Assembly: GCA_965238175.1 (NCBI GenBank)
Contig: CBDEGZ010000003.1
Span: 3,040,001-3,104,000 of the forward strand
Length of the DNA: 64,000 bases
Direction of reading: 5' to 3'
Source: Gammaproteobacteria bacterium
GTDB taxonomy: Bacteria; Pseudomonadota; Gammaproteobacteria; CAJXQU01
The notes beneath the pieces were generated by a model, which saw only the letters and a list, made by a program, of their open reading frames with translations, did no database searches and was not told where the DNA came from. Shown piece after piece: positions 1 through 64,000 of the stretch. The position numbers were made by a program, and so were the translations under genes. Numbering within the stretch: the first letter of the stretch is position 1; each line of letters opens with the position of its first letter.

Positions 1-377
1 GAGCTAAAACCCCACAACACATCTTCAGGAACACTAATGACTAAAACGTTCTCGGCCATATCAAATATCAAGCTCATTGAGGTTTTAGTATCCGACAAAA
101 CCCCATCAAGGTTAACAATGCATCTAAGAATACTCAGTTCTTTTATGGACTGAATAAAAGAATCTGCCTCGTTTGCATCTGCAACTATAGTTGGCTCGAT
201 TGGGTCGCTTCCATAGGCAAGGAGAGACATTTTGCCTATAGGATTAAATCCATGATCGTTACAAATATTGAGAATACATGGAATCTTTTCTATTAACGAC
301 TTTTTACACTTAAGTACGCACTCTAAGTCCGCACTACCTATGAAAGGCTCAAAGGTGTCTCGCTTATGATCGTTCAT
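1..377 (-). CDS. Hypothetical protein, probable immunity protein (runs off left edge)
   Basis: Manual translation from ATG at 377: MNDHKRDTFEPFIGSADLECVLKCKKSLIEKIPCILNICNDHGFNPIGKMSLLAYG... open to base 1. Start overlaps (ATGA) the stop of an upstream toxin-tip-like fragment. Not in the ORF track because it is truncated. Confidence 0.6.
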   Translation of the reverse strand, partial: MNDHKRDTFEPFIGSADLECVLKCKKSLIEKIPCILNICNDHGFNPIGKMSLLAYGSDPIEPTIVADANEADSFIQSIKELSILRCIVNLDGVLSDTKTSMSLIFDMAENVLVISVPEDVLWGFS

Positions 378-590
378 GGACAAACTCGCGGCGCAGCGCC
401 TTCAATAAGAATATCAAAAGAATCATCAGCTCTCAGACGAACTGTAAACCCAGTCTTACTGCTGAAAATATCAACAACGGTATTTTACCCTCTTGCTCCA
501 GTGAAAGGTCCAACAACATCAGTCGCATTTTTCACGGTGTTTTCAACCGTATCTAATGCTTGATTAAACCTTCCCGACCCGGTGTAAATG
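374..590 (-). pseudogene. Remnant of a polymorphic-toxin C-terminal tip
   Basis: Reads GSGRFNQALDTVENTVKNATDVVGPFTGARG*NTVVDIFSSKTGFTVRLRADDSFDILIEGAAPRVCP*, with one in-frame TAA at 485-487 and no start. Stop is coupled to the downstream small ORF. Confidence 0.4.
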
Positions 591-629
591 GAAGTCTTCC
601 TTGACCAGTTTTTGTGTAGAAAATGTCAA

Positions 630-714
630 TTGTAAGGCCTGACCCTGATGAATCCTCTGATGAATCCTTTGACCCTGATGAATCCTATTGTAAGGCCTGA
701 CCCTGATGAATCCT
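630..714. repeat. Tandem imperfect repeats of (TTGTAAGGCC)TGACCCTGATGAATCCT
   Basis: Two full copies of ttgtaaggcctgaccctgatgaatcct plus partial copies (tgatgaatcct, tgaccctgatgaatcct) in 85 bp. Confidence 0.85.
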
Positions 715-933
715 CAATTGTTCTTTTCGGTACTAACTGACCCAGCGTTGAATAGTTGATAAACCAACATTCATCGTTGCGGCGACTTCTTTTTGCTTAT
801 GTCTATGAACAATCACTAGCTCAACACATTTACGTTTATATTCTGTTGATAGGTTTTTCTTTGGCATCTTGACCTCGTTATTTGTAGTAATAATACCCTC
901 TAACAAAGTCTCTAACTAAATTGTACCGTTACA
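715..933 (-). mobile_element. IS3-family remnant (left end plus broken orfA)
   Basis: Minus strand begins TGTAACGGTACAATTTAGTTAGAGAC, then MPKKNLSTEYKRKCVELVIVHRHKQKEVAATMNVGLSTIQRWVS*YRKEQ, an HTH typical of IS3 OrfA with an internal stop. Confidence 0.7.
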
Positions 934-939
934 AATCCT

Positions 940-1280
940 TATCGCGGTGTAAAAGATATTTTGGTTGCATGCGTTGACGGACTAAAAGGCTTTCCCGATG
1001 CTATCAATACCGCCTTTCCTGACACACAAATACAGCTGTGCATTGTCACATGGTTCGCAACTCGATGAAATATGTGCCGTGGACCTAAAACGTATTTATC
1101 ACTCGATGACCGAAGACGAAGCGCTACTCGCACTAGAACAATTTGCCGAACGCTGGGACGAGAAATATCCGCAGATAAGTAAGTCATGGCGCAGTCACTG
1201 GAATAACCCCAATACACGCTTTAATTACCCTGAGGATATTCGCAAAGCCATTTACACAGCCAATACCATCAAGTCATTAA
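940..1280 (+). pseudogene. IS256-family transposase fragment
   Basis: RGVKDILVACVDGLKGFPDAINTAFPDTQIQLCIV / MVRNSMKYVPW / LKRIYHSMTEDEALLALEQFAERWDEKYPQISKSW...YPEDIRKAIYT: IS256 motifs split by frameshifts/deletion. Confidence 0.9.
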
Positions 1281-2143
1281 AGTTTTGCGATAACTTCAGA
1301 TGTTTCATGATCAGATAACATCGCAAATACACAATTGATTGGTTTGAAATAACCTTTCGAATCATCATCTTTGTCAATACTACCCTGAATAACACCGATA
1401 ATTTTACCTGATTCTGCATCCATAATCGGTGATCCGGAGCTGCCGGCAATAAACGGTTGATCGACGAGTACAACCGACTTATCGTCGCAAGATAATTCTG
1501 CCGGTGTAGTAATACTACTGAAGGTAACACTACCAAGAATATTAGCCTCTTTGAGAATAAAATCATCCTCAAATTTCCTCAGCCAATAAACTTTCCTTTC
1601 ACGACTAAAATCTGGAATAAATTCAACCTCTGTATTATTACAATATTTGATACAAAGCCTGTCGGGCAGATCAAAAACCGCCACATCCTGCTCTTCATTA
1701 GAAAAGATTGGGTTTGATACCGACATACCATCAATAAAACTGGTGCTTTTTACCCGCAAAGAAGGAAATGCAGTCGTTAAATTATGATTTACCGTAAAAA
1801 AGCGATTGCCTACAACAAAACCACTACCTCGATTCCGTTCTTGTTGCCCTCCGACAAATTCTGTCACCGTAGTTATTGGCTGGACAATCTTATCTAAAGC
1901 AACTGCCCTATGATCAATTGGATCAGTTTCTATGGTAACAGGCTCAGGAGGAGTTTCTTTTGTCTTAGTGACAATTTGTCCAGATCCAGTTTCTTCTATG
2001 ACGTTAGTTTCAGGTAGTGCTTTGACTAAAAGTGTCTCTTCGGAAATTACAGAGTAGGAGACAGAACGATGAAATACGATCAAAAACGCACTTGTCAGAA
2101 TGAGCACTTTCCGTCGTTTGTTTCTGATGATCGGCATAAACAT
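1277..2143 (-). CDS. Trypsin-like serine protease (S1 family), secreted or membrane-anchored
   Basis: GSGFVV, TVNH, DVAV and GSSGSP catalytic motifs; N-terminal hydrophobic segment; RBS aggag before ATG 2143. Confidence 0.85.
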   Translation of the reverse strand: MFMPIIRNKRRKVLILTSAFLIVFHRSVSYSVISEETLLVKALPETNVIEETGSGQIVTKTKETPPEPVTIETDPIDHRAVALDKIVQPITTVTEFVGGQQERNRGSGFVVGNRFFTVNHNLTTAFPSLRVKSTSFIDGMSVSNPIFSNEEQDVAVFDLPDRLCIKYCNNTEVEFIPDFSRERKVYWLRKFEDDFILKEANILGSVTFSSITTPAELSCDDKSVVLVDQPFIAGSSGSPIMDAESGKIIGVIQGSIDKDDDSKGYFKPINCVFAMLSDHETSEVIAKL

Positions 2144-2209
2144 ATCGCATCTCCTGATCGCATGATCAAGAATAAGCAATATCAATGCCGAAATTACAAC
2201 TTAAAACGC

Positions 2210-2374
2210 TAAGGAACTTCTGATATGTCTGGGCGAGGCAAAGATGAGAACCACAATAGTCAAGATCAAGGCACGAAATGCAAGTGAGTAGTTCTAGTAC
2301 TCAGTTTCGTATAGCGCTGAGGTTGAATATTTTAGACTCAAATCGACCATTCATAACACACCAGAGGTTACTTA
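2210..2374. repeat. MITE-like palindromic element
   Basis: Imperfect terminal inverted repeats taaggaacttctga / ccagaggttactta with a central hairpin (tgagta...tactca); no ORF. Confidence 0.55.
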
Positions 2375-2376
2375 CA

Positions 2377-3840
2377 TTAACGCCCTTTAAAAATTGATCC
2401 TAAAATTCCTCTGACTATCTGTCGGCCAAGTTTGGTTCCTAATGTTCGTGCCACACTTTTTGCCATCGTTTCAAGTATGCCTTGTCGTTGTCGACCTCGA
2501 CGCCGAGGCTTTTCAGCTTCCATCCGACGAGTTTTTGACACTTCTATCTCCGCCGCTTTCTCAGCACGTTTTTTTAACATTTCAGATGCGGAAATTCGAT
2601 CAACAATGTCCTCATAAACACCCGACAAATGACTATTTTTAATAATTTGCTTACGCTCTGTTTTAGTCGCCGGGCCTAACCGTGAAGAAGGCGGTCGAAT
2701 TAAAGTTCTGTCAACAATACTCGGTACGCCTTTTTTCTGTAAAGTTGAGATCAGTGCTTCACCAACACCAAGCTCAGTAATTGCCTTAGCTGCATCAAAA
2801 TTTGGATTTGCACGAAAAGTCTCCGCTGCGACACGCACTGCTTTTTGTTCACGAGGAGTATAAGCTCTGAGAGCATGTTGAATGCGATTACCAAGCTGGC
2901 TAAGTACCGACTCTGGAATATCCATAGGATTTTGAGTCACAAAATAAATGCCGACGCCTTTTGATCTAATTAACCTTACTACTTGCTCTACTTTCTCGAT
3001 CAAAACTCTTGGTGCTCTATTGAAAAGCAAATGAGCCTCGTCAAAAAAGAAAACCAGTTTTGGTTTGTCTGGATCGCCCACTTCAGGTAATTCCTCAAAC
3101 AATTCAGAAAGTAACCACAGCAAAAAAGTCGCATACATGCGTGGGTGCTGCATTAATTTATCTGCTGCTAAGACATTAATATAACCAAAGCCTTCATCAT
3201 TGGTCTGCATAAAATGATCAAGTTCCAATGCTGGTTCTCCAAAAAAATGTTCTCCTCCTTGTTGCTCCAAAACCAATAAACGCCTCTGGATCGCTCCCAC
3301 AGAAGCCTTGCTGACATTGCCATATTCTGTGGTTAACTGTGCCGCATTTTCACCGACAAAGTTCAGCATGGCACGAAAATCTTTCATATCCAACAGTAAC
3401 ATTCCTTCATCGTCAGCCAGTTTGAAAACGATGTTTACAACACCTTCTTGCGTGTCATTCAATTCCAATAATCTGGACAATAACAATGGCCCCATTTCAG
3501 AAATAGTTGTACGAATGGGATGCCCTTGCTCACCAAAAAGATCCCAAAAAACTGTTGGAAATTCGCGGTAGTTATAATCTTCTAAGCCTATCGTTTCGGC
3601 TCTTTCTTCCAACTTTTTGTGTGTCTTGCCTGACTGAGAAATACCCGACAAGTCACCTTTCACATCCGCCATAAAGACAGGCACACCTTGACGAGAAAAC
3701 CCTTCGGCTAGTATCTGTAATGACACCGTTTTACCCGTACCTGTGGCACCTGCAATCAAACCATGTCGGTTCGCTAATTTAAGATCGAGGTATTGTTGTT
3801 CCTCACCTTTACCAATATAAATTGAGACAGGATCAGACAT
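2377..3840 (-). CDS. HerA-like P-loop ATPase (DUF853/YjgR family)
   Basis: ANRHGLIAGATGTGKT Walker A, DVKGDLSG, FFDEAH Walker B, RLIRSKGVG, QHALRA. Confidence 0.92.
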   Translation of the reverse strand: MSDPVSIYIGKGEEQQYLDLKLANRHGLIAGATGTGKTVSLQILAEGFSRQGVPVFMADVKGDLSGISQSGKTHKKLEERAETIGLEDYNYREFPTVFWDLFGEQGHPIRTTISEMGPLLLSRLLELNDTQEGVVNIVFKLADDEGMLLLDMKDFRAMLNFVGENAAQLTTEYGNVSKASVGAIQRRLLVLEQQGGEHFFGEPALELDHFMQTNDEGFGYINVLAADKLMQHPRMYATFLLWLLSELFEELPEVGDPDKPKLVFFFDEAHLLFNRAPRVLIEKVEQVVRLIRSKGVGIYFVTQNPMDIPESVLSQLGNRIQHALRAYTPREQKAVRVAAETFRANPNFDAAKAITELGVGEALISTLQKKGVPSIVDRTLIRPPSSRLGPATKTERKQIIKNSHLSGVYEDIVDRISASEMLKKRAEKAAEIEVSKTRRMEAEKPRRRGRQRQGILETMAKSVARTLGTKLGRQIVRGILGSIFKGR

Positions 3841-4249
3841 CAGGATTGTTTCCTCCAAAACCAAAGTCACGCCGTGCGGAGATAATCGTTACGGTAAACC
3901 CTGCTACTACATCGACTAACGCCATCAGTGTCAACGCTGCAAATACCGAATTACCTGTTGTTTCACCAAGGATAAATTGAAGAAGCATTCCCACAAAAAC
4001 GACCATCGACAAGGTATGGTCAAGAATTGATCCTGATGTAGTACGTGTTGCCTTAAAAATCTCGATATAAAGGAAAATAATTCCAGTAAAAATAAAAAGA
4101 TCCCCATTTGTAATGCCCCAATCAACACCCGATGGCAATTTTGTATTAATAAACGTAGATTCTACAATAGCAACACCGTTAACCATGGTGAGTATGTAAT
4201 AAGCAGCCCATAAAAAGGCAAAAAGCGGAATGGATCTGAAGATGAACAT
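3833..4249 (-). CDS. Small integral membrane protein, coupled to the DUF853 ATPase
   Basis: Four hydrophobic segments, ending ARRDFGFG; overlaps the start of the downstream ATPase. Confidence 0.8.
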   Translation of the reverse strand: MFIFRSIPLFAFLWAAYYILTMVNGVAIVESTFINTKLPSGVDWGITNGDLFIFTGIIFLYIEIFKATRTTSGSILDHTLSMVVFVGMLLQFILGETTGNSVFAALTLMALVDVVAGFTVTIISARRDFGFGGNNPDV

Positions 4250-4399
4250 TTTTATTTTCCTTTTTCAAGATGAGGTTCGAGATGGTATATTAAGACTACT
4301 TTGTCAGGTTTGAAAGGTACCATATTCCATAATGTCAAAGGCTACCTATAGACGTTGCTTTAAAATTAGAAGTTAAACAAAAAGAATTAAGAGGGTTAT

Positions 4400-5218
4400 A
4401 TGGGGCGAATAGCTGTCTGGATAGTAGGTTTAGTGCTGTTATCAATTGTCTATGTGACTGCTATCCACTTTCAAGTTGATAAGATAGAGTCCGATCTAAA
4501 AGATCGATCAACACTTGCCTTACAGAATATTTCTTGGGCAAAAGTCATCATTGATGGTCGTGATGTCCTGATCGAAGGTATATCACCTAATACTGAGTCA
4601 ATTGCGATAGCAAAAAAAGCTATTAGCTCCGTTTGGGGCGTTAGAAAAATTGAATGTCAGTGCACAATTAATCCCTCTGCTCATGAATCTAAAAGACCTT
4701 CGATAGAAACTCCTAAACTTCCAGATACAAATAAAAATTCTGAAGTAATAAAATATTCTGAAGTAGTAAATGACGAACAGCCGACTATAATAACTTCAAA
4801 TCCAGATCTTACTCCCGCTACACCAGTCATAGACACAGCAAAAACTTCTGAACAAGAATGTCAAAATAATATTGGAAAATTTCTAAAAGAAAATTCCGTA
4901 GAATTTCCTACTGGAAGTAGTCGCATTTCACCAGAAAGTTTCACACTACTAAATGAATTAATTAGTATTACTCTTGATTGTCCTGAAACGCGTATAAAAA
5001 TTGCTGGCCATACTGACAATATTGGCGAATCTGAAAAAAATTCTGCATTGAGCCTTGATCGAGCGGAAGCCGTGAAATTATTTTTCCAAAAAGCGGGCGT
5101 ACCACATCATCGAATCAGAGCCGTAGGATATGGTGACTCTTCACCCATTGATAACAATAATACTAAGAAAGGACGTCGGCGAAATCGACGTATCGAAATC
5201 CACCTAACTACTCCATGA
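4400..5218 (+). CDS. BON + OmpA-like peptidoglycan-binding protein
   Basis: N-terminal TM; BON-like DGRDVLIEG..VWGVRKI; OmpA-C motifs F.TGS, IAGHTDNIG, NSALSLDRA, RNRRIEI. Confidence 0.88.
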   Translation: MGRIAVWIVGLVLLSIVYVTAIHFQVDKIESDLKDRSTLALQNISWAKVIIDGRDVLIEGISPNTESIAIAKKAISSVWGVRKIECQCTINPSAHESKRPSIETPKLPDTNKNSEVIKYSEVVNDEQPTIITSNPDLTPATPVIDTAKTSEQECQNNIGKFLKENSVEFPTGSSRISPESFTLLNELISITLDCPETRIKIAGHTDNIGESEKNSALSLDRAEAVKLFFQKAGVPHHRIRAVGYGDSSPIDNNNTKKGRRRNRRIEIHLTTP

Positions 5219-5231
5219 GGAGAACTAAACT

Positions 5232-5909
5232 ATGGACTATCTGCTTGCACAAATCCTGTTATACCTGATCCTTGCAGCACTGATTGGATTCTTTATTGGC
5301 TGGATAATTAGAAGTTCAGGCTTTGAGTCACGAATGCTCGCTTCAGAAAATCAATGGCGTTCACGGCACCATATCCTTCAAAGTGAAAACAATCGCCTTC
5401 AAACTGAACTCGACGAGTTAAAACAAGCAGGAATGACTATACAGGAAATCAAGCCTCAAATAGAAGCCAGCAGTTCAAGTTCACTACCTTTCAGATCACG
5501 TCAAGGTTCCCGACAACCGTCAAATGTAGATATTGGAACAAATAAAAATCATCCATTACAAAACTTAAGAGACGAACTCAGCCAAATTGAAAAATCACAA
5601 TCTCCAGATCAAGAACACCAGATAGTTGAAACAATCTCCGACACAGTCAAAACTCAGCCCTTAGATTCCAGACCAGAGATTACCGAAGGCTCCGATGACG
5701 ATTCCGATGATCTAAAACTCATTAAAGGTATAGGCCCTAAAATTGAGTCTACTCTCAACGAACTTGGGATATATCAATTTCGACAAATTGCAAATTTCAC
5801 CGAAGATAATGTTAATTGGGTCAGTCAGCATTTGCGTTTTAAGGGTAGAATTGAACGCGAGAATTGGATAGTACAAGCAAAAGAGCTGATCAGTAATACA
5901 AAATCCTAA
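5232..5909 (+). CDS. Membrane-anchored protein with coiled coil and C-terminal helix-hairpin-helix domain
   Basis: N-terminal TM (LILAALIGFFIGW); C-terminal DDLKLIKGIGPKIE..LNELGIYQFRQIA..GRIERENWI.QAKEL. Confidence 0.8.
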   Translation: MDYLLAQILLYLILAALIGFFIGWIIRSSGFESRMLASENQWRSRHHILQSENNRLQTELDELKQAGMTIQEIKPQIEASSSSSLPFRSRQGSRQPSNVDIGTNKNHPLQNLRDELSQIEKSQSPDQEHQIVETISDTVKTQPLDSRPEITEGSDDDSDDLKLIKGIGPKIESTLNELGIYQFRQIANFTEDNVNWVSQHLRFKGRIERENWIVQAKELISNTKS

Positions 5910-5913
5910 GATC

Positions 5914-5946
5914 AAAAAAAAACCGATCACTTGGATCGGTTTTTTA
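5914..5946. terminator. Bidirectional intrinsic terminator
   Basis: A9-ccgatc-acttg-gatcgg-T7 between convergent genes. Confidence 0.85.
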
Positions 5947-5962
5947 TAACAAATACTTAAAA

Positions 5963-6382
5963 TTATTTTTTCAACAGATCACGGATCTCAGTCAACAAAA
6001 CTTCTTCTGAGGACGGCTCGGCCGGTGCTTCTTCCACCTCTTCTTCTACTTTTTTCGCATTGTTCATCATTTTAATCATCATGAAGATTGCAAAAGCAAT
6101 AATCAAGAAATCTATTGCTGTCTGTATAAAACTGCCATAATTTAAGGTCGCTGCTCCGGCCTCTTTTGCAGCTTCCAAAGTCACAAAAGTTCCCTCACCC
6201 AAATTTATAAACAAACCACTAAAATCAACACCCCCCATAAGTTTCCCAATGACTGGCATCACGATATCGCTGACTAATGAAGAGATAATCTTTCCAAATG
6301 CACCACCAATGATAATACCCACTGCCATGTCCATAACGTTGCCTTTCATGGCAAATTCTTTAAATTCTGAAACCATACCCAT
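5963..6382 (-). CDS. mscL: Large-conductance mechanosensitive channel
   Basis: [28 protein letters not shown]...[10 protein letters not shown]. Confidence 0.97.
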
Positions 6383-6453
6383 AGTCCTTCCCCCTTGAAT
6401 TATTATTTATTTAGAATATTTGTAACTAACTTGGAACAAACCAACCTACCATC

Positions 6454-7224
6454 TTACTTACCAAAAACTTTTTTCAATAAATCCGTTGTATGCTTTGTAG
6501 GATTCTCTCTTATAGCGGCTTCTTCTATCGCCAAATAATGGAAAATGCCATCCATTGCTTGTTCCACCACATATTCCGTCATATTCGCCTTAGCATCGGG
6601 TACAAATGGTAGCGACGCATATTCCTCCATTGTGGCATCATATGATTTAATCGCACCAACCTCAGACAAACTCTCCTGAACAATGGGACTCATTTCTTTA
6701 GCTAAAGGAATAGACATTTTAGATTGAAAATAACGTGTGGCAGAATCATTAGGTCCATTAAAGATCTTTTTGACATCATCTAACGTCATTGCTTTGATAG
6801 CATCGGTAAATAAACGTTTAGCCTTTGGTGTTGCCGCTTCAGCCGCCATGTTTATTTTGGTTTCAAGATCTTCAAGCATACTGCCCATGCCAACCTTATC
6901 TAAAACAGATTTAACTTTATCAAGACTACCAGGCAACGGAATATGCACGGCAGGATCCTTGTTAAAACCACCTGACTTTCCTAATTGATCTACAACTGAT
7001 CCAGATCCTACTATCAACGCCTCTTTTAAACCTGCCGCCATATCGATGGTACTAAGCGCACTTCCTCCGCTGTTTGAAGATGTTGCATCTTCCAACCACT
7101 CTTTACCAACATCCAACCAACCTGATCTAGCTATATGGCTAAAAAATAACGTTGAAATGATCAAAACAACAACACCAAGCTTGATATTGTTGTTTTTGGA
7201 CAACATATGATTAAACATTCTCAT
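6454..7224 (-). CDS. DUF4197 family exported protein
   Basis: GLKEAL..G....V..LG..GGF, MAAEAA, ATRYF, DGIF..LA.EE..IRENP...LLKKVFG; RBS ggaggg. Confidence 0.88.
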   Translation of the reverse strand: MRMFNHMLSKNNNIKLGVVVLIISTLFFSHIARSGWLDVGKEWLEDATSSNSGGSALSTIDMAAGLKEALIVGSGSVVDQLGKSGGFNKDPAVHIPLPGSLDKVKSVLDKVGMGSMLEDLETKINMAAEAATPKAKRLFTDAIKAMTLDDVKKIFNGPNDSATRYFQSKMSIPLAKEMSPIVQESLSEVGAIKSYDATMEEYASLPFVPDAKANMTEYVVEQAMDGIFHYLAIEEAAIRENPTKHTTDLLKKVFGK

Positions 7225-7472
7225 CAAAATTACCCTCCTAATTTGATGGACACACTATTGTCGGTATTACTTATTAATAAGCAACCTTCTAATATCAACT
7301 TATTGTACAGTAATGTTGCTTGAAACAGACAATCTAAGTTAGAATCAACTTTAAGGGGGGGGCTAGTTAGCATTTAACTATCCTAGAGAACCCGGGAAAA
7401 GAGTATCAACTACATGTAGTTCGCTCTTTAATGACTTTTTGTTAATCTTTAAAAACATCGGGAAGGATTGTT

Positions 7473-8258
7473 ATGAAAAAAATGAATTCAATAATACTTC
7501 TGCTTATCGCAGGACTTATGCTTGGAGGTTGTGCCAATACAGGCTCGCAGATACACCCAGCTCTCTGTACATTGCTAGGTGCCGCAGCGGGGGGAGGTAT
7601 TGGTGTAATTGCTGATGATGATGATAATGGGCAAATAATAGCAGGTGGCGCCGCTGTTGGTGCCGCTGTAGGTTATATCCTATGCCGTGGACCATCAGAT
7701 TCAGATGGTGATGGCGTAATTGATGATCGTGATCAATGCCCAGGAACTCCTGCAGGTACAGAAGTTGACTCAACTGGTTGTCCTCCAGCAGTAGAAATGG
7801 AAGAAATGATTGTAATTCTTGATAGTGATAACGATGGTGTACCTGATGCAGATGATCTATGCCCAGGCACTCCACGGGGTGTTGAAGTTGAAGCAAATGG
7901 TTGCCCTAAAGTTGGGCAAATTCTGATGACATTGGAAGGTGTGAACTTTGCTTCCGATAGTGATGAACTTACTTACGAATCAGAAGCAATACTAGACCAT
8001 GCAGCATCTACTTTGAACTCTAATTCACTAGTGAATATTGAAGTTGTCGGTCACACTGATAGCGTCGGTTCAGAAAGCTACAATCAAAGCCTTTCAGAAC
8101 GTCGTGCTGCTGCAGTTGTTGAGTATTTAACAAACAATGGTGTAAGTGGTTCACGACTTATTTCAACTGGCATGGGTGAATCTAACCCTGTTGCTGATAA
8201 CTCTACAAGTGATGGTCGATACAGAAACCGTCGAGTTGAGTTAGTTGTTATAGAATAA
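7473..8258 (+). CDS. OmpA-family lipoprotein with glycine zipper and thrombospondin type-3-like Ca-binding repeats
   Basis: Lipobox LGGC; two DSDxDGVxDxxDxCPGTPxGxEVxxxGCP repeats; OmpA-C domain (GHTDSVG, LSERRA, NRRVEL). Confidence 0.92.
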   Translation: MKKMNSIILLLIAGLMLGGCANTGSQIHPALCTLLGAAAGGGIGVIADDDDNGQIIAGGAAVGAAVGYILCRGPSDSDGDGVIDDRDQCPGTPAGTEVDSTGCPPAVEMEEMIVILDSDNDGVPDADDLCPGTPRGVEVEANGCPKVGQILMTLEGVNFASDSDELTYESEAILDHAASTLNSNSLVNIEVVGHTDSVGSESYNQSLSERRAAAVVEYLTNNGVSGSRLISTGMGESNPVADNSTSDGRYRNRRVELVVIE

Positions 8259-8315
8259 GAATACCCTTACTTGCACTCACCTTAAAACAGGTGAGTGCAA
8301 AGTCTGGATTCTGTA

Positions 8316-8347
8316 AGGGCTCTGTAGAACTACAGGGCCTTTTTTTT
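8316..8347 (+). terminator. Intrinsic terminator after the ompA-like gene
   Basis: ggctctgtag-aa-ctacagggcc followed by a T run; preceded by a second hairpin acttgcactcac...gtgagtgcaagt (8268-8303). Confidence 0.7.
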
Positions 8348-8374
8348 GCAATAATTTTTATACATTTAGAATCT

Positions 8375-9409
8375 ATGCAACAATCACCCACCCTGCAAGA
8401 CTTTAACTATCAAGAAGAGATCCTTCAGAGCGTATCAAGAACATTTGCTTTAACTATTCCACAATTACCAGAGCAACTCCGATCAGTAGTAGGCAATGCA
8501 TATTTACTCTGCCGTATAGCAGACACGATAGAAGATGAAGCCACTCTCTCAGTAGAACAAAAACGCATGTTTACCGATCAATTCATTAAAGTTGTGAATG
8601 GTAAAGAAACTGCCAATATCTTTGCTGATGAATTATTTCCACTGCTTTCCGATAAAACACTAGATAGTGAGCGCGATCTGATAAAGAACACAGATCGTAT
8701 TATTAGAATCACACATAGTTACAACCAAAACCAAAAAAACGCCTTGGTTTGTTGTGTAAAGATCATGGCCAAAGGCATGGCAGATTATCAAGAAAAAGAA
8801 ACACTAAATGGCCTGCCAAATCTTGAAGCAATGGATGATTATTGCTACTACGTTGCTGGTGTCGTTGGAGAAATGTTAGCAAAACTATTTTGCGATTACA
8901 GTGAAGAAATTAATTCCAACCATGACACTTTAATGAAACTGTCAGTTTCATTCGGTCAAGGCTTACAAATGACCAATATACTAAAAGATATTTGGGACGA
9001 TCAAAAGCGTGGCGCATGTTGGCTACCACAGGAAATATTTTCAAAATATGGATTTGATCTTTCTGATCTAAACAGTGCTGGCAGTGGGAACAGTAGCTCG
9101 GCTTTTCAACAAGGACTCGGCGAATTAATTGGCATTGCTCTCGTTCATCTGGAGAATGCCTTACGCTACACTCTGCTGATCCCAAAACATGAGAAAGGGA
9201 TCAGAAAGTTTTGTCTCTGGGCGATAGGAATGGCTGTCTTAACGCTACGTAAAATAAACAAAAACAAAACCTATACTCGTAGTGATCAAGTCAAAATCAG
9301 CCGCAAAGAAGTAAAGGTAACTGTTGTCTTAACAAATCTCTGCGTAAGTAATGATAAATTACTAAAACTACTATTCTATTCGGTCGCCAAAGGCTTGCCT
9401 GTTAAATAG
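8375..9409 (+). CDS. Squalene/phytoene synthase family protein (squalene synthase-like)
   Basis: VSRTFALTI, YLLCRIADTIEDE, YCYYVAGVVG, GLQMTNILKDIWDD, IRKFC. Confidence 0.92.
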   Translation: MQQSPTLQDFNYQEEILQSVSRTFALTIPQLPEQLRSVVGNAYLLCRIADTIEDEATLSVEQKRMFTDQFIKVVNGKETANIFADELFPLLSDKTLDSERDLIKNTDRIIRITHSYNQNQKNALVCCVKIMAKGMADYQEKETLNGLPNLEAMDDYCYYVAGVVGEMLAKLFCDYSEEINSNHDTLMKLSVSFGQGLQMTNILKDIWDDQKRGACWLPQEIFSKYGFDLSDLNSAGSGNSSSAFQQGLGELIGIALVHLENALRYTLLIPKHEKGIRKFCLWAIGMAVLTLRKINKNKTYTRSDQVKISRKEVKVTVVLTNLCVSNDKLLKLLFYSVAKGLPVK

Positions 9410-9516
9410 CGAGAAAATCAAACAGTAGCGACTTGAAAATATCAAAAATTAGTATCACAAGTATATACTACCGATAACTAGGCCATAAATAAAAAATCCC
9501 AAATTGAGGAAATCAT

Positions 9517-12500
9517 ATGACGCGCTTATTTTTCCTGCTTTTCGTTCTATTGAGTTTCACCATTTCAACTAATGCAGATCCGATTTCAAAAAGTGAAATT
9601 CCCGATCCATTAGAACCCTGGATCGACTGGGTACTTCAGGATCAAAAACAAAAAACCTGCCCCTTCCTCTATAACAACTCGAACCAACACCGTTGTGCAT
9701 GGCCGACAAAACTTGACCTATCACTGCTATCGCGATCCGGTGAATTTTCAATCACATGGCATGTATATCAAAAAAGTTGGGTGACCTTGCCAGGCGATCA
9801 AAAACATTGGCCTGTTGATATAACTGATAATGGCTCAATCATCAGTATTACAAACCGCAATGGGAAACCTGCCGCCTTATTAACCGCAGGTGAGCATGAG
9901 ATAGTTGGAAAATTTGAATGGCAAAATATGCCTAAAGCGCTGACCATTCCACCAGATACCGGTCTCGTCTCACTTTCTGTTAATCATAAAAATATCGATT
10001 TTCCAGATTTCCAAAAAGGTCAGCTTTGGATCAAACAAAAAAAAGTCGCAACGGGCACAGGGGAGAAGATACATCTTGATGTGTACCGACAAATCGTAGA
10101 TGAAATCCCGATGAAAATTACCACCAAAATTGATCTTCAAGTTTCGGGTAAACAGCGTGAAATGGTAATTGGTAAGCCTTTACTCACAAGAGCAATCCCA
10201 TTACAGCTAATTAGTAGTTTACCAGCTCGGCTAGAACCTGATGGAAGTTTACGTGTTCAGCTACGGCCTGGGCGTTGGACGATTGATCTCACCGCACGAC
10301 TTCCTGATCAAATCACCGAACTCTCTTTACCAGAGCAAAAAACACCTTGGCCAACTCAAGAGGTTTGGTCCTTTTCAGCACAAAACCAACTTCGTTTAGT
10401 GGAAGTGACTGGTGGAACAAGTATTGATCCTCAACAAACTCAAATGCCGCAGCAATGGCGTCAGTTACCTGCATTTCGCCTTAATGCAAATGATGCGCTT
10501 TCGTTCAAGGTCATTCGACGTGGCGATCCAGAACCTGAACCCGATACGCTGACATTAAATCGAAACTTGTGGCTCGATCAGACAGGTGAAGGTTTCACTA
10601 TCAACGATACGATCAACGGTCGTATGACCAAAGGTTGGCGCCTGGAAACCACAGAAAATCTGGATTTGGGACGTGTAACTCTTGATGGTAAACCCCAGTT
10701 CATCACTAAATTTGTTGAGAAAAAAGGTGTTGAAGTTCGACGTGGCGCAGTAAACCTTGGCGCAGACAGTCGCTACGAGGGTGACGTCAGTCAGATAAAT
10801 GCCGTCGGCTGGGATCATGATTTTCAACAAGTTCGCGCAACCTTACACCTTCCACCCGGGTGGAAATTATTTTCAGCCAGTGGTGTTGATCAAGTTCCTA
10901 ATACATGGCTACAACGCTGGACATTACTCGATCTATTTCTGGTTTTGATCGCAGCAATTGCGATCAGCAATTTATATAATTGGCGCATCGGTTTAGTGGC
11001 TTTGATCAGCTTAGCCTTACTCTGGCATGAGCCTGGTGCACCGAAATATATCTGGCTGCATATTGTTGCGGCTATTGCCTTATTGCGTGTTATTCCAAAG
11101 AGTAAGTTTCAATCATTAGTGAATAGCTACCGCAACGTTTCGATATTGATTCTGATTCTAATCTCCATTCCTTTTATGGTAGATGAAGTCCGGATCGGCC
11201 TATACCCACAAGTAGAACGACCGTGGCAAAGTGTCAATGTTCGCGATGTTGATCCTAATCGGAATCAACCGCAGAACGTGCAAGTAGAATCGATGGCCGC
11301 TAAAACAAATATGGTCGAAATGAAAGATCGCTTGATCAAGCAGGAAAAAAAATCCGCCCCAAGAAAACGATTATTAGGCCGTTCTAGTAGTTATGATTCC
11401 TACAACAAATCAAAATTTCCTGTCCAGTATGATGCCAAGACTAATATCCAAACCGGTCCCGGTTTACCCTTCTGGCAGTGGAATTCTATACCACTCAGCT
11501 GGAATGGCCCTGTTGAAAAAAACCAACAGATCGGGTTCACATTACTTTCACCTCGAGTTAATTTATTGCTGAATATCTTGCGAGTCTTGTTACTTATTGG
11601 ACTGGCATTTCTGATCATCGACCCTAAAAAACTCAAAGAAAATTTGCCTAGTTTGAAAGCTAACAAAGTAGCCACTATCTTGTTATTGCCGATCCTGTTC
11701 TCGATGCAATCCGAAAACAGCTATGCTGAGATTCCTACACCCGAATTATTGCAGGAATTAAAGACTCGCCTACTTGCACCAGCAGAATGTCTACCGACCT
11801 GTGCAAACGCATCCCGTATGAAGATGGTAGTCAAACCTGACAGTTTACAACTAAGGATGGAAATCCACACTGTTGATGATGTCATTGTTCCTATACCCGG
11901 CATGTCAGGTAAGTGGGTGCCCACTCAAATTGCGGTCGATGGCGAACCCGCAAGCGGTTTACACAAAGACAAAACAGGACAATTGTGGATTTCTCTCAAA
12001 AAAGGCGTCCATCAGTTAACCTTGTTTGGACAACTTCCTGATCAAAACAGTGTTGATCTCGCATTACCGTTAAAACCTGCCCGCGTGACGCTCGAAGCTG
12101 AAGGTTGGGATATTGTTGGACTACATGAAAACGGGCGCTCTGATAATCAACTCAAATTAAATCGAGTGAAAAAACAAGGTGTGCACAAGTCAACCGTGCT
12201 TGAAACGGCAACCTTACCGCCCTTTGTTCAGATCCATCGTACCTTAAGACTTGGTCTTGACTGGCGAATCGAAACCCGTGTTGTCCGAACATCCCCACCA
12301 GGCACCGCTATCGTACTCAAAGTACCCATGCTAGAGGGTGAGTCAATTTTGAGCGATGGTATAAATATTAAGGATAATCAGGTGCTGATCAATATGTCAG
12401 CAAATCAATCCGACATCCATTGGGAATCCAGTCTTATAGTAAGCGATCAAATTAAACTTAGCGCGACTGAAACAAATAATTGGACAGAGTTCTGGTATGC

Positions 12501-13599
12501 CGATACCAGTCCCATCTGGCATATGGAAACCGAAGGGATTGCCGTAGTGCATCACCAAAACCCTGATGGGCGTTGGTTGCCTAACTGGCGACCTTGGCCA
12601 GGCGAATCTGTCACGCTAAACATCACCCGCCCTCAGGGGATCGATGGCCAAACGCTTACCATTGATAGTTCTGAAATAACGGTAACACCAGGCCAACGTG
12701 CCACAGATGTTGATCTACAACTTTCGCTACGCAGTAGTCAGGGCGGCCAACACACGCTTAAATTACCCGAACTGACAAGATTACAATCCGTCACTATAGA
12801 TGGAAAATCTCAACCGATCAGGCAAGAGGGTCAATCCGTGACGCTCCCTGTTCATCCTGGAAGACAAATCATTAATCTGCGCTGGCGTGAATCAGAAGGG
12901 ATGCTTAGTTTTCAAAAAACACCTGAAATTGATCTTGCAGCTCCAAGTGTCAACCACGCGATCAAGCTCCTTCCTGGACAAGATCGTTGGGTACTTTTAA
13001 CGGGTGGCCCCCAATGGGGACCTGCGGTGTTATTTTGGGGGATCTTGATTGTCATATTATTCGTCGCGGTTGCACTGGGAAGGATCAAAAGTACACCACT
13101 GACGACTATTCAGTGGATCTTGCTCGCTATTGGTTTGAGCCAGGCACCCATTTTATCCGCAGTACTAGTCGTTGCCTGGTTATTAGCGTTAGGCATGAGA
13201 AAAACTCTGGATACTGACTTAAGCAAAACTAAGTTTAATTTGATCCAGGTTGGTTTAGGTGCGCTAACATTTATTGCGTTAAGCGTCTTGTTTGAAGCGA
13301 TTCGGCAAGGATTATTAGGCAGCCCTGAAATGCAAATTTCGGGAAATGGATCGAATGCATATGCACTTAACTGGTACCAGGACAGAATTGCTAATATTCC
13401 ACCACAGGCATGGATATTCTCAGTACCGCTTTTTGTCTATCGCGTGCTGATGCTGCTTTGGTCTTTATGGCTAGCCTTCGCACTCCTGAGATGGTTACGC
13501 TGGGGTTGGGAGTGCTTTTCTAAAAATGGGTTATGGCGGCCTTTTAAAATCCGATCCAAAAAAGAAAAGTTACCATTACCTGAACCAAAAACAAAATAA
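9517..13599 (+). CDS. Large uncharacterised membrane protein with two periplasmic + multi-TM halves
   Basis: 1360-aa ORF, signal peptide, RBS gagga, two TM clusters, terminator downstream. Confidence 0.85.
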   Translation: MTRLFFLLFVLLSFTISTNADPISKSEIPDPLEPWIDWVLQDQKQKTCPFLYNNSNQHRCAWPTKLDLSLLSRSGEFSITWHVYQKSWVTLPGDQKHWPVDITDNGSIISITNRNGKPAALLTAGEHEIVGKFEWQNMPKALTIPPDTGLVSLSVNHKNIDFPDFQKGQLWIKQKKVATGTGEKIHLDVYRQIVDEIPMKITTKIDLQVSGKQREMVIGKPLLTRAIPLQLISSLPARLEPDGSLRVQLRPGRWTIDLTARLPDQITELSLPEQKTPWPTQEVWSFSAQNQLRLVEVTGGTSIDPQQTQMPQQWRQLPAFRLNANDALSFKVIRRGDPEPEPDTLTLNRNLWLDQTGEGFTINDTINGRMTKGWRLETTENLDLGRVTLDGKPQFITKFVEKKGVEVRRGAVNLGADSRYEGDVSQINAVGWDHDFQQVRATLHLPPGWKLFSASGVDQVPNTWLQRWTLLDLFLVLIAAIAISNLYNWRIGLVALISLALLWHEPGAPKYIWLHIVAAIALLRVIPKSKFQSLVNSYRNVSILILILISIPFMVDEVRIGLYPQVERPWQSVNVRDVDPNRNQPQNVQVESMAAKTNMVEMKDRLIKQEKKSAPRKRLLGRSSSYDSYNKSKFPVQYDAKTNIQTGPGLPFWQWNSIPLSWNGPVEKNQQIGFTLLSPRVNLLLNILRVLLLIGLAFLIIDPKKLKENLPSLKANKVATILLLPILFSMQSENSYAEIPTPELLQELKTRLLAPAECLPTCANASRMKMVVKPDSLQLRMEIHTVDDVIVPIPGMSGKWVPTQIAVDGEPASGLHKDKTGQLWISLKKGVHQLTLFGQLPDQNSVDLALPLKPARVTLEAEGWDIVGLHENGRSDNQLKLNRVKKQGVHKSTVLETATLPPFVQIHRTLRLGLDWRIETRVVRTSPPGTAIVLKVPMLEGESILSDGINIKDNQVLINMSANQSDIHWESSLIVSDQIKLSATETNNWTEFWYADTSPIWHMETEGIAVVHHQNPDGRWLPNWRPWPGESVTLNITRPQGIDGQTLTIDSSEITVTPGQRATDVDLQLSLRSSQGGQHTLKLPELTRLQSVTIDGKSQPIRQEGQSVTLPVHPGRQIINLRWRESEGMLSFQKTPEIDLAAPSVNHAIKLLPGQDRWVLLTGGPQWGPAVLFWGILIVILFVAVALGRIKSTPLTTIQWILLAIGLSQAPILSAVLVVAWLLALGMRKTLDTDLSKTKFNLIQVGLGALTFIALSVLFEAIRQGLLGSPEMQISGNGSNAYALNWYQDRIANIPPQAWIFSVPLFVYRVLMLLWSLWLAFALLRWLRWGWECFSKNGLWRPFKIRSKKEKLPLPEPKTK

Positions 13600-13618
13600 T
13601 CTGTTCAAATCTTGTCTT

Positions 13619-13648
13619 AAAAAAAGGCCGCATATGCGGCCTTTTTTT
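13619..13648. terminator. Bidirectional intrinsic terminator
   Basis: A-run-ggccgcatatgcggcc-T7 between convergent genes. Confidence 0.88.
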
Positions 13649-13663
13649 AGCTTCAATTAAACC

Positions 13664-14428
13664 TCACTCATCAAGAAGCGCATCTCTGTCATCATCATGT
13701 ATTTTAGGCATGATCCACATTTCGTATATTGAAACAATCCACATAAACCCAAAAGCCAATGCCATCATGCCACCACCAATAATGATAAGCCAGGCAAAGC
13801 CAGGGCTAAGTTTGGTCAACCACCAGGAAGCAATATCGACGATCAAAAAGATATAAGGCATAACAATAGCGGTAGATTTCAACGTCTTTGGAACACCTGA
13901 GGCGAGACTAAAAATCAAACCGACAAACATAAAGATGAATGAAATCCCAAACAAGTGAATATGAGAAACACGAGTGAGTGTTGAAAATGTGATGCCAGTA
14001 TCAACATCCGCTCTTTCGAAAAGATTTTCATCAACCGTAAAATCAGGAACTGTCATACCGGATGCCGGGCTATGACACATAACACAACGTTGATCGATAA
14101 TAGGTCTTATATCAATTTTAAAAACATCGTGATCCGCTCCTTTTTTTACCCATTGGATGATCTTAAGACGATCTTCATCAGAAGCCATCACTTTCATGGA
14201 GCCATTCAACTTACTTTCTATAACCGATCCTGATCTTTTCCCATAGTAGCTATAGACGATGTCATCAATCGACAAACCAAATTCACCATCAGCCATGCCA
14301 TGAGTAAACATAATTTGAGCCAGTGCCATCATATATCCCACCGCAACAACGACAAGATAGCCTGTAAATAGCATTTTGATCGACGTTCCCTGACTACAAA
14401 GATTTAAATGATGTTGTTGACCGGGCAT
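13664..14428 (-). CDS. Membrane protein with a c-type heme motif
   Basis: CVMCH in a soluble loop after TM1; SHIHLFG at the start of a three-TM C-terminal block. Confidence 0.8.
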   Translation of the reverse strand: MPGQQHHLNLCSQGTSIKMLFTGYLVVVAVGYMMALAQIMFTHGMADGEFGLSIDDIVYSYYGKRSGSVIESKLNGSMKVMASDEDRLKIIQWVKKGADHDVFKIDIRPIIDQRCVMCHSPASGMTVPDFTVDENLFERADVDTGITFSTLTRVSHIHLFGISFIFMFVGLIFSLASGVPKTLKSTAIVMPYIFLIVDIASWWLTKLSPGFAWLIIIGGGMMALAFGFMWIVSIYEMWIMPKIHDDDRDALLDE

Positions 14429-14693
14429 GTTTTAGGCTCTCTTTAGCAATAATAAACAAATCAGTATAACGCACTCATTCACTCTTTAGAGAAAAACATT
14501 GTTTTGTTTACTTACACTTAGAGCACAAACTTTCAGTAATAATCATGTTTACTTACAGGATCTTATGATTTTAGAGATGAAAATATCTTTAACTTGATGT
14601 ATTCTTGACTGTTCTGCTAGGAAATTATTATCTGCTCAATCGAGTCGGGTTTTACGTTAAACATTTATTAAAATAAAAATCGGAGAATTTTTG

Positions 14694-16505
14694 ATGAGTT
14701 CAAAATCAACAAATAAAAAACTGTTGGCTTGGGTTGATGAAATGGCTGCTCTATGTCAACCAACTGATGTTGTCTGGTGTGATGGCACAGATGCTGAATG
14801 GGATGCCATGTGGGATATCATGGTTAAAGGCGGTACAGCAATCAAGCTGAATGAAAAAAAACGTCCTAACAGCTACTACATCCGTTCAGTACCCGCTGAC
14901 GTAGCACGAGTTGAAGATCGCACTTACATTTGTTCAGCAGAAGAAAAAGATGCGGGCCCGACTAATAACTGGGCTGATCCTGCTGAAATGCGCGGAACAT
15001 TAAACGGCCTTTTCACAGGCTGCATGAAAGGCCGCACCATGTATGTTGTTCCTTTCAGCATGGGTCCAGTCGGCTCTAACATCGCTCAAATCGGTGTTGA
15101 AGTTTCTGACTCTCCTTATGTTGTTACCAATATGCACATCATGGCTCGCGTAGGCCAGGACGTTCTTGACGTTTTAGGTGATGATGGCGAATTCGTACCA
15201 TGCGTACACACAGTTGGTGCTCCACTGGCAGAAGGTGAAGTCAGTGATCCATGGCCTTGTAACCCTGATAACCGCTATATCGTTCACTACCCAGAAACGC
15301 GTGAAATCTGGTCTCACGGATCAGGTTACGGCGGTAACGCACTATTAGGTAAAAAATGTTTTGCATTACGTATTGCATCAACAATGGGCCGTGATGAAGG
15401 CTGGATGGCAGAACACATGCTTATCCTTAAACTCACAAACCCAGAAGGTGAAGTTCAATATGTCGCCGGCGCTTTCCCAAGTGCCTGTGGTAAAACTAAC
15501 CTCGCAATGTTGACGCCGACTATTCCAGGCTGGAAAGTTGAAACTATCGGTGATGACATCGCATGGATGAAATTCGGCGAAGATGGCCAACTTTATGCAA
15601 TCAATCCTGAAGCTGGTTTCTTTGGTGTTGCTCCTGGTACAAGCATGTCATCAAATGCGAATGCTATGTTGTCAATGGAAGAAAATGCAGTTTTTACTAA
15701 CGTTGCTATGACTGATGATGGCGACGTCTGGTGGGAAGAAATGACAGATGAAGCACCTGCTCATCTTACTAGCTGGAAAGGCCAAGACTGGACGCCAGAT
15801 TCAGATGAACCTTCTTCACATCCAAATGCTCGATTCACAGCACGCGCTGATCAATGTCCAGTAATTGCAGATGAATGGGAAGATCCAAAAGGTGTTCCAA
15901 TCAGTGCAATTTTATTCGGTGGACGTCGTGCAACAGTAGTGCCTTTAGCAACTGAAGCGTTAGATTGGAACCACGGCACTTTCCTTGGCACTATCATCGC
16001 GTCAGAAATGACAGCAGCGGCTTTCGGCGCTATCGGTCAACTACGTCGTGATCCAATGGCAATGCTGCCATTCTGTGGTTACAACATGGCTGATTACTGG
16101 GGCCACTGGTTAAACATGGGTAAAAAAGAAGGCGCTAAAATGCCTAAGATTTACTACGTCAACTGGTTCCGCAAAAACGAAGCTGGCAAATTCATGTGGC
16201 CGGGCTTTGGTGAAAATAGCCGTGTATTAAAATGGGTATTTGAACGTTGCAACGGTACTGCTGAAGCAATCGAAACTGCGATTGGTAATATGCCAACATT
16301 AGATGGCATCGACTTTAGCGGACTAGATATGTCTGATGAAGACATTGCTAACTTAATGCGAGTTGATACAGATGGTTGGATCTCAGAATTAGCGGGTATT
16401 GAAGAATACTATGCGACATTCGGTGAGCACCTACCTGAAGAGTTAACTAATCAAGTAAATGCTCTTAGACAACGTTTGGAAGCTTCTAAACAAAACGTTG
16501 CTTAA
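14694..16505 (+). CDS. pckG: Phosphoenolpyruvate carboxykinase (GTP)
   Basis: [59 protein letters not shown]. Confidence 0.97.
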
Positions 16506-16532
16506 TACTTTATATAGCAATTCGTAACAAAT

Positions 16533-16572
16533 AAAAAAGCCCGCTGAGTTTCAAACCAGCGGGCTTTTTTTA
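16533..16572 (+). terminator. Intrinsic terminator of pckG
   Basis: aaaaaagcccgctg...cagcgggc followed by a T run. Confidence 0.88.
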
Positions 16573-16702
16573 TCAACCTCATAAAGCATCAACTATGTAA
16601 TCGTTAAACGTAAACGTCAGATGCAATAGCTTAAACAAGCAGGCTAGCGGCTCCGGTCTGGAGATTCTTTCTTAGATCCTTCATCCCAAGCTCGTCAGCT
16701 CC

Positions 16703-16730
16703 GTAGGGCGCACTCGCTTGCAGTGCGCCG
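16703..16730 (+). repeat. GTAG-type REP element
   Basis: GTAG followed by hairpin ggcgcact-cgcttgc-agtgcgcc; a degenerate second gtagggcg lies near 16796. Confidence 0.6.
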
Positions 16731-16870
16731 TATTTAACAACACATAATCCGTTCAAGCATGTACAAACATTGACCTTCCTGCGATGAGTCAGTTTGTAGG
16801 GCGTAACACCAGCCCAAAATTTTAATATCTTATCTTTAGATTACACCTTATTTTGAATTGACTTCCTTCT

Positions 16871-16930
16871 GAGATGCTTCGTAACCTCAGCATGACAACT
16901 CCAGGTCATCCTGAGCCTTGCGAAGGATCT
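16871..16930. repeat. Palindromic REP-like doublet
   Basis: agatgcttcgtaacctcagcatgac and gtcatcctgagccttgcgaaggatct are imperfect reverse complements separated by 8 bp. Confidence 0.7.
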
Positions 16931-17086
16931 TATCTATCAGATCCGCATGGTTACATTAAGAAGATAGACGTTTTTACTCATCTACTTTTCGCGCTATCTG
17001 GTTTTATATGTCCATCCTCCAGAAACTACCTTTCAATAAAAAACGCACTGTGTTACAAACTAGACAATTTCTAATAGCGCGTTCTT

Positions 17087-17851
17087 ATGCCTTTCACTAT
17101 CGAATTCCTTACACCTGAACTTCTCGCCATTCTGGCAGTGGTCGCTTGTCTAGCTGGCTTTATCGATGCAATCGCTGGTGGCGGAGGTTTACTTGTTTTA
17201 CCTGTTCTACTCTGGGCTGGTTTAACTCCGGCACAAGCCCTGGCAACTAACAAACTTCAAGCTGTTTTTGGATCTTTTTCAGCCACGCTGCGGTTTATTC
17301 GGCAAGGAAAAATAGATCTGAAATCCATGCGGATTCCGATCATCATGTCTTTCATCGGTTCGGCTTGCGGAACACTTTTGATCCAGCAATTTGATGCCGC
17401 TTCTTTAGAAAAAATTATTCCGTTTCTTTTGATCGGTTTCGCGATCTATTTTTTATTTTCACCACGGGTTGGAGATGAGGATACGCATTCCAGAATCAGT
17501 ATTAATGTTTTCGCTTTTACCGCAACTTTTTCAATCGGATTTTATGATGGCTTTTTTGGCCCCGGAACCGGATCATTTTTCGCCATGGCATTTGTCATGT
17601 TACTCGGTTACAACCTGACCAAAGCAACTGCTTATGCAAAACTGCTTAACTTTATTAGTAATCTTGCAGCGCTAATTTTCTTTATTTTTGGTGGAAAAGT
17701 AATTTGGACAATTGGGTTAGTAATGGCAACAGGGCAAATTATCGGTGCTTATTTTGGAGCACATATGGTAATTCATCACGGTGCTCGATTAATAAAACCG
17801 CTGCTTGTATTCACATCACTGGCTATCACTTTCAAAATTTTATTTTTTTAA
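17087..17851 (+). CDS. TSUP (TauE/SafE) family transporter, YfcA-like
   Basis: AGFIDAIAGGGGLL, ALATNKLQ, IGFYDGFFGPGTGSF. Confidence 0.93.
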   Translation: MPFTIEFLTPELLAILAVVACLAGFIDAIAGGGGLLVLPVLLWAGLTPAQALATNKLQAVFGSFSATLRFIRQGKIDLKSMRIPIIMSFIGSACGTLLIQQFDAASLEKIIPFLLIGFAIYFLFSPRVGDEDTHSRISINVFAFTATFSIGFYDGFFGPGTGSFFAMAFVMLLGYNLTKATAYAKLLNFISNLAALIFFIFGGKVIWTIGLVMATGQIIGAYFGAHMVIHHGARLIKPLLVFTSLAITFKILFF

Positions 17852-17859
17852 TATTTCTA

Positions 17860-19023
17860 TTAGTTCATACTCTCGTTTATAAAAGAACTATGATCTGGAA
17901 CATGCGGTAAATCTCTTTCCACCCATTCTTCGATCACTATATCCGGTTTTTCAGACTCTACGTAATTTGTCAAAGTAGAATAATTTAACCTTTCCATTAG
18001 GTAAGTAGAGCGTTTAAACTTGCGGGAAAAATAAGGCTCCATTACAATAAAAAATGAATCTCTAAAAATAACTGCATTTAGATTCTCACTCTCGCAAGTC
18101 ACTGTATAAGCTCGAGTATCTCCAGGAACCGGCATTTCTTTTTTCAGATCGCATCCCTTTTCAAAGTTCGGCATTGGTTGCATTTCAGTAATGCCCTCAA
18201 CTTTCGCAATACCTAAAAGATCTCCGTCATTCTTTTCTATCATTGTAAAATCACTTTCAAATAACAATTCCGGCAATATTTTATTAGGAAAAAACATTTC
18301 AATTTCTTTCATTATTTTGAATTGTACAATATTCGCTGCAAAGTGATTCCAATGTGTATCTGTTTTAAAATACACTTGATGTTTTTTCTTTTCTTCCAGT
18401 AATTCTTTTCTCACATCAACGACAGTAAGATCTGTATTTTTACGTAAATATTTAATTAGTTGATCCGCAGCTGATTCTTTATTTTGTTTGGAAATATATT
18501 CTGGTAAATTTTCAAAGTAGATTGTATGTTTATTTGGCGCTACCATAAAAATATACTCTATACCTCTTTTATTTAGCCAGCTTTTTACCGCCATAATTGA
18601 TTTTCTAAACTTTTCAAGCTCCTCTTCAGTATAGAGATTAACATTCATTACATCCCCAATTGGATCACCATATCGGTTATATCCAGCTTTTACTGCCCCT
18701 AAAAACATCCATCCACCTTTACCAAAAGTTACATCTTGCGTAATAGAGCGATAATTTATTTTTTTCATTATTTTAAAATAGCTCATCGTTAAAGACTCAC
18801 GGAATCCAAAATGATCAGAATAGTATTGATCAAATAGAGTTGGATATTTAACGATCTCACCTATTGATTCTGGTAACTCAGGCAGCATGGCTAAGTTTCT
18901 TTTTTCAACCTTTGAAGACCTTACATCTTTTTCAATGATTCCCTTTATAAATGGCAAAAAGATCAGCAGTAAAAATGAAAGACTGATAATAATATTTTTG
19001 AATTTATAAAAAGTTAAATTCAT
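17860..19023 (-). CDS. AlgJ/AlgX-like SGNH O-acetyltransferase
   Basis: N-terminal TM, EKRNLA, DHFGFR, APNKHTIY, KTDTHWN, RDSF; downstream of an MBOAT gene. Confidence 0.88.
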   Translation of the reverse strand: MNLTFYKFKNIIISLSFLLLIFLPFIKGIIEKDVRSSKVEKRNLAMLPELPESIGEIVKYPTLFDQYYSDHFGFRESLTMSYFKIMKKINYRSITQDVTFGKGGWMFLGAVKAGYNRYGDPIGDVMNVNLYTEEELEKFRKSIMAVKSWLNKRGIEYIFMVAPNKHTIYFENLPEYISKQNKESAADQLIKYLRKNTDLTVVDVRKELLEEKKKHQVYFKTDTHWNHFAANIVQFKIMKEIEMFFPNKILPELLFESDFTMIEKNDGDLLGIAKVEGITEMQPMPNFEKGCDLKKEMPVPGDTRAYTVTCESENLNAVIFRDSFFIVMEPYFSRKFKRSTYLMERLNYSTLTNYVESEKPDIVIEEWVERDLPHVPDHSSFINESMN

Positions 19024-19032
19024 ATCATTTCT

Positions 19033-20484
19033 TTAAAATCTAAAATAGATAAATGGGTTATATGTAGAAGAAGCTACCTTCAATATACTTACGTAGAATA
19101 ATAAAAATAGAGATATAGTTTTAGAAAATTCTAAAATTACAATTGTCATTAAAGTACGATTCAAAGCAATAATTTTAAGTTTATTTGAAAGAAATAAATA
19201 AAATGGTGTTGCTAAGAAAATTCCAATAGAAAATGCATAAATCGCCTCTGCAGATAACACTTGATTTAATTGAAATAGTGTCATTTTAAATTCGCTAAAG
19301 CTGAACATTGTTTTTAAATATTGAAATGATTCTGGAAGCGTCTCAGCCCTGAAAAATACCCATCCTATAATGACTACAAATAACAAATATATATGCTGTA
19401 GCGGTTCCCATAACTTACTTAATAAACTCGACAAACCTATTCGCTCAAATGTTAAGAACGCACCATGAAATAAACCCCAGATGATGAAATTCCAACTTGC
19501 CCCATGCCATACACCTGTCAAAATAAAAACAATGAATAAATTAATATAAACACGCGAACTTGAAACTTTACTACCACCTAGAGGGATATAGACATAGTCT
19601 CGAAACCAACTAGAAAGAGAAATATGCCATCGTCTCCAAAACTCTCGCAAAGATTTTGCAATATACGGATAATTAAAATTTTCAAGAAAACGAAAGCCAA
19701 ACATTCGACCTAAGCCAATGGCCATATCTGAATAACCGGAAAAATCAAAATATATCTGTAAGGTATACGCAAGAATTCCTATCCATGCTAGTGGTGTAGT
19801 TAAATCTGATCCAGATAATGCAAAAACATTATCAACCACTTCCCCAAGTGGATTTGCAATCAGCATTTTTTTCGCCAGTCCGAAAATAAATTTCTTAACT
19901 CCACTAGCAAATAACTCGACGCTATGTAAGCGTCGAGTTATTTGTGTGGCAACATCATGATAGCGAACAATAGGACCGGCGATTAGTTGTGGAAATAGTG
20001 AAATATACAATGCCAGGTTGATAATTCTTGTTTGTGGCTTAACTTCTTTACGATAAATATCAACGACATACGAAATTGCCTGAAACGTAAAAAAGGAAAT
20101 CCCTAATGGTAAATGAACAGGATCAATATTTATGCGGGGAAGATTCACCGCTAATAATAGTATGTTCAGACTATCCGAAATAAAATTTACATATTTAAAT
20201 GAAACTAGTAACCCAGCATTAATAATAATAGCTATTATCAAAAATAATTTTGCTCTATTTGGATTTTCATTTTCTAATAAAGAGCGATGTATATATAAAC
20301 CACAACTATAATTCGCAATAATGGAAATGAGCATTAAACCAAGGTAAAAAACTTCACCCCAGGCATAAAACAATAAACTTGCCAATAACAATACAACATT
20401 CCGTATTACAGTCGGAGAGCTATAGTAAAGAAATAAGACCAGTGGCAAAAAACCAAACAAAAATATTGCAGAACTGAAAACCAA
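19033..20484 (-). CDS. MBOAT O-acyltransferase, AlgI/PatA family
   Basis: MVFSS..FLF.FLP, LPLGISFFTFQ, FPQLIAGPIVRY, QIYFDFSGYSDMAIG, FWRRWHISLS, GVWHGA, YNPFIYFRF. Confidence 0.95.
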   Translation of the reverse strand: MVFSSAIFLFGFLPLVLFLYYSSPTVIRNVVLLLASLLFYAWGEVFYLGLMLISIIANYSCGLYIHRSLLENENPNRAKLFLIIAIIINAGLLVSFKYVNFISDSLNILLLAVNLPRINIDPVHLPLGISFFTFQAISYVVDIYRKEVKPQTRIINLALYISLFPQLIAGPIVRYHDVATQITRRLHSVELFASGVKKFIFGLAKKMLIANPLGEVVDNVFALSGSDLTTPLAWIGILAYTLQIYFDFSGYSDMAIGLGRMFGFRFLENFNYPYIAKSLREFWRRWHISLSSWFRDYVYIPLGGSKVSSSRVYINLFIVFILTGVWHGASWNFIIWGLFHGAFLTFERIGLSSLLSKLWEPLQHIYLLFVVIIGWVFFRAETLPESFQYLKTMFSFSEFKMTLFQLNQVLSAEAIYAFSIGIFLATPFYLFLSNKLKIIALNRTLMTIVILEFSKTISLFLLFYVSILKVASSTYNPFIYFRF

Positions 20485-20627
20485 AACAACCTCTGAAAGA
20501 TATTAGAACTAATTTAGAAAAACATTAACTAAAAAGTCATTTTCCTAAAATAGTAGTATATTTTATTGTGTTGATTATACACATACTCAATATTTACAAA
20601 GCATCTAAAGCCAATGCTGTAATATTT

Positions 20628-21968
20628 TTAAGACTTACTGTTTTGCCAAGGATTTTTACGTGGCGTAGAACTGCCACCACCATCAGCTCCCATTGACCTT
20701 GTATTTCTTCGTCTACGAGATTTACCTGGTTTAGAATTACGATCAGATGTTTTACCTGCACTTGCTCTTCGCTTTTGTGATCGTCCCCTCCCTTGCGAAT
20801 TATTTTTCTTAGTAGGTTCAGGTTTAATCGTTGGATCAGGTTCAAAACCATCAATAACAACTTTTGTGATCTGTCGATTAATTAATTTTTCGATATCTCG
20901 TAATGATTTTTTCTCATCAATACAGACCAAAGAAACAGCAACACCTTCATTTCCGGCGCGACCGGTTCGACCTATACGATGTACATAATCTTCCGACACA
21001 TTGGGTAATTCATAATTAACCACATGGGGTAATTGATCGATATCTAATCCACGTGCTGCGACATCAGTTGCAACTAACACTTGTACTTTATTATCTTTAA
21101 AAGATGCTAATGCTTGCGTTCGTTGGTTCTGGCTTTTATTGCCATGAATCGCGACGGCTGGAATACGCTCACGATTCAGTTGTTTTGCTAAGCGATCCGC
21201 ACCGTGTTTTGTACGGGTAAAAACTAAAACCTGATACCACTTTTCTTTTTTGATCAAAAAAGACAATAACTCGCGTTTACGTTCTTTATCAACAGGATGA
21301 ATAATCTGCTCGACAATTTCAGCAGTTGTATTCTGCCTGGCCACTTCAATCAGAGAAGGTGATTTCAATAAGGTTTCAGATAATTTTTTGATCTCTTTGG
21401 AGAAGGTTGCAGAAAATAATAATGTTTGTCGTTGTTTTGGAAGCATCGCCATAATCTTTTGAATATCTCGAATGAATCCCATATCTAACATTCGATCGGC
21501 TTCATCAAGAACCAGTATTTCAATCTTAGAAAGATCGATTGTTTTTTGTTGTAAATGATCAAGAAGACGTCCCGGCGTCGCAACGATAATATCCGGATTG
21601 CGACGTAATCGAGCGACCTGCGGGCCGATTTTCACGCCACCAAAAATAACGTTGGATCTTAATGAGACATACTTTCCATAGGTTTTAATACTCTCTTCTA
21701 CTTGCGCTGCCAGTTCTCGTGTCGGAGTAAGCACCAATGCGCGTATTGGTCTGTTTGTGGTTTTAAATTTTTGCTGACTTAAGCGATGTAAGAGTGGCAG
21801 CGTAAAGCCGGCTGTTTTTCCCGTTCCGGTTTGTGCTCCGGCGAGTAAATCTTTTCCTTTGAGTACAACAGGAATTGCCTGTTGTTGGATAGGAGTGGGT
21901 TCTGTGTATCCCTGTTCTGAGACAGCACGAAGTAATTCAGCCGAAAGGCCAAGTTTATCAAATGACAT
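20628..21968 (-). CDS. rhlE: DEAD-box RNA helicase, RhlE-like
   Basis: Q motif, [38 protein letters not shown]; basic C-terminal tail. Confidence 0.9.
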
Positions 21969-22237
21969 ATAAATAATTATTCCAATTAGAGCCTACCCAA
22001 CATCTATGGGACGGTCTTAGGCGAGTTATCTAAGAATTAATACATTCTTAAATATAAAAAATAGTGACCAATGAGAGGTGACTTCTATAACTTAGAAAGC
22101 AATTAGCTTTCTATCAACACAGACCGAAGTGTGCTGGAATGCGCGGCATTGTAACAGAACTCCTCCGAATAGAAAGCCCCGTAACAATTGATAAAAATAA
22201 CTTATCTCAATTGGAAGAACTCGTTACAATAAAAACC

Positions 22238-22648
22238 ATGTATGTTATTTCTAATAATGTTTCAATTTCTGAAGACGAGATCGTTATCACAGCAATCCGT
22301 GCTCAGGGCTCTGGTGGGCAAAACGTCAATAAAGTGTCGACTGCGATCCACTTACGTTTTGATATTCACACATCCTCTTTACCGGAATCTTATAAATTGA
22401 AACTGTTATCTAATGGTGATAAACGAATAACTAAAGAAGGCATTATTATTCTCAAAGCACAACAACATCGCAGTCAGGAGAAAAATAAAAAAGAGGCCAT
22501 AGATCGACTAATACAGATAATTAAAGCGGCGGGTATTACTCAGAAAAAAAGAAAGAAAACCAAACCATCTTACGGATCAAAAATGAAACGTTTAGATAAA
22601 AAGAACAAACGGAGCCAGGTTAAAGATCTTAGAAAAAAGATCGTTTAA
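22238..22648 (+). CDS. arfB: Alternative ribosome-rescue peptidyl-tRNA hydrolase
   Basis: RAQGSGGQNVNKV, RSQEKNK, basic tail RKKTKPS..S..KRL..K. Confidence 0.93.
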   Translation: MYVISNNVSISEDEIVITAIRAQGSGGQNVNKVSTAIHLRFDIHTSSLPESYKLKLLSNGDKRITKEGIIILKAQQHRSQEKNKKEAIDRLIQIIKAAGITQKKRKKTKPSYGSKMKRLDKKNKRSQVKDLRKKIV

Positions 22649-22669
22649 CCTGCTCCAAATATAATTATC

Positions 22670-24568
22670 CTAAGCGCTCATTTCCATAAACATCTCATTC
22701 AAGCGATGTACAAACCCGGCAGGATCTTCTAACTTTCCACCTTCACTGAGTAAGGCTTGATCAAATAAAATATTACCCCAATCGTTGAAACGTTCATCTT
22801 CTTTTTCAGCTTTTAGTTTGATCAAAATTGGATGATCAGGATTAATTTCCAGAACACGTTTTGAGCTTGGCAGTTGCTGACCAGAAGCCTCAAGAATCCG
22901 TTGTAAACTGGCTTCCATATCTTGCTCACCTGCTACCAGACAAGCTGGTGACGTTGTCAGTCTATTAGTAACACGCACTTCTTTAACTTTCTCTTCCAGC
23001 AAGGTTTCAAGACGTTTGAGAACATCCTTATATTCGCCAGTTTTCTTCTCAGATTCTTTCTTGTCTTCTTTGTCATCAAGCTCGCCCAGATCAAGTTCGC
23101 CTTTGGTGATCGACTGCAATTCCTTACTGTCAAATTCTGTTAGATGATTAACTAACCACTCATCAACATGATCGGACAACAACAGCACTTCAATTCCTTT
23201 GTTACGGAAGATCTCAAGATGCGGACTGTTTTTGATCGTTGTATAACTTTCACCGACAACGTAGAAAATATTTTTCTGCCCTTCTTGCATGCGGCCAACA
23301 TAATCTTCCAATGAAACATTTTGTTCTTCACTGTCTTGATTGGTTGATGCAAAACGTAATAATTTCGCGATTTGATCTTTATTTTTATCATCGTCAACAA
23401 TTCCTTCTTTAATGACTCGACCAAACTCTTTCCAGAACTTATCGTAACCGTCTTTCTTCGCTAGTTTTCCGATCATGCCAAGTATTTTTTTCACTGACGC
23501 AGCACGGATTTTTTCGATAACTTTGTTGTGTTGCAGAATCTCACGCGAAACATTTAATGGTAGATCATTCGTGTCAACTATACCGCGAATAAAGCGCAGA
23601 TAAGAAGGGATCAATTGTTCCGCATCGTCCATTATAAAAACACGTCGCACGTAAAGTTTTACGCCGTGCTTTTGATTACGATCCCACAGATCAAATGGTG
23701 CACGATTTGGGACAAAAAATAAGGTGCTATATTCAAGATTACCTTCAACCTGACTATGGATCCGTGCCATTGGATCCTCATAATCATGGCCAATATGTTT
23801 GTAGAGTTCGTTGTACTCCTCATCAGAGATATCTTTTTTTGATCTGGTCCATAAAGCTTTTGCAGAATTGATCGTTTCATATTCGATCTCTTTTTTCTCT
23901 TCACCTTCTTCATCAAAGTTTTCTTTCAACATGATGATCGGCAGATTAAGATGATCAGAATATTTGCGAATAACTTCACGAAGCTTGTAACTGTTTATAA
24001 ATTCTTTGGCATCTTTGCGCATATGCAGGACGATTTCTGTACCGCGCGCTTTTTTATTGACTGACTCAATCGTATATTCACCCTGTCCTTCAGATTCCCA
24101 ACGAACGCCTTCGTCTTCATTTGTACCCGCCTTACGAGTCGTCAGAGTCACTGAATCTGCAACGATAAAGGCGGAGTAAAAACCAACACCAAACTGACCG
24201 ATCAATTGCGAGTCTTTCTTTTCATCGCCGGTAATGGCACTAAAAAATTCTTTGGTTCCAGATTTCGCGATGGTACCGATATGATCGATGACTTCTTCTC
24301 GCGTCATACCAATACCATTATCTGTAATCGTAATGGTCTTCGCTTTTTCATCGAAATCAACATGAACATTAAGTTCCGCATCACCTTCAAACAAAGCATC
24401 ATTCGACAAAGCTTCAAAACGCAGCTTGTCACAGGCATCAGATGCATTGGAAATAAGCTCACGCAGGAATATCTCACGGTTGCTATATAAAGAGTGGATC
24501 ATTAGATCCAGTAATTGTTTAACTTCCGACTGGAAGCCCAGCGTTTCTTTATTTACATCAGCAGTCAT
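22670..24568 (-). CDS. htpG: Hsp90 chaperone HtpG
   Basis: FQSEVKQLL.LMIHSLYSN.EIFLRELISNASDA, IGQFGVGFYSAF, DLPLNVSREILQ. Confidence 0.98.
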   Translation of the reverse strand: MTADVNKETLGFQSEVKQLLDLMIHSLYSNREIFLRELISNASDACDKLRFEALSNDALFEGDAELNVHVDFDEKAKTITITDNGIGMTREEVIDHIGTIAKSGTKEFFSAITGDEKKDSQLIGQFGVGFYSAFIVADSVTLTTRKAGTNEDEGVRWESEGQGEYTIESVNKKARGTEIVLHMRKDAKEFINSYKLREVIRKYSDHLNLPIIMLKENFDEEGEEKKEIEYETINSAKALWTRSKKDISDEEYNELYKHIGHDYEDPMARIHSQVEGNLEYSTLFFVPNRAPFDLWDRNQKHGVKLYVRRVFIMDDAEQLIPSYLRFIRGIVDTNDLPLNVSREILQHNKVIEKIRAASVKKILGMIGKLAKKDGYDKFWKEFGRVIKEGIVDDDKNKDQIAKLLRFASTNQDSEEQNVSLEDYVGRMQEGQKNIFYVVGESYTTIKNSPHLEIFRNKGIEVLLLSDHVDEWLVNHLTEFDSKELQSITKGELDLGELDDKEDKKESEKKTGEYKDVLKRLETLLEEKVKEVRVTNRLTTSPACLVAGEQDMEASLQRILEASGQQLPSSKRVLEINPDHPILIKLKAEKEDERFNDWGNILFDQALLSEGGKLEDPAGFVHRLNEMFMEMSA

Positions 24569-24694
24569 ATCAAACAGATTCTCTCGAAATAAAAAATTAA
24601 AGGTGGGGATCAAACCCTATGATTTCAAGGCTGTCAATGGCAATTTCTTCTCAAGTTGGTAACATTGATAGCTATTCCAACGAATAAAAAAAGA

Positions 24695-25429
24695 ATGAGT
24701 CTGGCGCGAAATCCTTTTCTTAAACAATTGATCAGTAGTTTTTTTGATCTATTACCTATATTGCTGGTGGTTTCCGCGTTTCAACTGCTTGTGATCCGCC
24801 AGCCAATTCCTGATTTGGTCAGTCTAATATTCGGTACTTTACTGGTTATTATTGGCCTCACTTTTTTCGTCCAAGGATTGGAACAAGGACTCTTCCCGAT
24901 CGGTGAAGCCATGGCTTACGCCTTTGCAAAAAAAGGCAGCATTATCTGGTTATTAATCTTCGCTTTCTCGCTTGGTTTCGCAACTACAGTAGCAGAACCA
25001 GCACTCATTGCTGTCGGTGAAGAGGCTGCGAATGTCGCTGCAGAAGGCGGCATGATCGACAATACGGATGACTCAAGGAAAGACTATGCCTTTGGTTTAC
25101 GAATTACCGTTGCCTTCTCGGTGGGATTCGCGATCCTTCTCGGTGTTTTACGGATCCTAAAAGGCTGGCCACTACAAAACCTGATTATTCCTGGTTACGC
25201 AGGAATTTTGATAATGACATTTTTTGCACCACCAGAAATTGTCGGGATTGCATATGATTCAGGTGGTGTGACAACATCAACCATCACCGTTCCACTAGTC
25301 ACAGCATTAGGCGTCGGGCTCGCTTCCTCAATCAAAGGCCGTAATCCGATGACAGATGGTTTTGGCCTGATAGCAATTGCTTCGTTGACGCCGATTATCT
25401 TCGTTATGTGCTATGGATTGTTAATATGA
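24695..25429 (+). CDS. DUF1538 family membrane protein (copy 1)
   Basis: [40 protein letters not shown]. Confidence 0.9.
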
Positions 25430-26199
25430 CGGAGCATCTAATCGAATTATGGGCACTGTTCAGTCACTCGTTGTTAGCGACGACACGAGATATTTTGCCG
25501 ATTGTTGCAACCATTATTGGTTTTCAAATTCTCGTCATCCGAAAACCAATCAAAAACCCGAAAAAAATCGCGATTGGTTTTTTTTACGTTGTAATTGGTA
25601 TTGCGTTATTCCTCGAAGGGCTTGAAATGGCACTTTTCCCACTTGGAAAACTAATGGCCGCTCAGTTAACCAATCCAGAGTTTATTCAAGCCGGTGATAT
25701 CTTAAACTGGAAGGATTACACTTGGGTTTATATCTTCGCTTTTTGTATTGGTTTCTCGACAACCTTGGCCGAGCCTTCACTTCTGGCTGTTGCAATCAAA
25801 GCTCAGGAGATCTCGGGTGGCGCGATCAAATCCTGGCCTCTAAGGCTCACTGTCTCTACAGGTGTCGCATTCGGAATAGCACTCGGCTCTTTCAGAATCG
25901 TAAGCGGAACCGATCTCTATTTATATATTATTGTCGGTTATATCGTCGTCATTATCTTAACCATGTTTTCGTCGAAAATGATCCTTGGTTTAGCATTTGA
26001 CTCCGGAGGTGTAACTACCTCCACCGTCACCGTTCCGCTGGTCACAGCACTTGGTTTAGGCCTAGCATCAAATGTCCCAGATCGTAACCCATTACTCGAT
26101 GGTTTCGGCCTGATCGCCTTTGCCGGCCTGTTCGCAATTATTGCTGTTTTATCTTATGCCATGCTCGCTGATATGCTAGCAAAACATAAAAAATCATAA
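25426..26199 (+). CDS. DUF1538 family membrane protein (copy 2)
   Basis: Paralogue of the upstream gene ([39 protein letters not shown]); ATGA overlap. Confidence 0.9.
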
Positions 26200-26212
26200 G
26201 GAGGATTTACTT

Positions 26213-26563
26213 ATGCGCTTTAAGTTAATCATAGTGTTTGTCGAAGACGACAAGACTGATCTGGTGCTAGACACCTCGCGAGAAGCCGGTGCTACTGGCG
26301 CAACGGTGATCAGCAATGCCAGAGGTGAAGGCATCAAACAATCGAAAACGTTTTTCGGCTTGACGCTAGAAACACAACGCGATGTTGTGCTGCTTTTAGT
26401 CGAGGAACATATGGCCAGACAAATTCTGGAAAAAATTTCTGATGTCGCCGAGTTTGATGAAAAACCCGGCACCGGCATTGCGTTTCAAATTGATGTCGAA
26501 GATGCGATTGGTGTACGCCATCAAGTCTGGGATCTCACCAAAGTTATTAAGGAGGAGTTATGA
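26213..26563 (+). CDS. PII-like signal transduction protein
   Basis: 116 aa; GATGATV..ARGEG and PGTGIAFQ.DV..A.G PII-fold motifs. Confidence 0.9.
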   Translation: MRFKLIIVFVEDDKTDLVLDTSREAGATGATVISNARGEGIKQSKTFFGLTLETQRDVVLLLVEEHMARQILEKISDVAEFDEKPGTGIAFQIDVEDAIGVRHQVWDLTKVIKEEL

Positions 26564-26964
26564 GCGATAACCCAATAGTTCGCGTTCGCGATGTAATGAA
26601 AACAGCCTTCATTACCATTGATGGTGTTGCCACAGTGGCAGAAGCTGTTTCAATGATGAAGCAAAATAAAACATCTGTACTGGTCGTCAACAAACGTTAT
26701 GACGATGATGAGTATGGACTGATCCTGGCTGGCCAAATTGCCCGCCACGTGCTCAGCAAGGATCGCCCACCAGGTCGCGTAAACGTTTATGAGATTATGC
26801 ACAAGCCGGTGATTTCAGTTCATCCGGATATGGATATTCGTCATTGTTCAAGACTGTTCGCACAGTATGATCTAATGCGCGCTCCTGTTATAGAAAACCG
26901 TGACATTATCGGCATGGTCAGTCCAATCTCATTGGTACTTGATGGTCTTTCAAAATTTAGTTAA
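26560..26964 (+). CDS. CBS-domain protein
   Basis: VRDVM, two CBS repeats, VYEIM.KPVISV.PDMDIR. Confidence 0.9.
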
Positions 26965-29549
26965 TGACATCTGAACATACCCCTGCGATGCAGCAGTATC
27001 TTGGCTTTAAAGCCGAGTATCCTGACAAACTACTGTTTTTTCAAATGGGAGACTTTTATGAATTCTTTTTTGAAGATGCGCGGCGTGCAAATGAACTGTT
27101 AGGGCTTGCATTAACCAAACGCGGCAACTCGGCTGGCGAGCCTATTCCAATGGCGGGCATGCCAATGCATGCATCAGAAAATTATCTGGCCAAGTTGGTC
27201 GAAATCGGCGAGTCGATCGTCATTTGTGATCAAGTCGGTGATCCCGCGACTAGCAAAGGCCCGGTCGAACGCAAAATCACCCGCATCATCACACCGGGGA
27301 CGATAACCGACGAAGCCTTACTAAAAGAACGCCAGGATAATCTGCTATTAGCAATACATGAGCTTGATCAAAAAATTGGCCTCGCATGGTTAGATCTCAG
27401 TGGTGGTCGATTTCATGTTATGGAGATTTTTCAGCATTCGGATCGCAACGCAAATAAAGACAACAAACACGATGAATTGATCGCAGAATTGGAACGACTA
27501 CAACCTGCCGAAATTCTGATCAGTGAAGATTCCCCATTACTGGCAGCCTTAAAAAATCATAACTCTATTTCAACCATGTCGCCCTGGTATTTTGATCTAG
27601 ATAGCGCCACACGTCAGCTCAAAGAACATTTTGAAGTAACAGATTTAAAAGGCTACGGTTGTGATCAATTGCCTTCAACTATCTCGGCTGCGGGATGTCT
27701 TTTGCAATACACCCGCGAAACGCAACGCTCCTCGCTGCCACATCTGACCGAATTAAAACTTGAAACCCTCAGCGACACGATCACAATTGATGCAGCTAGC
27801 CGCCAGAACTTAGAAATTCTCAACAGTTTGTCAGGCGAACGTCGCCACAGCCTCGCACACTTGATCGACTCAGCGGTAACCGGTATGGGAAGTCGTATGT
27901 TATGTCGCTGGTTGCAAGCACCATTGCGAGATCATGCAACGATCAAATTTCGGCATCATGCCGTCGCCACCTTGATCGAAAATCAACACTATTCTGATCT
28001 ACAAGAAACACTACGCGCCATCGGCGACATGGAACGCATCACCACGCGTATTGCACTCAAATCTGCTCGACCAAGAGATCTCGCTCAACTTCGCTCATCA
28101 ATAGGTGCGTTGCCTTATATCAAAAAACATCTGGCCGAATTGGACAGTCCAAGACTACAACAACTTTCTGATCAGATTAACCAATTTCCCGAAATGCTTT
28201 CTCTACTTACAAATGCGATTATCGAAATGCCACCCGCACTCATTCGTGATGGTGGAATGATCGCAGAAGGCTATCACGCTGAATTGGATGAGTTACGAAC
28301 ACTCAGCAAAAATGCCAGCGACTATCTTGATCAACTTGAGATCCGCGAGCGCGAAAGCACTGGCATCCAAACGCTAAAAGTTGGCTACAACCGCGTGCAC
28401 GGTTATTACATTGAGATCAGCCGCCTGCAAAGCAATGACGTTCCAACCCATTATCATCGCCGGCAAACACTCAAAGCAACTGAACGCTTCATCACTCCAG
28501 AACTAAAAGAATATGAGGACAAAGTGCTTAGTGCGGGTGAAAAAGCATTGAAACTAGAGAAGGCACTCTATGCTGATCTACTCGATCAATTAACCAAACA
28601 CACACCCGAACTTCAATCAACCGGAGCCGCTATCGCAGAACTCGACGTGCTCGGAAGTTTTGCCGAACGTGCAGTGACTTTGGATCTCGCACAACCGGAT
28701 CTAAGTCAGACGAGCCAGATCAATATTGAAGCAGGTCGTCATCCAGTTGTTGAGCAAATTCAAGAAGAAAGTTTTATTCCCAATGATCTGATCATGAATG
28801 AAGATCGAAAAATGTTGATCATCACTGGTCCAAACATGGGTGGTAAATCCACCTACATGCGACAAATCGCACTGATTGTTTTGCTCGCCCACTGCGGTAG
28901 TTTTGTTCCAGCAAAATCTGCCGGCATAGGAAATATTGATCGCATTTTTACCCGCATTGGCGCCAGTGATGATCTAGCCTCTGGACGTTCAACCTTTATG
29001 GTCGAAATGATCGAAACGGCAAATATTCTCAACAATGCCACACAAAACTCGCTAGTCTTAATGGACGAAATCGGACGTGGCACCAGCACCTTCGATGGAC
29101 TTTCGCTAGCGTGGGCAAGCTCGATCCATTTACTTGAAAACATCGGCGCATGGACATTATTCGCTACGCATTATTTTGAAATGACCGCGATCCCAGAAAA
29201 ACATCCCTCCGCGATCAATGTACGCCTTGATGCGATCGAACACAAAGACAAACTAGTTTTCATGCACACCGTAAAAGATGGCCCAGCCAATCGCAGTTAC
29301 GGATTACAAGTCGCACAGCTGGCCGGTGTTCCAAAAGACGTGATCAAGCAAGCACGTGTTCGATTAAAACAATTAGAAAATCGTGAATCCACCATTATTC
29401 ATCCATTAGAGCAAAACGAACAACTTGAACTACTGCCCTCCACTGCCATGCTCGAACTGGCCGAAAAGATCAAAAATATAAACCCCGATGAATTAAGTCC
29501 GAAAGAAGCATTAGAAAAATTGTATGAGTTGAAGGGGTCGTTAGGGTGA
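26964..29549 (+). CDS. mutS: DNA mismatch repair protein MutS
   Basis: [52 protein letters not shown]. Confidence 0.98.
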
Positions 29550-29716
29550 TTTATTCAGTTTGTTTTGCATACCACTTACACTTTATAGTTCGCCAGAAAT
29601 ACTAAAGTGTATACACCAAAGTCGTTACATTTTGTATCTTAATGGAGGTACGCGCTCGTTCATCAATACTCATAGAAACCGCAAGGAATAGAACTTTACA
29701 GAAGCTTTAAAGGATA

Positions 29717-30821
29717 GGCGGTTTCAACTCCAAAGCGCGCCACTAGCCGTGATTAAAAAGACATGACTTTCCGTCTTGCTAGAATGAGATTGTCGAGATC
29801 TTATTCTATTGGAGAAAAAGCCATGCCTTATCATCATTTTAGCGCAAAAGAACGTCACACCTTAATGTATTTATTGCACTGGGGATTAAGCTATCGAGAC
29901 ATTGGACGACGTCTCAATCGTCACCACAGTACCATTGCCCGAGAAGTCACACGCAATGGTCGCCTACGAAACTTATCTTACTGTAACGAATTTGCTGATA
30001 GACAAGCCTGTCTTCGTAAGACACAGGCTCGCCATTATCGAAAACGTGATAATGCATCTCTTTACGAATTTGTTCAGAAACACTTACATCAACATTGCAT
30101 CAACATTGGTCGCCCGATGCCATCAGCGGTTATTTGAAACGAACAACGACTAAAAGGTACGTCAGTACAGAATGTATTTATCAGTGGATCTATCGAGATG
30201 CGTTTGATGGAGGTGAGTTATATACTTGCTTGAGCTCTCAACATAACAAACGTAAACGACAGCGCCCAGCAGGTAAGCGAAGCCATATCCCTGGCCGCGT
30301 TTGTATTGAAGAACGTCCTACTGTTGTCGACAGACGTAACCGACTGGGCGATTGGGAAGGTGATACGGTTGAAGGATGCAAAGGCGGGGGTGGATTAGCG
30401 ACGCATGTCGAACGTAAGAGTCGTTTTTTGCTTGCTGAGAAATTAATGGATGGCTGTGCAGATACGTTTACCATGGCCACTAAGAAATGTTTTAAATCCA
30501 TTCCAGAGACGTTGTGTAAGACACTGACTTTGGACAATGGTAGTGAAAATGTACGGCATCATGAAATAGCACAAAGTAAACAAATGTCCGTTTATTTTAC
30601 GCATCCATACTCCCCTTGGGAGCGTGGTACAAATGAGCAAACCAACGGCTTGTTACGACGTTACTTTCCAAAAGGCACGGACTTCCGTAAAGTAACAAAA
30701 AGGCAGATTAAAAAAGCCGTTACATTAATTAATCAACGACCTCGTAAATCACTCAACTATCGAACACCGGAAGAGGTCTTTTTGAAAGCCGTTAATGGCG
30801 CACTTGGAACTTGAAACCGCC
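29717..30821 (+). mobile_element. IS30-family insertion sequence
   Basis: IRs ggcggtttcaactccaaagcgcgcc / ggcgcacttggaacttgaaaccgcc; ATA target duplication (29714-16, 30822-24). Confidence 0.93.
29823..30814 (+). pseudogene. IS30 transposase, frameshifted
   Basis: HTH (IGRRLNRHHSTIAREV.RN), GDWEGDTV, TLDNGSE, PWERGTNEQTNGLLR; an 11-bp duplication at 30087-30108 shifts the frame. Confidence 0.9.
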
Positions 30822-32254
30822 ATATTTAACGTCTGTCGATAACGTTACTACTCTAAATCTAAAAAATTTAAAGCATGAACAGTATCACAATAAAATTCAA
30901 ACTTTACAGTTTGGCTGGACTGATTTCGGTCGGTTTAGTTCTATTAACAATAATAGCGATCCATTCCTTCTCAAATATAAAATTTTTAAATAAAAACCTG
31001 GTGCTAGTTCAGTCCAGTAAGGCTGATATGTTAATACTACGCAGAAATGAAAAAGACTTTCTGGCTCGGTTAGATAGTAAATATCAACAAAAATTTAAAA
31101 AGAATTTCGATATTTTAATCGACAAAACCACTAAATTTAAAAAAGATATTAACGTAATCGGCTTAAACAACGAAAAAGAACTCAGCACGCTTATTCAATA
31201 TTTACAAATCTACGAATCATCCTTTAATAAAATCGTTACTCTTTATCAAAAGATAGGGTTAAATCATGAATCAGGTTTGCGTGGTGATCTACGTAAATCA
31301 GTTCATGCTGCTGAAGCATTATTAAAACAATTTAATTCAATTCAACTCACTGTCGATATGTTGATGCTTCGTCGTAATGAAAAAGATTTCATCTTACGAA
31401 AAGATGAAAAGTACCTTAAAAAATTTGAGCGCAACTATGCTCTTTTCAATCAGAATTTGAACGAATCATCCCTCTCTAATAAAAAGAAAAATGATATTGT
31501 CTCGAAAATGAATGTTTATCGTTCTACGTTCAAGAAATTCAGTCAGAATCATATACAACTTGGGCTTACACCTAAAACAGGTCTTCACGGTGAAATGCGT
31601 GCTGCAATCCATAAAACTGAAGATAGCTTTAACACCATAAGTACCGCATTGTCAGATAATCTCGATTCGAAAACTAACTTTATTTATAAAAAATTATTGC
31701 TTATAGTCGGTATTTTTATTGCGCTAATACTGGGCGCCATGATATCCATGTCTCGATCAGTAAATAGACGCCTCGGATATTTACAAGCTCATTTAAATGA
31801 AGTGGTCTTGAAAAAAGGTGATTTATCAGCCTCCATCCAAATTGGTGGTAACGATGAGGTAACTGTAATCAGCCAATTGTTTAATCAATTCTCCGCAAAC
31901 TTAAAAGAAACTTTCAGTAAAATACCTGCACTTTCTGAAACTCTCGAAAAAGAATCAAACCTGAATACAACTATCTCAGAGCAAACATATCAATTGGCTA
32001 TTTCTCAGCAAACTGATTCTCACGAAGTAACAGAAGCAGTCCAACAAATGGTATCTGCTACAGAAGAAATTACTGGTAATATTCATGTTGCAGCCAATTC
32101 TGCTGATGAAGCTAATAAATCCGTACTACAAGGCAAGGCGGCTATTAAGGCGGTTAATTTATCGATAAACTCACTGGCAACTAAATTACAATCCTCAAGC
32201 GGAGTGGCGAAAGAATTAGAAGAAAATACCAATGATATTAATTCAATATTAAAT

Positions 32255-33480
32255 TGTAGAAGTTTAGACCCAATCTGACACATCACTAAATCAAGCGGAG
32301 CGTAGCGACGCTTGATTTAGTGAGAGTTACCCGCTTTGATGTAACTGCAACGTAAACATCAAAACACAAAGAGGTAACTCTCATGATTCATACTAATGAC
32401 AAAGTTATAAAACATAAAGTTGGTCTACTCAATCTCGCTGAAGAACTCGGCAATGTCTCAAAAGCCTGCAAGATGATGGGTTTGTCCAGAGATACATTTT
32501 ATCGCTACAAAGAAGCGGCTGATGAAGGCGGTGTAGAAGCCTTGTTTGATCGTAATCGGCGTACCCCAAATCTTAAAAACAGAATCGACCCGGCTATTGA
32601 AACCGTTGTGCTCGAGTATGCACTGGAAGAGCCCGCACATGGTCAAACGCGCACCAGTAACGAGCTGCGCAAACGGGGAACATTTGTCTCACCCAGTGGC
32701 GTTCGTTGTATCTGGCTTCGTCATGGTCTTGCTTGCTTTAAAGATCGCCTGAAGGCATTGTCTGATAAGGTAGCTGGTGAAGGCTTGATCCTCACTGAGT
32801 CTCAAGTCGCGGCGATGGAACGCAAGAAAGACGACGATGAGGCTTGTGGCGAGATAGAGACGGCACACCCTGGTTATCTTGGCTCGCAAGATACTTACTA
32901 TGTCGGTACTTTCAAAGGCATTGGTCGGGTTTATCAACAAACGTTTGTTGATACTTACAGCAAGGTCGCTCACGCGAAACTGTACCCGACTAAAACACCG
33001 ATTACGGCAGCTGACATGCTCAATGACCGCGTCCTCCCATTCTACGAAGAACAACGTTTGCCTATGTTGCGCATTTTGACAGATAGAGGGACGGAGTATT
33101 GTGGGCGAGCTGACCAGCATGATTATCAGCTTTATATGGCGTTGAACAATATCGAACACACCAAAACCAAGGTCAAATCACCTCAGACGAATGGTATTTG
33201 TGAGCGATTCCATAAGACGATCCTCAATGAGTTTTATCAAGTCGCTTTGCGTAAGAAAATTTACCAATCGATTGATGAACTGCAACTCGACCTTGACGAA
33301 TGGTTGCTCAAATACAATACTCAACGAACTCACCAAGGCAAAATGTGCTGCGGGAGGACGCCGATGGAAACACTCATCGACGGACAAGCTATCTGGAAGG
33401 AAAAGTTTTTGAACTAAACTTAACCTGACAGTCAGTTACAGAAAAAGGGGTAACTGTCAGATCAAGTCTGAATTTCTACA
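32255..33480 (+). mobile_element. IS481-family element, copy 1 (1226 bp)
   Basis: TGT...ACA ends with IRs tgtagaagtttagac / gtctgaatttctaca; 7-bp target duplication ATTAAAT. Confidence 0.95.
32383..33417 (+). CDS. IS481-family DDE transposase
   Basis: [21 protein letters not shown]; rve core [26 protein letters not shown]. Confidence 0.95.
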
Positions 33481-34207
33481 ATTAAATGTAATTCGTGGTA
33501 TTGCCGACCAAACTAATTTACTTGCACTCAATGCCGCCATTGAAGCAGCTAGAGCGGGTGAAAATGGCCGTGGTTTTGCCGTTGTTGCTGATGAAGTAAG
33601 GGCCTTGGCACATCGAACACAGGCGTCAACAACAGAAATACAGTCTTTGGTCGAACATTTTCAGAAAAATGTGAAAAGTACAGTTGATGTCATGCAAGAA
33701 GGCTCAGCAAGTTCCTTGTTGGCTACCGAAGATAGCTCTAATGCAACACAAGCACTTGATGAAATCGGCAAACAGATTTATGACATTTTTCAGTTAAACA
33801 CCAATATCGCAAGCTCTTCAGAAGAACAAGGCGCTATTATAAAGAATATTAATGAGAGTATTCAAAGCATAAATGAGAAAGCAAAAGAAACAGCAACTCA
33901 ATCGAATAAAACAAGTCAGTCAAGCACTCAAATAGAGTCAACAGCTTCCGAACTTCAATCATTAATTGCTACTTATAAATTCTAAACAATTAGGCATTTT
34001 TATATTCCTAATATTCTGATGTCAGGCATTCTACGAAACAGCTATTTCTATTTCCAAGTACGCCAATAACAACGACACATTCAGACATAAAATGCTACTG
34101 ATCTTAAGATCGGCAAATAACCTGATGTGATGGTCTCCTCCCCCTAACGGCATCTAGGTGCCATGATTGAACTGACATACACACAATCAAAAGAGGAGAA
34201 GACCAAA

Positions 34208-35221
34208 ATGAAGACTACAACAATCGGGTTAGACATAGCAAAAAACGTATTTCATGCTGTCTGCTGTAATCAACAAGGGCGTATAATCAAAAAGAAAATG
34301 TTAAAGCGAGCGCAGGTACTCTCCTTTTTTCAATCTCAACCTCCTTGTTTAGTCGCAATAGAATCTTGTGCAACGTCACAGTATTGGGCCCGAGCGATAC
34401 AACAACAGGGACATCAGGTGAAATTACTACCACCTCAGCATGTTAACGCATTTCTAATCGGCAATAAGAATGATTATAACGATGCCTTGGCCATCGCCGT
34501 TGCTGCGAAACAACCTCATTTAAAAAGTGTGGGCATTAAATCAGTTGAGCAACAAGACAACCAGGCACAACATAAAGCAAGAGACTTAGCGGTCAGACAA
34601 AGAACCGCATTATGTAACCAAATGAGAGCGCTTGTTGCAGAATATGGCATTAGCCTTCGTCCCGGCCTAAATACCCTACGTCAATCTATCCCGTTGCTAT
34701 TAAGTGATGAGAACGAACGGTTGTCCGTTACTTTCAAAAGGATACTGCGCCAGCTAAAGGAACAATGGCAATCACTTGATGCCTGTATTGCGACATTTGA
34801 CCAATTGATCATTCAATCGGCAAAAAACAATGCGATTTGCCAACGCTTACAAACTATTCCAGGGTTTGGGCCGATGGTCTCGAGCGCGTATTTTAATGAA
34901 GTGGGAAACGGCGCTCATTATCACAAAGGGCGCGATGTGTCCGCCTCATTAGGACTTGTTCCACGACAGTACAGTAGTGGTGGTAAAGAGGTGCTACTGG
35001 GGATCAGTAAACGCGGCAATAAATACCTTCGTTGTTTGTTAATTCTAGGCGCGAAGGCCGTGGTATCAAGAGCCAAAACGAAAGGCGATAAACTGAGTCA
35101 ATGGATTAATCGTTTAGTTGAGACGCGGGGGCATAATCGAGCGTGTGTGGCGTATGCCAACAAAATGGCAAGAATGGCCTGGGCTATAACGGTTTCTGGT
35201 GATGACTACTCACCGGCCTAA
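34208..35221 (+). CDS. IS110 DEDD recombinase/transposase
   Basis: IGLDIAKNVF, AIESC, KNDYNDA, GLVPRQYSSGGK..L.GISKRGN.YLR; RBS gaggag. Confidence 0.95.
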   Translation: MKTTTIGLDIAKNVFHAVCCNQQGRIIKKKMLKRAQVLSFFQSQPPCLVAIESCATSQYWARAIQQQGHQVKLLPPQHVNAFLIGNKNDYNDALAIAVAAKQPHLKSVGIKSVEQQDNQAQHKARDLAVRQRTALCNQMRALVAEYGISLRPGLNTLRQSIPLLLSDENERLSVTFKRILRQLKEQWQSLDACIATFDQLIIQSAKNNAICQRLQTIPGFGPMVSSAYFNEVGNGAHYHKGRDVSASLGLVPRQYSSGGKEVLLGISKRGNKYLRCLLILGAKAVVSRAKTKGDKLSQWINRLVETRGHNRACVAYANKMARMAWAITVSGDDYSPA

Positions 35222-35224
35222 ATA

Positions 35225-35450
35225 GAGAGAACAAATCATTTCAACGAATTGCGAAGGTAAAACTAAAGATGGCATAACAGGTCAAACCAGCCTATTGAAA
35301 ACCTGTCGAGCTCAGGGGTAACTAATACCGATAACCTGATAAGGAAAATAGGCGCGTAATACATCCAGGTCAGAAGTTGAAAACTTCATTGAAGGCCGTA
35401 TATATGACAGCAATCCTGTCCCTGTTATCTGAATGTTTTATCTTGCAATA
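35225..35450 (+). ncRNA. Predicted bridge RNA / seekRNA of the IS1111 element
   Basis: Contains matches to both strands of the reconstructed target (35306-35316, 35331-35339) and of the donor junction (35361-35365, 35400-35407); gcctatt...aataggc stem. Ends are approximate. Confidence 0.75.
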
Positions 35451-35470
35451 CGGGAGGAGACCATATATGA

Positions 35471-35705
35471 ACTCAAGATTCATGGAGCTTTCCACAGGGA
35501 CTAACCCAGTGATCCGCTCACCACTAAGCGTCCGACCCAAAACAGCTGAATAGATATCCACCGCTGTTCCTAATGGCGTAAATCCGACGCCTAGGTCAAC
35601 TGTCTTCCCAAACTCCCACAGCAGATCCACAAAATTCAATGGATCATTCCCCACATAGGCATACATATTCAACCTATAAGCAATTGGATCCGGTTGTAAA
35701 GATCA
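35471..35705 (-). pseudogene. Rhs core end plus pre-toxin (PT-TG-like) fragment
   Basis: LQPDPIAYRLNMYAYVGNDPLNFVDLL (degenerate Rhs core terminus), then DLGVGFTPLGTAVDIYSAVLGRTLSGERI. Confidence 0.8.
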
Positions 35706-35791
35706 ATTCACTCCGACCCTCTCTGCCCCTGTTGATCCAAGGACGACCAAGATTGAACAAATGTTACTATTAATAACTTGAGGAAGAAGAT

Positions 35792-36214
35792 ATGAAACTT
35801 TGGAATACATGCGAAGGTACTGGTAGCCTTCCAAAAAAAGCAATCGTAATATTCAATGCCTTCGAACAGAAGTTCAATGACTATATTACCGAAAAGAACT
35901 ACGGCAGCGGATTGAAGCAATGGTCGGTCATATTTATTATCGCTGGCGGACCGCTGGATCCAGGCTTTACTGAAAGAACTATGGTAAAGAGAAGCACACA
36001 GAAGATGGATTTTCGCTTGCGGGTAGATTTTGAGGCTTTTAAAAAAGGTAACACACAAAAACGCACTTTTCTAATGTATGATACTTTGCTTCGATCCCTA
36101 GATATTCTCGCGGCAAAGAAGGTCAAAGACTTCGACCTTGACAGTCTAAGAAAAGATTTTGAGGCTTGCGCAGGGCTGAATGGTTGGAATATCGATCCTG
36201 ATGAAACCGTCTGA
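35792..36214 (+). CDS. Putative immunity protein (Imm44-like)
   Basis: 140 aa; NYGSGL..W..IFII...ER.......MDFRLRVDFEAF pattern; RBS gagga; next to the Rhs remnant. Confidence 0.65.
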   Translation: MKLWNTCEGTGSLPKKAIVIFNAFEQKFNDYITEKNYGSGLKQWSVIFIIAGGPLDPGFTERTMVKRSTQKMDFRLRVDFEAFKKGNTQKRTFLMYDTLLRSLDILAAKKVKDFDLDSLRKDFEACAGLNGWNIDPDETV

Positions 36215-36411
36215 AACGTAGGGATTTATGACCAAGTGCATTCGCCCCGCAGGAAACAGTCCAATGTCATCAACTATGATCCTAAAACCAAACAATGACT
36301 CTGGTTGAGAATATCTCGCCAAAGTCACAGACTGATGGCCAGATGAGAGCAAAGTTTTTGACATAAGGGTGCTGCAGAAAGCTAATCATCGATATTTTGG
36401 TACATTAAGTG

Positions 36412-37242
36412 ATGAAAAAAAGAATTGATCTAATGTGGGTTATTGGCAAATTGCCAACACAAAAACAGCTTGCCGACGTTTTTTTCTTGCTATCAAAACA
36501 AGCCGACAGGACGCTGCAATTCGTAAGCACTCAAGATGCTTCGTTTAAGATGCGTGAATTGAGAGCCAAGCAAGGTTATCCCAATTTTTCTATTCCAGAT
36601 AATGCTCACATCCACCTGAGCATTCTTGCTCATGATGTTCCGAAGGGGCAGGATAGAAGATATCCGGACTTTAGCATCCATTTTGTAAGTATAGGGTTAA
36701 AATTTTCCCCACCTTATATATTGCACCTTATCATTGCGGAGAAACATCTATCTGCTTCACTTGATGAGTTCGTTTTTAATTGCAGTGCAATCGTAGCCAA
36801 AAAACTCCGAGTTACTTACGGTTACGGGTTAATTTGTGCATTCCGAGATGACGAGATTGAATATAGTCAGGGATCAACGGGGGTGAGTGAATCTGAAAAT
36901 CCAATGTTCGAAAAACTGGCAAAGGAAGTCAGGAAACTCGAAAATGGAACGTGCTTCCGAAAGATGGCATCTGGAGAGATCCTTCGTTCAGTATATCGTT
37001 GGAATATAACCAATGAGAAACTAAAAAATATCAGCGAATCTTCAGGGGAAGTTACGGTTCGTCAGCTTAACAACGATCTGTTTTTTTGGTTCTTGCCCAA
37101 GGAGAAAAAGGAAATAGTGTTTGATAAATTCAGAGAACTTGGCAAAACAGTTTACACTGAATGGGTTGACTATGAGGACTATGTACCCTGCCGACACTTT
37201 CTAGTTGATGTTGACGATTGGAATGCTATCAACGAGCTTTAG
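36412..37242 (+). CDS. Hypothetical protein (possible orphan immunity protein)
   Basis: ~276-aa ORF with no recognised motif, in the toxin/immunity patch. Confidence 0.65.
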   Translation: MKKRIDLMWVIGKLPTQKQLADVFFLLSKQADRTLQFVSTQDASFKMRELRAKQGYPNFSIPDNAHIHLSILAHDVPKGQDRRYPDFSIHFVSIGLKFSPPYILHLIIAEKHLSASLDEFVFNCSAIVAKKLRVTYGYGLICAFRDDEIEYSQGSTGVSESENPMFEKLAKEVRKLENGTCFRKMASGEILRSVYRWNITNEKLKNISESSGEVTVRQLNNDLFFWFLPKEKKEIVFDKFRELGKTVYTEWVDYEDYVPCRHFLVDVDDWNAINEL

Positions 37243-37666
37243 GCTAACTTGCGGTGCGTGCAGCCTTTTAGAGTCAGGTCTAACGTACGCTATGCTCGAT
37301 CATAAATCGACCGCCCTCAAGAGCGCCATCCCATAACTTAAAAGTCGAGCTTAAAAGAGTATATAAAGACAGTACAATAACTTTCACAAGTGTCCGTAAT
37401 CTCAAATAATGCCCCAATCAATAGAGTCAACTGGTGCTGCAATACATCCGTATTAAGACCAGCCGAGCGCCTTCTCCTGGATATCCAACTTCCGATCAGC
37501 CTGCCCTTGCAGGTCGAGCCGACTGACGCCCATTTCTTTCACGCCAAAGGCGGTGTAGATCGTTCCCATTGATTTCTATCCTATGGTTAGTCCAACTCTC
37601 TAACGACAATCGTTCCCCAAGTTTGGAATTTGGTAGCTAATAATTTTCTCGCAGGAAAGCGGTGCA

Positions 37667-38560
37667 CTAGACTCCATTCAATGCCTGATAAGTGATTCCT
37701 CTAGGCCTGTTTGGATGCGCGGCATCTGGTCCACTTTCGATGACTTCGTAGCCTCGTCCTTCAAAAATATAGTCAGCGATAGCGCGTTCCTGTGCGATCA
37801 TCTCTGATATGTCTTCAATCAAGTCTTCGTAGTCACCGTGCGTATCACCATTTTCTTCGATAGGTCCCTCAGGTGCAAGGGGATAAACATCAGTCAGTAT
37901 ACCGAGATCCTCAACAAGTTCCATGTCATGATTTACCTTTGGCCGCTTGTCCAACTCACAAAACAGGTCAAGATATCTATCTCTTACTTCCTCTTCTTTT
38001 ATTTGGGGATGAATTAGTATTTTCTTCATGGCCATTTCCGGAAACAGTTTCCGAAATATCCCAGGTATGAATAAGCACTCCGATTCGATAATCTCGTCGC
38101 CTGCAAGACAATAGCCATCCTCCATATCAACGAAGGATTCGATAATTTCCACTAAAGGATCGTCATCAACCTCTCTGCCAAGCTTTCGATCAATATCGTA
38201 AGCGCTCAGTTCAAAAAACATTTGAAATTGCAGGCCAGAAAACGCGGCTGTCTTCGCGATTACTTGCTCATTTTTCAAATTGCGTCCTGAAGCAAAATCT
38301 ACTATTGGAGATATGATTATACTTAGCAATCCGAGCGAGTGATACACAGTGAAGAAATGAGAATAATAGTTTCTGCTTGAAATAGAAAATCTTGATATTT
38401 GGTCATTATTCAATACTTCTTTTTCTGTACCAAACAAATTCTTGATTACATCAACCCGATTACATTTTTCGAAAGCCAGTATAACGTCAGTTTCAATGAT
38501 ATATGAGCTAAAGCGATCCTTATCGGCACAACTTACCGGAATTTTCTTTAGTTGTGACAT
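37667..38560 (-). CDS. Acidic hypothetical protein (paralogue A)
   Basis: 297 aa; RBS aggag; shares motifs with the 38701-39624 protein. Confidence 0.8.
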   Translation of the reverse strand: MSQLKKIPVSCADKDRFSSYIIETDVILAFEKCNRVDVIKNLFGTEKEVLNNDQISRFSISSRNYYSHFFTVYHSLGLLSIIISPIVDFASGRNLKNEQVIAKTAAFSGLQFQMFFELSAYDIDRKLGREVDDDPLVEIIESFVDMEDGYCLAGDEIIESECLFIPGIFRKLFPEMAMKKILIHPQIKEEEVRDRYLDLFCELDKRPKVNHDMELVEDLGILTDVYPLAPEGPIEENGDTHGDYEDLIEDISEMIAQERAIADYIFEGRGYEVIESGPDAAHPNRPRGITYQALNGV

Positions 38561-38700
38561 GATCTACTCCTATTGTGAAAAATTAGGATTTCGCCAGATC
38601 AAAGTTTTCCCCGTCCGGTTGTCTAATATGATTAGCTGCGCGGCATTTCTTTTAACTGTACCGTATCACGCGCCTTACGATTCAGTTTTCCAAACTTGTT

Positions 38701-39624
38701 TCAATTTTTCCCTAAGTTTGGAATTTGGTAGCTAATAATTTTCTCTTTGGAAAGCGTATAACTGACTTCCCTCTGGTAGTCTCGCCCCTCAAACAGATAG
38801 TCAACAATCGCTTGCTCCTGCGCAATCAGTTCAGGATTGTCATCAAATTCTGCAAGATTATCAACCTCATCGTAAGTGTCGATATGGTCACCCAAATCAA
38901 AATCAAAGGCATCATAGGGCTCTAAAGTATCCACATAGGCAAATTTACCGACCAAACCTGGGTAACGAGACATCTTTACGGGTAAGTCAACATTTGAGCC
39001 ACCACAATGATCGTAGAGCTCCTGCTTGACCAGGAGTTGACTTTGAATGGAAGGGTAAAATATATCAGTAAGTTCACCCTGGTAAATTATTTCATGCCAA
39101 TAATTTTTATCCGTCAAAAACGCAAAAACAGTGGGACGATAATTTAGTAAAAACTCCAAAAATTCAAATTTCGGTAAATATACATCCCGACGCCGCTCGT
39201 CAATCGTAAGCTTATTCTCGTCGCTAAAGTAATTTAGTGTTAGATTGATATATTTAGTGCCCCGCAACAATTGGCTAGTTGATAACTTGTCTTGGATTGC
39301 TGTTAACTTGTCGTTTGCATCTGGCTTCGATTTATCATCATAATCACACTCAAATTCGTAATCAGAATAGGTGATCAAATCAATTGAACCATGAAACAAG
39401 CCCCCGAAAGAAATTTCAATGTTTTGAGAAATCAGATTTCTGCTTCTAATACAAAAACTTGATACATCTTTTGGATTGAATATATTGCCATCCAACTTAA
39501 ACAGGAGCTTTACAAAAGCGAGTAGGTCCCATTCTCTAACGACAATGTAAAAGTTGTCATCCCCAACTATCCATCCTTGATCCAGGTCGCTGTCGTCAAC
39601 AGTACGAAATTCAATCTGTTGCAT
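38701..39624 (-). CDS. Acidic hypothetical protein (paralogue B)
   Basis: RBS ggag before ATG 39624; ELIAQEQAIVDYLFEGRDY matches EMIAQERAIADYIFEGRGY in paralogue A. Confidence 0.8.
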   Translation of the reverse strand: MQQIEFRTVDDSDLDQGWIVGDDNFYIVVREWDLLAFVKLLFKLDGNIFNPKDVSSFCIRSRNLISQNIEISFGGLFHGSIDLITYSDYEFECDYDDKSKPDANDKLTAIQDKLSTSQLLRGTKYINLTLNYFSDENKLTIDERRRDVYLPKFEFLEFLLNYRPTVFAFLTDKNYWHEIIYQGELTDIFYPSIQSQLLVKQELYDHCGGSNVDLPVKMSRYPGLVGKFAYVDTLEPYDAFDFDLGDHIDTYDEVDNLAEFDDNPELIAQEQAIVDYLFEGRDYQREVSYTLSKEKIISYQIPNLGKN

Positions 39625-39977
39625 TTTGGTCTCCGCTTTATCTGGCCATATTGAAATGCAGTATCCTGCCTGTTCTTTGATCAATCAGGATAACTTGTTT
39701 CATTTTCCCCCAAAGTTTGGAATTTGATCCTGTTTTTCGCAATTCTTGCAAAAATTCGTTTGCATTTTATCATCAGAGACTCGCACTACGAAGGAAATTT
39801 CGAGCTTGCCTATTATTAATTTTATTCGATATATTACCTATCATACTCTGATCACCCTGGCAAAATTCTGACAACTTGTTTTATGGCATTACCATCATCA
39901 GAATAAATTTGAAGTAGAGAATGCATATGATCGAGATATTTAAAAAAGGAAAATTACGTCCTTTAAATGATCAAAAC

Positions 39978-40004
39978 GTAATGATTAATATTTTAAATCA
40001 TTAC
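39978..40004. promoter_or_regulatory. Palindromic operator upstream of katA
   Basis: Perfect 9-9-9 inverted repeat GTAATGATT-aatatttta-AATCATTAC, 77 bp before the start. Confidence 0.55.
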
Positions 40005-40081
40005 CATTTAAACAATTAATTTTATTTATCATACTTTCCTTACTATTATGATTCTTCGAATCCAGCAATGAGGAAGTAGAG

Positions 40082-41530
40082 ATGAAAAAGAAATTAACGA
40101 CTAGTGCCGGCTGCCCAGTCGCCAACAACCAAAACATTATGACAGCGGGTCCTCACGGACCACAGTTATTGCAGGATGTATGGTTTTTAGAAAAGCTTGC
40201 ACATTTTGATCGAGAAGTTATTCCTGAAAGGCGAATGCACGCAAAAGGATCTGGTGCTTATGGAACATTTACTGTGACGAATAGCATCACAAAATATACA
40301 CGAGCGAAAATATTCTCGGAAGTCGGAAAGAAAACTGATCTTTTCGCAAGGTTTACCACCGTCGCTGGTGAGCGTGGCGCTGCAGATGCTGAACGTGATA
40401 TTCGTGGCTTCGCGCTTAAGTTCTATACTGAAGAAGGTAACTGGGATTTAGTTGGGAATAATACGCCCGTTTTCTTTTTGCGTGACCCATTGAAATTCCC
40501 AGATCTTAATCATGCTGTAAAACGTGATCCGCGAACTAATATGCGTAGTGCACAAAACAACTGGGATTTTTGGACATCCCTTCCTGAAGCATTGCATCAA
40601 GTGACAATCGTTATGAGCGATAGAGGCCTGCCCAAAACTTATCGCCACATGCATGGTTTCGGTAGCCATACGTTCAGTATGATCAATGCGGGTAATGAGC
40701 GTGTTTGGGTCAAATTTCACTTTAAATCCAACCAAGGTATTGAAAACCTAACTAATCAGGAAGCTGAGGTTGTGATTGGTCAAGATCGCGAAAGTCATCA
40801 AGCAGATTTATATAACGCGATTGAAGAGGGTGATAATCCATCATGGGTTTTGTCTATTCAAGTAATGACTGAAGAGCAGGCTGAGCAGTCACCTTACAAT
40901 CCTTTCGATTTGACCAAAGTGTGGCCGCATGGTGATTATCCACTTATTGAAGTTGGCGTTATGGAGTTGAATAAAAACCCTGAAAACTTCTTTGCAGAAG
41001 TTGAGCAATCTGCCTTCAACCCTGCAAATGTCGTCCCCGGGATCAGTTTTTCTCCTGACAAAATGTTGCAAGGTCGTTTGTTCTCATACGGTGATGCACA
41101 ACGATATCGTTTGGGCGTAAACCATAATCAGATCCCTGTGAATGCACCTCGCTGCCCGGTTCATAATTATCACCGTGATGGAGCAATGCGTGTTGATGGG
41201 AATCAGGGAAGTACGATTGGTTATGAACCAAATAGTCAGGGCGAATGGCAGGAGCAACCTGATTATTCGGAACCACCAATGAATTTGTCAGGTGCGGCGG
41301 CACGTTGGGATCACCGTGAAGACGATGATTATTATTCACAACCGGGCAATTTGTTCAGACTGATGAGTGACGAAAAGAAGGAAGCTTTATTTAATAATAC
41401 TGCTGCTTCTGCTGGTGGGGCTTCAGTCGAAGTTCAAAAACGACATATCAGTAACTGCTTAAAAGCTGATCCAGCATATGGCGCTGGTGTAGCAAAGGCA
41501 CTTGGCCTTTCTATTGATGACGTTGAATAA
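40082..41530 (+). CDS. katA: Monofunctional heme catalase (small subunit)
   Basis: [55 protein letters not shown]. Confidence 0.97.
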
Positions 41531-41570
41531 TAACTCGTCATGAGACTTAACCAGATAATTGAAGTTATAG

Positions 41571-41611
41571 TGGACGAGTTATTACTGTTTTATAAACGAT
41601 AACAACTCGTC
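41571..41611. terminator. Hairpin downstream of katA
   Basis: ggacgagttattactgttt-tat-aaacgataacaactcgtcc inverted repeat, with no clear U-tract. Confidence 0.5.
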
Positions 41612-41835
41612 CGTCTCAATTGATGAATATAGGCCACGGCTTGAAAATGCTTTTGTTTTTTCTTCGAGAAGAAGGCTTAAGACAAGAAATTTATATATCG
41701 AAACAATAAATGGGTTTGATGATAAAACACAAGAAGAATCTTGAAACAAAAAGTGCATCTAGAGAAATGAATTGCCTTAAAAAAACTTGAACACTTGATT
41801 AAACTAGAAAAGGTTTACCCTAATTGACTATCAAG

Positions 41836-43061
41836 TGTAGAAGTTTAGACCCAATCTGACACATCACTAAATCAAGCGGAGCGTAGCGACGCTTGATTTA
41901 GTGAGAGTTACCCGCTTTGATGTAACTGCAACGTAAACATCAAAACACAAAGAGGTAACTCTCATGATTCATACTAATGACAAAGTTATAAAACATAAAG
42001 TTGGTCTACTCAATCTCGCTGAAGAACTCGGCAATGTCTCAAAAGCCTGCAAGATGATGGGTTTGTCCAGAGATACATTTTATCGCTACAAAGAAGCGGC
42101 TGATGAAGGCGGTGTAGAAGCCTTGTTTGATCGTAATCGGCGTACCCCAAATCTTAAAAACAGAATCGACCCGGCTATTGAAACCGTTGTGCTCGAGTAT
42201 GCACTGGAAGAGCCCGCACATGGTCAAACGCGCACCAGTAACGAGCTGCGCAAACGGGGAACATTTGTCTCACCCAGTGGCGTTCGTTGTATCTGGCTTC
42301 GTCATGGTCTTGCTTGCTTTAAAGATCGCCTGAAGGCATTGTCTGATAAGGTAGCTGGTGAAGGCTTGATCCTCACTGAGTCTCAAGTCGCGGCGATGGA
42401 ACGCAAGAAAGACGACGATGAGGCTTGTGGCGAGATAGAGACGGCACACCCTGGTTATCTTGGCTCGCAAGATACTTACTATGTCGGTACTTTCAAAGGC
42501 ATTGGTCGGGTTTATCAACAAACGTTTGTTGATACTTACAGCAAGGTCGCTCACGCGAAACTGTACCCGACTAAAACACCGATTACGGCAGCTGACATGC
42601 TCAATGACCGCGTCCTCCCATTCTACGAACAACAACGTTTGCCTATGTTGCGCATTTTGACAGATAGAGGGACGGAGTATTGTGGGCGAGCTGACCAGCA
42701 TGATTATCAGCTTTATATGGCGTTGAACAATATCGAACACACCAAAACCAAGGTCAAATCACCTCAGACGAATGGTATTTGTGAGCGATTCCATAAGACG
42801 ATCCTCAATGAGTTTTATCAAGTCGCTTTGCGTAAGAAAATTTACCAATCGATTGATGAACTGCAACTCGACCTTGACGAATGGTTGCTCAAATACAATA
42901 CTCAACGAACTCACCAAGGCAAAATGTGCTGCGGGAGGACGCCGATGGAAACACTCATCGACGGACAAGCTATCTGGAAGGAAAAGTTTGTGAATTAAAC
43001 TTAACCTGACAGTCGGTTACTGATAATTGGGTAACTGTCAGATCAAATCTGAATTTCTACA
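41836..43061 (+). mobile_element. IS481-family element, copy 2 (1226 bp)
   Basis: Near-identical to 32255-33480; 7-bp target duplication TATCAAG; inserted in the last codons of zapA. Confidence 0.95.
41964..42998 (+). CDS. IS481-family DDE transposase
   Basis: Differs from copy 1 at two residues (E->Q, L->V). Confidence 0.95.
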   Translation: MIHTNDKVIKHKVGLLNLAEELGNVSKACKMMGLSRDTFYRYKEAADEGGVEALFDRNRRTPNLKNRIDPAIETVVLEYALEEPAHGQTRTSNELRKRGTFVSPSGVRCIWLRHGLACFKDRLKALSDKVAGEGLILTESQVAAMERKKDDDEACGEIETAHPGYLGSQDTYYVGTFKGIGRVYQQTFVDTYSKVAHAKLYPTKTPITAADMLNDRVLPFYEQQRLPMLRILTDRGTEYCGRADQHDYQLYMALNNIEHTKTKVKSPQTNGICERFHKTILNEFYQVALRKKIYQSIDELQLDLDEWLLKYNTQRTHQGKMCCGRTPMETLIDGQAIWKEKFVN

Positions 43062-43353
43062 TATCAAGTGCAGTGGAAATTTTATCCTGCACCCGTTGCA
43101 ATGCATCTTGAAAATCTTCTGAAACACCCTGATTTCCATTCTTATATTCAAGATATTCATGGACAATATTCAGCGCAGCCATCACTACAATTCGTTCACT
43201 TCCAGCAATCTTTCCATTGCTTCTAACTTCCTTCAACTTACCATTTAGAAACTCAACTGATGTGTAGAGCGAATCGCGCTCCTCGTCTGTACATGCAACC
43301 GTATATTCTTTATCTAGTATGCTGACTGTTACGGGTTTTTGCTCTTCGCTCAT
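43057..43353 (-). CDS. zapA: Cell division protein ZapA (C-terminus altered by IS481)
   Basis: VTVSILDKEYTVAC..EE..L...., G.ERIVVMAALNI.HE; syntenic with ygfB-pepP-ubiH. Confidence 0.92.
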   Translation of the reverse strand: MSEEQKPVTVSILDKEYTVACTDEERDSLYTSVEFLNGKLKEVRSNGKIAGSERIVVMAALNIVHEYLEYKNGNQGVSEDFQDALQRVQDKISTALDM

Positions 43354-43583
43354 GTCCGAGTTTCCATAGATTTAAGACGTGAAATCATTGCTTCTACACG
43401 GGTTCGCGCTAGTTCCGTTTTTTCAATCAAATCAGCTCTTTCTACCGCTAGCGCACCTTGCTGTTGACGCAAGGCCTCATTCTCTGCACTCAGGTTTTCT
43501 ATGGTCTGGATAAGTTGATCTACTTTTAATTCTAACGCTAAAAGATCCATCGGCTCCCTATTACTATCGTTATTGTCACTCAT
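43350..43583 (-). CDS. TIGR02449-type coiled-coil protein (ZapB-like)
   Basis: LE.KVDQLI.....L..EN..LR......ERA.LIEK.ELAR.RVEAMISRLKSME; overlaps the zapA start. Confidence 0.88.
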   Translation of the reverse strand: MSDNNDSNREPMDLLALELKVDQLIQTIENLSAENEALRQQQGALAVERADLIEKTELARTRVEAMISRLKSMETRT

Positions 43584-43625
43584 TTGTCACTGATCCACTT
43601 AGGATATCATGCAAATCATAGAGGC

Positions 43626-43656
43626 CACCGATAGATCGGTCAAGATCTATCGGTGA
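43626..43656. terminator. Hairpin after the giant gene
   Basis: caccgatagatc-ggtcaa-gatctatcggtg, 12-bp stem. Confidence 0.55.
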
Positions 43657-43682
43657 TTTGTTCTATGTTTTCAGTGGAATAG

Positions 43683-46600
43683 TTACCATTTACCGATAAT
43701 ATCTAGGAACAGACCGTGAACATCGTAGTCCTGGCGAGTCAAATCATCATCAAACTTGGTGAAGTTATAACCCGCACCAACTTTAACGTTATCTCCAAGG
43801 TGACGATATAAACCCAATAATGCACCATGTCGCATATCGTCTTCCGTTTCAGACTGTAACCAACGGTATTCTGCCAGTCCATCCCAATGTTTGATAAAGT
43901 GATACCGTGCACGAACTACGGCTAGCCTTGCACCGGTTTCAAACCATTTACCTTGGTCACGATCTTGCCTGATATCACCACGTTTATAGGCTAATTTGCC
44001 ACCTAATTCCCAATATTCATCTAGATCGTAGAGTCCTTCTAGCGAGAGCACATGACTACGCTCATCATTTGGTCGTCGGGTAGATATCTGACCTTCGCTG
44101 GGCAGATCAAACAAGAAGCTATATTTAGCCAGTATATTCAGCTTGTCGTTAAATGTCGGTCGATATGCAGCACCGAAATCCAACTCCGTAAACTTGCCAT
44201 CTTTACGGCTATCGTCATCATCATTCGTCACAGAGAAGTTTAATTTACCTAACCACCTAAGACTCGGATCTTGCTTCCATTCGATGGCATTACTGGTTAG
44301 CCATTGTGTTGCGTTAACAGAACCTTCATCCTTTCTATATTCCAGTCGAGTGCTACCTTGCACACCATCTGATCCATACTGGGCTCCGACACTAAGAACA
44401 TCACGTTCAATATCTTCAGCACCTGTTACATCTAGATTACTGGATTGCATGGATGCAGAAAGACTCCAGGCATCGCTCAAGGCAAAGTCCAAACCATATA
44501 CCTTACTGACGCCGTCTTGAAGATCACTTTCAACAAACTGGTTCTCGCTAAACAATTTCAAACCATTTGCATATTCCCGACGACTACCCATCGTTAAGGT
44601 TGATCGTTTGCTGCCTGTTCGATCAGGATCTATTGCATAAGTACCGTACAAATCCACACCACTTGCGGTTGTATAGTTAGCGCCAACTTGACTTGTAGCT
44701 CCATCACCAAAACCACTGGATAATGAAAGCGTGGTCTTATCATTTACTGCATATTCAACACCTGCAACATAGGCATTTCCACGATCTCCGACACTGACCT
44801 CACCTTTCAATGCAAGCCGATCATTAACCTGAGTTGTCACACCCACTGTTGCCATATCATTGTCGTCATAATCATCCTTTTCAGAGAGCGTACCTTGTAG
44901 CGCACCGTACATCCGTGTCTGCTCCGTGAAGAAGTATTCCGCACTGACACCCAATAAATTTGCTGATCCATCTTCTCCGGTCAGAAAATCATCAATATCT
45001 TCATGTCGAATTTCGGCACCAACGGCAAATTCATTTGTGACTGCATAATCGCCTTGCAGACTTAGGTTTGTTTCTTTGCTTAAACCGTCTCTATCGTAAA
45101 CCGTTCCTCGTCCTGATATTGTCAGGTTTTCAGTCGCTTGAATTTGTCCTTCAAGACCAGCATCTAAAGTGTCAATACCGTTATCAACACGCGCGGCCGA
45201 GAAACCGGAATCCCGATCTTTATACCAAACTTCAAGTCGGCCATCTGTTTTACCTTCCGTCACTTCGGTTAAATTAACTTTACCTTCGATACTAAAGGCT
45301 CTGCCATCAACTCTATCATTACCATTAACCGGGTTTTTATCACTAAACGACAAACCTCCATCTAGAGATTGAGAATCACTATCCGTCTGACGTGCATCTG
45401 TCTTCGCGTATTCCCCTTTTACGTATGTTCCCTTACCAAGTTTCAGAGTCACATCTGTACCATGCATTCGATAATCACTATCATCACGATTTTCCTTAAC
45501 CACCGTTGCACCAAGTGCTAAATTATCAGTAACCCAAACCTTACTTCGCCCACCGGCAGTTATCTTGTCAGCTTCAAAACCATCCGCTACGAATTCATAA
45601 TCTGATAACAAGTAAACATTGTTACCTTCCAACGGACGATCTTTTATGATTGCTGGCGCTGAATTATTGGCAACCTGAGTCAGAGGACGACTGAGAATTA
45701 GACGTCCTTGAATATAATCAATCTCATAGTCTCGACCTTCTTCAAGGGTGATATTTTCGAGCACTCTTTCTGTATCTTTAGCCCTTATTTCAACCCAGAC
45801 TTTTTCTGATCCCTGAACAATATCTTTATCTCTCAGGTAATAGAGACTACCGCCAGTTGCACTAAATTCATTATGTGCAAATGAAGTTTGCGCTTCTGAT
45901 CCAAAACCATTGAGTTCAACTTTATGATCTCCAAATTTTGTTGTATTCACAGAACGATGTTGCAACTGAACACCATAGAGGCTGCGATCATATTGGGCAA
46001 ACTCATTACCCGTGAATCCAGTATGATAATTACCCCAGACGAAATGCGACTTATCCCAATCAACCCGAACATAGGCAGCACCTTGGGTATCAACATCACT
46101 TATCGTTGTCGAATCATCACCATAAATTGGATAAAACCTATCTGAATCTAATCGACGGAAGATCCGACTTGGATCTTTTCTCTCAAGATTGGAGCCGATA
46201 TTTTTCAGTTCATCTTCAGTCGTATCAATCTGTGCCGTGATCAAATATTTACCTTTGATTTTTCCTTTTAAGTACATGGCAAGCCGACCATCGACGAAAA
46301 TTTCCTCATCAAAATGATCATCGACTTCTAACGGTGATGCATTTCCTGAAACGCTATTATTTCCTATCGTCATGTTCGCAAGACCAACGAGGAACATATA
46401 CTTACCCGTCACATCAATCGGTACCGCATACGCCCACTTTTCTTCAGTCGAAGTTTCTAATTCCAGATCAAAAGTATGTTGGCCCGGTGGTAAATGTTGT
46501 TCGATCACAAAGGTATTGTTCTCAGCAACAGGTACTTCAACACCATCAACCATCAATTTATGATTTTTGTTGAGATCAACACCATGCAGTCTAACTCGAC

Positions 46601-49600
46601 TACCATGAACAGGAATTGTCTGGCGTGCAAGTTGTGATTTACCATAAATCGCTAAACCATCTGCGATTTGAGCATTTCTTATCAAATCTGCATCGATCGT
46701 TTTCAAGAACTGTGGCGCTGTTTCATCCATATGTCCTTCGGCATCATAGGTTCGTAATACGTAAGTCAATGGAGCTCCTGTTTCATAACGTTGCCCATTA
46801 AAACCTTCCCCATCCCAAGTAACCTTGTCCATGAAGCTAATATCATTGCCTCTTAAAGTCGCGATTGGTTGAACCATATCTCGATCAGAATCAGCAAAAA
46901 TAGCCAATTCCCAGTGATCAATAAAATGCTTGTAGTTACTGTACAAACTAAAGGTCACAGGTTCAGCCACTGATCCATCATTGATGATCAACGCGCTATG
47001 CGCCATGATTGACAGTCGCGGATCATTTGCAGCTGGATCTTCGACTGCCCAGATTGCGCCTCCGTCAGGTAAAAGGATCCTACTGTCACCTGGTTTACTG
47101 GCGACGAACACTTTTTTCTCAACTGTTCTTTCTTCAATTATGTCGTAGTGAACTTCAATTTCTGATCGCCGATTTAATTGCATTCCTTCTGGCGTTTCAT
47201 TTGTCGCCGCCGGCTCATTAAAGGAACGACCAGATGTCGTGATACTACCTTTTGATAATCCCATTCGTTGTTCAAAAATTCTGGCCGTTTTTGCTGCCCG
47301 AGCTTCTGATAAGCCTTGATTATCGCGATATTTTCTGGCAGTAGCCGGCGCGAGTCGTTGCGTATCGGTATGCCCAACAATATGTACGCGTATGTTCGGT
47401 TTATCACTGAGTAAATAGAGAACTTCCTGAAGTTGTTTTATGTGTTCAGGACGAATAAATGATTTACCAGAATCAAAATAAATCGGATCGACCACATTGG
47501 AAAGTTTAACTACCTCTTCCTTCACTGTCTCCTGAACCTCCGGTCGACCGGCTAATGTAAGTCGACCCGGTTCAGGCAACTTGACGGCAAAATTGAATTT
47601 CGACACCAAGGCCTGAGTAATACGCAAAACACGCGGATTTTCACTTACAAATACTGTTCCTTCCGGCAAAGTTGCTGGATCAACTTTGACAATATAATTA
47701 CGTCCTCGATCCAGTCGTCCACCATCAATATCAGCAATGTGGTATCGACCATAACGATCAGTTTCGATCAGTAATCCTTCCACTGTTGCAAGACGAACGC
47801 CGGGGATCCCTTCTTCGCCTTTATCCTGTACACCATTACTATTTCGATCGTCAAAAACTTTACCTATAATAGTGGTCTTTTGTAGTATTGGATCTTGAAT
47901 AATCCGTACCTTTGCAGTCGCCTGGTTACTCACCGGCCCACCAAAGAATAATGCGATTGCGGTATTCACATATTCGCCTGCAACTACACCCGTCGATACA
48001 CGTGTAAAGTACGCGATTTGGATTGCCTCACCGGGAGCAAAACTAAGCCCGCCGAAGTTGATCGGATCAACCCCCGTTGGGTTAATGATCGTCTTCAGAT
48101 CATCGAGTGTTCCCAGCTCACCATCAGCACCTTCTCTGATCAATAATGCTGATTCCGGTACATAACGGAAACCACCGGGTAGATCATCTTGAATATCAAT
48201 ATTGTCCAGATTATTTGATGTAGTATTTTCAGCTTCTAGCGTATAGAAAACAATATCGCCAATAACCGCTTCAGATCGGTCCGCTCTTTTCGATAATAAA
48301 ATTGAGCCGGTTGTTGCCAGTGGATCGATCGGAATATGATTATTGATCACGTCCTGATCACCAGCTTCTAGTGCCCAGGTATAGAAATATCTTGTTGCAT
48401 CTCCTGCTTGTGGTGGTGTTGCCTGTGCTTGTAAGTTACACGGCGGACCTGTGGTTGCATCACCCGGACACGTGGTGGCATCCAGTGCACCTGCCTCTGA
48501 AAGAATTGTTGTTGAGGGTTGTATAAAACCACCAGGAATTGTCGTCAATCTGACCCTGTAATCACCTGCCAGTAGAGTACATCCAGCGACACCAAGTTGT
48601 AGATCAAATCGATATTGTCCATTTGCTGATGTTACTTGTCCCGATTGTCCTGGTAATAAACAGGCCGTCGGCACAACATTGTTAGAACTGTCAACAAGAT
48701 CGATCCCCACTCCCGGCACTGGAGCTCTAGTAACAGTGTTATAGATGACTCCGCTAGGATCAACCGGTATCGGAACATTCACAACCGTGGCATTTGGAAT
48801 AGGTATTGTCTCTCTATAGAAAGTCACTCCCTGAGGTGTAATAGCATCAATAGTGAAATTTCCTGGTGTAAGACCTGTAAAATCAAACAAACCATCTGCT
48901 GTAGTGACCAGCGTTCCCACAGTATTCCCATTACTATCTCTAGCAATAATGGTCCATCCTTCCAATGGGTTTTCAGTACTTCCTAATTGATCGTTCCCAT
49001 CCGTATCTAGCCATACAACACCGGTTATACCGGTAGTGTAAGTAATAGGCGTTGGATCATCACTCCCAGTTGTGTCACCAGGTGCTCCCGGATTAGTTGT
49101 AGTTGGGTCAACTCCACTATCAGAAAGATCGGTAATAAAAGAACCTGGAGCCGCAACGTCTTCACCCGTAATTCTAGCCTGATTGGTTAAAGGGTTAGGA
49201 ATACCACTTGCTTGAGGGTTTATTAGTACGGAAAAATCAAAAGTTATCTGCTGACCAGCATCCAACCGCCCTGATGTACCATCAAATAAATTCGGTAGAC
49301 TATTAGTAATATTAGGATTTGTTGTAGCAGTGCTTGATACAATGGTAGAGCTTCCTGTCTCATAAGCGACAAAGGCGCTCCCAAATTGAGTCGAGACATC
49401 GTCAACCAAACTTAAATTATTAAGGTTCAGCACCCCTGTATTTTGTATGACGAGGCGGAATCTGAGCCGAAGATTACTACCTACCTGTGTGACTTCTGCT
49501 ACTTCTTTAGTTAACGAAATTGCTGAGCTTACTGCAAGTATAATTTGGGTTGGATCATTTTCTGAACTGTTGCCGCCTAAAGAGATTGTTTCCGACGGAT

Positions 49601-51875
49601 CGCCATCGCCATCAGGATCTGGATCAGTTCCATTGTCAGATTTATCAAGTACTTGTGGATACCCATTAGGTAAAAGTGCACTCGTGATCTCGGCCTGATT
49701 AAAAAATGGACCCGTTTGAGTTCCAATATCAACACGTACCGTAAGCGTCAAACTTTGACTTGTACCTGCTGCTATAGTGTCTGAACCTGCAAGTAAGTTT
49801 TTCTGGGATTGTCCATCATAAGGTGTCACTGGAGCAGTCAATGCCCCACGGTTAACTGCTGTAACAGCAATACTGTTTACCCCAGGAAAAGCCGCAGTTA
49901 AATCATCTGTAACTTGAACATTTAATGCATCTTCAGCAGCTAAATTCTCGATCACCATTCCGAACTCAATGTCATACGTCGTTCCTGAAACTAAACTGAC
50001 ACTGTTAACTTGTTTTGCTATCCCGAGCGAAATGAACCGACAACCATAGAGGGGTATAGCTGGATCGCCGGGATTGATTACCGATGCTAAACCAACTCCC
50101 CCTGCCGAACCGTTATAATTACCACCGTCTGGACCTGTTCCACCTGTGAGAGCATTACCTACTCCACCAGCACCACCTATAACGTTTTGGCCCGCAAGGC
50201 CATTTGTATGCGTAGTATCCGATAACCAGATAACACCACCAGCGCCACCACCACCAGCACCGTCTTGGCCATTCTGACTTGAACCACCAGCACCACCCGC
50301 TGCCGAAAGCGGTGTATTTATGACTGCAGTTCCAGTATGAACGAGGATTGTTCCGCCAGCACCACCACCACCACCACCTTCAGATTGTGCAGACCCAGCA
50401 GAGTCGCCATCAGCGCTTATCGTCCCATTACCTGTGATGTTCTTAGCTCTGATATATAAAATACCACCACCTGCTTGTCCACTAGAAACTGCCAGGACAA
50501 AACTGGCTAGATTATTACCGTTACTTCCACCACCACCACCACCCATGGCAAATCGAGTTGCAGTAGGCGTCCCACCATTAATTTGTTGGAAAAACGTACC
50601 ACCACCAATGCCGTGCGAGAACTGGTTATCAGTACCCCGTCCACCATCACCACCTCGATTTATATGGCCACCGCCACCGCCACCGCCATCTTCAGAAAAA
50701 CCTGCGCCAGAACCTGCATTACCAGGAGCACCTTGTCCCGTATCCCTTGTCCAATCCGTTTGCCATAAGACAGGAGGAATTGTAGCCGGAACAGGGTCAT
50801 TCGTATTTCCGAACAGGGCATCATTATCCACATCATCTCTAACGAATCTATATATATTCTGATAAGGGGCAGTATTGCCGAGATCGTCAGTTCCAGGATA
50901 ACCTACTGCACCTACTTCTTCACCTAAGGTGCCAGCATTTTCACTTAATAAGACCTGACTAAACGTCCGACTCGGTGAGCCAGCGATCCCCTCTCCCTTA
51001 AACCCAAAGTTATAGACATTCGCTTCAACTGTACCGGAAGGTCCATCACCATCATCCAAATTACGATTCCTGAAGAACTGTCCACCTCGAAAGCCTCTAC
51101 CCGTTGCATTGATACTACCCGCTACATTCAAGGTTTCTTGAACATTAAGCGCTGCAATACCACCCCATCGCCCATTCCATCGATCGGGAACTACCTCTCC
51201 TGTAGCGGTAATATCAAGGTTTACAAACTGAGGTACCTTGATAACTTGATAGCGACGAAAACCTGAATTGCCCGAAACCGTATCCGAGCTACTGTAAGCA
51301 TTGGTCAAACCACCACCAACTGCCGTACCTTCAACGGGAACTGAACCACCAGATACCGGACCCGTGGCAATCAAATACTCATAATGACCTACAGCTACAT
51401 TTGCAGGGAGATAGCCGGCTTGTTCAAAGCCGCCATTGCCATCACCATATTGCCCTACTGGCTGTCCAGCATCCACCAAATGCTGGTTAACAAAATGATT
51501 GTCGGCAGAGTCAATATCCGCCCCCTGCATCTGTACGATAATTAATATATCGCCCGCTGCAATGGTAGAGCTAACTCGCGCATCGAGATTCGTCGCCTGA
51601 GGACTATCAATGGGTATAGAGGTTGAACCAGCAGAAACTGTGACAGCGCCTGTCGGTGCTGGGTAATAGACATTTACACGAGTGAGTGGCGTGGTAATTT
51701 GTAGATGACCATCTTGTCCTGTAGAGCAAACAAGATCAGCCCACGCTGTTCCAGAAAAGGTGGCGAAAAGAAGGCTAATTAAACCAACAATACCAAACTT
51801 CTGTATCTGCTTTAAAAATAAACTAACTACCGTTCTACCTGAATCATTCAGATATTTTTTGGTCCGATTTCTCAT
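43683..51875 (-). CDS. Giant outer-membrane protein: Gly-rich N-domain, DUF11 and SdrD-B repeats, OmpA-like domain, C-terminal beta-barrel
   Basis: 2730 aa; signal peptide ending AWA; poly-Gly region; three DUF11-like and two SdrD-B-like units; IYFDSG..GHTD..LSEARA..NRRSEI; ~900 aa of amphipathic strands ending ..DIIGKW. Confidence 0.88.
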   Translation of the reverse strand: MRNRTKKYLNDSGRTVVSLFLKQIQKFGIVGLISLLFATFSGTAWADLVCSTGQDGHLQITTPLTRVNVYYPAPTGAVTVSAGSTSIPIDSPQATNLDARVSSTIAAGDILIIVQMQGADIDSADNHFVNQHLVDAGQPVGQYGDGNGGFEQAGYLPANVAVGHYEYLIATGPVSGGSVPVEGTAVGGGLTNAYSSSDTVSGNSGFRRYQVIKVPQFVNLDITATGEVVPDRWNGRWGGIAALNVQETLNVAGSINATGRGFRGGQFFRNRNLDDGDGPSGTVEANVYNFGFKGEGIAGSPSRTFSQVLLSENAGTLGEEVGAVGYPGTDDLGNTAPYQNIYRFVRDDVDNDALFGNTNDPVPATIPPVLWQTDWTRDTGQGAPGNAGSGAGFSEDGGGGGGGHINRGGDGGRGTDNQFSHGIGGGTFFQQINGGTPTATRFAMGGGGGGSNGNNLASFVLAVSSGQAGGGILYIRAKNITGNGTISADGDSAGSAQSEGGGGGGAGGTILVHTGTAVINTPLSAAGGAGGSSQNGQDGAGGGGAGGVIWLSDTTHTNGLAGQNVIGGAGGVGNALTGGTGPDGGNYNGSAGGVGLASVINPGDPAIPLYGCRFISLGIAKQVNSVSLVSGTTYDIEFGMVIENLAAEDALNVQVTDDLTAAFPGVNSIAVTAVNRGALTAPVTPYDGQSQKNLLAGSDTIAAGTSQSLTLTVRVDIGTQTGPFFNQAEITSALLPNGYPQVLDKSDNGTDPDPDGDGDPSETISLGGNSSENDPTQIILAVSSAISLTKEVAEVTQVGSNLRLRFRLVIQNTGVLNLNNLSLVDDVSTQFGSAFVAYETGSSTIVSSTATTNPNITNSLPNLFDGTSGRLDAGQQITFDFSVLINPQASGIPNPLTNQARITGEDVAAPGSFITDLSDSGVDPTTTNPGAPGDTTGSDDPTPITYTTGITGVVWLDTDGNDQLGSTENPLEGWTIIARDSNGNTVGTLVTTADGLFDFTGLTPGNFTIDAITPQGVTFYRETIPIPNATVVNVPIPVDPSGVIYNTVTRAPVPGVGIDLVDSSNNVVPTACLLPGQSGQVTSANGQYRFDLQLGVAGCTLLAGDYRVRLTTIPGGFIQPSTTILSEAGALDATTCPGDATTGPPCNLQAQATPPQAGDATRYFYTWALEAGDQDVINNHIPIDPLATTGSILLSKRADRSEAVIGDIVFYTLEAENTTSNNLDNIDIQDDLPGGFRYVPESALLIREGADGELGTLDDLKTIINPTGVDPINFGGLSFAPGEAIQIAYFTRVSTGVVAGEYVNTAIALFFGGPVSNQATAKVRIIQDPILQKTTIIGKVFDDRNSNGVQDKGEEGIPGVRLATVEGLLIETDRYGRYHIADIDGGRLDRGRNYIVKVDPATLPEGTVFVSENPRVLRITQALVSKFNFAVKLPEPGRLTLAGRPEVQETVKEEVVKLSNVVDPIYFDSGKSFIRPEHIKQLQEVLYLLSDKPNIRVHIVGHTDTQRLAPATARKYRDNQGLSEARAAKTARIFEQRMGLSKGSITTSGRSFNEPAATNETPEGMQLNRRSEIEVHYDIIEERTVEKKVFVASKPGDSRILLPDGGAIWAVEDPAANDPRLSIMAHSALIINDGSVAEPVTFSLYSNYKHFIDHWELAIFADSDRDMVQPIATLRGNDISFMDKVTWDGEGFNGQRYETGAPLTYVLRTYDAEGHMDETAPQFLKTIDADLIRNAQIADGLAIYGKSQLARQTIPVHGSRVRLHGVDLNKNHKLMVDGVEVPVAENNTFVIEQHLPPGQHTFDLELETSTEEKWAYAVPIDVTGKYMFLVGLANMTIGNNSVSGNASPLEVDDHFDEEIFVDGRLAMYLKGKIKGKYLITAQIDTTEDELKNIGSNLERKDPSRIFRRLDSDRFYPIYGDDSTTISDVDTQGAAYVRVDWDKSHFVWGNYHTGFTGNEFAQYDRSLYGVQLQHRSVNTTKFGDHKVELNGFGSEAQTSFAHNEFSATGGSLYYLRDKDIVQGSEKVWVEIRAKDTERVLENITLEEGRDYEIDYIQGRLILSRPLTQVANNSAPAIIKDRPLEGNNVYLLSDYEFVADGFEADKITAGGRSKVWVTDNLALGATVVKENRDDSDYRMHGTDVTLKLGKGTYVKGEYAKTDARQTDSDSQSLDGGLSFSDKNPVNGNDRVDGRAFSIEGKVNLTEVTEGKTDGRLEVWYKDRDSGFSAARVDNGIDTLDAGLEGQIQATENLTISGRGTVYDRDGLSKETNLSLQGDYAVTNEFAVGAEIRHEDIDDFLTGEDGSANLLGVSAEYFFTEQTRMYGALQGTLSEKDDYDDNDMATVGVTTQVNDRLALKGEVSVGDRGNAYVAGVEYAVNDKTTLSLSSGFGDGATSQVGANYTTASGVDLYGTYAIDPDRTGSKRSTLTMGSRREYANGLKLFSENQFVESDLQDGVSKVYGLDFALSDAWSLSASMQSSNLDVTGAEDIERDVLSVGAQYGSDGVQGSTRLEYRKDEGSVNATQWLTSNAIEWKQDPSLRWLGKLNFSVTNDDDDSRKDGKFTELDFGAAYRPTFNDKLNILAKYSFLFDLPSEGQISTRRPNDERSHVLSLEGLYDLDEYWELGGKLAYKRGDIRQDRDQGKWFETGARLAVVRARYHFIKHWDGLAEYRWLQSETEDDMRHGALLGLYRHLGDNVKVGAGYNFTKFDDDLTRQDYDVHGLFLDIIGKW

Positions 51876-52085
51876 TCAACATCCCCTCAGAGTTGCAATT
51901 TGATACCGACAGCAGATTAAAAATAACCAGTTGTTCGACATCCTCAGTTGTTCAAGCTATATCACTTACAATACTAAATTTGTATTTATAACTGCATGTT
52001 TCATGCCATTTTCACCAAATTAAAGACTTTTATTTCACTTCAATTGTAGTTACCTTACATTTTTATTATTTTTAGAGATTTGTAT

Positions 52086-52667
52086 ATGTCTGGAGCCCTC
52101 TATTATCAACTCGAAACAACCCTGTTAAACGCAGGCTCGATAATTTCACCTGCTGAAGCACAGGGCGCATTGTGTGGGATCCTTAGTCTCTCTTCAACAC
52201 TTGATATTAATGTCTGGATGAATTTCATCCTTGACGAACAAACTCAGGCTGATACTCAAGCTGAACAACGATCAAACCTGAATGCTGAGCTGGTCGAACT
52301 GCAGGATATGACTGAAAATGGTTTTGATCCAATCTCAGGTGGTATGGAACTCTTATTACCTCCAGATGAGACAGATCTACCTGAACGATTAGAAGCACTA
52401 GCTTCCTGGTGCGAAGGGTTTCTTTACGGAGTTGGAGTCAGTGATAATGAGTTAGGCAAAAAGAACAAATTATCTGAAAGTGCAGAGGAATTTATAACCG
52501 ACGTTCGTGAAATCGGAAAGCTCGATACAAAATCTGAAGATGAAGACGCCGAACATTACTATATGGAACTCTTTGAATATATCCGCGTAGGTGTGCTAGT
52601 TTTCCGTGAAGAAATCCAAGCGAATGCTATAATTTCAAGCTCTCTCTCAAATAAAATTCAACATTAA
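52086..52667 (+). CDS. ygfB: UPF0149 family protein (YgfB/YecA)
   Basis: SPAEAQG.LCG, LLLP.DE..L.ER.EAL..WCEGFL.G, EL.EY.RVG; upstream of pepP. Confidence 0.9.
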   Translation: MSGALYYQLETTLLNAGSIISPAEAQGALCGILSLSSTLDINVWMNFILDEQTQADTQAEQRSNLNAELVELQDMTENGFDPISGGMELLLPPDETDLPERLEALASWCEGFLYGVGVSDNELGKKNKLSESAEEFITDVREIGKLDTKSEDEDAEHYYMELFEYIRVGVLVFREEIQANAIISSSLSNKIQH

Positions 52668-52669
52668 TT

Positions 52670-53983
52670 ATGGAAAGAAAAGAATTCGCACGCCGTCGCA
52701 AACGCCTGATGGATATCATGAACATCGGCAGTATCGCAATTTTGCCAACTTCAGAAATACGTAGTCGCAATAATGACGTCGATTATCAATATCGACCCGA
52801 TAGTGATTTTTATTATCTAACCGGCTTTCCAGAACCAGAAGCCGTGGCCGTTTTAATTCCTGATCGCAAACATGGTGAATTTATCCTCTTTTGTCGTGAA
52901 AAAGATCCAGAAATGGAAACATGGCATGGTCGACGCTCTGGTCTTGAAAAGGCGGTTGAATATTACGGTGCTGATGATGCATTTCCAATTGGCGATATTG
53001 ATGAAATTTTACCGGGCTTGATCGAAAACAAAGATCGCGTTTTTTACAACATGGGAATTGATCCTAATTTTGATGCGCATATACAAGGCTGGGTTAATCA
53101 AGTGCGAAATAAAGCCCGATCAGGTGTCACCGCACCAGAAGAATTTATCTCACTAGGCCACGCATTGCATGAACTACGTCTGTTTAAAAGTCGTGGTGAG
53201 ATCAAAGCCATGCGTCGTGCAGCACAGATCTCGGCCAAGGCACACACTCGTGCAATGAAACAATGTCGGCCAGGCATGAAGGAATACCAGATTGAAGCAG
53301 AGTTATTACACGAATTTATGAAGCATGGATGCCGTTCATCCGCATACCCATCAATTATCGGTGGCGGCGAAAATGGATGTATTCTCCATTACACAGAAAA
53401 TTCTGATCCATTGAATGATGGCGATCTATTATTGATCGACGCTGGCACTGAACATGATTGTTACGCAAGCGATATTACCCGCACCTTCCCAGTTAACGGC
53501 CAGTTTAGCCCAGCACAAAAAATACTCTATGAAATTGTGCTGCAAGCGCAGGAAGCTGCAATAGAAAAAATCCAACCAGGCAACCACTGGAATGATCCAC
53601 ATAAAGCCGCCGTTCGGATAATTACCCGCGGACTAAAAGAAATCGGCCTACTCAAAGGTCGCCTACCAACTTTGATCAAACAAGAAGCCTATCGGCCTTT
53701 TTATATGCATCGTACTGGCCACTGGTTAGGAATGGATGTACACGACGTTGGTGACTACAAAGTCAATGGGGATTGGCGCATGCTTGAAGCAGGTATGATT
53801 ATGACTGTTGAGCCAGGGCTCTATATCAAAGAGCATTCTCGCGGTGTCGCAAAAAAATGGTGGAACATGGGCATTCGTATCGAAGACGATGTTCTCGTGA
53901 CTCGAAACGGACACGATATCCTTAGTAAAGATGTACCAAAATCCATCGCAGAAATTGAAGCTCTGATGGATCATGCAACCTGA
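52670..53983 (+). CDS. pepP: Xaa-Pro aminopeptidase
   Basis: SDFYYLTGFPEPEA, LHY.EN, YASDITRTFP, HRTGHWLGMDVHDVG, EPGLY, GIRIEDDV. Confidence 0.97.
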   Translation: MERKEFARRRKRLMDIMNIGSIAILPTSEIRSRNNDVDYQYRPDSDFYYLTGFPEPEAVAVLIPDRKHGEFILFCREKDPEMETWHGRRSGLEKAVEYYGADDAFPIGDIDEILPGLIENKDRVFYNMGIDPNFDAHIQGWVNQVRNKARSGVTAPEEFISLGHALHELRLFKSRGEIKAMRRAAQISAKAHTRAMKQCRPGMKEYQIEAELLHEFMKHGCRSSAYPSIIGGGENGCILHYTENSDPLNDGDLLLIDAGTEHDCYASDITRTFPVNGQFSPAQKILYEIVLQAQEAAIEKIQPGNHWNDPHKAAVRIITRGLKEIGLLKGRLPTLIKQEAYRPFYMHRTGHWLGMDVHDVGDYKVNGDWRMLEAGMIMTVEPGLYIKEHSRGVAKKWWNMGIRIEDDVLVTRNGHDILSKDVPKSIAEIEALMDHAT

Positions 53984-55208
53984 TTTTGATTGCTTGATCG
54001 TCGGTGGTGGAATGGTTGGAGCGAGCCTGGCCTGCGCACTTCGCAATCAAACTTTAGACAATCGACCGATCAAAATTGCGGTTGTCGAAGCATCCGCTCC
54101 CAGTAAAAATAATCCTCCTAGCTATGATGATCGTGGACTAGGAATTGCTCCTGCATCGCAACGGATCCTGCAAGGTCTTGGCTTATGGGGAAAACTCAAA
54201 GTGGAAGCAACACCGATCAAAAAAATTCATATTTCTGATCGTGGCCATTTTGCAACAACGCGACTGTCAGCAGAAAAAATGGGCGCCGTTCAACTTGGCC
54301 ATATTGTCATCGGACGTGCGTTGGGTGAAGTTCTACAAAATAGCATCGACAACTCTGCAAATATCGAATTCATCTGTCCAGCAACCGTTTCTAATATAGA
54401 ACATCAAAGTGATCATATTTCTATAGACATTCAGAACCCAAACAAGACTAAAAAAATCACCGCAAGTTTACTGATTGCTGCTGACGGTGGTAATTCACAA
54501 GTTAGAAAAATACTCGGTGTTGAAGCTGAAACTAAAGAATATGATCAAACTGCAATAGTAACCAACGTCACACCTGAAATACCGCATAACAATACCGCCT
54601 TTGAGCGTTTCACATCCACAGGCCCTCTGGCATTACTCCCCTCTTCGGATCAAAGATGTGTCGTTGTCTGGACAACTAAAACTGATCAAGTCGATTCCAT
54701 CATGCAACTCGAAGATCCGGAGTTTCTTGACCAATTAGAAAAAAGATTTGGCCGTCGATTAGGAAAGTTTTTAAAGATGGGCCAGCGTCGAAGCTACCCA
54801 ATGAATTTGATCAAAGCCAAGCAACTGATAGGTCCACGATTTGCAATTCTCGGTAATGCTGCACACACCATTCATCCAAATGCTGCACAGGGTTTAAACC
54901 TTGGGCTTAGAGATATTACGCAAATGGCAGAGTTAATCGTTGATGCCGCTCGCAACAATAAAGATATTGGTCACCCAGAATTACTGAATACTTATGCGGA
55001 ATCACGTCAAAAAGATCACCAGCAAGTGATCCATTTTAGCGATGGTTTGACCAAACTATTCTACAACGACAACCCTGTTCTAATCACCCTACGGAATCTT
55101 GCAATGTTAGGTGTTGAACATTTCCCACCTGCAAAACGTGCTTTAACAAGACGTGCGATGGGACTATCAGGTGAGCCACCCCGTTTGGTCAGAGGGCTAC
55201 CTCTTTGA
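53973..55208 (+). CDS. ubiH: 2-octaprenyl-6-methoxyphenol hydroxylase
   Basis: GGGMVGASLA, AADG, AFERFT..GPLALLP, GNAAHTIHP.A.QG.NLGLRD; pepP-ubiH synteny. Confidence 0.92.
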   Translation: MQPDFDCLIVGGGMVGASLACALRNQTLDNRPIKIAVVEASAPSKNNPPSYDDRGLGIAPASQRILQGLGLWGKLKVEATPIKKIHISDRGHFATTRLSAEKMGAVQLGHIVIGRALGEVLQNSIDNSANIEFICPATVSNIEHQSDHISIDIQNPNKTKKITASLLIAADGGNSQVRKILGVEAETKEYDQTAIVTNVTPEIPHNNTAFERFTSTGPLALLPSSDQRCVVVWTTKTDQVDSIMQLEDPEFLDQLEKRFGRRLGKFLKMGQRRSYPMNLIKAKQLIGPRFAILGNAAHTIHPNAAQGLNLGLRDITQMAELIVDAARNNKDIGHPELLNTYAESRQKDHQQVIHFSDGLTKLFYNDNPVLITLRNLAMLGVEHFPPAKRALTRRAMGLSGEPPRLVRGLPL

Positions 55209-56428
55209 GAACAGTACGTAATAATAAAATAGACTATGATTTGATCATCATAGGTGGCGGTGTCACCGGATCTGTTTTAGCTGTCCTGTTAGAACAAACC
55301 AATCTGAAAATTGCACTTGTAGAAGCTAACCGTTTTGATCCCGAAAAAAATGATCCTCGTGTGTTTGCTATCACGCTATCTTCAGAACAAATTTTTCGTT
55401 CTGCTGGAATTTGGGAAGAGCTTCAATCTCAACCCATGGGACATTTCAGAGAGATAAACGTTTGGGATGCGAACGGTTCTGGAAACATTCATTTCGACAG
55501 TAAAACAATTTGCGAACCAACCTTAGGTTACATAATCGAAAACCAAAAAATTCAATCAGCCCTTAAAAATAAAATTGATCCGCTCGAAAATATTGACTGG
55601 CATTGCCCAGAAAAAATTGATCAACTGACAACACATTCTGATCATGTTTCTGTCTTACTAGAATCAGGAAAAAAAATCACATCAAAATTGATCGTTGGTG
55701 CCGATGGTGCTAATTCGCGCGTGCGTGAACTTGCTGAGATTAAAAACGAAATCTACGACTACCAACAAACTGCGATTGTTTGTTCAGTAAAAACCCAAGT
55801 TGTACATAATGATATTGCCAGACAACGTTTTTTAAGCTCCGGGCCACTCGCCTTTCTACCACTTTCAGATCCGCATATGAGCTCGATTGTCTGGTCAACG
55901 ACACCAAATCAAGCCCAAGCTTTGCTCAAAAGCAACGAAGAAATATTTCATCAAGAACTTGAACAAGCATTCGATTCAAAACTCGGATCCATTCTGGAAT
56001 CTAGCCATCGATTCAGCTTTCCTCTCACTCGTGCACATGCAAAAAACTACGTCACAGAAAGAATCGCCTTGATCGGCGATGCTGCTCATCGCGTACACCC
56101 GTTAGCCGGGCAAGGTGCAAACCTAGGAATTCTCGATGCCACCACATTAGCCGAAATTCTTATACAACATTCTGAACATGATATTGGCCGCAAATCCATC
56201 CTGCGAAAATACGAACGCTGGCGCAAGGGCGAGAACCTCAGCGTTATTGCCACGATGGATGGTTTTAAATACTTATTCGGATCAACTTTAGAACCCGTTC
56301 AATGGATCAGAAACACTGGGCTTGATATAACTAACTCTTCAACTTTTGCAAAAAACCTGATCATGCGAAAAGTGATAGGGTTGGAAGGCGATCTTCCTAA
56401 GATTGCTCTTACTAATGATATCTCATGA
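55205..56428 (+). CDS. ubiI: FAD-dependent ubiquinone hydroxylase UbiI/VisC
   Basis: GGGVTG, GADGANS.VR, ARQRFL..GPLAFLP, GDAAHRVHPLAGQGANLG; follows ubiH. Confidence 0.87.
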   Translation: MRTVRNNKIDYDLIIIGGGVTGSVLAVLLEQTNLKIALVEANRFDPEKNDPRVFAITLSSEQIFRSAGIWEELQSQPMGHFREINVWDANGSGNIHFDSKTICEPTLGYIIENQKIQSALKNKIDPLENIDWHCPEKIDQLTTHSDHVSVLLESGKKITSKLIVGADGANSRVRELAEIKNEIYDYQQTAIVCSVKTQVVHNDIARQRFLSSGPLAFLPLSDPHMSSIVWSTTPNQAQALLKSNEEIFHQELEQAFDSKLGSILESSHRFSFPLTRAHAKNYVTERIALIGDAAHRVHPLAGQGANLGILDATTLAEILIQHSEHDIGRKSILRKYERWRKGENLSVIATMDGFKYLFGSTLEPVQWIRNTGLDITNSSTFAKNLIMRKVIGLEGDLPKIALTNDIS

Positions 56429-56594
56429 CCAAAACTGCATTTTTACATCTTTATGATTTGCCTAATCTTTACAGCTGCCGGAACAATTTACTGCGTTGTT
56501 CAACCTTTAGAACTACGCTAATGAGAAAAAACTCGCCACTCTCAACAAATTAATTAACGAATACAAAAGTGAAAGGCAGCTCATATATGTAGAT

Positions 56595-56870
56595 ATGGAA
56601 GATCCTGAGTATAAGAAGATCTTAAAATCAGGCAGTAGTATTTCTCTAAGTGCTATTCAAGAAAAGGTGCTCCCAAAATGTTTACTATTTGGAACCTGCA
56701 TATTTATGCTTTCACTATTTAACCGAAACATAAAAATAAGAGATTTATTTATTATCAACATAGTCCTTATCTTCAGCTTTTTTATGATCAGAAATCTAGC
56801 TTTATTCATTCCTGTTACCTTGGGCTATCTTGCTATAGTGGCTCGAAAATCAATAAGAATGCTTAACTAA
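56595..56870 (+). CDS. Small hydrophobic ORF, possibly a gene fragment
   Basis: 91 aa with hydrophobic segments; no recognised motif. Confidence 0.3.
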   Translation: MEDPEYKKILKSGSSISLSAIQEKVLPKCLLFGTCIFMLSLFNRNIKIRDLFIINIVLIFSFFMIRNLALFIPVTLGYLAIVARKSIRMLN

Positions 56871-57507
56871 TAAACGTATCCTCGAGAAACTCAACTTTTC
56901 CCGTTGAGACATCATACACAGCACCGATAATTCCAATCTCATGAGCATCCAACATATCATCAATAATATCACTTAATCGAATGATTGATTCGATCTGATA
57001 CCGAACATTGAGGTGATTTATTTTTTCGACAAAATCAGGGTTTTCCGAAGTGCGATCAGCTTTATTGGTGACTGTTTTCTCATGGCGTATTGAAGGTTTT
57101 ATCAGGTTTACAATTTCGCCAATGTGACCATCTTTAAAATCATCGCAGGCTGCTTTTACGGCTCCGCACCCTGTGTGCCCCATCACTACAATTAACTTGC
57201 TCCCCAAGTATTTGGTGCTGAACTCAAGACTTCCTATACATTTATCAGATGCAATACTTCCGGCAAGACGCACACTAAAAATGTCTCCCAGTGCCTGATC
57301 AAAAAGTAACTCCACTGGCGCTCTTGAATCACTGCAACTTAGTACAGAAACAAACGGATGCTGTTTGTCTTTTGTCATGTGGATAAGACTAGGGAAATCT
57401 TTATCATCCATATAATTATCAAGAAAACGATTATTGCCTTCCACCAAAATTTCTAATACTTCGGACGGTTTAATCTTGTCACGATCCAGTAATGGGTGTT
57501 TGTACAC
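56863..57507 (-). CDS. Beta-class carbonic anhydrase
   Basis: GN.RF, CSDSR, FDQ.LGD.F.VR.AG, H..CGAV zinc ligands. Confidence 0.95.
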   Translation of the reverse strand: MYKHPLLDRDKIKPSEVLEILVEGNNRFLDNYMDDKDFPSLIHMTKDKQHPFVSVLSCSDSRAPVELLFDQALGDIFSVRLAGSIASDKCIGSLEFSTKYLGSKLIVVMGHTGCGAVKAACDDFKDGHIGEIVNLIKPSIRHEKTVTNKADRTSENPDFVEKINHLNVRYQIESIIRLSDIIDDMLDAHEIGIIGAVYDVSTGKVEFLEDTFIS

Positions 57508-57674
57508 TGATTATCTCCAATGTAGAAAAAGCAATTCTCACATATGAACTACTGTTTTTATATGGGAATAATTCTTATTATTTGAAATTTAAAAGTGCAC
57601 CCAAAATACTTAAAATCCCCATCACGCTCTTCTTAAATGATCAGTCCATAGTGCTCAGATCATTTTTCCTAAAA

Positions 57675-58631
57675 TCAATATTTACTGAATCTGGGCACCC
57701 AATTCTTCACATTTTTTCTGTATTCAAACCACTCATCGCCAAATCGTTTTTCTATATCAACAGTATGATGCCACCGTACGAAAAGTTCGGAATAGACAAA
57801 CACAACGAAAATGGGAAAGAGCATCATCCAACTTTTATACGCAAACATAATGCTAATAAATATCATCATTGTTGAGACCTGCAAAGGGTTCGCAACATAA
57901 CTATATATTCCCGTTGTGACTAACTTTTGTGGTGGATCAAATGGAATCGGAGTACCTCGACCTTTGCTTGCAAATTCGATCAAGGCAAGGTATCCAGGCA
58001 CCATACTAAAACCCAGGCCAAGTAAAGAAATGCTTGTATGAAGCAAACTCATATGAAAAAAGTTGAAAATATTTTTATCATTTATATACAGTACAATGGA
58101 CGGAATTAAAAATACTATCCAGCCTCCCCAGATATAGGATTGGATCAATGCTCTGGCTAAAACTTGTTGTCGATTAGCTGTTAATTGATAAATTAACAAC
58201 GACGGAAATAGACAACTTATTATTAGTACCGCTTCTCCAACCAACCAATTCTCTCCTAGTGAAAATATTGGTTCTAACAACGGCATACAAAAAATATCAA
58301 TCATTAATGCCACTGCTATCGGAAATATGATATTCAAAGAGCTAAAAACATACGGCAAAAATACTCCCCAAAAGATTGACCAACCAATAATAATTTCCAG
58401 AGGAATATTAGTATAACTATTCTCAGAGGAAGGGTAAGACCACCATCCCATATACTCGGCCAAGAAATTCATTAAGAGAATATAGGGGATCGACAAAAGC
58501 AAACCTAACATTAAACCAACCAGCTCAAAATATGTTGGGCGTCTTATAACAAAAGCGATCCCTATGCCTATCACTGGCATAAGCAAGATCAGGGACTTTA
58601 AAATCTCTGAATTAATTTCGATTAATTGCAT
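57675..58631 (-). CDS. Multi-TM protein with C-terminal ICMT/PEMT-type methyltransferase domain
   Basis: GRGTPIPFDPPQKLVTTGIYSYVANPLQ...RFG.EW.EYR..V..W.PR. Confidence 0.85.
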   Translation of the reverse strand: MQLIEINSEILKSLILLMPVIGIGIAFVIRRPTYFELVGLMLGLLLSIPYILLMNFLAEYMGWWSYPSSENSYTNIPLEIIIGWSIFWGVFLPYVFSSLNIIFPIAVALMIDIFCMPLLEPIFSLGENWLVGEAVLIISCLFPSLLIYQLTANRQQVLARALIQSYIWGGWIVFLIPSIVLYINDKNIFNFFHMSLLHTSISLLGLGFSMVPGYLALIEFASKGRGTPIPFDPPQKLVTTGIYSYVANPLQVSTMMIFISIMFAYKSWMMLFPIFVVFVYSELFVRWHHTVDIEKRFGDEWFEYRKNVKNWVPRFSKY

Positions 58632-59538
58632 TTTCTGTCAGCACTCTTGCAGTTAACCAAGTTGCATAGCTTTGCATTGGTCCGAAATACCAGTATGGAT
58701 CTAATTTTCTTTCGTAACTTAACCTCCAGGTTATCTTCGTTTTACCTTCGTCAAAGGGTTCCAGAAAAACCTCTGATGATTTCCAGGTTAGATAATTACT
58801 GATGTAACTATCATCATGTGGGATCTCAAAACGGATATAGTTAGCATTAGATTCAGCCACACGAAATACAGTTGAGCCTTTATGAATATTACTAAAAATC
58901 CATTTTTTGTATTCAAAATTTAAACGTCTCTCGTCTCCAACGTCCAGACCTTCGCCGATCATATTAATAGGTAATGGGAAAACCCGTAAGAAAAAAGGTC
59001 GAGGCTGTGAAGGTATTAATGACTGCGATAAATTATCGCGAATAGAGCCAATACCCACATTGGCTACTCTCGAATATTCGACTTGCCCAAATCGATCAAA
59101 GGTTAAGCTCTCATGAGTGCCTTCCAAGGCTGTCATTGCAATAACAATGGTTAATGCGGAAAGCTGAATTTTATTATTTTCATTACGTGATTTTTTAATA
59201 CGTATAATCGTTGAAGTAAAAAATGCCGCTAGACTATATAAAATGGGTGATGCCATTATTATGCAAATAAAACCTTCTCTCAGCAGTGGTACAGACAATA
59301 ACAATGCAATTGTGAGCCACTTCATCGTTACACCAACAGGTGTTTTCGCATTTGGGGTAAGACTCAATCCTAACGCTAACAAAAATGGCAGACCAACATA
59401 TAAGGCGGCAGAACTACCTAGACTATTGTATTTAAGTACGTAATAAAAAAGGAACAACAAACCAATAAGCAGGATTATGTAAAACAACCTCCATTGACTA
59501 ATTGTTATTTTACGTTTGTTATTTTCTTCGTTATTCAT
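58612..59538 (-). CDS. Membrane protein with C-terminal SRPBCC-like domain
   Basis: N-terminal TMs with EG.ICI.MA.P; C-terminal T.ITW..SYER.LDP.WYFGP. Confidence 0.75.
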   Translation of the reverse strand: MNNEENNKRKITISQWRLFYIILLIGLLFLFYYVLKYNSLGSSAALYVGLPFLLALGLSLTPNAKTPVGVTMKWLTIALLLSVPLLREGFICIIMASPILYSLAAFFTSTIIRIKKSRNENNKIQLSALTIVIAMTALEGTHESLTFDRFGQVEYSRVANVGIGSIRDNLSQSLIPSQPRPFFLRVFPLPINMIGEGLDVGDERRLNFEYKKWIFSNIHKGSTVFRVAESNANYIRFEIPHDDSYISNYLTWKSSEVFLEPFDEGKTKITWRLSYERKLDPYWYFGPMQSYATWLTARVLTENAINRN

Positions 59539-59939
59539 TATTTCTTCACCATTTTAAGGTTATCAATTTTAGGAATATTCAATATCCACAAGGCAATATT
59601 CCGATAATCTCGTAAAAGCGGATAAAAAATATAAGAGAGAGCTTTTGATTTGAATAAGTAATAATTGATTCGATTGAACAGATCTGATCGGGAACTTAAA
59701 ACGGATAAAATATTAATTGCATCAGCACCGTAGTATATTTTTTCAGCAAATTTCACAACCATGCCACGTTCAATATCCAACCTCAACGCCGTTACTTCAT
59801 CCAAAATTGCAGAAGGATTCCGCACATCGATGAGTATAACTTCACCTACGTTTTTTTGGATTCGCACCATCTTAGAATACTGCTTACAAAATGGGCACTC
59901 CCCATCATAAACAACATAAAGTTTACTTCCTTGATCCAT
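59538..59939 (-). CDS. DCC1-like thiol-disulfide oxidoreductase (DUF393)
   Basis: VVYDGECPFC motif, Y.GADA; start could be 59939 or 59966. Confidence 0.88.
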   Translation of the reverse strand: MDQGSKLYVVYDGECPFCKQYSKMVRIQKNVGEVILIDVRNPSAILDEVTALRLDIERGMVVKFAEKIYYGADAINILSVLSSRSDLFNRINYYLFKSKALSYIFYPLLRDYRNIALWILNIPKIDNLKMVKK

Positions 59940-59973
59940 ATTCACTTGTTCACCTCTGACAGGCATGATAAAT

Positions 59974-60034
59974 TTAGTTAATAAGCTAATTAACTTAGTT
60001 TACTTAATATTTAGATAATTAGTCAATAGGCTAA
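59974..60034. promoter_or_regulatory. Two putative ArsR operator sites
   Basis: TTAGttaataagCTAA (59974-59989) and TTAGtcaataggCTAA (60019-60034) between the divergent genes. Confidence 0.7.
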
Positions 60035-60053
60035 ATAACAACATGGGCAAATC

Positions 60054-60356
60054 ATGGAAAAAGTATTTCAAGCTTTATCTTCTACTGTTCGCAGAAAGAT
60101 ATTAGCTTATCTTTCTGCGACAAGTTTGACTGCAGGGCAGATTTCTGAACGCTTTGAGATAAGCAAACCATCCTTATCAAAGCACCTAAGTATTCTAGAA
60201 AATGCAGGTCTTGTCACTGGAGAAAAGAAAGGTCAGTTTGTTCACTATAGCCTTGTGGAAGATAACCTGATTAATACTTTAAATGGCTTTGTACAGGAAG
60301 TTTGTCCCGTAGCAAAACCACTCAAAAAAGAAAGTAAAGCAAAAGCCAGGAAATAA
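60054..60356 (+). CDS. ArsR/SmtB family transcriptional regulator
   Basis: FQALS...RRKIL..L, AG.I...F.ISKPSLSKHL.IL..AGLV...K.GQFV.Y.L. Confidence 0.95.
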   Translation: MEKVFQALSSTVRRKILAYLSATSLTAGQISERFEISKPSLSKHLSILENAGLVTGEKKGQFVHYSLVEDNLINTLNGFVQEVCPVAKPLKKESKAKARK

Positions 60357-60502
60357 AATCCTTAGTACATTATTTTTTATTAAATATCTGTTACTGATTC
60401 CCTTACTTCTTATTCAATCAAACAACATTTGCTCAAAGTCCATTTTCTCTGTAAAAATACAAGCTAGAAACCTAAATCCTCAAGCAATGAGAATAATAAA
60501 AA

Positions 60503-61366
60503 ATGCACTCAAATATTTTTGGTAGGAATCAATATAGACAAAACTTAGGCCGTCGTCGTGGCGGTCTGGCTCTAAGATTATGGCCAATCCTTATCTTTGC
60601 TTTGTATCTCGCTTACTACTGGTTTTCGAACCAGGAGAAAGTACCGATGACGGATCGTAATCAATTAGTAGATTTAACCCGTGAAGAAGAAGCTGCATTG
60701 GGTTATCAATCTTATCAACAAGTTTTGAGTCAGGAAAATGTGATCCGTAATGGTGAACTAGTCGATCAAATCCGTGAAATTGGAGCACGTTTAGCGACCG
60801 CAGCAGCCGATGTAGACCCAGGATTTGAATGGGAATTCAATTTGATAGATTCACCTCAAGCAAATGCCTTTGCGCTACCGGGAGGTAAAGTCGCAGTCTA
60901 TACCGGTATTTTGGAGGTAACAGCCAATGTCGATGGCTTGAGTGCGGTCATGGGCCATGAAATTGCACATGCTATTGCGCGACATGGTGCTGAGCGAATG
61001 GCTTATCAGAAATTGATCCAGTGGGGCACGATGGCAATTTCGATTGCCGTTGGCGATATGGGTTATAACACCCAGAGAATGGTTCAAGGTGCGCTAGGAA
61101 TGGGATCAAAATATGGTGTTTTATTGCCTTTCTCACGTAGCCATGAATCAGAAGCCGATTACATGGGATTAATTTTCACTGCACGGGCATGTTATGACCC
61201 AAGAGAAGCACCGAAGTTATGGGAGCGGATGTCAGAGAAAAGTAAAGGACAACCACAGGAATTTACCTCGACTCATCCAAGTCACGAAACACGAATTAAA
61301 AAATTAAATGAGTGGATGCCTGAAGCATTAGAAGTTTACGAAAAAAATTGCAGTGGTGATTTTTGA
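60503..61366 (+). CDS. M48 family zinc metallopeptidase
   Basis: NAFALPGGKV.VYTG, GHEIAH, PFSRSHESEAD, STHP..E.RI. Confidence 0.95.
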   Translation: MHSNIFGRNQYRQNLGRRRGGLALRLWPILIFALYLAYYWFSNQEKVPMTDRNQLVDLTREEEAALGYQSYQQVLSQENVIRNGELVDQIREIGARLATAAADVDPGFEWEFNLIDSPQANAFALPGGKVAVYTGILEVTANVDGLSAVMGHEIAHAIARHGAERMAYQKLIQWGTMAISIAVGDMGYNTQRMVQGALGMGSKYGVLLPFSRSHESEADYMGLIFTARACYDPREAPKLWERMSEKSKGQPQEFTSTHPSHETRIKKLNEWMPEALEVYEKNCSGDF

Positions 61367-61545
61367 ATAATTATTTTTAGATCAATAATTTATACTATTT
61401 CAAATAAAAACTAACAATCAGGAAATTAGAATAGGTTAAGACTTAAGTCGGTAAAAAAGTAGCAAGCTCTAAGCGTCTGATCATTACTGTAGGAAAAATA
61501 GGGATGATAGCAAATAAAGCAGCGTATTTTTCAATAAACACGACT

Positions 61546-61815
61546 TTAGATGCCATCTTGCCTGAGGTTAAAAAGATTAAGCGTTTTTTTACGCTTAAAC
61601 CCAACAACCAGCCCTAATAATGCAGATCCACCATCCAGGCGGCCATCGGCGGAGATGCCAGAACTTCGCTAATAGTTTGCCAGTCGATTAAATCCTCCAA
61701 CCCTGTAAAGAAGGTGAAGGTAAACGCTGAAATATTTTGGGCGACACACCCAACGTTATAGTGACGATTAAGCTGGCTGTTAAAAAAAGGGTTGTAGTAT
61801 TGAGGTGTTTTTCAT
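61546..61815 (-). pseudogene. Decayed VPLPA/PEP-CTERM sorting-domain protein
   Basis: Across frameshifts: signal-like MKNTSILQPFF/LTASLIVTITLG, then PPMAAWM / GSALLGLVVGFKRKK. Confidence 0.6.
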
Positions 61816-61880
61816 GAGTGGTTTCTTTATTTTTGTTACATTCATTATTGGCAACCCGTTCCTTGGATTGTAGCTATGTC

Positions 61881-63449
61881 TTAACCTGACTTAAAATAAT
61901 TTTCCAGAAATTGATCAAACGGTAATTGATCCATTGCTTCAAGAGCATGTTGTTCATTGAGTGATAGTTCGACCATTTCTTCCATTTGACCAAACTGCTT
62001 ATCATCAACCGTTAAGTTAAAAAAGTAATCTCGATGCTGTTCTGATTTCTTCATCGCAAAATCAAAAAATGATTGATTATTTTCATGCATTTCAGCAATA
62101 ACTCTTGCAGATGGGAGCAGATCATTATTACTGACTTTTTTAATCTGAGCTTGTAAGGCTTCCGAATAATTTTTTGTTTCTGGATCAGCATCTAACATTT
62201 CACACACGCCGTGCATATTGTCGAGAATTTCTGTTATCCAATCTGTCAGTAAAATTGGTTTGCCATCCCTTGAAAGTATTAGATCTGGATTACGACCCGA
62301 ACATGCAGCTGTTGACTGGTTACGTTCAAATTCATGTCTCTCCTGATCATCCATCGGCGGACTGTCTTGCAATAAACAAAAAATTAATAAGGCTTCCATG
62401 AAGTGTAGCTGTTGTTCGTTCAGGCCAATCGGATCAAAAGGGTTTACATCCAATGCGCGGATTTCAACATATTTTATACCGCGAGTATCTAGTGCATGTG
62501 ACGGTGTCTCTCCTGACTCTGCGATCTGTTTTGGCCGTACAAAACTATAATATTCGTTCTCAATTTGCAGGATATTGGTATTGAGTTGACGATATTCCCC
62601 ATCGACTAAAACACCTATCTTTTCATAGTCCATACTTGGTGTTTTCACCGCCGCTCTAAGACTAGCAACGTATTCATCCAAAGAATTGTAGCTAATGACT
62701 ATGCCGTCTTGATTACTATTTTTGTAACCAATATCACTCATACGCAAGGAGGTTGCATGAGGCTCTGCACAGGATGAACAATCAAAGTCATCGAATTCAA
62801 CTAATCTTAATTTGGTAAAAGACGGACATACTGCAGGTGATGCACCAAATAGGTAAGAAACTATCCAGCCTATGCGTTGAAAATTTCTGATCATGCTCAT
62901 ATAAGATTCAGAAATAAAGCTCTGAGGATCAGACTGATCATTTTCTAGCGATTGGTATGCAGGCCAGAATTTTTCAGGTATCGAATAATTAAAATGGACG
63001 CCGGAAATTGCTTGCATCGCTCGACCATAGCGATGCGCAAGCCCATGTCGATAAATATGCTTCATCCGCCCCACATTTGAATTACCGTAGTCGGCGATAG
63101 GAATACTCTCATCATTTTCGAGCAAACATGGCATGCTGGTAGGCCACATCATTTCATCACCGAGCTGCGCATAAATAAAATGATGCAAATCGTTAAGAAA
63201 ACTAAGTGTGTCTTTAATATCCGCAAAAGGTGGTGTGATCAATTCCAGCAATGCTTCAGAATAATCCGTTGTAATATATGGATGAGTGAGCGTTGAGCCC
63301 AAAGTCACTGGATGTGGAGTTTGTGCAATATGACCAGCCGGCACGACTCGGAGACTCTCTTTTTCAATCCCCTTAAGTCCACCCTGTAGCAAAAAGCGAT
63401 ATTTTGGTTCGTCGAGCACTTTAAGACGTTCTTCTAATTTTTTGTACAA
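61881..63449 (-). CDS. gshA: Glutamate-cysteine ligase
   Basis: GIEKESLRV, THPYITTDYSEALLELITP, MQAISGVHFNYS, ATSLRMSD.GY, LQIENEYY, YVEIRALD. Confidence 0.97.
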   Translation of the reverse strand: MYKKLEERLKVLDEPKYRFLLQGGLKGIEKESLRVVPAGHIAQTPHPVTLGSTLTHPYITTDYSEALLELITPPFADIKDTLSFLNDLHHFIYAQLGDEMMWPTSMPCLLENDESIPIADYGNSNVGRMKHIYRHGLAHRYGRAMQAISGVHFNYSIPEKFWPAYQSLENDQSDPQSFISESYMSMIRNFQRIGWIVSYLFGASPAVCPSFTKLRLVEFDDFDCSSCAEPHATSLRMSDIGYKNSNQDGIVISYNSLDEYVASLRAAVKTPSMDYEKIGVLVDGEYRQLNTNILQIENEYYSFVRPKQIAESGETPSHALDTRGIKYVEIRALDVNPFDPIGLNEQQLHFMEALLIFCLLQDSPPMDDQERHEFERNQSTAACSGRNPDLILSRDGKPILLTDWITEILDNMHGVCEMLDADPETKNYSEALQAQIKKVSNNDLLPSARVIAEMHENNQSFFDFAMKKSEQHRDYFFNLTVDDKQFGQMEEMVELSLNEQHALEAMDQLPFDQFLENYFKSG

Positions 63450-63578
63450 AAAAAATCCTGCACTTTCTTTTAAGAAAATTCGAATCCATAAAATACATTA
63501 AAATCAGCTTTTTTGATATGAGAAAATTACGAGATCGGTTTTATTACTAACACCCGATCAGAGCTAGGAACAACTATG

Positions 63579-64000
63579 TTAGGAATTCCCAGGACGATTC
63601 TGGTGGCCATTAAAAGCATCTTCAAGGACTTTATTTGTGATCTTTTTAACTCTTTCTAAACTGGCCTGTTGTTCTTCAGTAAGGTTTCCATGCTCAATTG
63701 TTGTGTTATCATCAGAGGTGAGCCAATCTGCCAATTCAAGTGGTGTGCCAGGATCATCATTATGTTTTTTTAGTTGCTCTAAAATTTCATTATTATGGGC
63801 TTCTTGAGATTTCGCCAATAAAGCTGCATCTTCAGCAGTTGTATTTGAATCATCAGCTTGATTGGATTGACGTTCTTTAGCTTCACTTATGGTTTTTTCA
63901 ACTTGCTTGTCATTTACATTACCAATCGATTCGATATCCATTAGTAGTGGTACTTCATTAACCACATTTGAATCATCATTAACTTTTTCAACTTGTTGCG
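63579..64000 (-). CDS. Acidic hypothetical protein, C-terminal part (enters from right edge)
   Basis: Frame is open from the window end (QQVEKVNDDSNVVNEVP...) to the stop at 63579. Confidence 0.65.
   Translation of the reverse strand, partial: QQVEKVNDDSNVVNEVPLLMDIESIGNVNDKQVEKTISEAKERQSNQADDSNTTAEDAALLAKSQEAHNNEILEQLKKHNDDPGTPLELADWLTSDDNTTIEHGNLTEEQQASLERVKKITNKVLEDAFNGHQNRPGNS

Follow-up and report, generated by a model that had tools for sequence, protein, structure and literature searches.

An IS1111-group insertion sequence and its candidate bridge RNA, with predicted guides for the target and for the element's own ends

Within the window (the whole 64,000-nucleotide stretch of gammaproteobacterial DNA that we analysed), short motifs in the non-coding part of a mobile element repeat or complement the site into which that element is inserted and also its two ends. 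Are these motifs the guides of an RNA that directs the element's recombinase? The initial annotation had proposed as much for an IS1111 element at 34105-35485; we refine this to an intact IS1111-group element (IS110 family) that spans 34126-35470 (1345 bp), and every motif position that had been given is borne out (Table 1).

The architecture of the element is that of its group. Its inverted repeats of 13 bp are sub-terminal, lying inward of the core by 5 nt on the left and by 3 nt on the right, as in the IS1111 group, where such repeats measure 7-17 bp; the same sub-terminal repeat is present in the relatives considered below. Non-coding DNA amounts to 249 nt downstream of the gene (35222-35470) versus 82 nt upstream (34126-34207), again the IS1111-group arrangement. 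The trinucleotide TGA borders the element on both sides (34123-25 and 35468-70) and had been taken for the core; we instead assign TG as the core and A as the first left-end base. The evidence comes from relatives L034-L036, in which the right-side TG is followed by T or G and the left-side TG by A: because these elements differ after TG on the right and keep A on the left, the A belongs to the left end. In the host genome this distinction is masked, since every target there has A directly after TG. An IS481-like gene neighbours the element. A 67-aa stretch of a minus-strand ORF beside the insertion (35471-35672), which has no Pfam match, is one that we take to resemble the end of Rhs cores.

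Table 1. Features of the element, its predicted RNA and its insertion site (window coordinates)
Feature	Position	Strand	Remarks
Left target half (LT), AAATAACC	34115..34122	+	Predicted to be read by the bottom-strand guide, 35331-36
Left copy of the TG core (crossover dinucleotide)	34123..34124	+	TG at both junctions in 24/24 copies
Left-end tip ATGTG	34125..34129	+	Outside the inverted repeat; predicted to be read, along with the core G, by the right-donor guide
Left sub-terminal inverted repeat, ATGGTCTCCTCCC	34130..34142	+	13-nt exact inverted repeat of 35452-64
Recombinase gene, 337 aa + stop	34208..35221	+	Pfam domains, invariant residues
Predicted bridge/long seekRNA body, 143 nt	35277..35419	+	Closed by helix P1, 35277-81 with 35415-19
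Target-binding domain (predicted)	35290..35353	+	Stem 35290-97/35346-53; inner CCT/AGG 35302-04/35342-44; central hairpin 35317-20/35326-29
Top-strand guide ('T' match, right target guide)	35306..35316	+	Pairing in relatives, occupancy in own genome
Bottom-strand guide ('B' match, left target guide), ATAACC-TG-AT	35331..35340	+	Identical to left junction 34117-26
Donor-binding domain (predicted)	35354..35411	+	GC/GC clamp 35354-55/35410-11; stem 35368-71/35394-97; hairpin 35373-77/35383-87
Right-donor guide UACAUC	35360..35365	+	Pairs with core G + ATGTG of left end; U·G wobble at fifth left-end base
Left-donor guide AUAUAUG(A)	35400..35407	+	Identical to right-end tip + core, 35463-70
-35 hexamer TTGCAA of putative circle-junction promoter	35443..35448	+	Computed; TTGCA conserved in relatives
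Right sub-terminal inverted repeat, GGGAGGAGACCAT	35452..35464	+	Exact inverted repeat of 34130-42
Right copy of the TG core	35468..35469	+	Junctions of copies and relatives
Right target half RT1-7 of window copy, AACTCAA	35470..35476	+	C·A mismatches to guide at positions 2 and 6

The gene, which is preceded by a ribosome-binding site (GAGGAG at 34193-98; an upstream ATG at 34163 is the less likely start codon), encodes a protein with an N-terminal DEDD (RuvC-like) domain (DEDD_Tnp_IS110, PF01548, E 3.2e-16) and a C-terminal Transposase_20 domain (PF02371, E 6e-20). Residues D9, E52, D89, D92 and G258 are invariant across 27 aligned proteins, as are G249 and P252, which together with G258 belong to the GL-P----S(T)G motif, here LGLVPRQYSSGG. 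The protein matches IS621 in its C-terminal domain only, and weakly (E 2.3e-4; 2.5e-4 for the same domain against the ISCro4 structure), the S257-G258 stretch being aligned with the corresponding SG of the IS621 chain. The catalytic serine of IS621 is S241 according to the IS621 bridge RNA papers (PMC11208160 / PMC11208158), and we read the residue aligned in the S257-G258 stretch as its probable counterpart. Conserved residues and homology with ISEc11 and IS621 thus point to a DEDD plus serine chemistry.

The host genome carries 24 full copies of the element and one more that is cut by a contig start, 22 of them 100% identical; the window copy is very probably one that was recently active. 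The initial annotation had suggested collecting the flanks of other copies, and these prove instructive. The left flank is AACCTGA in 24/24 copies, with unique sequence further out; AACC closes the left target half in all of them and is preceded by T in 23/24. Most copies carry the right-flank consensus ACTCGGGATAAG. The empty target with one TGA that had been deduced by joining the flanks was found elsewhere in the genome: such sites have the same left-target bases, with TAACCTGA directly joined to ACTCGGGATAAG (for example, near C3:123575 and C3:2865098). Judged by the 24 flanks and the empty sites, insertion is sequence-specific and entails no target duplication beyond the shared core, as is usual in the IS1111 group. 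Insertion is usually into the terminal repeat of a MITE-like non-coding repeat of ~205-220 bp that is present in about 9 copies. The IS1111-family elements IS4321/IS5075 reportedly also use the terminal inverted repeats of a mobile element as their target, always at one position (Partridge and Hall 2003); there it is the 38-bp repeats of Tn21-family transposons that are entered.

Folding of the downstream region places the motifs within a single predicted RNA. The single-sequence minimum free energy is -61.3 kcal/mol (z -2.68; 2/200 shuffles fold equally well), and a consensus fold of 53 sequences has 31 pairs, 22 of them with compensatory changes; at 35292/35351, for instance, 33 sequences have GC, 14 have AU and the remaining 6 have some other standard pair (CG, UG or UA). 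The gcctatt/aataggc stem that had been noted at the outset corresponds to 35290-96/35347-53, and the main stems of both domains recur in the single-sequence and the 53-sequence consensus folds. The four guides, two for the target and two for the donor, occupy the places first assigned to them, in two internal loops of a conserved, covariation-supported structure. A terminator-like hairpin at 35406-20 was dismissed: the relatives do not keep it, and it is in competition with helix P1, which they do conserve. Scanning 33900-35700 against Rfam 15 (E up to 1) returned no matching family, which means only that this library holds no curated model; an Rfam match is not a defining feature of a seekRNA or bridge RNA. 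We infer that the RNA is made and is bound by the recombinase; a search of sequencing runs listed no RNA run containing the element, an outcome that has no bearing on expression.

Two of the motifs fall in the first loop. At 35331-39, ATAACCTGA is identical to the top strand of the left target, and at 35306-16, TCGAGCTCAGG is identical at 9/11 positions to the bottom strand of the window copy's target. In the latter (the T guide), 35306-12 would pair with the seven bases that follow the core in the target, 35313-14 with the core dinucleotide and 35315-16 with the two bases ahead of it; this guide lies 5' of the bottom-strand match (the B guide). We compared 2000 dinucleotide shuffles of 35222-35442 with the 32-nt target and donor junctions of the window copy only: exact matches of at least 9 nt to the target top strand arose in 54/2000, and to the target bottom strand of this copy no exact match exceeds 5 nt, a length that 1990/2000 shuffles attain. 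Guide matches in a single copy alone are suggestive and below significance; they become strong only together with the other genomic copies and the relatives.

The other copies reveal how closely the guides are followed. Perfect pairing with the guides would call for TAACC-TG-AGCTCG(A/G); in practice the element uses TAACC-TG-AACTCGG, which has one C·A mismatch to the guide, at post-core position 2, where the base is A in 19/24 copies and G in 3/24. Where the initial annotation had proposed a preferred target, we find the one most often used to be this MITE-like terminal repeat. The two tolerated mismatches ascribed to the window copy are indeed present, both of them C·A, at post-core positions 2 and 6; this copy has 5/7 Watson-Crick pairs with the T guide, versus 5 plus 1 wobble for the commonest flank, AACTCGG. 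Among TAACCTG sites, occupancy follows T-guide pairing: at least 6 of 7 positions pair at 14/24 occupied sites versus 9/491 empty ones. Against that trend, 6/24 copies occupy sites that pair at only 3-4 of the 7 right-half positions, and the only guide-perfect site, which lies near C3:393937 and makes 6 Watson-Crick pairs and 1 wobble, stands empty.

Another key line of evidence emerges from 58 relatives, 52 of them usable for the guide-flank test and representing 50 distinct targets; the nearest that we found are 77-78% identical and come from marine Gammaproteobacteria. The T guide makes on average 5.02 Watson-Crick and 0.40 wobble pairs of 7 with its cognate right flank, versus 2.16 and 0.89 with non-cognate flanks, a fit that 0/2000 permutations reach. 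Likewise, 4.65 of 6 left-flank bases match the cognate B guide versus 1.74 for non-cognate guides (again 0/2000). These relatives share phylogeny, so that permutation counts overstate independence. The core is TG or CG and switches together with the guides. Natural retargeting is evident in individual elements: the target is GATC-TG-AGGTTA for L031, ..TG-GGTATA for L035/L036 and ..CG-CAATGA for L042. Guides that change with the target on a constant scaffold, as expected of a seekRNA or bridge RNA, are observed here as natural covariation, and it is in this sense that the word 'programmable' in the initial annotation applies. A search of PLSDB plasmids in distant mode returned no record covering at least 80% of the element; the best matches, 70.7% identical, come from plasmids of Klebsiella, Raoultella and Escherichia and are confined to the RNA scaffold; the two of these plasmids that we inspected carry unnamed IS110-family genes.

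The second loop contains the remaining motifs, ATATATGA at 35400-07, repeated at the right end (35463-70), and ACATC at 35361-65. This loop is predicted to pair with both strands of the donor ends; as those ends show little variation, the support is weaker than that for the target loop. Where variation exists, it is informative. Three bases (A, T, G) occur at left-end position 4, and in 55/57 relatives the base found there is the one that the guide specifies; at core position 1 (T or C), the left-donor guide agrees with both the right junction and the B guide in 54/58. Pairing of the right-donor guide is better with the cognate left end than with those of other elements, 0/2000 permutations reaching the observed sum among these related elements. 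Variant ends match their own guides: in L057, the left end GATGTAAT and the guide AUUACAUC match perfectly, L057 and L099 sharing GATGTA with UACAUC, and L051 combines AATGAG with CUCAUU. In 12/58 relatives, core position 1 is T at the left junction and C at the right junction and in the T, B and left-donor guides; the reverse T/C arrangement occurs in none of the 58.

Once the ends of the element are joined, 35466-69 and 34125-26 would compose a predicted -10 element, TATGAT, at a 17-nt spacing from TTGCAA, and we consider that a circle is probably formed and that its junction would supply a promoter. Among contigs of three runs from one sample, there was no junction-spanning contig and no empty-site contig either, the repeat unitigs ending at 34118/34119 and 35470. 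A promoter scan found no internal plus-strand promoter in the element; it returned 3 sites in the region versus 2.5 expected, the sole plus-strand site lying in the left flank (34066-93). As a separate observation, the minimum free energy fold of 34110-34225 has the ribosome-binding site paired with the left inverted repeat, which might mask that site in read-through transcripts; with z at only -1.51 and 15/200 shuffles folding equally well, we leave this idea as a side note.

Bearing these data in mind, we hold it to be very probable that this is a recently active IS1111-group insertion sequence, the DEDD/serine recombinase of which is guided by a downstream-encoded RNA of ~145 nt that reads both target and donor. 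The first loop would read the target, with 35306-16 pairing with the top strand (right target half plus core) and 35331-38 with the bottom strand (left target half plus core); the second loop would read the circularised element, its left end through 35360-65 and its right end through 35400-06. By recombining at the common TG, the element would then enter TAACC-TG-AACTCGG of the MITE-like repeat, and occasionally weaker look-alike sites such as that in the window.

We weighed three other explanations. The most serious, which we nevertheless judge improbable, is that only the first loop guides, the protein reading the ends through the sub-terminal inverted repeats while the second-loop matches reflect scaffold descent or chance. 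It draws on ISEc11, for which an 82-nt short seekRNA with the target matches sufficed for movement, and supported it even better than the long form, as related by Siddiquee et al. 2024 (PMC11187229), a result that makes the need for a donor loop questionable; these authors also raise the possibility that the two families recognise their ends in different ways. Our own data lend it something as well: the seven closest relatives are uninformative, their ends and second-loop bases being invariant apart from the left end of L057 and one altered guide base each in L034 and L057; chance is high in the single window copy, where shuffles match the donor top strand over at least 8 nt in 152/2000 cases and both donor strands jointly in 99/2000; and ATATATG is nearly self-complementary, which inflates matches. 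Set against these points are the covariation of left-end position 4 and of core position 1 with the guides, the end variants of L051 and L057/L099, the permutation result for the right-donor guide, and the report of donor-binding bases in IS1111 bridge RNAs (Durrant et al., PMC11208160).

To the two other explanations we give almost no credence. One holds that the invariant left flank TAACCTGA is the element's own, the boundary having been drawn 8 nt too far in and 35331-39 being an internal repeat of the end; this would suit a left flank that is constant in every copy beside a variable right flank, and also the start of the repeat's assembly unitig, yet element-free sites carry TAACCTGA followed by ACTCGGGATAAG, and relatives with the same ends have different left flanks, along with which their B guides shift (L031, L035, L040, L042 and others). 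The other attributes all matches to chance and target choice to the protein alone. The single-copy statistics are weak enough to invite that idea (the 9-mer recurs in the shuffles, as given above), but it is at odds with guide-flank covariation over 50 distinct targets, with the occupancy statistics in the element's own genome, and with a structure that is kept through compensatory changes.

The reading of target and donor by one RNA, which we prefer, has close precedents. ISEc11, ISPa11, ISKpn4 and ISPst6, as far as PMC11187229 describes them, resemble this element in the size of the transposase (330-350 aa), in having inverted repeats that are sub-terminal and in the non-coding stretch that follows tnp; the IS1111-family seekRNAs described there have the same guide order, their long form of ~150-170 nt fits the P1-closed body, and ISEc11 / ISXne4 offer a parallel for natural retargeting. 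ISPa11 likewise targets a repeated palindromic sequence, a REP (PMC11187229), and the IS110-family element ISPpu9 of Pseudomonas putida is described as inserted in repeated palindromic sequences, with the gene of an sRNA, Ssr9, downstream of its transposase gene (PMC12288879). What sets our element apart from the four, as they are described, is its target, TAACC-TG-AACTCGG, in the terminal repeat of the MITE-like repeat. With IS621, as presented in PMC11208160 and PMC11208158, it has in common two internal loops, each with a top-strand and a bottom-strand guide that meet at a 2-nt core, together with the DEDD plus serine chemistry suggested by conserved residues and the predicted circle-junction promoter. 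Unlike IS621, in which the RNA lies in the left end, our element has its RNA at the right end, downstream of tnp; the guides follow the opposite order within each loop, TG (or CG, in many relatives) serves as the core in place of CT, and the 13-bp sub-terminal repeats are long.

As a tentative proposal that we think rather less likely to be right than wrong, the bridge RNA of the element's IS1111 clade may be a strand-wise mirror image of that of IS621. The B-guide bases after the core (35339-40; AU in the RNA, AT in the DNA) match the first two left-end bases in 41/53 elements, and in 0/53 do they match both first bases of the right target half. Furthermore, the left-donor guide base after the core equals the first right-target-half base in 28/53 elements versus 19.3 expected, which 11/5000 permutations reach. 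Such would-be handshake bases are attached to bottom-strand guides here and to top-strand guides in IS621 as that system has been described. If bases of the 35339-40 type are handshake guides, then they would be located on the bottom-strand guides, and the first strand to be exchanged would be the one that counts as 'bottom' with respect to tnp; if true, the mirror reading would also account for the reversed guide order of IS1111 types.

For the host, the element accounts for about 25 identical repeats, at least one interrupted ORF in the window and one assembly break. For the family, it is a clean new example of a known system, and the placement of handshake-like bases on the opposite guides relative to IS621 is a new lead. 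RNA-guided IS110/IS1111 recombinases are under development as programmable DNA-insertion tools, and mechanistic knowledge comes mostly from IS621 plus a few IS1111 elements. This element and 57 relatives constitute a natural series, with one scaffold, about 50 target specificities, two core dinucleotides and several end variants, that maps RNA positions to the DNA positions read in an IS1111-type system and shows which mismatches are tolerated in nature, such as the C·A at post-core position 2 in 19/24 insertions.

The recombinase (tnp) of this IS1111-group element contains two IS110-family Pfam domains, DEDD_Tnp_IS110 (E 3.2e-16) and Transposase_20 (E 6e-20), and D9, E52, D89, D92 and G258 are invariant when it is aligned with 26 relatives. 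Around S257-G258 the protein aligns with the equivalent part of the IS621 recombinase; the structure match is weak and confined to the C-terminal domain (E 2.3e-4). All the features described as defining the IS1111 group in PMC11187229 are present: sub-terminal repeats, a downstream non-coding region and a protein of 330-350 aa. The coordinates of the initial annotation agree with the sequence at every position. Around the tnp ribosome-binding site (34192-34204) lies GAGGAGAAGACCA, which resembles the right inverted repeat. In a predicted fold of 34110-34225 this region pairs with the left inverted repeat, an arrangement that might mask the tnp start site in read-through transcripts; that fold is no better than shuffled sequence (z -1.51; 15 of 200 shuffles fold equally well).

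Features of the element and of the consensus fold of its non-coding RNA
Feature	Position	Remarks
IS1111-group element	34126-35470 (1345 bp)	TGA flanking both sides, 34123-25 and 35468-70
Sub-terminal inverted repeat, 13 bp	34130-42 and 35452-64	
Recombinase ORF, 337 aa	34208-35221	best start ATG 34208, behind GAGGAG at 34193-98
Non-coding region, 249 nt	downstream of recombinase ORF	
Outer helix	35277-81 with 35415-19	consensus fold
First-domain stem	35290-97/35346-53	consensus fold
First-domain CCT/AGG pairs	35302-04/35342-44	consensus fold
First internal loop	5' side 35306-16 (T guide, top strand); 3' side 35331-40 (B guide, bottom strand)	hairpin 35317-20/35326-29 between
Second-domain GC/GC clamp	35354-55/35410-11	consensus fold
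Second-domain stem	35368-71/35394-97	consensus fold
Second internal loop	5' side UACAUC 35360-65 (right-donor guide, reads left end); 3' side AUAUAUG 35400-06 (in left-donor guide 35400-07, reads right end)	hairpin between

Within a single copy, the matches between these guides and the DNA barely exceed chance: 54 of 2000 dinucleotide shuffles of the non-coding region contain an exact 9-mer match to the target top strand and 152 of 2000 an 8-mer match to the donor junction, and the longest exact match to the target bottom strand of the window copy is only 5 nt. The case for guides rests on two comparisons that were not open to the initial annotation, one among the copies in the element's own genome and the other among its relatives.

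The own assembly (3.35 Mb in 3 contigs) holds 24 full copies, plus one cut by the start of the chromosome contig, C3. Of the full copies, 22 are 100% identical and two each carry one base difference; the identical copies, together with the intact gene, indicate that the element has recently been active. The only variants are C3:393960-395304 and C3:747417-748761, one with C to T at the equivalent of 34846 (within tnp), the other with A to G at 35393, adjoining the donor-loop stem. Contig C3 begins inside a copy (1-1318) and another copy (3330595-3331939) lies 936 bp from its end; this repeat probably caused the assembly break. Also present are solo left-end fragments of 37-80 nt, two of which are inverted 37-nt copies that overlap, and also a degenerate relative with 79% identity across the first 384 nt (together at C3:1154719-1154798, 1393277-1393336, 2897434-2897503 and 2357914-2358383). 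The window insertion sits in an IS-rich patch (features at 32383-33417, 33605-33985, 35471-35672 on the minus strand, and 35792-36214) that encodes an IS481-like transposase (HTH and rve domains), a chemotaxis-receptor C-terminal fragment (MCPsignal) and an Imm44 immunity protein; a minus-strand ORF without a Pfam match abuts the element's right end by running into it.

The left flank reads AACCTGA in all 24 full copies (preceded by T in 23), and beyond this motif the left flanks are unique, so the copies are separate insertions; the right-flank consensus is ACTCGGGATAAG. Empty sites also exist, in which TAACCTGA is joined directly to ACTCGGGATAAG with one TGA only, and these fix the element boundaries. 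They also rule out the invariant left flank being part of the element. Insertion is usually into the terminal inverted repeat of a ~205-220-bp sequence that looks like a MITE and occurs about 9 times; it is non-coding (C3:2300475-2300690 and about 8 more) and both of its ends serve as insertion sites. IS4321 and IS5075 insert at the ends of other transposons, and our element resembles them in targeting the ends of another repeat.

Occupancy is predicted by how well 35306-12 pairs with the seven bases that follow the core. Among the 24 occupied sites, six of the seven bases pair in 14, five in 4, four in 5 and three in 1; the same score in 491 unoccupied TAACCTG sites is seven in 2, six in 7, five in 33 and four or fewer in 449. 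Collecting other copies and their flanks, a check that the initial annotation had proposed, supports its target guides. The window copy pairs at 5 of 7, with C·A at positions 2 and 6, the two mismatches behind the '9 of 11' of the initial annotation. Several observations count against a simple reading. Position 2 after the core is A in 19 of 24 copies and G in 3, and it is G with which the guide would pair. The sole guide-perfect site in the genome (C3:393937-393960; 6 Watson-Crick plus 1 wobble of 7) holds no copy; ~20 bp away, one has inserted into the other arm of the palindrome to which this site belongs, with pairing at just 3 + 1 of 7. Finally, the right half matches poorly in 6 of the 24 copies. 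For three of the six, the terminal repeat of another element begins 2 nt past TGA (3 nt past the TG core): either the two elements have a hot spot in common, or the left half and core are enough for insertion. These three copies (starting at C3:945279, 1054150 and 2865993) have unique left flanks; on the right, 'AC' is followed by an apparent other-IS terminal repeat, identical among them over 25 nt or more.

For the second comparison, one genome per species was scanned; 80 of 386 related loci were kept, and both ends were set via the sub-terminal repeat in 57, giving 58 elements with the window copy. Loci were dropped when their flanks were short, when a flank was rich in N or when the repeat was not found, and 52 of the 58 were scored, these having sufficient flanking sequence left and right as well as an aligned right-donor guide. 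The nearest relatives, 77-78% identical in protein, are from marine Gammaproteobacteria. The non-coding regions of the aligned elements share a conserved scaffold with four variable short blocks, and these blocks follow the DNA: the T guide pairs with its cognate right half at 5.02 Watson-Crick plus 0.40 wobble of 7 (non-cognate, 2.16 + 0.89), the B guide matches its left half at 4.65 of 6 (non-cognate, 1.74), and the right-donor guide pairs with left-end positions 1-5 at 4.37 + 0.44 of 5 (non-cognate, 3.85 + 0.49). For each of the three, 0 of 2000 permutations reached the observed sum, counts that overstate independence because the elements share kinship. Even so, the distinct targets number 50, and single cases are clear. 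One relative (L031) has the same ends, the target GATC-TG-AGGTTA and guides that match that target; others lie in ..TG-GGTATA (L035 and L036) or ..CG-CAATGA (L042). This is the same kind of natural retargeting as that described for ISEc11 and ISXne4 in PMC11187229.

The two loops proposed initially are real and belong to a conserved fold: the RNAalifold consensus of 53 sequences has 31 pairs, 22 of which keep pairing through changes on both sides. The first loop is closed by the first-domain stem together with the CCT/AGG pairs, the second by the GC/GC clamp together with the second-domain stem. This alignment omits five of the 58 elements: L047 and L108 (duplicates), L081 (near-duplicate), L065 (deletion) and L105 (cut short). 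The top-strand match lies on the 5' side, as PMC11187229 describes for IS1111-family seekRNAs.

The TGA at the target centre, initially taken as the shared core, has to be shortened to TG. In the relatives L034-L036 the base after TG is A at the left junction and T or G at the right, so A belongs to the left end as its first base; TGA looked like the core because, in the own genome, A always comes first after TG in the target. Twelve of the 58 elements (L056, L058, L059, L065, L077, L083, L086, L088, L093, L094, L100 and L108) have TG at the left junction, whereas the right junction and the T, B and left-donor guides have CG; the reverse arrangement occurs in none of the 58. Core bases of their right-donor guides are TG, CA or AA, never CG, and one lacks the guide block. 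This asymmetry could reflect a heteroduplex core, wobble-pair tolerance or the order of strand exchange.

Evidence for the donor loop is thinner than for the target loop, because the ends vary little. At left-end position 4, which occurs as A, T or G, 55 of 57 elements have the base called for by the guide, and in 54 of 58 the left-donor guide, B guide and right junction share one base (T or C) at core position 1. According to Durrant et al., IS1111 bridge RNAs have predicted donor-binding bases, often located in a multi-loop (PMC11208160). Against the necessity of a donor loop counts the published assay in which an 82-nt ISEc11 seekRNA with target matches sufficed for movement (PMC11187229).

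For IS621, PMC11208158 describes two 'handshake' bases beside the top-strand guides: once the first strand has been exchanged they pair with the other DNA, and the reaction is blocked if they pair with their own. PMC13626964 has IS1111 in its reference list only. In our element's clade the T guide reaches into the left half of its own target (pairing at position -1 in 40 of 53 versus 15.4 expected; 0 of 5000 permutations reach this). The AU after the B guide equals the first two left-end bases in 41 of 53 and both first right-target-half bases in 0 of 53, and in 28 of 53 the left-donor guide has, directly after the core, the first base of the right target half (19.3 expected; 11 of 5000 permutations reach this). 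Handshake-like bases may adjoin the bottom-strand guides here, in contrast to the top-strand guides of IS621. It is conceivable, if rather unlikely, that the IS1111 RNA shares the layout of the IS621 RNA once the DNA is viewed the other way round, which would mean that the strand that is 'bottom' relative to tnp is exchanged first.

By homology with known systems, the following reaction is the most likely. The element would excise as a circle (no circle form of it was seen), and the predicted junction would place TTGCAA (35443-48) 17 nt from TATGAT (35466-69 plus 34125-26). Computed across the joined ends, this arrangement makes a good sigma-70 promoter directed into tnp and, beyond it, the RNA. 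The RNA would bind the recombinase, its donor loop holding the circle junction and its target loop TAACC-TG-AACTCGG, and strands would be exchanged at TG. Mobile elements of this RNA-guided kind have been known since 2024; what this one adds is an unusually complete internal control.

Follow-up and report, generated by a model that had tools for sequence, protein, structure and literature searches.

A single open reading frame in the window, the 64,000-nucleotide stretch of gammaproteobacterial DNA analyzed here, encodes a 2730-amino acid protein that is a member of a widespread and apparently undescribed family of putative giant adhesin display proteins. With moderate confidence, we read this protein as a self-contained, single-chain, autotransporter-like display system in which one domain acts as a stopper and another tethers the protein to peptidoglycan. 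The reading is built on the domain order of the protein, a computed barrel fold, a family with split as well as fused members, a junction domain that is conserved and co-occurs with the barrel module, and a controlled prediction of the complex between this domain and the barrel.

Gene and domain organization

The gene (43683..51875, minus strand) is uninterrupted from its ATG start to its stop codon. From N- to C-terminus, the protein has a long signal peptide, a Gly-rich head, a stalk of DUF11 and SdrD_B units, an OmpA domain, two Ig-like domains, and a barrel that ends in Trp. This ORF and overall architecture had been put forward in a preliminary description of the sequence, and both were confirmed. 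The features are as follows.

43683..51875, minus strand: whole gene, a single ORF of 2730 amino acids plus stop
51738..51875, minus strand: signal peptide (amino acids 1–46), with a basic 26-amino acid n-region, a hydrophobic core, and cleavage between AWA and D, assigned by eye from the translation
50040..51737, minus strand: head (amino acids 47–612), with an N-terminal β-sandwich part and a Gly-rich β-solenoid-like part in the AF2 model
49677..50027, minus strand: DUF11 (CLIPPER) unit 1 (amino acids 617–733), Pfam PF01345, followed by an Asp-rich loop
49161..49526, minus strand: DUF11-like unit 2 (amino acids ~784–905), sub-threshold, followed by an Asp-rich loop
48771..49034, minus strand: SdrD_B/CarboxypepD_reg-type unit (amino acids ~948–1035), Pfam PF17210 and PF13620
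48321..48758, minus strand: Cys-containing prealbumin-like unit (amino acids ~1040–1185), sub-threshold, with four Cys read from the sequence
47958..48296, minus strand: DUF11 unit 3 (amino acids 1194–1306), Pfam and NCBIfam B_ant_repeat
47577..47873, minus strand: junction domain (amino acids 1335–1433), SdrD_B-like, the last domain of the passenger
47481..47576, minus strand: linker (amino acids 1434–1465) between the junction and OmpA domains, from sequence only
47151..47480, minus strand: OmpA-like peptidoglycan-binding domain (amino acids 1466–1575), Pfam PF00691
46401..47081, minus strand: two Ig-like β-sandwiches (amino acids ~1599–1825; AF2 model residues 20–246), at the start of a conserved ~1130-amino acid module
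43686..46400, minus strand: predicted outer-membrane β-barrel (amino acids 1826–2730), 905 amino acids and ~44 strands by AF2, ending in ...DIIGKW
46077..46223, minus strand: long conserved loop after barrel strand 3 (amino acids 1885–1933), with a near-invariant YGDDST (amino acids 1918–1923)
45621..45860, minus strand: small β-domain between barrel strands 7 and 8 (amino acids ~2006–2085), with AF2 strands at model residues 432–482

The signal peptide is ~46 amino acids in length and, with the cleavage site placed by eye, reads MRNRTKKYLNDSGRTVVSLFLKQIQK-FGIVGLISLLFATFSGTAWA followed by DL. The gene is neighbored by ygfB-pepP-ubiH-ubiF on one side and by an IS transposase and a catalase on the other. 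No other secretion genes flank it or occur at the homologous L001 site, and no chaperone, pilin, T1SS, or small DUF11 genes were seen near it, in agreement with the earlier statement that the gene has no accessory genes beside it.

The head is not covered by any Pfam family. Its AF2 model (pLDDT 78.5, pTM 0.84) had zero Foldseek matches at E ≤ 0.001, and VIA-align related it to β-helices and TPS domains with scores in the middling range (Z ≤ 8.6; 7.4–8.0 for the β-helices of TPS domains). A protein atlas returned unnamed clusters only. For the Gly-rich part, a polyglycine-II type fold is conceivable. Amino acids 377–557 of the head score 107.1 bits against NCBIfam gliding_AgmC_N (NF047640), which is under the equivalog-domain cut-off of 275 and covers just this part of the head; this likeness was taken as shared Gly-rich head chemistry and not as AgmC membership, and the literature searched offered no pertinent work on AgmC in gliding. 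Heads homologous to this one sit on T9SS-tailed (PF18962, PF13585), sortase-associated, and C25-peptidase proteins, and this sequence relationship suggests an extracellular destination for the head.

Three DUF11 units had been proposed for the stalk. The first and third of these (amino acids 617–733 and 1194–1306) belong to DUF11 by score (PF01345, 58.4 bits vs. a cut-off of 24.6), whereas the middle one is sub-threshold, with DUF7507 as its best family (20.9 bits vs. a cut-off of 27); this middle unit is alignable to the DUF11 repeats of the L049 passenger. Both proposed SdrD_B units were recovered by Pfam, one at amino acids 952–1020 (with a PDB match to SdrD at amino acids 952–1018) and the other at the junction domain (amino acids ~1335–1433). 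The description of the Cys-containing unit as carboxypeptidase-regulatory-like is plausible, yet the unit scores sub-threshold for CarboxypepD_reg (16.8 bits vs. a cut-off of 32.3) as well as for SdrD_B (15.9 bits). No Por_Secre_tail or CHU_C domain, and no T9SS or T1SS signal, was found in the passenger by Pfam.

The OmpA domain was judged by the Pfam cut-off together with the Asp and Arg motif of peptidoglycan binding. It scores 51.8 bits against a PF00691 cut-off of 27.2 (amino acids 1466–1569), has PDB matches to A. baumannii OmpA (3td3), PomB, and MotB, and retains GHTD, LSEARA, and NRR in the alignment to 3td3, as expected from its earlier assignment as an OmpA-type peptidoglycan-binding domain. 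The Ig-like linkers that had been noted after it appear in the AF2 model as two Ig-like β-sandwiches (pLDDT mostly 80–94). These have no Pfam family and are conserved in stand-alone module proteins.

Predicted barrel and junction domain

The last 1151 amino acids of the protein (1580–2730) were modeled by AF2 from a 38-row alignment (pLDDT 79.4, pTM 0.77). The C-terminal 905 amino acids of the model form a barrel. Its count of ~44 strands, its closure, and the placement of the junction domain in its lumen (see below) were worked out from DSSP strings, the ranges covered by structural matches, and lists of contacts. Parsed into 44 strands, the AF2 secondary structure has short periplasmic turns (mean 4.9 amino acids) and longer outer loops (mean 13.0 amino acids), and each strand has one hydrophobic face (hydrophobic fraction 0.62 vs. 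0.25 for the other face). The chain ends in an aromatic residue (Y, F, or W) in 213 of 240 relatives, and in Trp here. The ~900 amino acids of amphipathic strands that had been seen to run to the final Trp model as a membrane barrel. The preliminary estimate that this barrel is about usher-sized did not hold, as it is much larger. Ushers have 24 strands and SprA has 36, and the ~44-strand barrel, as modeled, is larger than either.

All structural matches of the model are membrane barrels and span model residues 247–1151. VIA-align produced partial alignments only, to maltoporin (Z 16.0), FimD (Z 13.5), PapC (Z 12.6), and SprA (Z 11.1), with the alignment to SprA being the longest (617 residues). 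Foldseek gave generic matches, including LptD, BtuB, and Cir, with TM-scores normalized to the query of at most 0.21 (0.14–0.16 for BtuB and Cir). Neither method found a full-length match to a TonB-dependent receptor, autotransporter, usher, LptD, or SprA. A PDB sequence search with the last 1151 amino acids and a profile search with alignment A1 yielded 0 matches each, and no Pfam or NCBIfam family covers amino acids 1580–2730. Fil_haemagg, MalQ_N, and YadA_anchor were listed by Pfam for this region at E ≤ 10, all under their cut-offs, and were discarded as noise.

The long loop after strand 3 carries the YGDDST motif, in which G340 and D341 (model numbering) are invariant and Y339 and S343 nearly so. 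Conservation in the family consensus peaks at the small β-domain that interrupts the barrel after strand 7, which is a candidate cap or plug for the barrel.

The junction domain is, as judged from sequence comparison, a newly recognized conserved feature that ends the passengers. It scores 33.7 bits against SdrD_B (cut-off 29.7), has 15 invariant columns in its alignment, and closes every passenger checked in the family. The domain is fused to the module or lies upstream of it at 53 of 65 loci and in 177 of 291 relative proteins, at fixed distances from the C-terminus. Nearly all junction-positive genomes (34 of 35) are also module-positive, with junction and module adjacent. The genome studied here has a single match to the junction profile A2 (E 8e-47) and one copy of the module, both in the gene for the 2730-amino acid protein.

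The complex of the barrel with the junction domain was modeled without the two Ig-like domains, which might fill the same site. Its score was 0.72 (0.70, 0.74, and 0.72 in the individual runs), as compared to 0.00 for the best of three controls. Among 80 solved complexes, 58 scored at least this mark, as did 2 among 110 mismatched pairs; these counts apply only roughly, since our own alignments were used. At least 93% of contacts, which number about 180, were common to the runs, and the partner pLDDT was at least 81. The contacts involve alternate, mostly polar residues of strands 1–3 and of the last ~9 strands, along with periplasmic turns and the YGDDST loop (model residues 334–349). Contact positions are more conserved than others (0.66 vs. 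0.45), with 0 of 10,000 random sets as high, a difference that is not independent of the model, which itself reads the alignment. The prediction supports, short of showing, binding of the junction domain in the barrel lumen, on conserved lumen-facing residues.

Fused and split members of the family

The architecture is more than a chance arrangement, because relatives of its C-terminal 931–1151 amino acids number in the thousands. A search with the module gave 3288 clusters with a limit of E ≤ 1e-3, and 1021 with the stricter limit of E ≤ 1e-30, and alignment to relatives is full-length (33–90% identity). When 400 genomes of this class were sampled, 47 (about 12%) had the module, and it is also present in alpha- and betaproteobacteria, myxobacteria, and fusobacteria. 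One genome of the same genus without a match lacks 8000 bases in the form available, and was not counted as evidence of absence. The protein described here has the marks of the family, namely a C-terminal module of ~1130 amino acids with an aromatic end and an SdrD_B-like junction as the last passenger domain.

Among 146 apparently complete relatives, the module is fused to a passenger in 104, accompanied by the OmpA domain in 12, and by itself in 30. The passengers can run to thousands of residues (open frames reach 11,777 amino acids), and their domains are variable and shuffled. In the split form, a giant gene with DUF11, SdrD_B, Calx-beta, and He_PIG domains lies directly upstream of a separate gene for the ~1200-amino acid module. 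Such pairs were seen in Hydrogenophaga, Roseobacter, Hyphomonas, and Fusobacteria. The preliminary description had raised the idea that the protein is a fused version of a multi-gene system consisting of a DUF11 fiber and a translocon; this idea gains support because the module occurs either fused or as a separate gene after a giant DUF11-type gene.

In the open literature searched, neither the barrel nor the system was found to be described. One probable relative has been published. Acinetobacter silvestris B9T28_05395 is reported as a Gram-negative CLIPPER (DUF11) fibrillar adhesin with an ‘OmpA-like anchoring domain’ (bioRxiv 10.1101/2025.04.25.650565); the main text of this preprint has 0 occurrences of the word ‘barrel’ and proposes no export route. 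To the extent that the preprint describes it, this adhesin is probably in the same family as the 2730-amino acid protein.

Display model, alternatives, and known systems

In the display system we favor, the protein would be exported by Sec to the periplasm, and its C-terminal ~905 amino acids would be put into the outer membrane by BAM as one ~44-strand barrel with an aromatic end. The head and the DUF11/SdrD_B stalk (amino acids ~47–1330) would exit through the wide barrel and project as a fibrillar adhesin, while the junction domain (amino acids 1335–1433) would remain lodged within the lumen, in its periplasmic half, where it would abut the seam strands and the conserved loop with YGDDST and serve as a stopper or socket joint. 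The chain would then re-enter the periplasm, with the linker as a putative lumen-to-periplasm exit. There the OmpA domain would bind peptidoglycan and tie the assembly to the cell wall, and the two Ig-like domains would lead back to strand 1 of the barrel. In split relatives, the junction–barrel contact would hold the fiber without a covalent link.

A broader proposal, to which we give somewhat less than an even chance, is that the family constitutes a new export and display pathway unrelated to types I–XI. A barrel of ~44 strands, the largest yet proposed, would pass a giant Ig-domain adhesin, a CnaB-type stopper would plug the barrel and hold the adhesin, and OmpA would couple it to the cell wall, with the parts encoded interchangeably by a single gene or by two or three genes in Pseudomonadota, Myxococcota, and Fusobacteriota. 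If the display reading is right, many Gram-negative bacteria display their largest adhesins by a route absent from textbooks, and through a barrel that exceeds SprA, the T9SS translocon, in width. Such a route would bear on the passage of folded or cross-linked Ig-like domains through the outer membrane, on how BAM assembles such big barrels and so wide a pore is sealed, and on the mechanical coupling of surface fibers to peptidoglycan. The split and fused variants and the predicted stopper–socket interface offer experimental handles, and the system suggests itself as a possible scaffold for the display of very large proteins.

The barrel and OmpA domain may instead just fix the protein in place, with the passenger surfacing by another route or the barrel serving otherwise, for example as a channel, and with the junction contact being structural only. 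Barrel and OmpA domains are common anchors, the A. silvestris relative is described in the main text of the preprint solely with its ‘OmpA-like anchoring domain’, and translocation is a proposed step. We nevertheless consider this reading rather unlikely, because further secretion genes are lacking around the gene and at the homologous L001 site, the passenger has no T9SS or T1SS signal among its Pfam matches, ~44 strands are far beyond the need of an anchor, and barrel and junction domain, the latter at the end of the passenger, go strictly together in split and fused forms alike. The location of the OmpA domain bears on a further reading. As it is N-terminal to the barrel, everything before it would by default be periplasmic, and passenger crossing is a proposal; the whole N-terminal part could accordingly be a periplasmic or envelope-spanning scaffold, tethered to peptidoglycan and the outer membrane in the manner of an oversized OmpA-type brace. 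Chlamydial and archaeal DUF11 proteins have been discussed as envelope components (see also PMC10787695). A scaffold of this sort is very improbable, however, for passengers that run to thousands of residues, in open frames of up to 11,777 amino acids, and are made of adhesin-stalk domains, and whose head has homologues on T9SS cargo and sortase-associated proteins; their variable and shuffled makeup is also more in keeping with exposure at the surface than with a conserved scaffold in the periplasm.

The split passenger and barrel pairs resemble TpsA/TpsB in gene order, and the head has a weak β-helix likeness to TPS domains (middling Z of 7.4–8.0), both of which would suit a barrel that acts as a transporter for a passenger that is shed after cleavage or, where the genes are split, just secreted. 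Such two-partner-like release appears quite improbable, as the TPS, POTRA, and ShlB families have no match in Pfam, the fused form with its OmpA tether argues for retention, and the junction domain is predicted to be tightly bound to the barrel by about 180 contacts. Hardly credible is that the barrel belongs to an ordinary class missed by Pfam, such as classical autotransporters, ushers, TonB-dependent receptors, LptD, or MtrB-like proteins. The generic matches to maltoporin, FimD, and SprA (Z 16.0, 13.5, and 11.1) and those to LptD and BtuB by Foldseek point in this direction, but none covers the model (TM normalized to the query ≤ 0.21), sequence, profile, and family searches came back empty over amino acids 1580–2730, and the number of strands is about double that of these classes.

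The favored display system has counterparts in type V secretion, and the preliminary description had held that its topology fits none of the type V subclasses. This view is upheld for types Va, Vb, and Ve by the Pfam results, the domain order, and the AF2 model. As in classical autotransporters (type Va), a single chain has a Sec signal (by eye), an N-terminal passenger, and a C-terminal barrel with an aromatic end, and has no accessory genes; the passenger-proximal segment is likewise predicted to lie in the barrel lumen. However, the barrel of classical autotransporters has 12 strands and about 250–300 amino acids, compared to ~44 strands and 905 amino acids here, and PF03797 has no match to amino acids 1580–2730 even at E ≤ 10. 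The predicted occupant of the lumen is a folded CnaB/SdrD_B-type domain instead of a helix or hairpin, and an OmpA and two Ig-like domains intervene between passenger and barrel. Two-partner secretion (type Vb) pairs an Omp85-type transporter that bears POTRA domains with a TPS domain on the cargo, and the ShlB, POTRA, and TPS families are absent among the Pfam matches. Inverse autotransporters (type Ve: intimin and invasin) are likewise single chains, in which a passenger of Ig-like repeats is joined to a barrel and to a periplasmic domain that binds peptidoglycan. Their order is reversed, with an N-terminal barrel and a C-terminal passenger, in contrast to the order of passenger, OmpA, and barrel here. 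Type Ve proteins have a LysM domain and a 12-strand barrel, whereas the 2730-amino acid protein has OmpA, and neither LysM nor IAT_beta was found in it by Pfam.

Outside type V, TonB-dependent receptors are defined by a 22-strand barrel, an N-terminal plug, and a TonB box, and neither Plug nor TonB_dep_Rec has a Pfam match here. SprA of the T9SS also forms a very large barrel from a single chain, and its lumen has room for folded domains. It has no sequence relation to the barrel described here, which lies outside any T9SS context and is fused to its cargo or encoded beside it. The chaperone-usher systems (FimD/PapC) share a large barrel, a small inserted β-domain, flanking Ig-like domains, and a fiber of Ig domains. 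Their fiber is polymerized from subunits, unlike the one polypeptide here, their barrel has 24 strands as compared to ~44, and usher PF00577 has no match by Pfam. In LapA-type RTX adhesins, as proposed here, a folded retention domain stuck in or under an outer-membrane channel, which is TolC-like for LapA, holds a giant adhesin at the surface. LapA is exported by a T1SS, has an N-terminal retention module, and is controlled by LapG and LapD, whereas the 2730-amino acid protein has a Sec signal, a putative C-terminal stopper, and a barrel of its own.

The giant protein and its locus

The giant gene is a single uninterrupted open reading frame of 2730 amino acids with an ATG start (window 43683..51875, minus strand). 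Every part named in the preliminary description was recovered, in the same order, by translation and domain scans. The N-terminus reads by eye as a long signal peptide, with a basic 26-amino acid n-region, a hydrophobic core, and AWA followed by D; the final residue is Trp. Pfam places the following units in the protein:

Amino acids 617–733 and 1194–1306, minus strand: DUF11 units
Amino acids ~952–1033, minus strand: SdrD_B/CarboxypepD_reg unit
Amino acids 1466–1569, minus strand: OmpA domain

Scanned alone, the middle DUF11-like unit gave DUF7507 as its best match (20.9 bits, under the cut-off of 27) and the Cys-containing unit gave CarboxypepD_reg (16.8 bits, under the cut-off of 32.3); the second SdrD_B unit (amino acids ~1335–1433) scored 33.7 bits, above the cut-off of 29.7. 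The OmpA domain aligns to A. baumannii OmpA (3td3), PomB, and MotB, with GHTD, LSEARA, and NRR retained. The Gly-rich head (amino acids ~47–612) belongs to no Pfam family; its amino acids 377–557 resemble the AgmC N-terminal domain (NCBIfam, 107 bits, under the cut-off of 275). AlphaFold2 predicts a fold for the head (pLDDT 78.5, pTM 0.84), for which structure searches returned only middling matches, β-helix and TPS-like. Because homologous heads are found on T9SS-tailed (PF18962, PF13585), sortase-associated, C25 peptidase, and TSP3/DUF4215 proteins, the head probably lies outside the cell.

The giant gene has no secretion, chaperone, or small DUF11 genes beside it. On one side, ygfB (UPF0149)-pepP-ubiH-ubiF, a conserved housekeeping cluster (window 52080–56428, plus strand), is divergently transcribed, and the ~200-bp intergenic segment (51876–52079) must hold the promoters of both. 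On the other side, an IS transposase (HTH_29 and rve/rve_3; window 41964–42998, plus strand) lies between the 3' end of the giant gene and a catalase gene. Since L001, a gammaproteobacterial MAG locus that encodes a protein with 90% identity to the window protein, keeps the gene order (ubiH, pepP, ygfB, giant gene, catalase) without the IS, the locus is stable and the IS a recent, strain-specific insertion. Past the catalase are two ORFs of 297 and 327 amino acids (window 37667–39684, minus strand), with no Pfam family at E ≤ 0.001.

The giant C-terminal barrel

The last 1151 amino acids match no Pfam family and have no PDB relative by either sequence or profile search. AlphaFold2, run with a 38-row alignment of relatives, modeled this region confidently, with a mean pLDDT of 79.4 and a pTM of 0.77. 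Model residues ~20–246 form two Ig-like β-sandwiches, and residues 247–1151 (amino acids 1826–2730) a continuous series of strands. Parsing of the DSSP string of the model, rather than its coordinates, yielded 44 strands that alternate consistently up and down. On the inferred periplasmic side, turns average 4.9 amino acids; on the opposite side, loops average 13.0, with one of 49 and one of 80 amino acids. Each strand has a single hydrophobic face (hydrophobic fractions 0.62 vs 0.25). Short periplasmic turns, longer outer loops, and one hydrophobic strand face are the usual rules of outer-membrane barrels.

Structure searches with the barrel model returned membrane barrels only: LptD, BtuB, SlpA, MtrB, SprA, and FimD by Foldseek (query-normalized TM-scores ≤0.21), and maltoporin (Z 16.0), FimD (Z 13.5), and SprA (Z 11.1, 617 residues aligned) by VIA-align. 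Most matches span residues 247–1151 and none covers the model, so that no characterized TonB receptor or autotransporter is matched over its full length. The C-terminal region was thus modeled as a membrane barrel, as had been anticipated from the sequence, although not as a barrel of about usher size: with ~44 strands it is roughly twice as large as an usher, and larger than the 36-strand barrel of SprA.

Fused and split forms joined by a common domain

A phmmer search with amino acids 1580–2730 against 1.84 billion cluster representatives identified 3288 proteins at E ≤ 1e-3, of which 1021 remain at E ≤ 1e-30. The names that their sources give them do not go beyond "OmpA family protein," "SdrD B-like domain-containing protein," "uncharacterized repeat protein (TIGR01451)," or "hypothetical protein." All long relatives (1500–4778 amino acids) carry the module, i.e., the two Ig-like domains and the barrel, at the C-terminus with 40–90% identity. 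Most of these have OmpA as well, and their N-terminal parts vary (DUF11, DUF7507, SdrD_B, Calx-beta, CARDB, and others). An aromatic residue (Y, F, or W) ends the chain in 213 of 240 relatives. Many family members are free-standing, ~1160–1300 amino acids long and composed of a signal peptide and the module; in genome loci their genes have a giant gene directly upstream in the same orientation:

Hydrogenophaga (L004): 2441 amino acids (He_PIG, Calx-beta, DUF7507, DUF11), then a 1241-amino acid module gene
Roseobacter (L049): 2378 amino acids (DUF11 x11), then a 1229-amino acid module gene
Hyphomonas (L009): at least 2766 amino acids (SdrD_B, DUF11), then a 1355-amino acid module gene
Psychrilyobacter (L052): at least 955 amino acids (DUF7507, DUF11, OmpA x2), overlapping the start of a 1176-amino acid module gene

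Because the same module occurs both fused and as a separate gene after a giant gene, these pairs support the earlier proposal that the window protein is the fused counterpart of a multi-gene system. L001 alone among 33 genome loci checked shares the fused form of the window; in the remaining 32 the module ORF spans 1185–1532 amino acids, except for two broken ones (713 and 761 amino acids). In a sample of 250 stored family proteins, biased by one contributing search that took long proteins only, 146 are apparently complete (104 passenger-fused, 12 OmpA plus module, and 30 module only). BLAST places no OmpA domain in 30 of the passenger-fused proteins, one in 46, and two in 28.

Named carriers belong to the Gamma-, Beta-, and Alphaproteobacteria, Myxococcales, and Fusobacteria. 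Within the window's class, 47 of 400 sampled genomes (42 of 320 genera) have module matches at E ≤ 1e-10, on open frames of ~1200 to 11,777 amino acids. A genome of the window's own genus (G279) has a split system, with a 2171-amino acid junction-bearing ORF and a 1418-amino acid module (37% identity). Another genome of the genus (G088) yielded no match outside 8000 bases that the search could not cover, which does not count as absence. The 11,777-amino acid frame (G155:C2:459805–463992, L063) closes with the junction domain and module, showing the passenger size reachable in the family. There is also an apparent sister family (e.g., G105:C693, G168:C12, G287:C28, G126:C37, and G332:C33), with ORFs of ~1940–2100 amino acids that match only the first ~340 barrel-query residues (E 1e-30 to 1e-37), covering strands 1–8, the YGDDST loop, and an inserted β-domain; most of the genomes concerned have no junction domain.

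The junction domain, described earlier as the second SdrD-B unit, is common to both arrangements: all split passengers end in a domain homologous to amino acids ~1354–1431 of the window protein. By tblastn and blastp, the domain was detected at 53 of 65 loci and in 177 of 291 stored proteins. Its distance to the C-terminus is fixed at ~1110–1170 amino acids without OmpA, ~1300 with one, and ~1450 with two, and also ~1620–1650. The gene split point varies: it directly follows the junction in Hydrogenophaga and the OmpA domains in Fusobacteria, and the window has no split. In closer fused relatives the junction is more conserved than the barrel (identity roughly 55–80% vs 40–57%), and across a 24-row alignment its identity to the window is 45–90%, with 15 invariant columns.

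The window's genome has a single module copy and a single junction domain; the junction profile matched it exactly once, passing over the other SdrD_B unit of the window protein. A second DUF11-bearing open frame of this genome, outside the window (1697 amino acids; G000:C3:~241300–242040, L066/L067), has no copy of either, and its anchoring or export route must therefore differ. Of the 400 genomes, 35 are junction-positive, 34 of these being module-positive too, with junction and module in one frame or a few kb apart. The 13 module-positive, junction-negative genomes have mostly weak partial matches (query ~28–370, ORFs ~2000 amino acids) or contig-end fragments. By these surveys, the junction domain is strictly coupled to the barrel.

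A predicted stopper and comparison with known systems

In a single controlled complex prediction, the barrel (residues 247–1151, Ig-like domains left out) was combined with the junction domain (alignment residues 6–99). The score was 0.72 (runs 0.70, 0.74, and 0.72) vs 0.00 for the best of three controls, none a close cousin. Of the calibration pairs, 58 of 80 solved complexes and 2 of 110 mismatched pairs score this high, counts that apply only approximately because the prediction used alignments built for this analysis. The runs shared ≥93% of contacts, with partner pLDDT ≥81. The model supports barrel-junction binding, short of showing it.

In this model, 58 of 94 junction residues contact the barrel, through alternate (i, i+2) residues of strands 1–3 and the last ~9 strands, several periplasmic turns, and residues 334–349, part of the long loop after strand 3 that bears the near-invariant YGDDST motif of the family. 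Because the contacts lie on alternate, mostly polar (D, E, R, K) strand residues, leaving the W, Y, and L face free, the prediction seats the junction domain within the lumen, close to the seam and shifted toward the periplasm. The junction contacts with both the first and the last strands, along with the span of most structural matches, indicate that the modeled barrel is closed, its first strand adjoining its last. Conservation is higher at the contact positions than elsewhere in the barrel (0.66 vs 0.45; 0 of 10,000 random sets as high), a difference not independent of the model, which itself reads the alignment. These positions comprise 26 of the 119 barrel positions with ≥80% conservation.

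We propose that Sec exports the protein to the periplasm and infer the steps that would follow, among which computational support falls to the retention of the junction domain alone. BAM would put the barrel into the outer membrane (cf. the aromatic last residue), the head and stalk would travel out through the wide lumen, the junction domain would stay there as a stopper, and the OmpA domain would bind peptidoglycan in the periplasm.

The feature is genuine, and its initial interpretation is supported at the computational level; added here are the junction domain, its strict association with the barrel, and the position predicted for it within the lumen. Literature searches found no published description of the barrel or system. 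The nearest work found was the CLIPPER preprint (bioRxiv 10.1101/2025.04.25.650565), whose main text has no occurrence of "barrel." From sequence and models, the family seems to represent a type of surface-display system not described before. The window protein lacks the features that define types Va, Vb, and Ve, ushers, and TonB-dependent receptors. The classical autotransporter is closest in working, being likewise one chain with a C-terminal barrel; the inverse autotransporter likewise has a peptidoglycan-binding domain; and LapA is likewise retained by a folded stopper, as predicted for the window protein.
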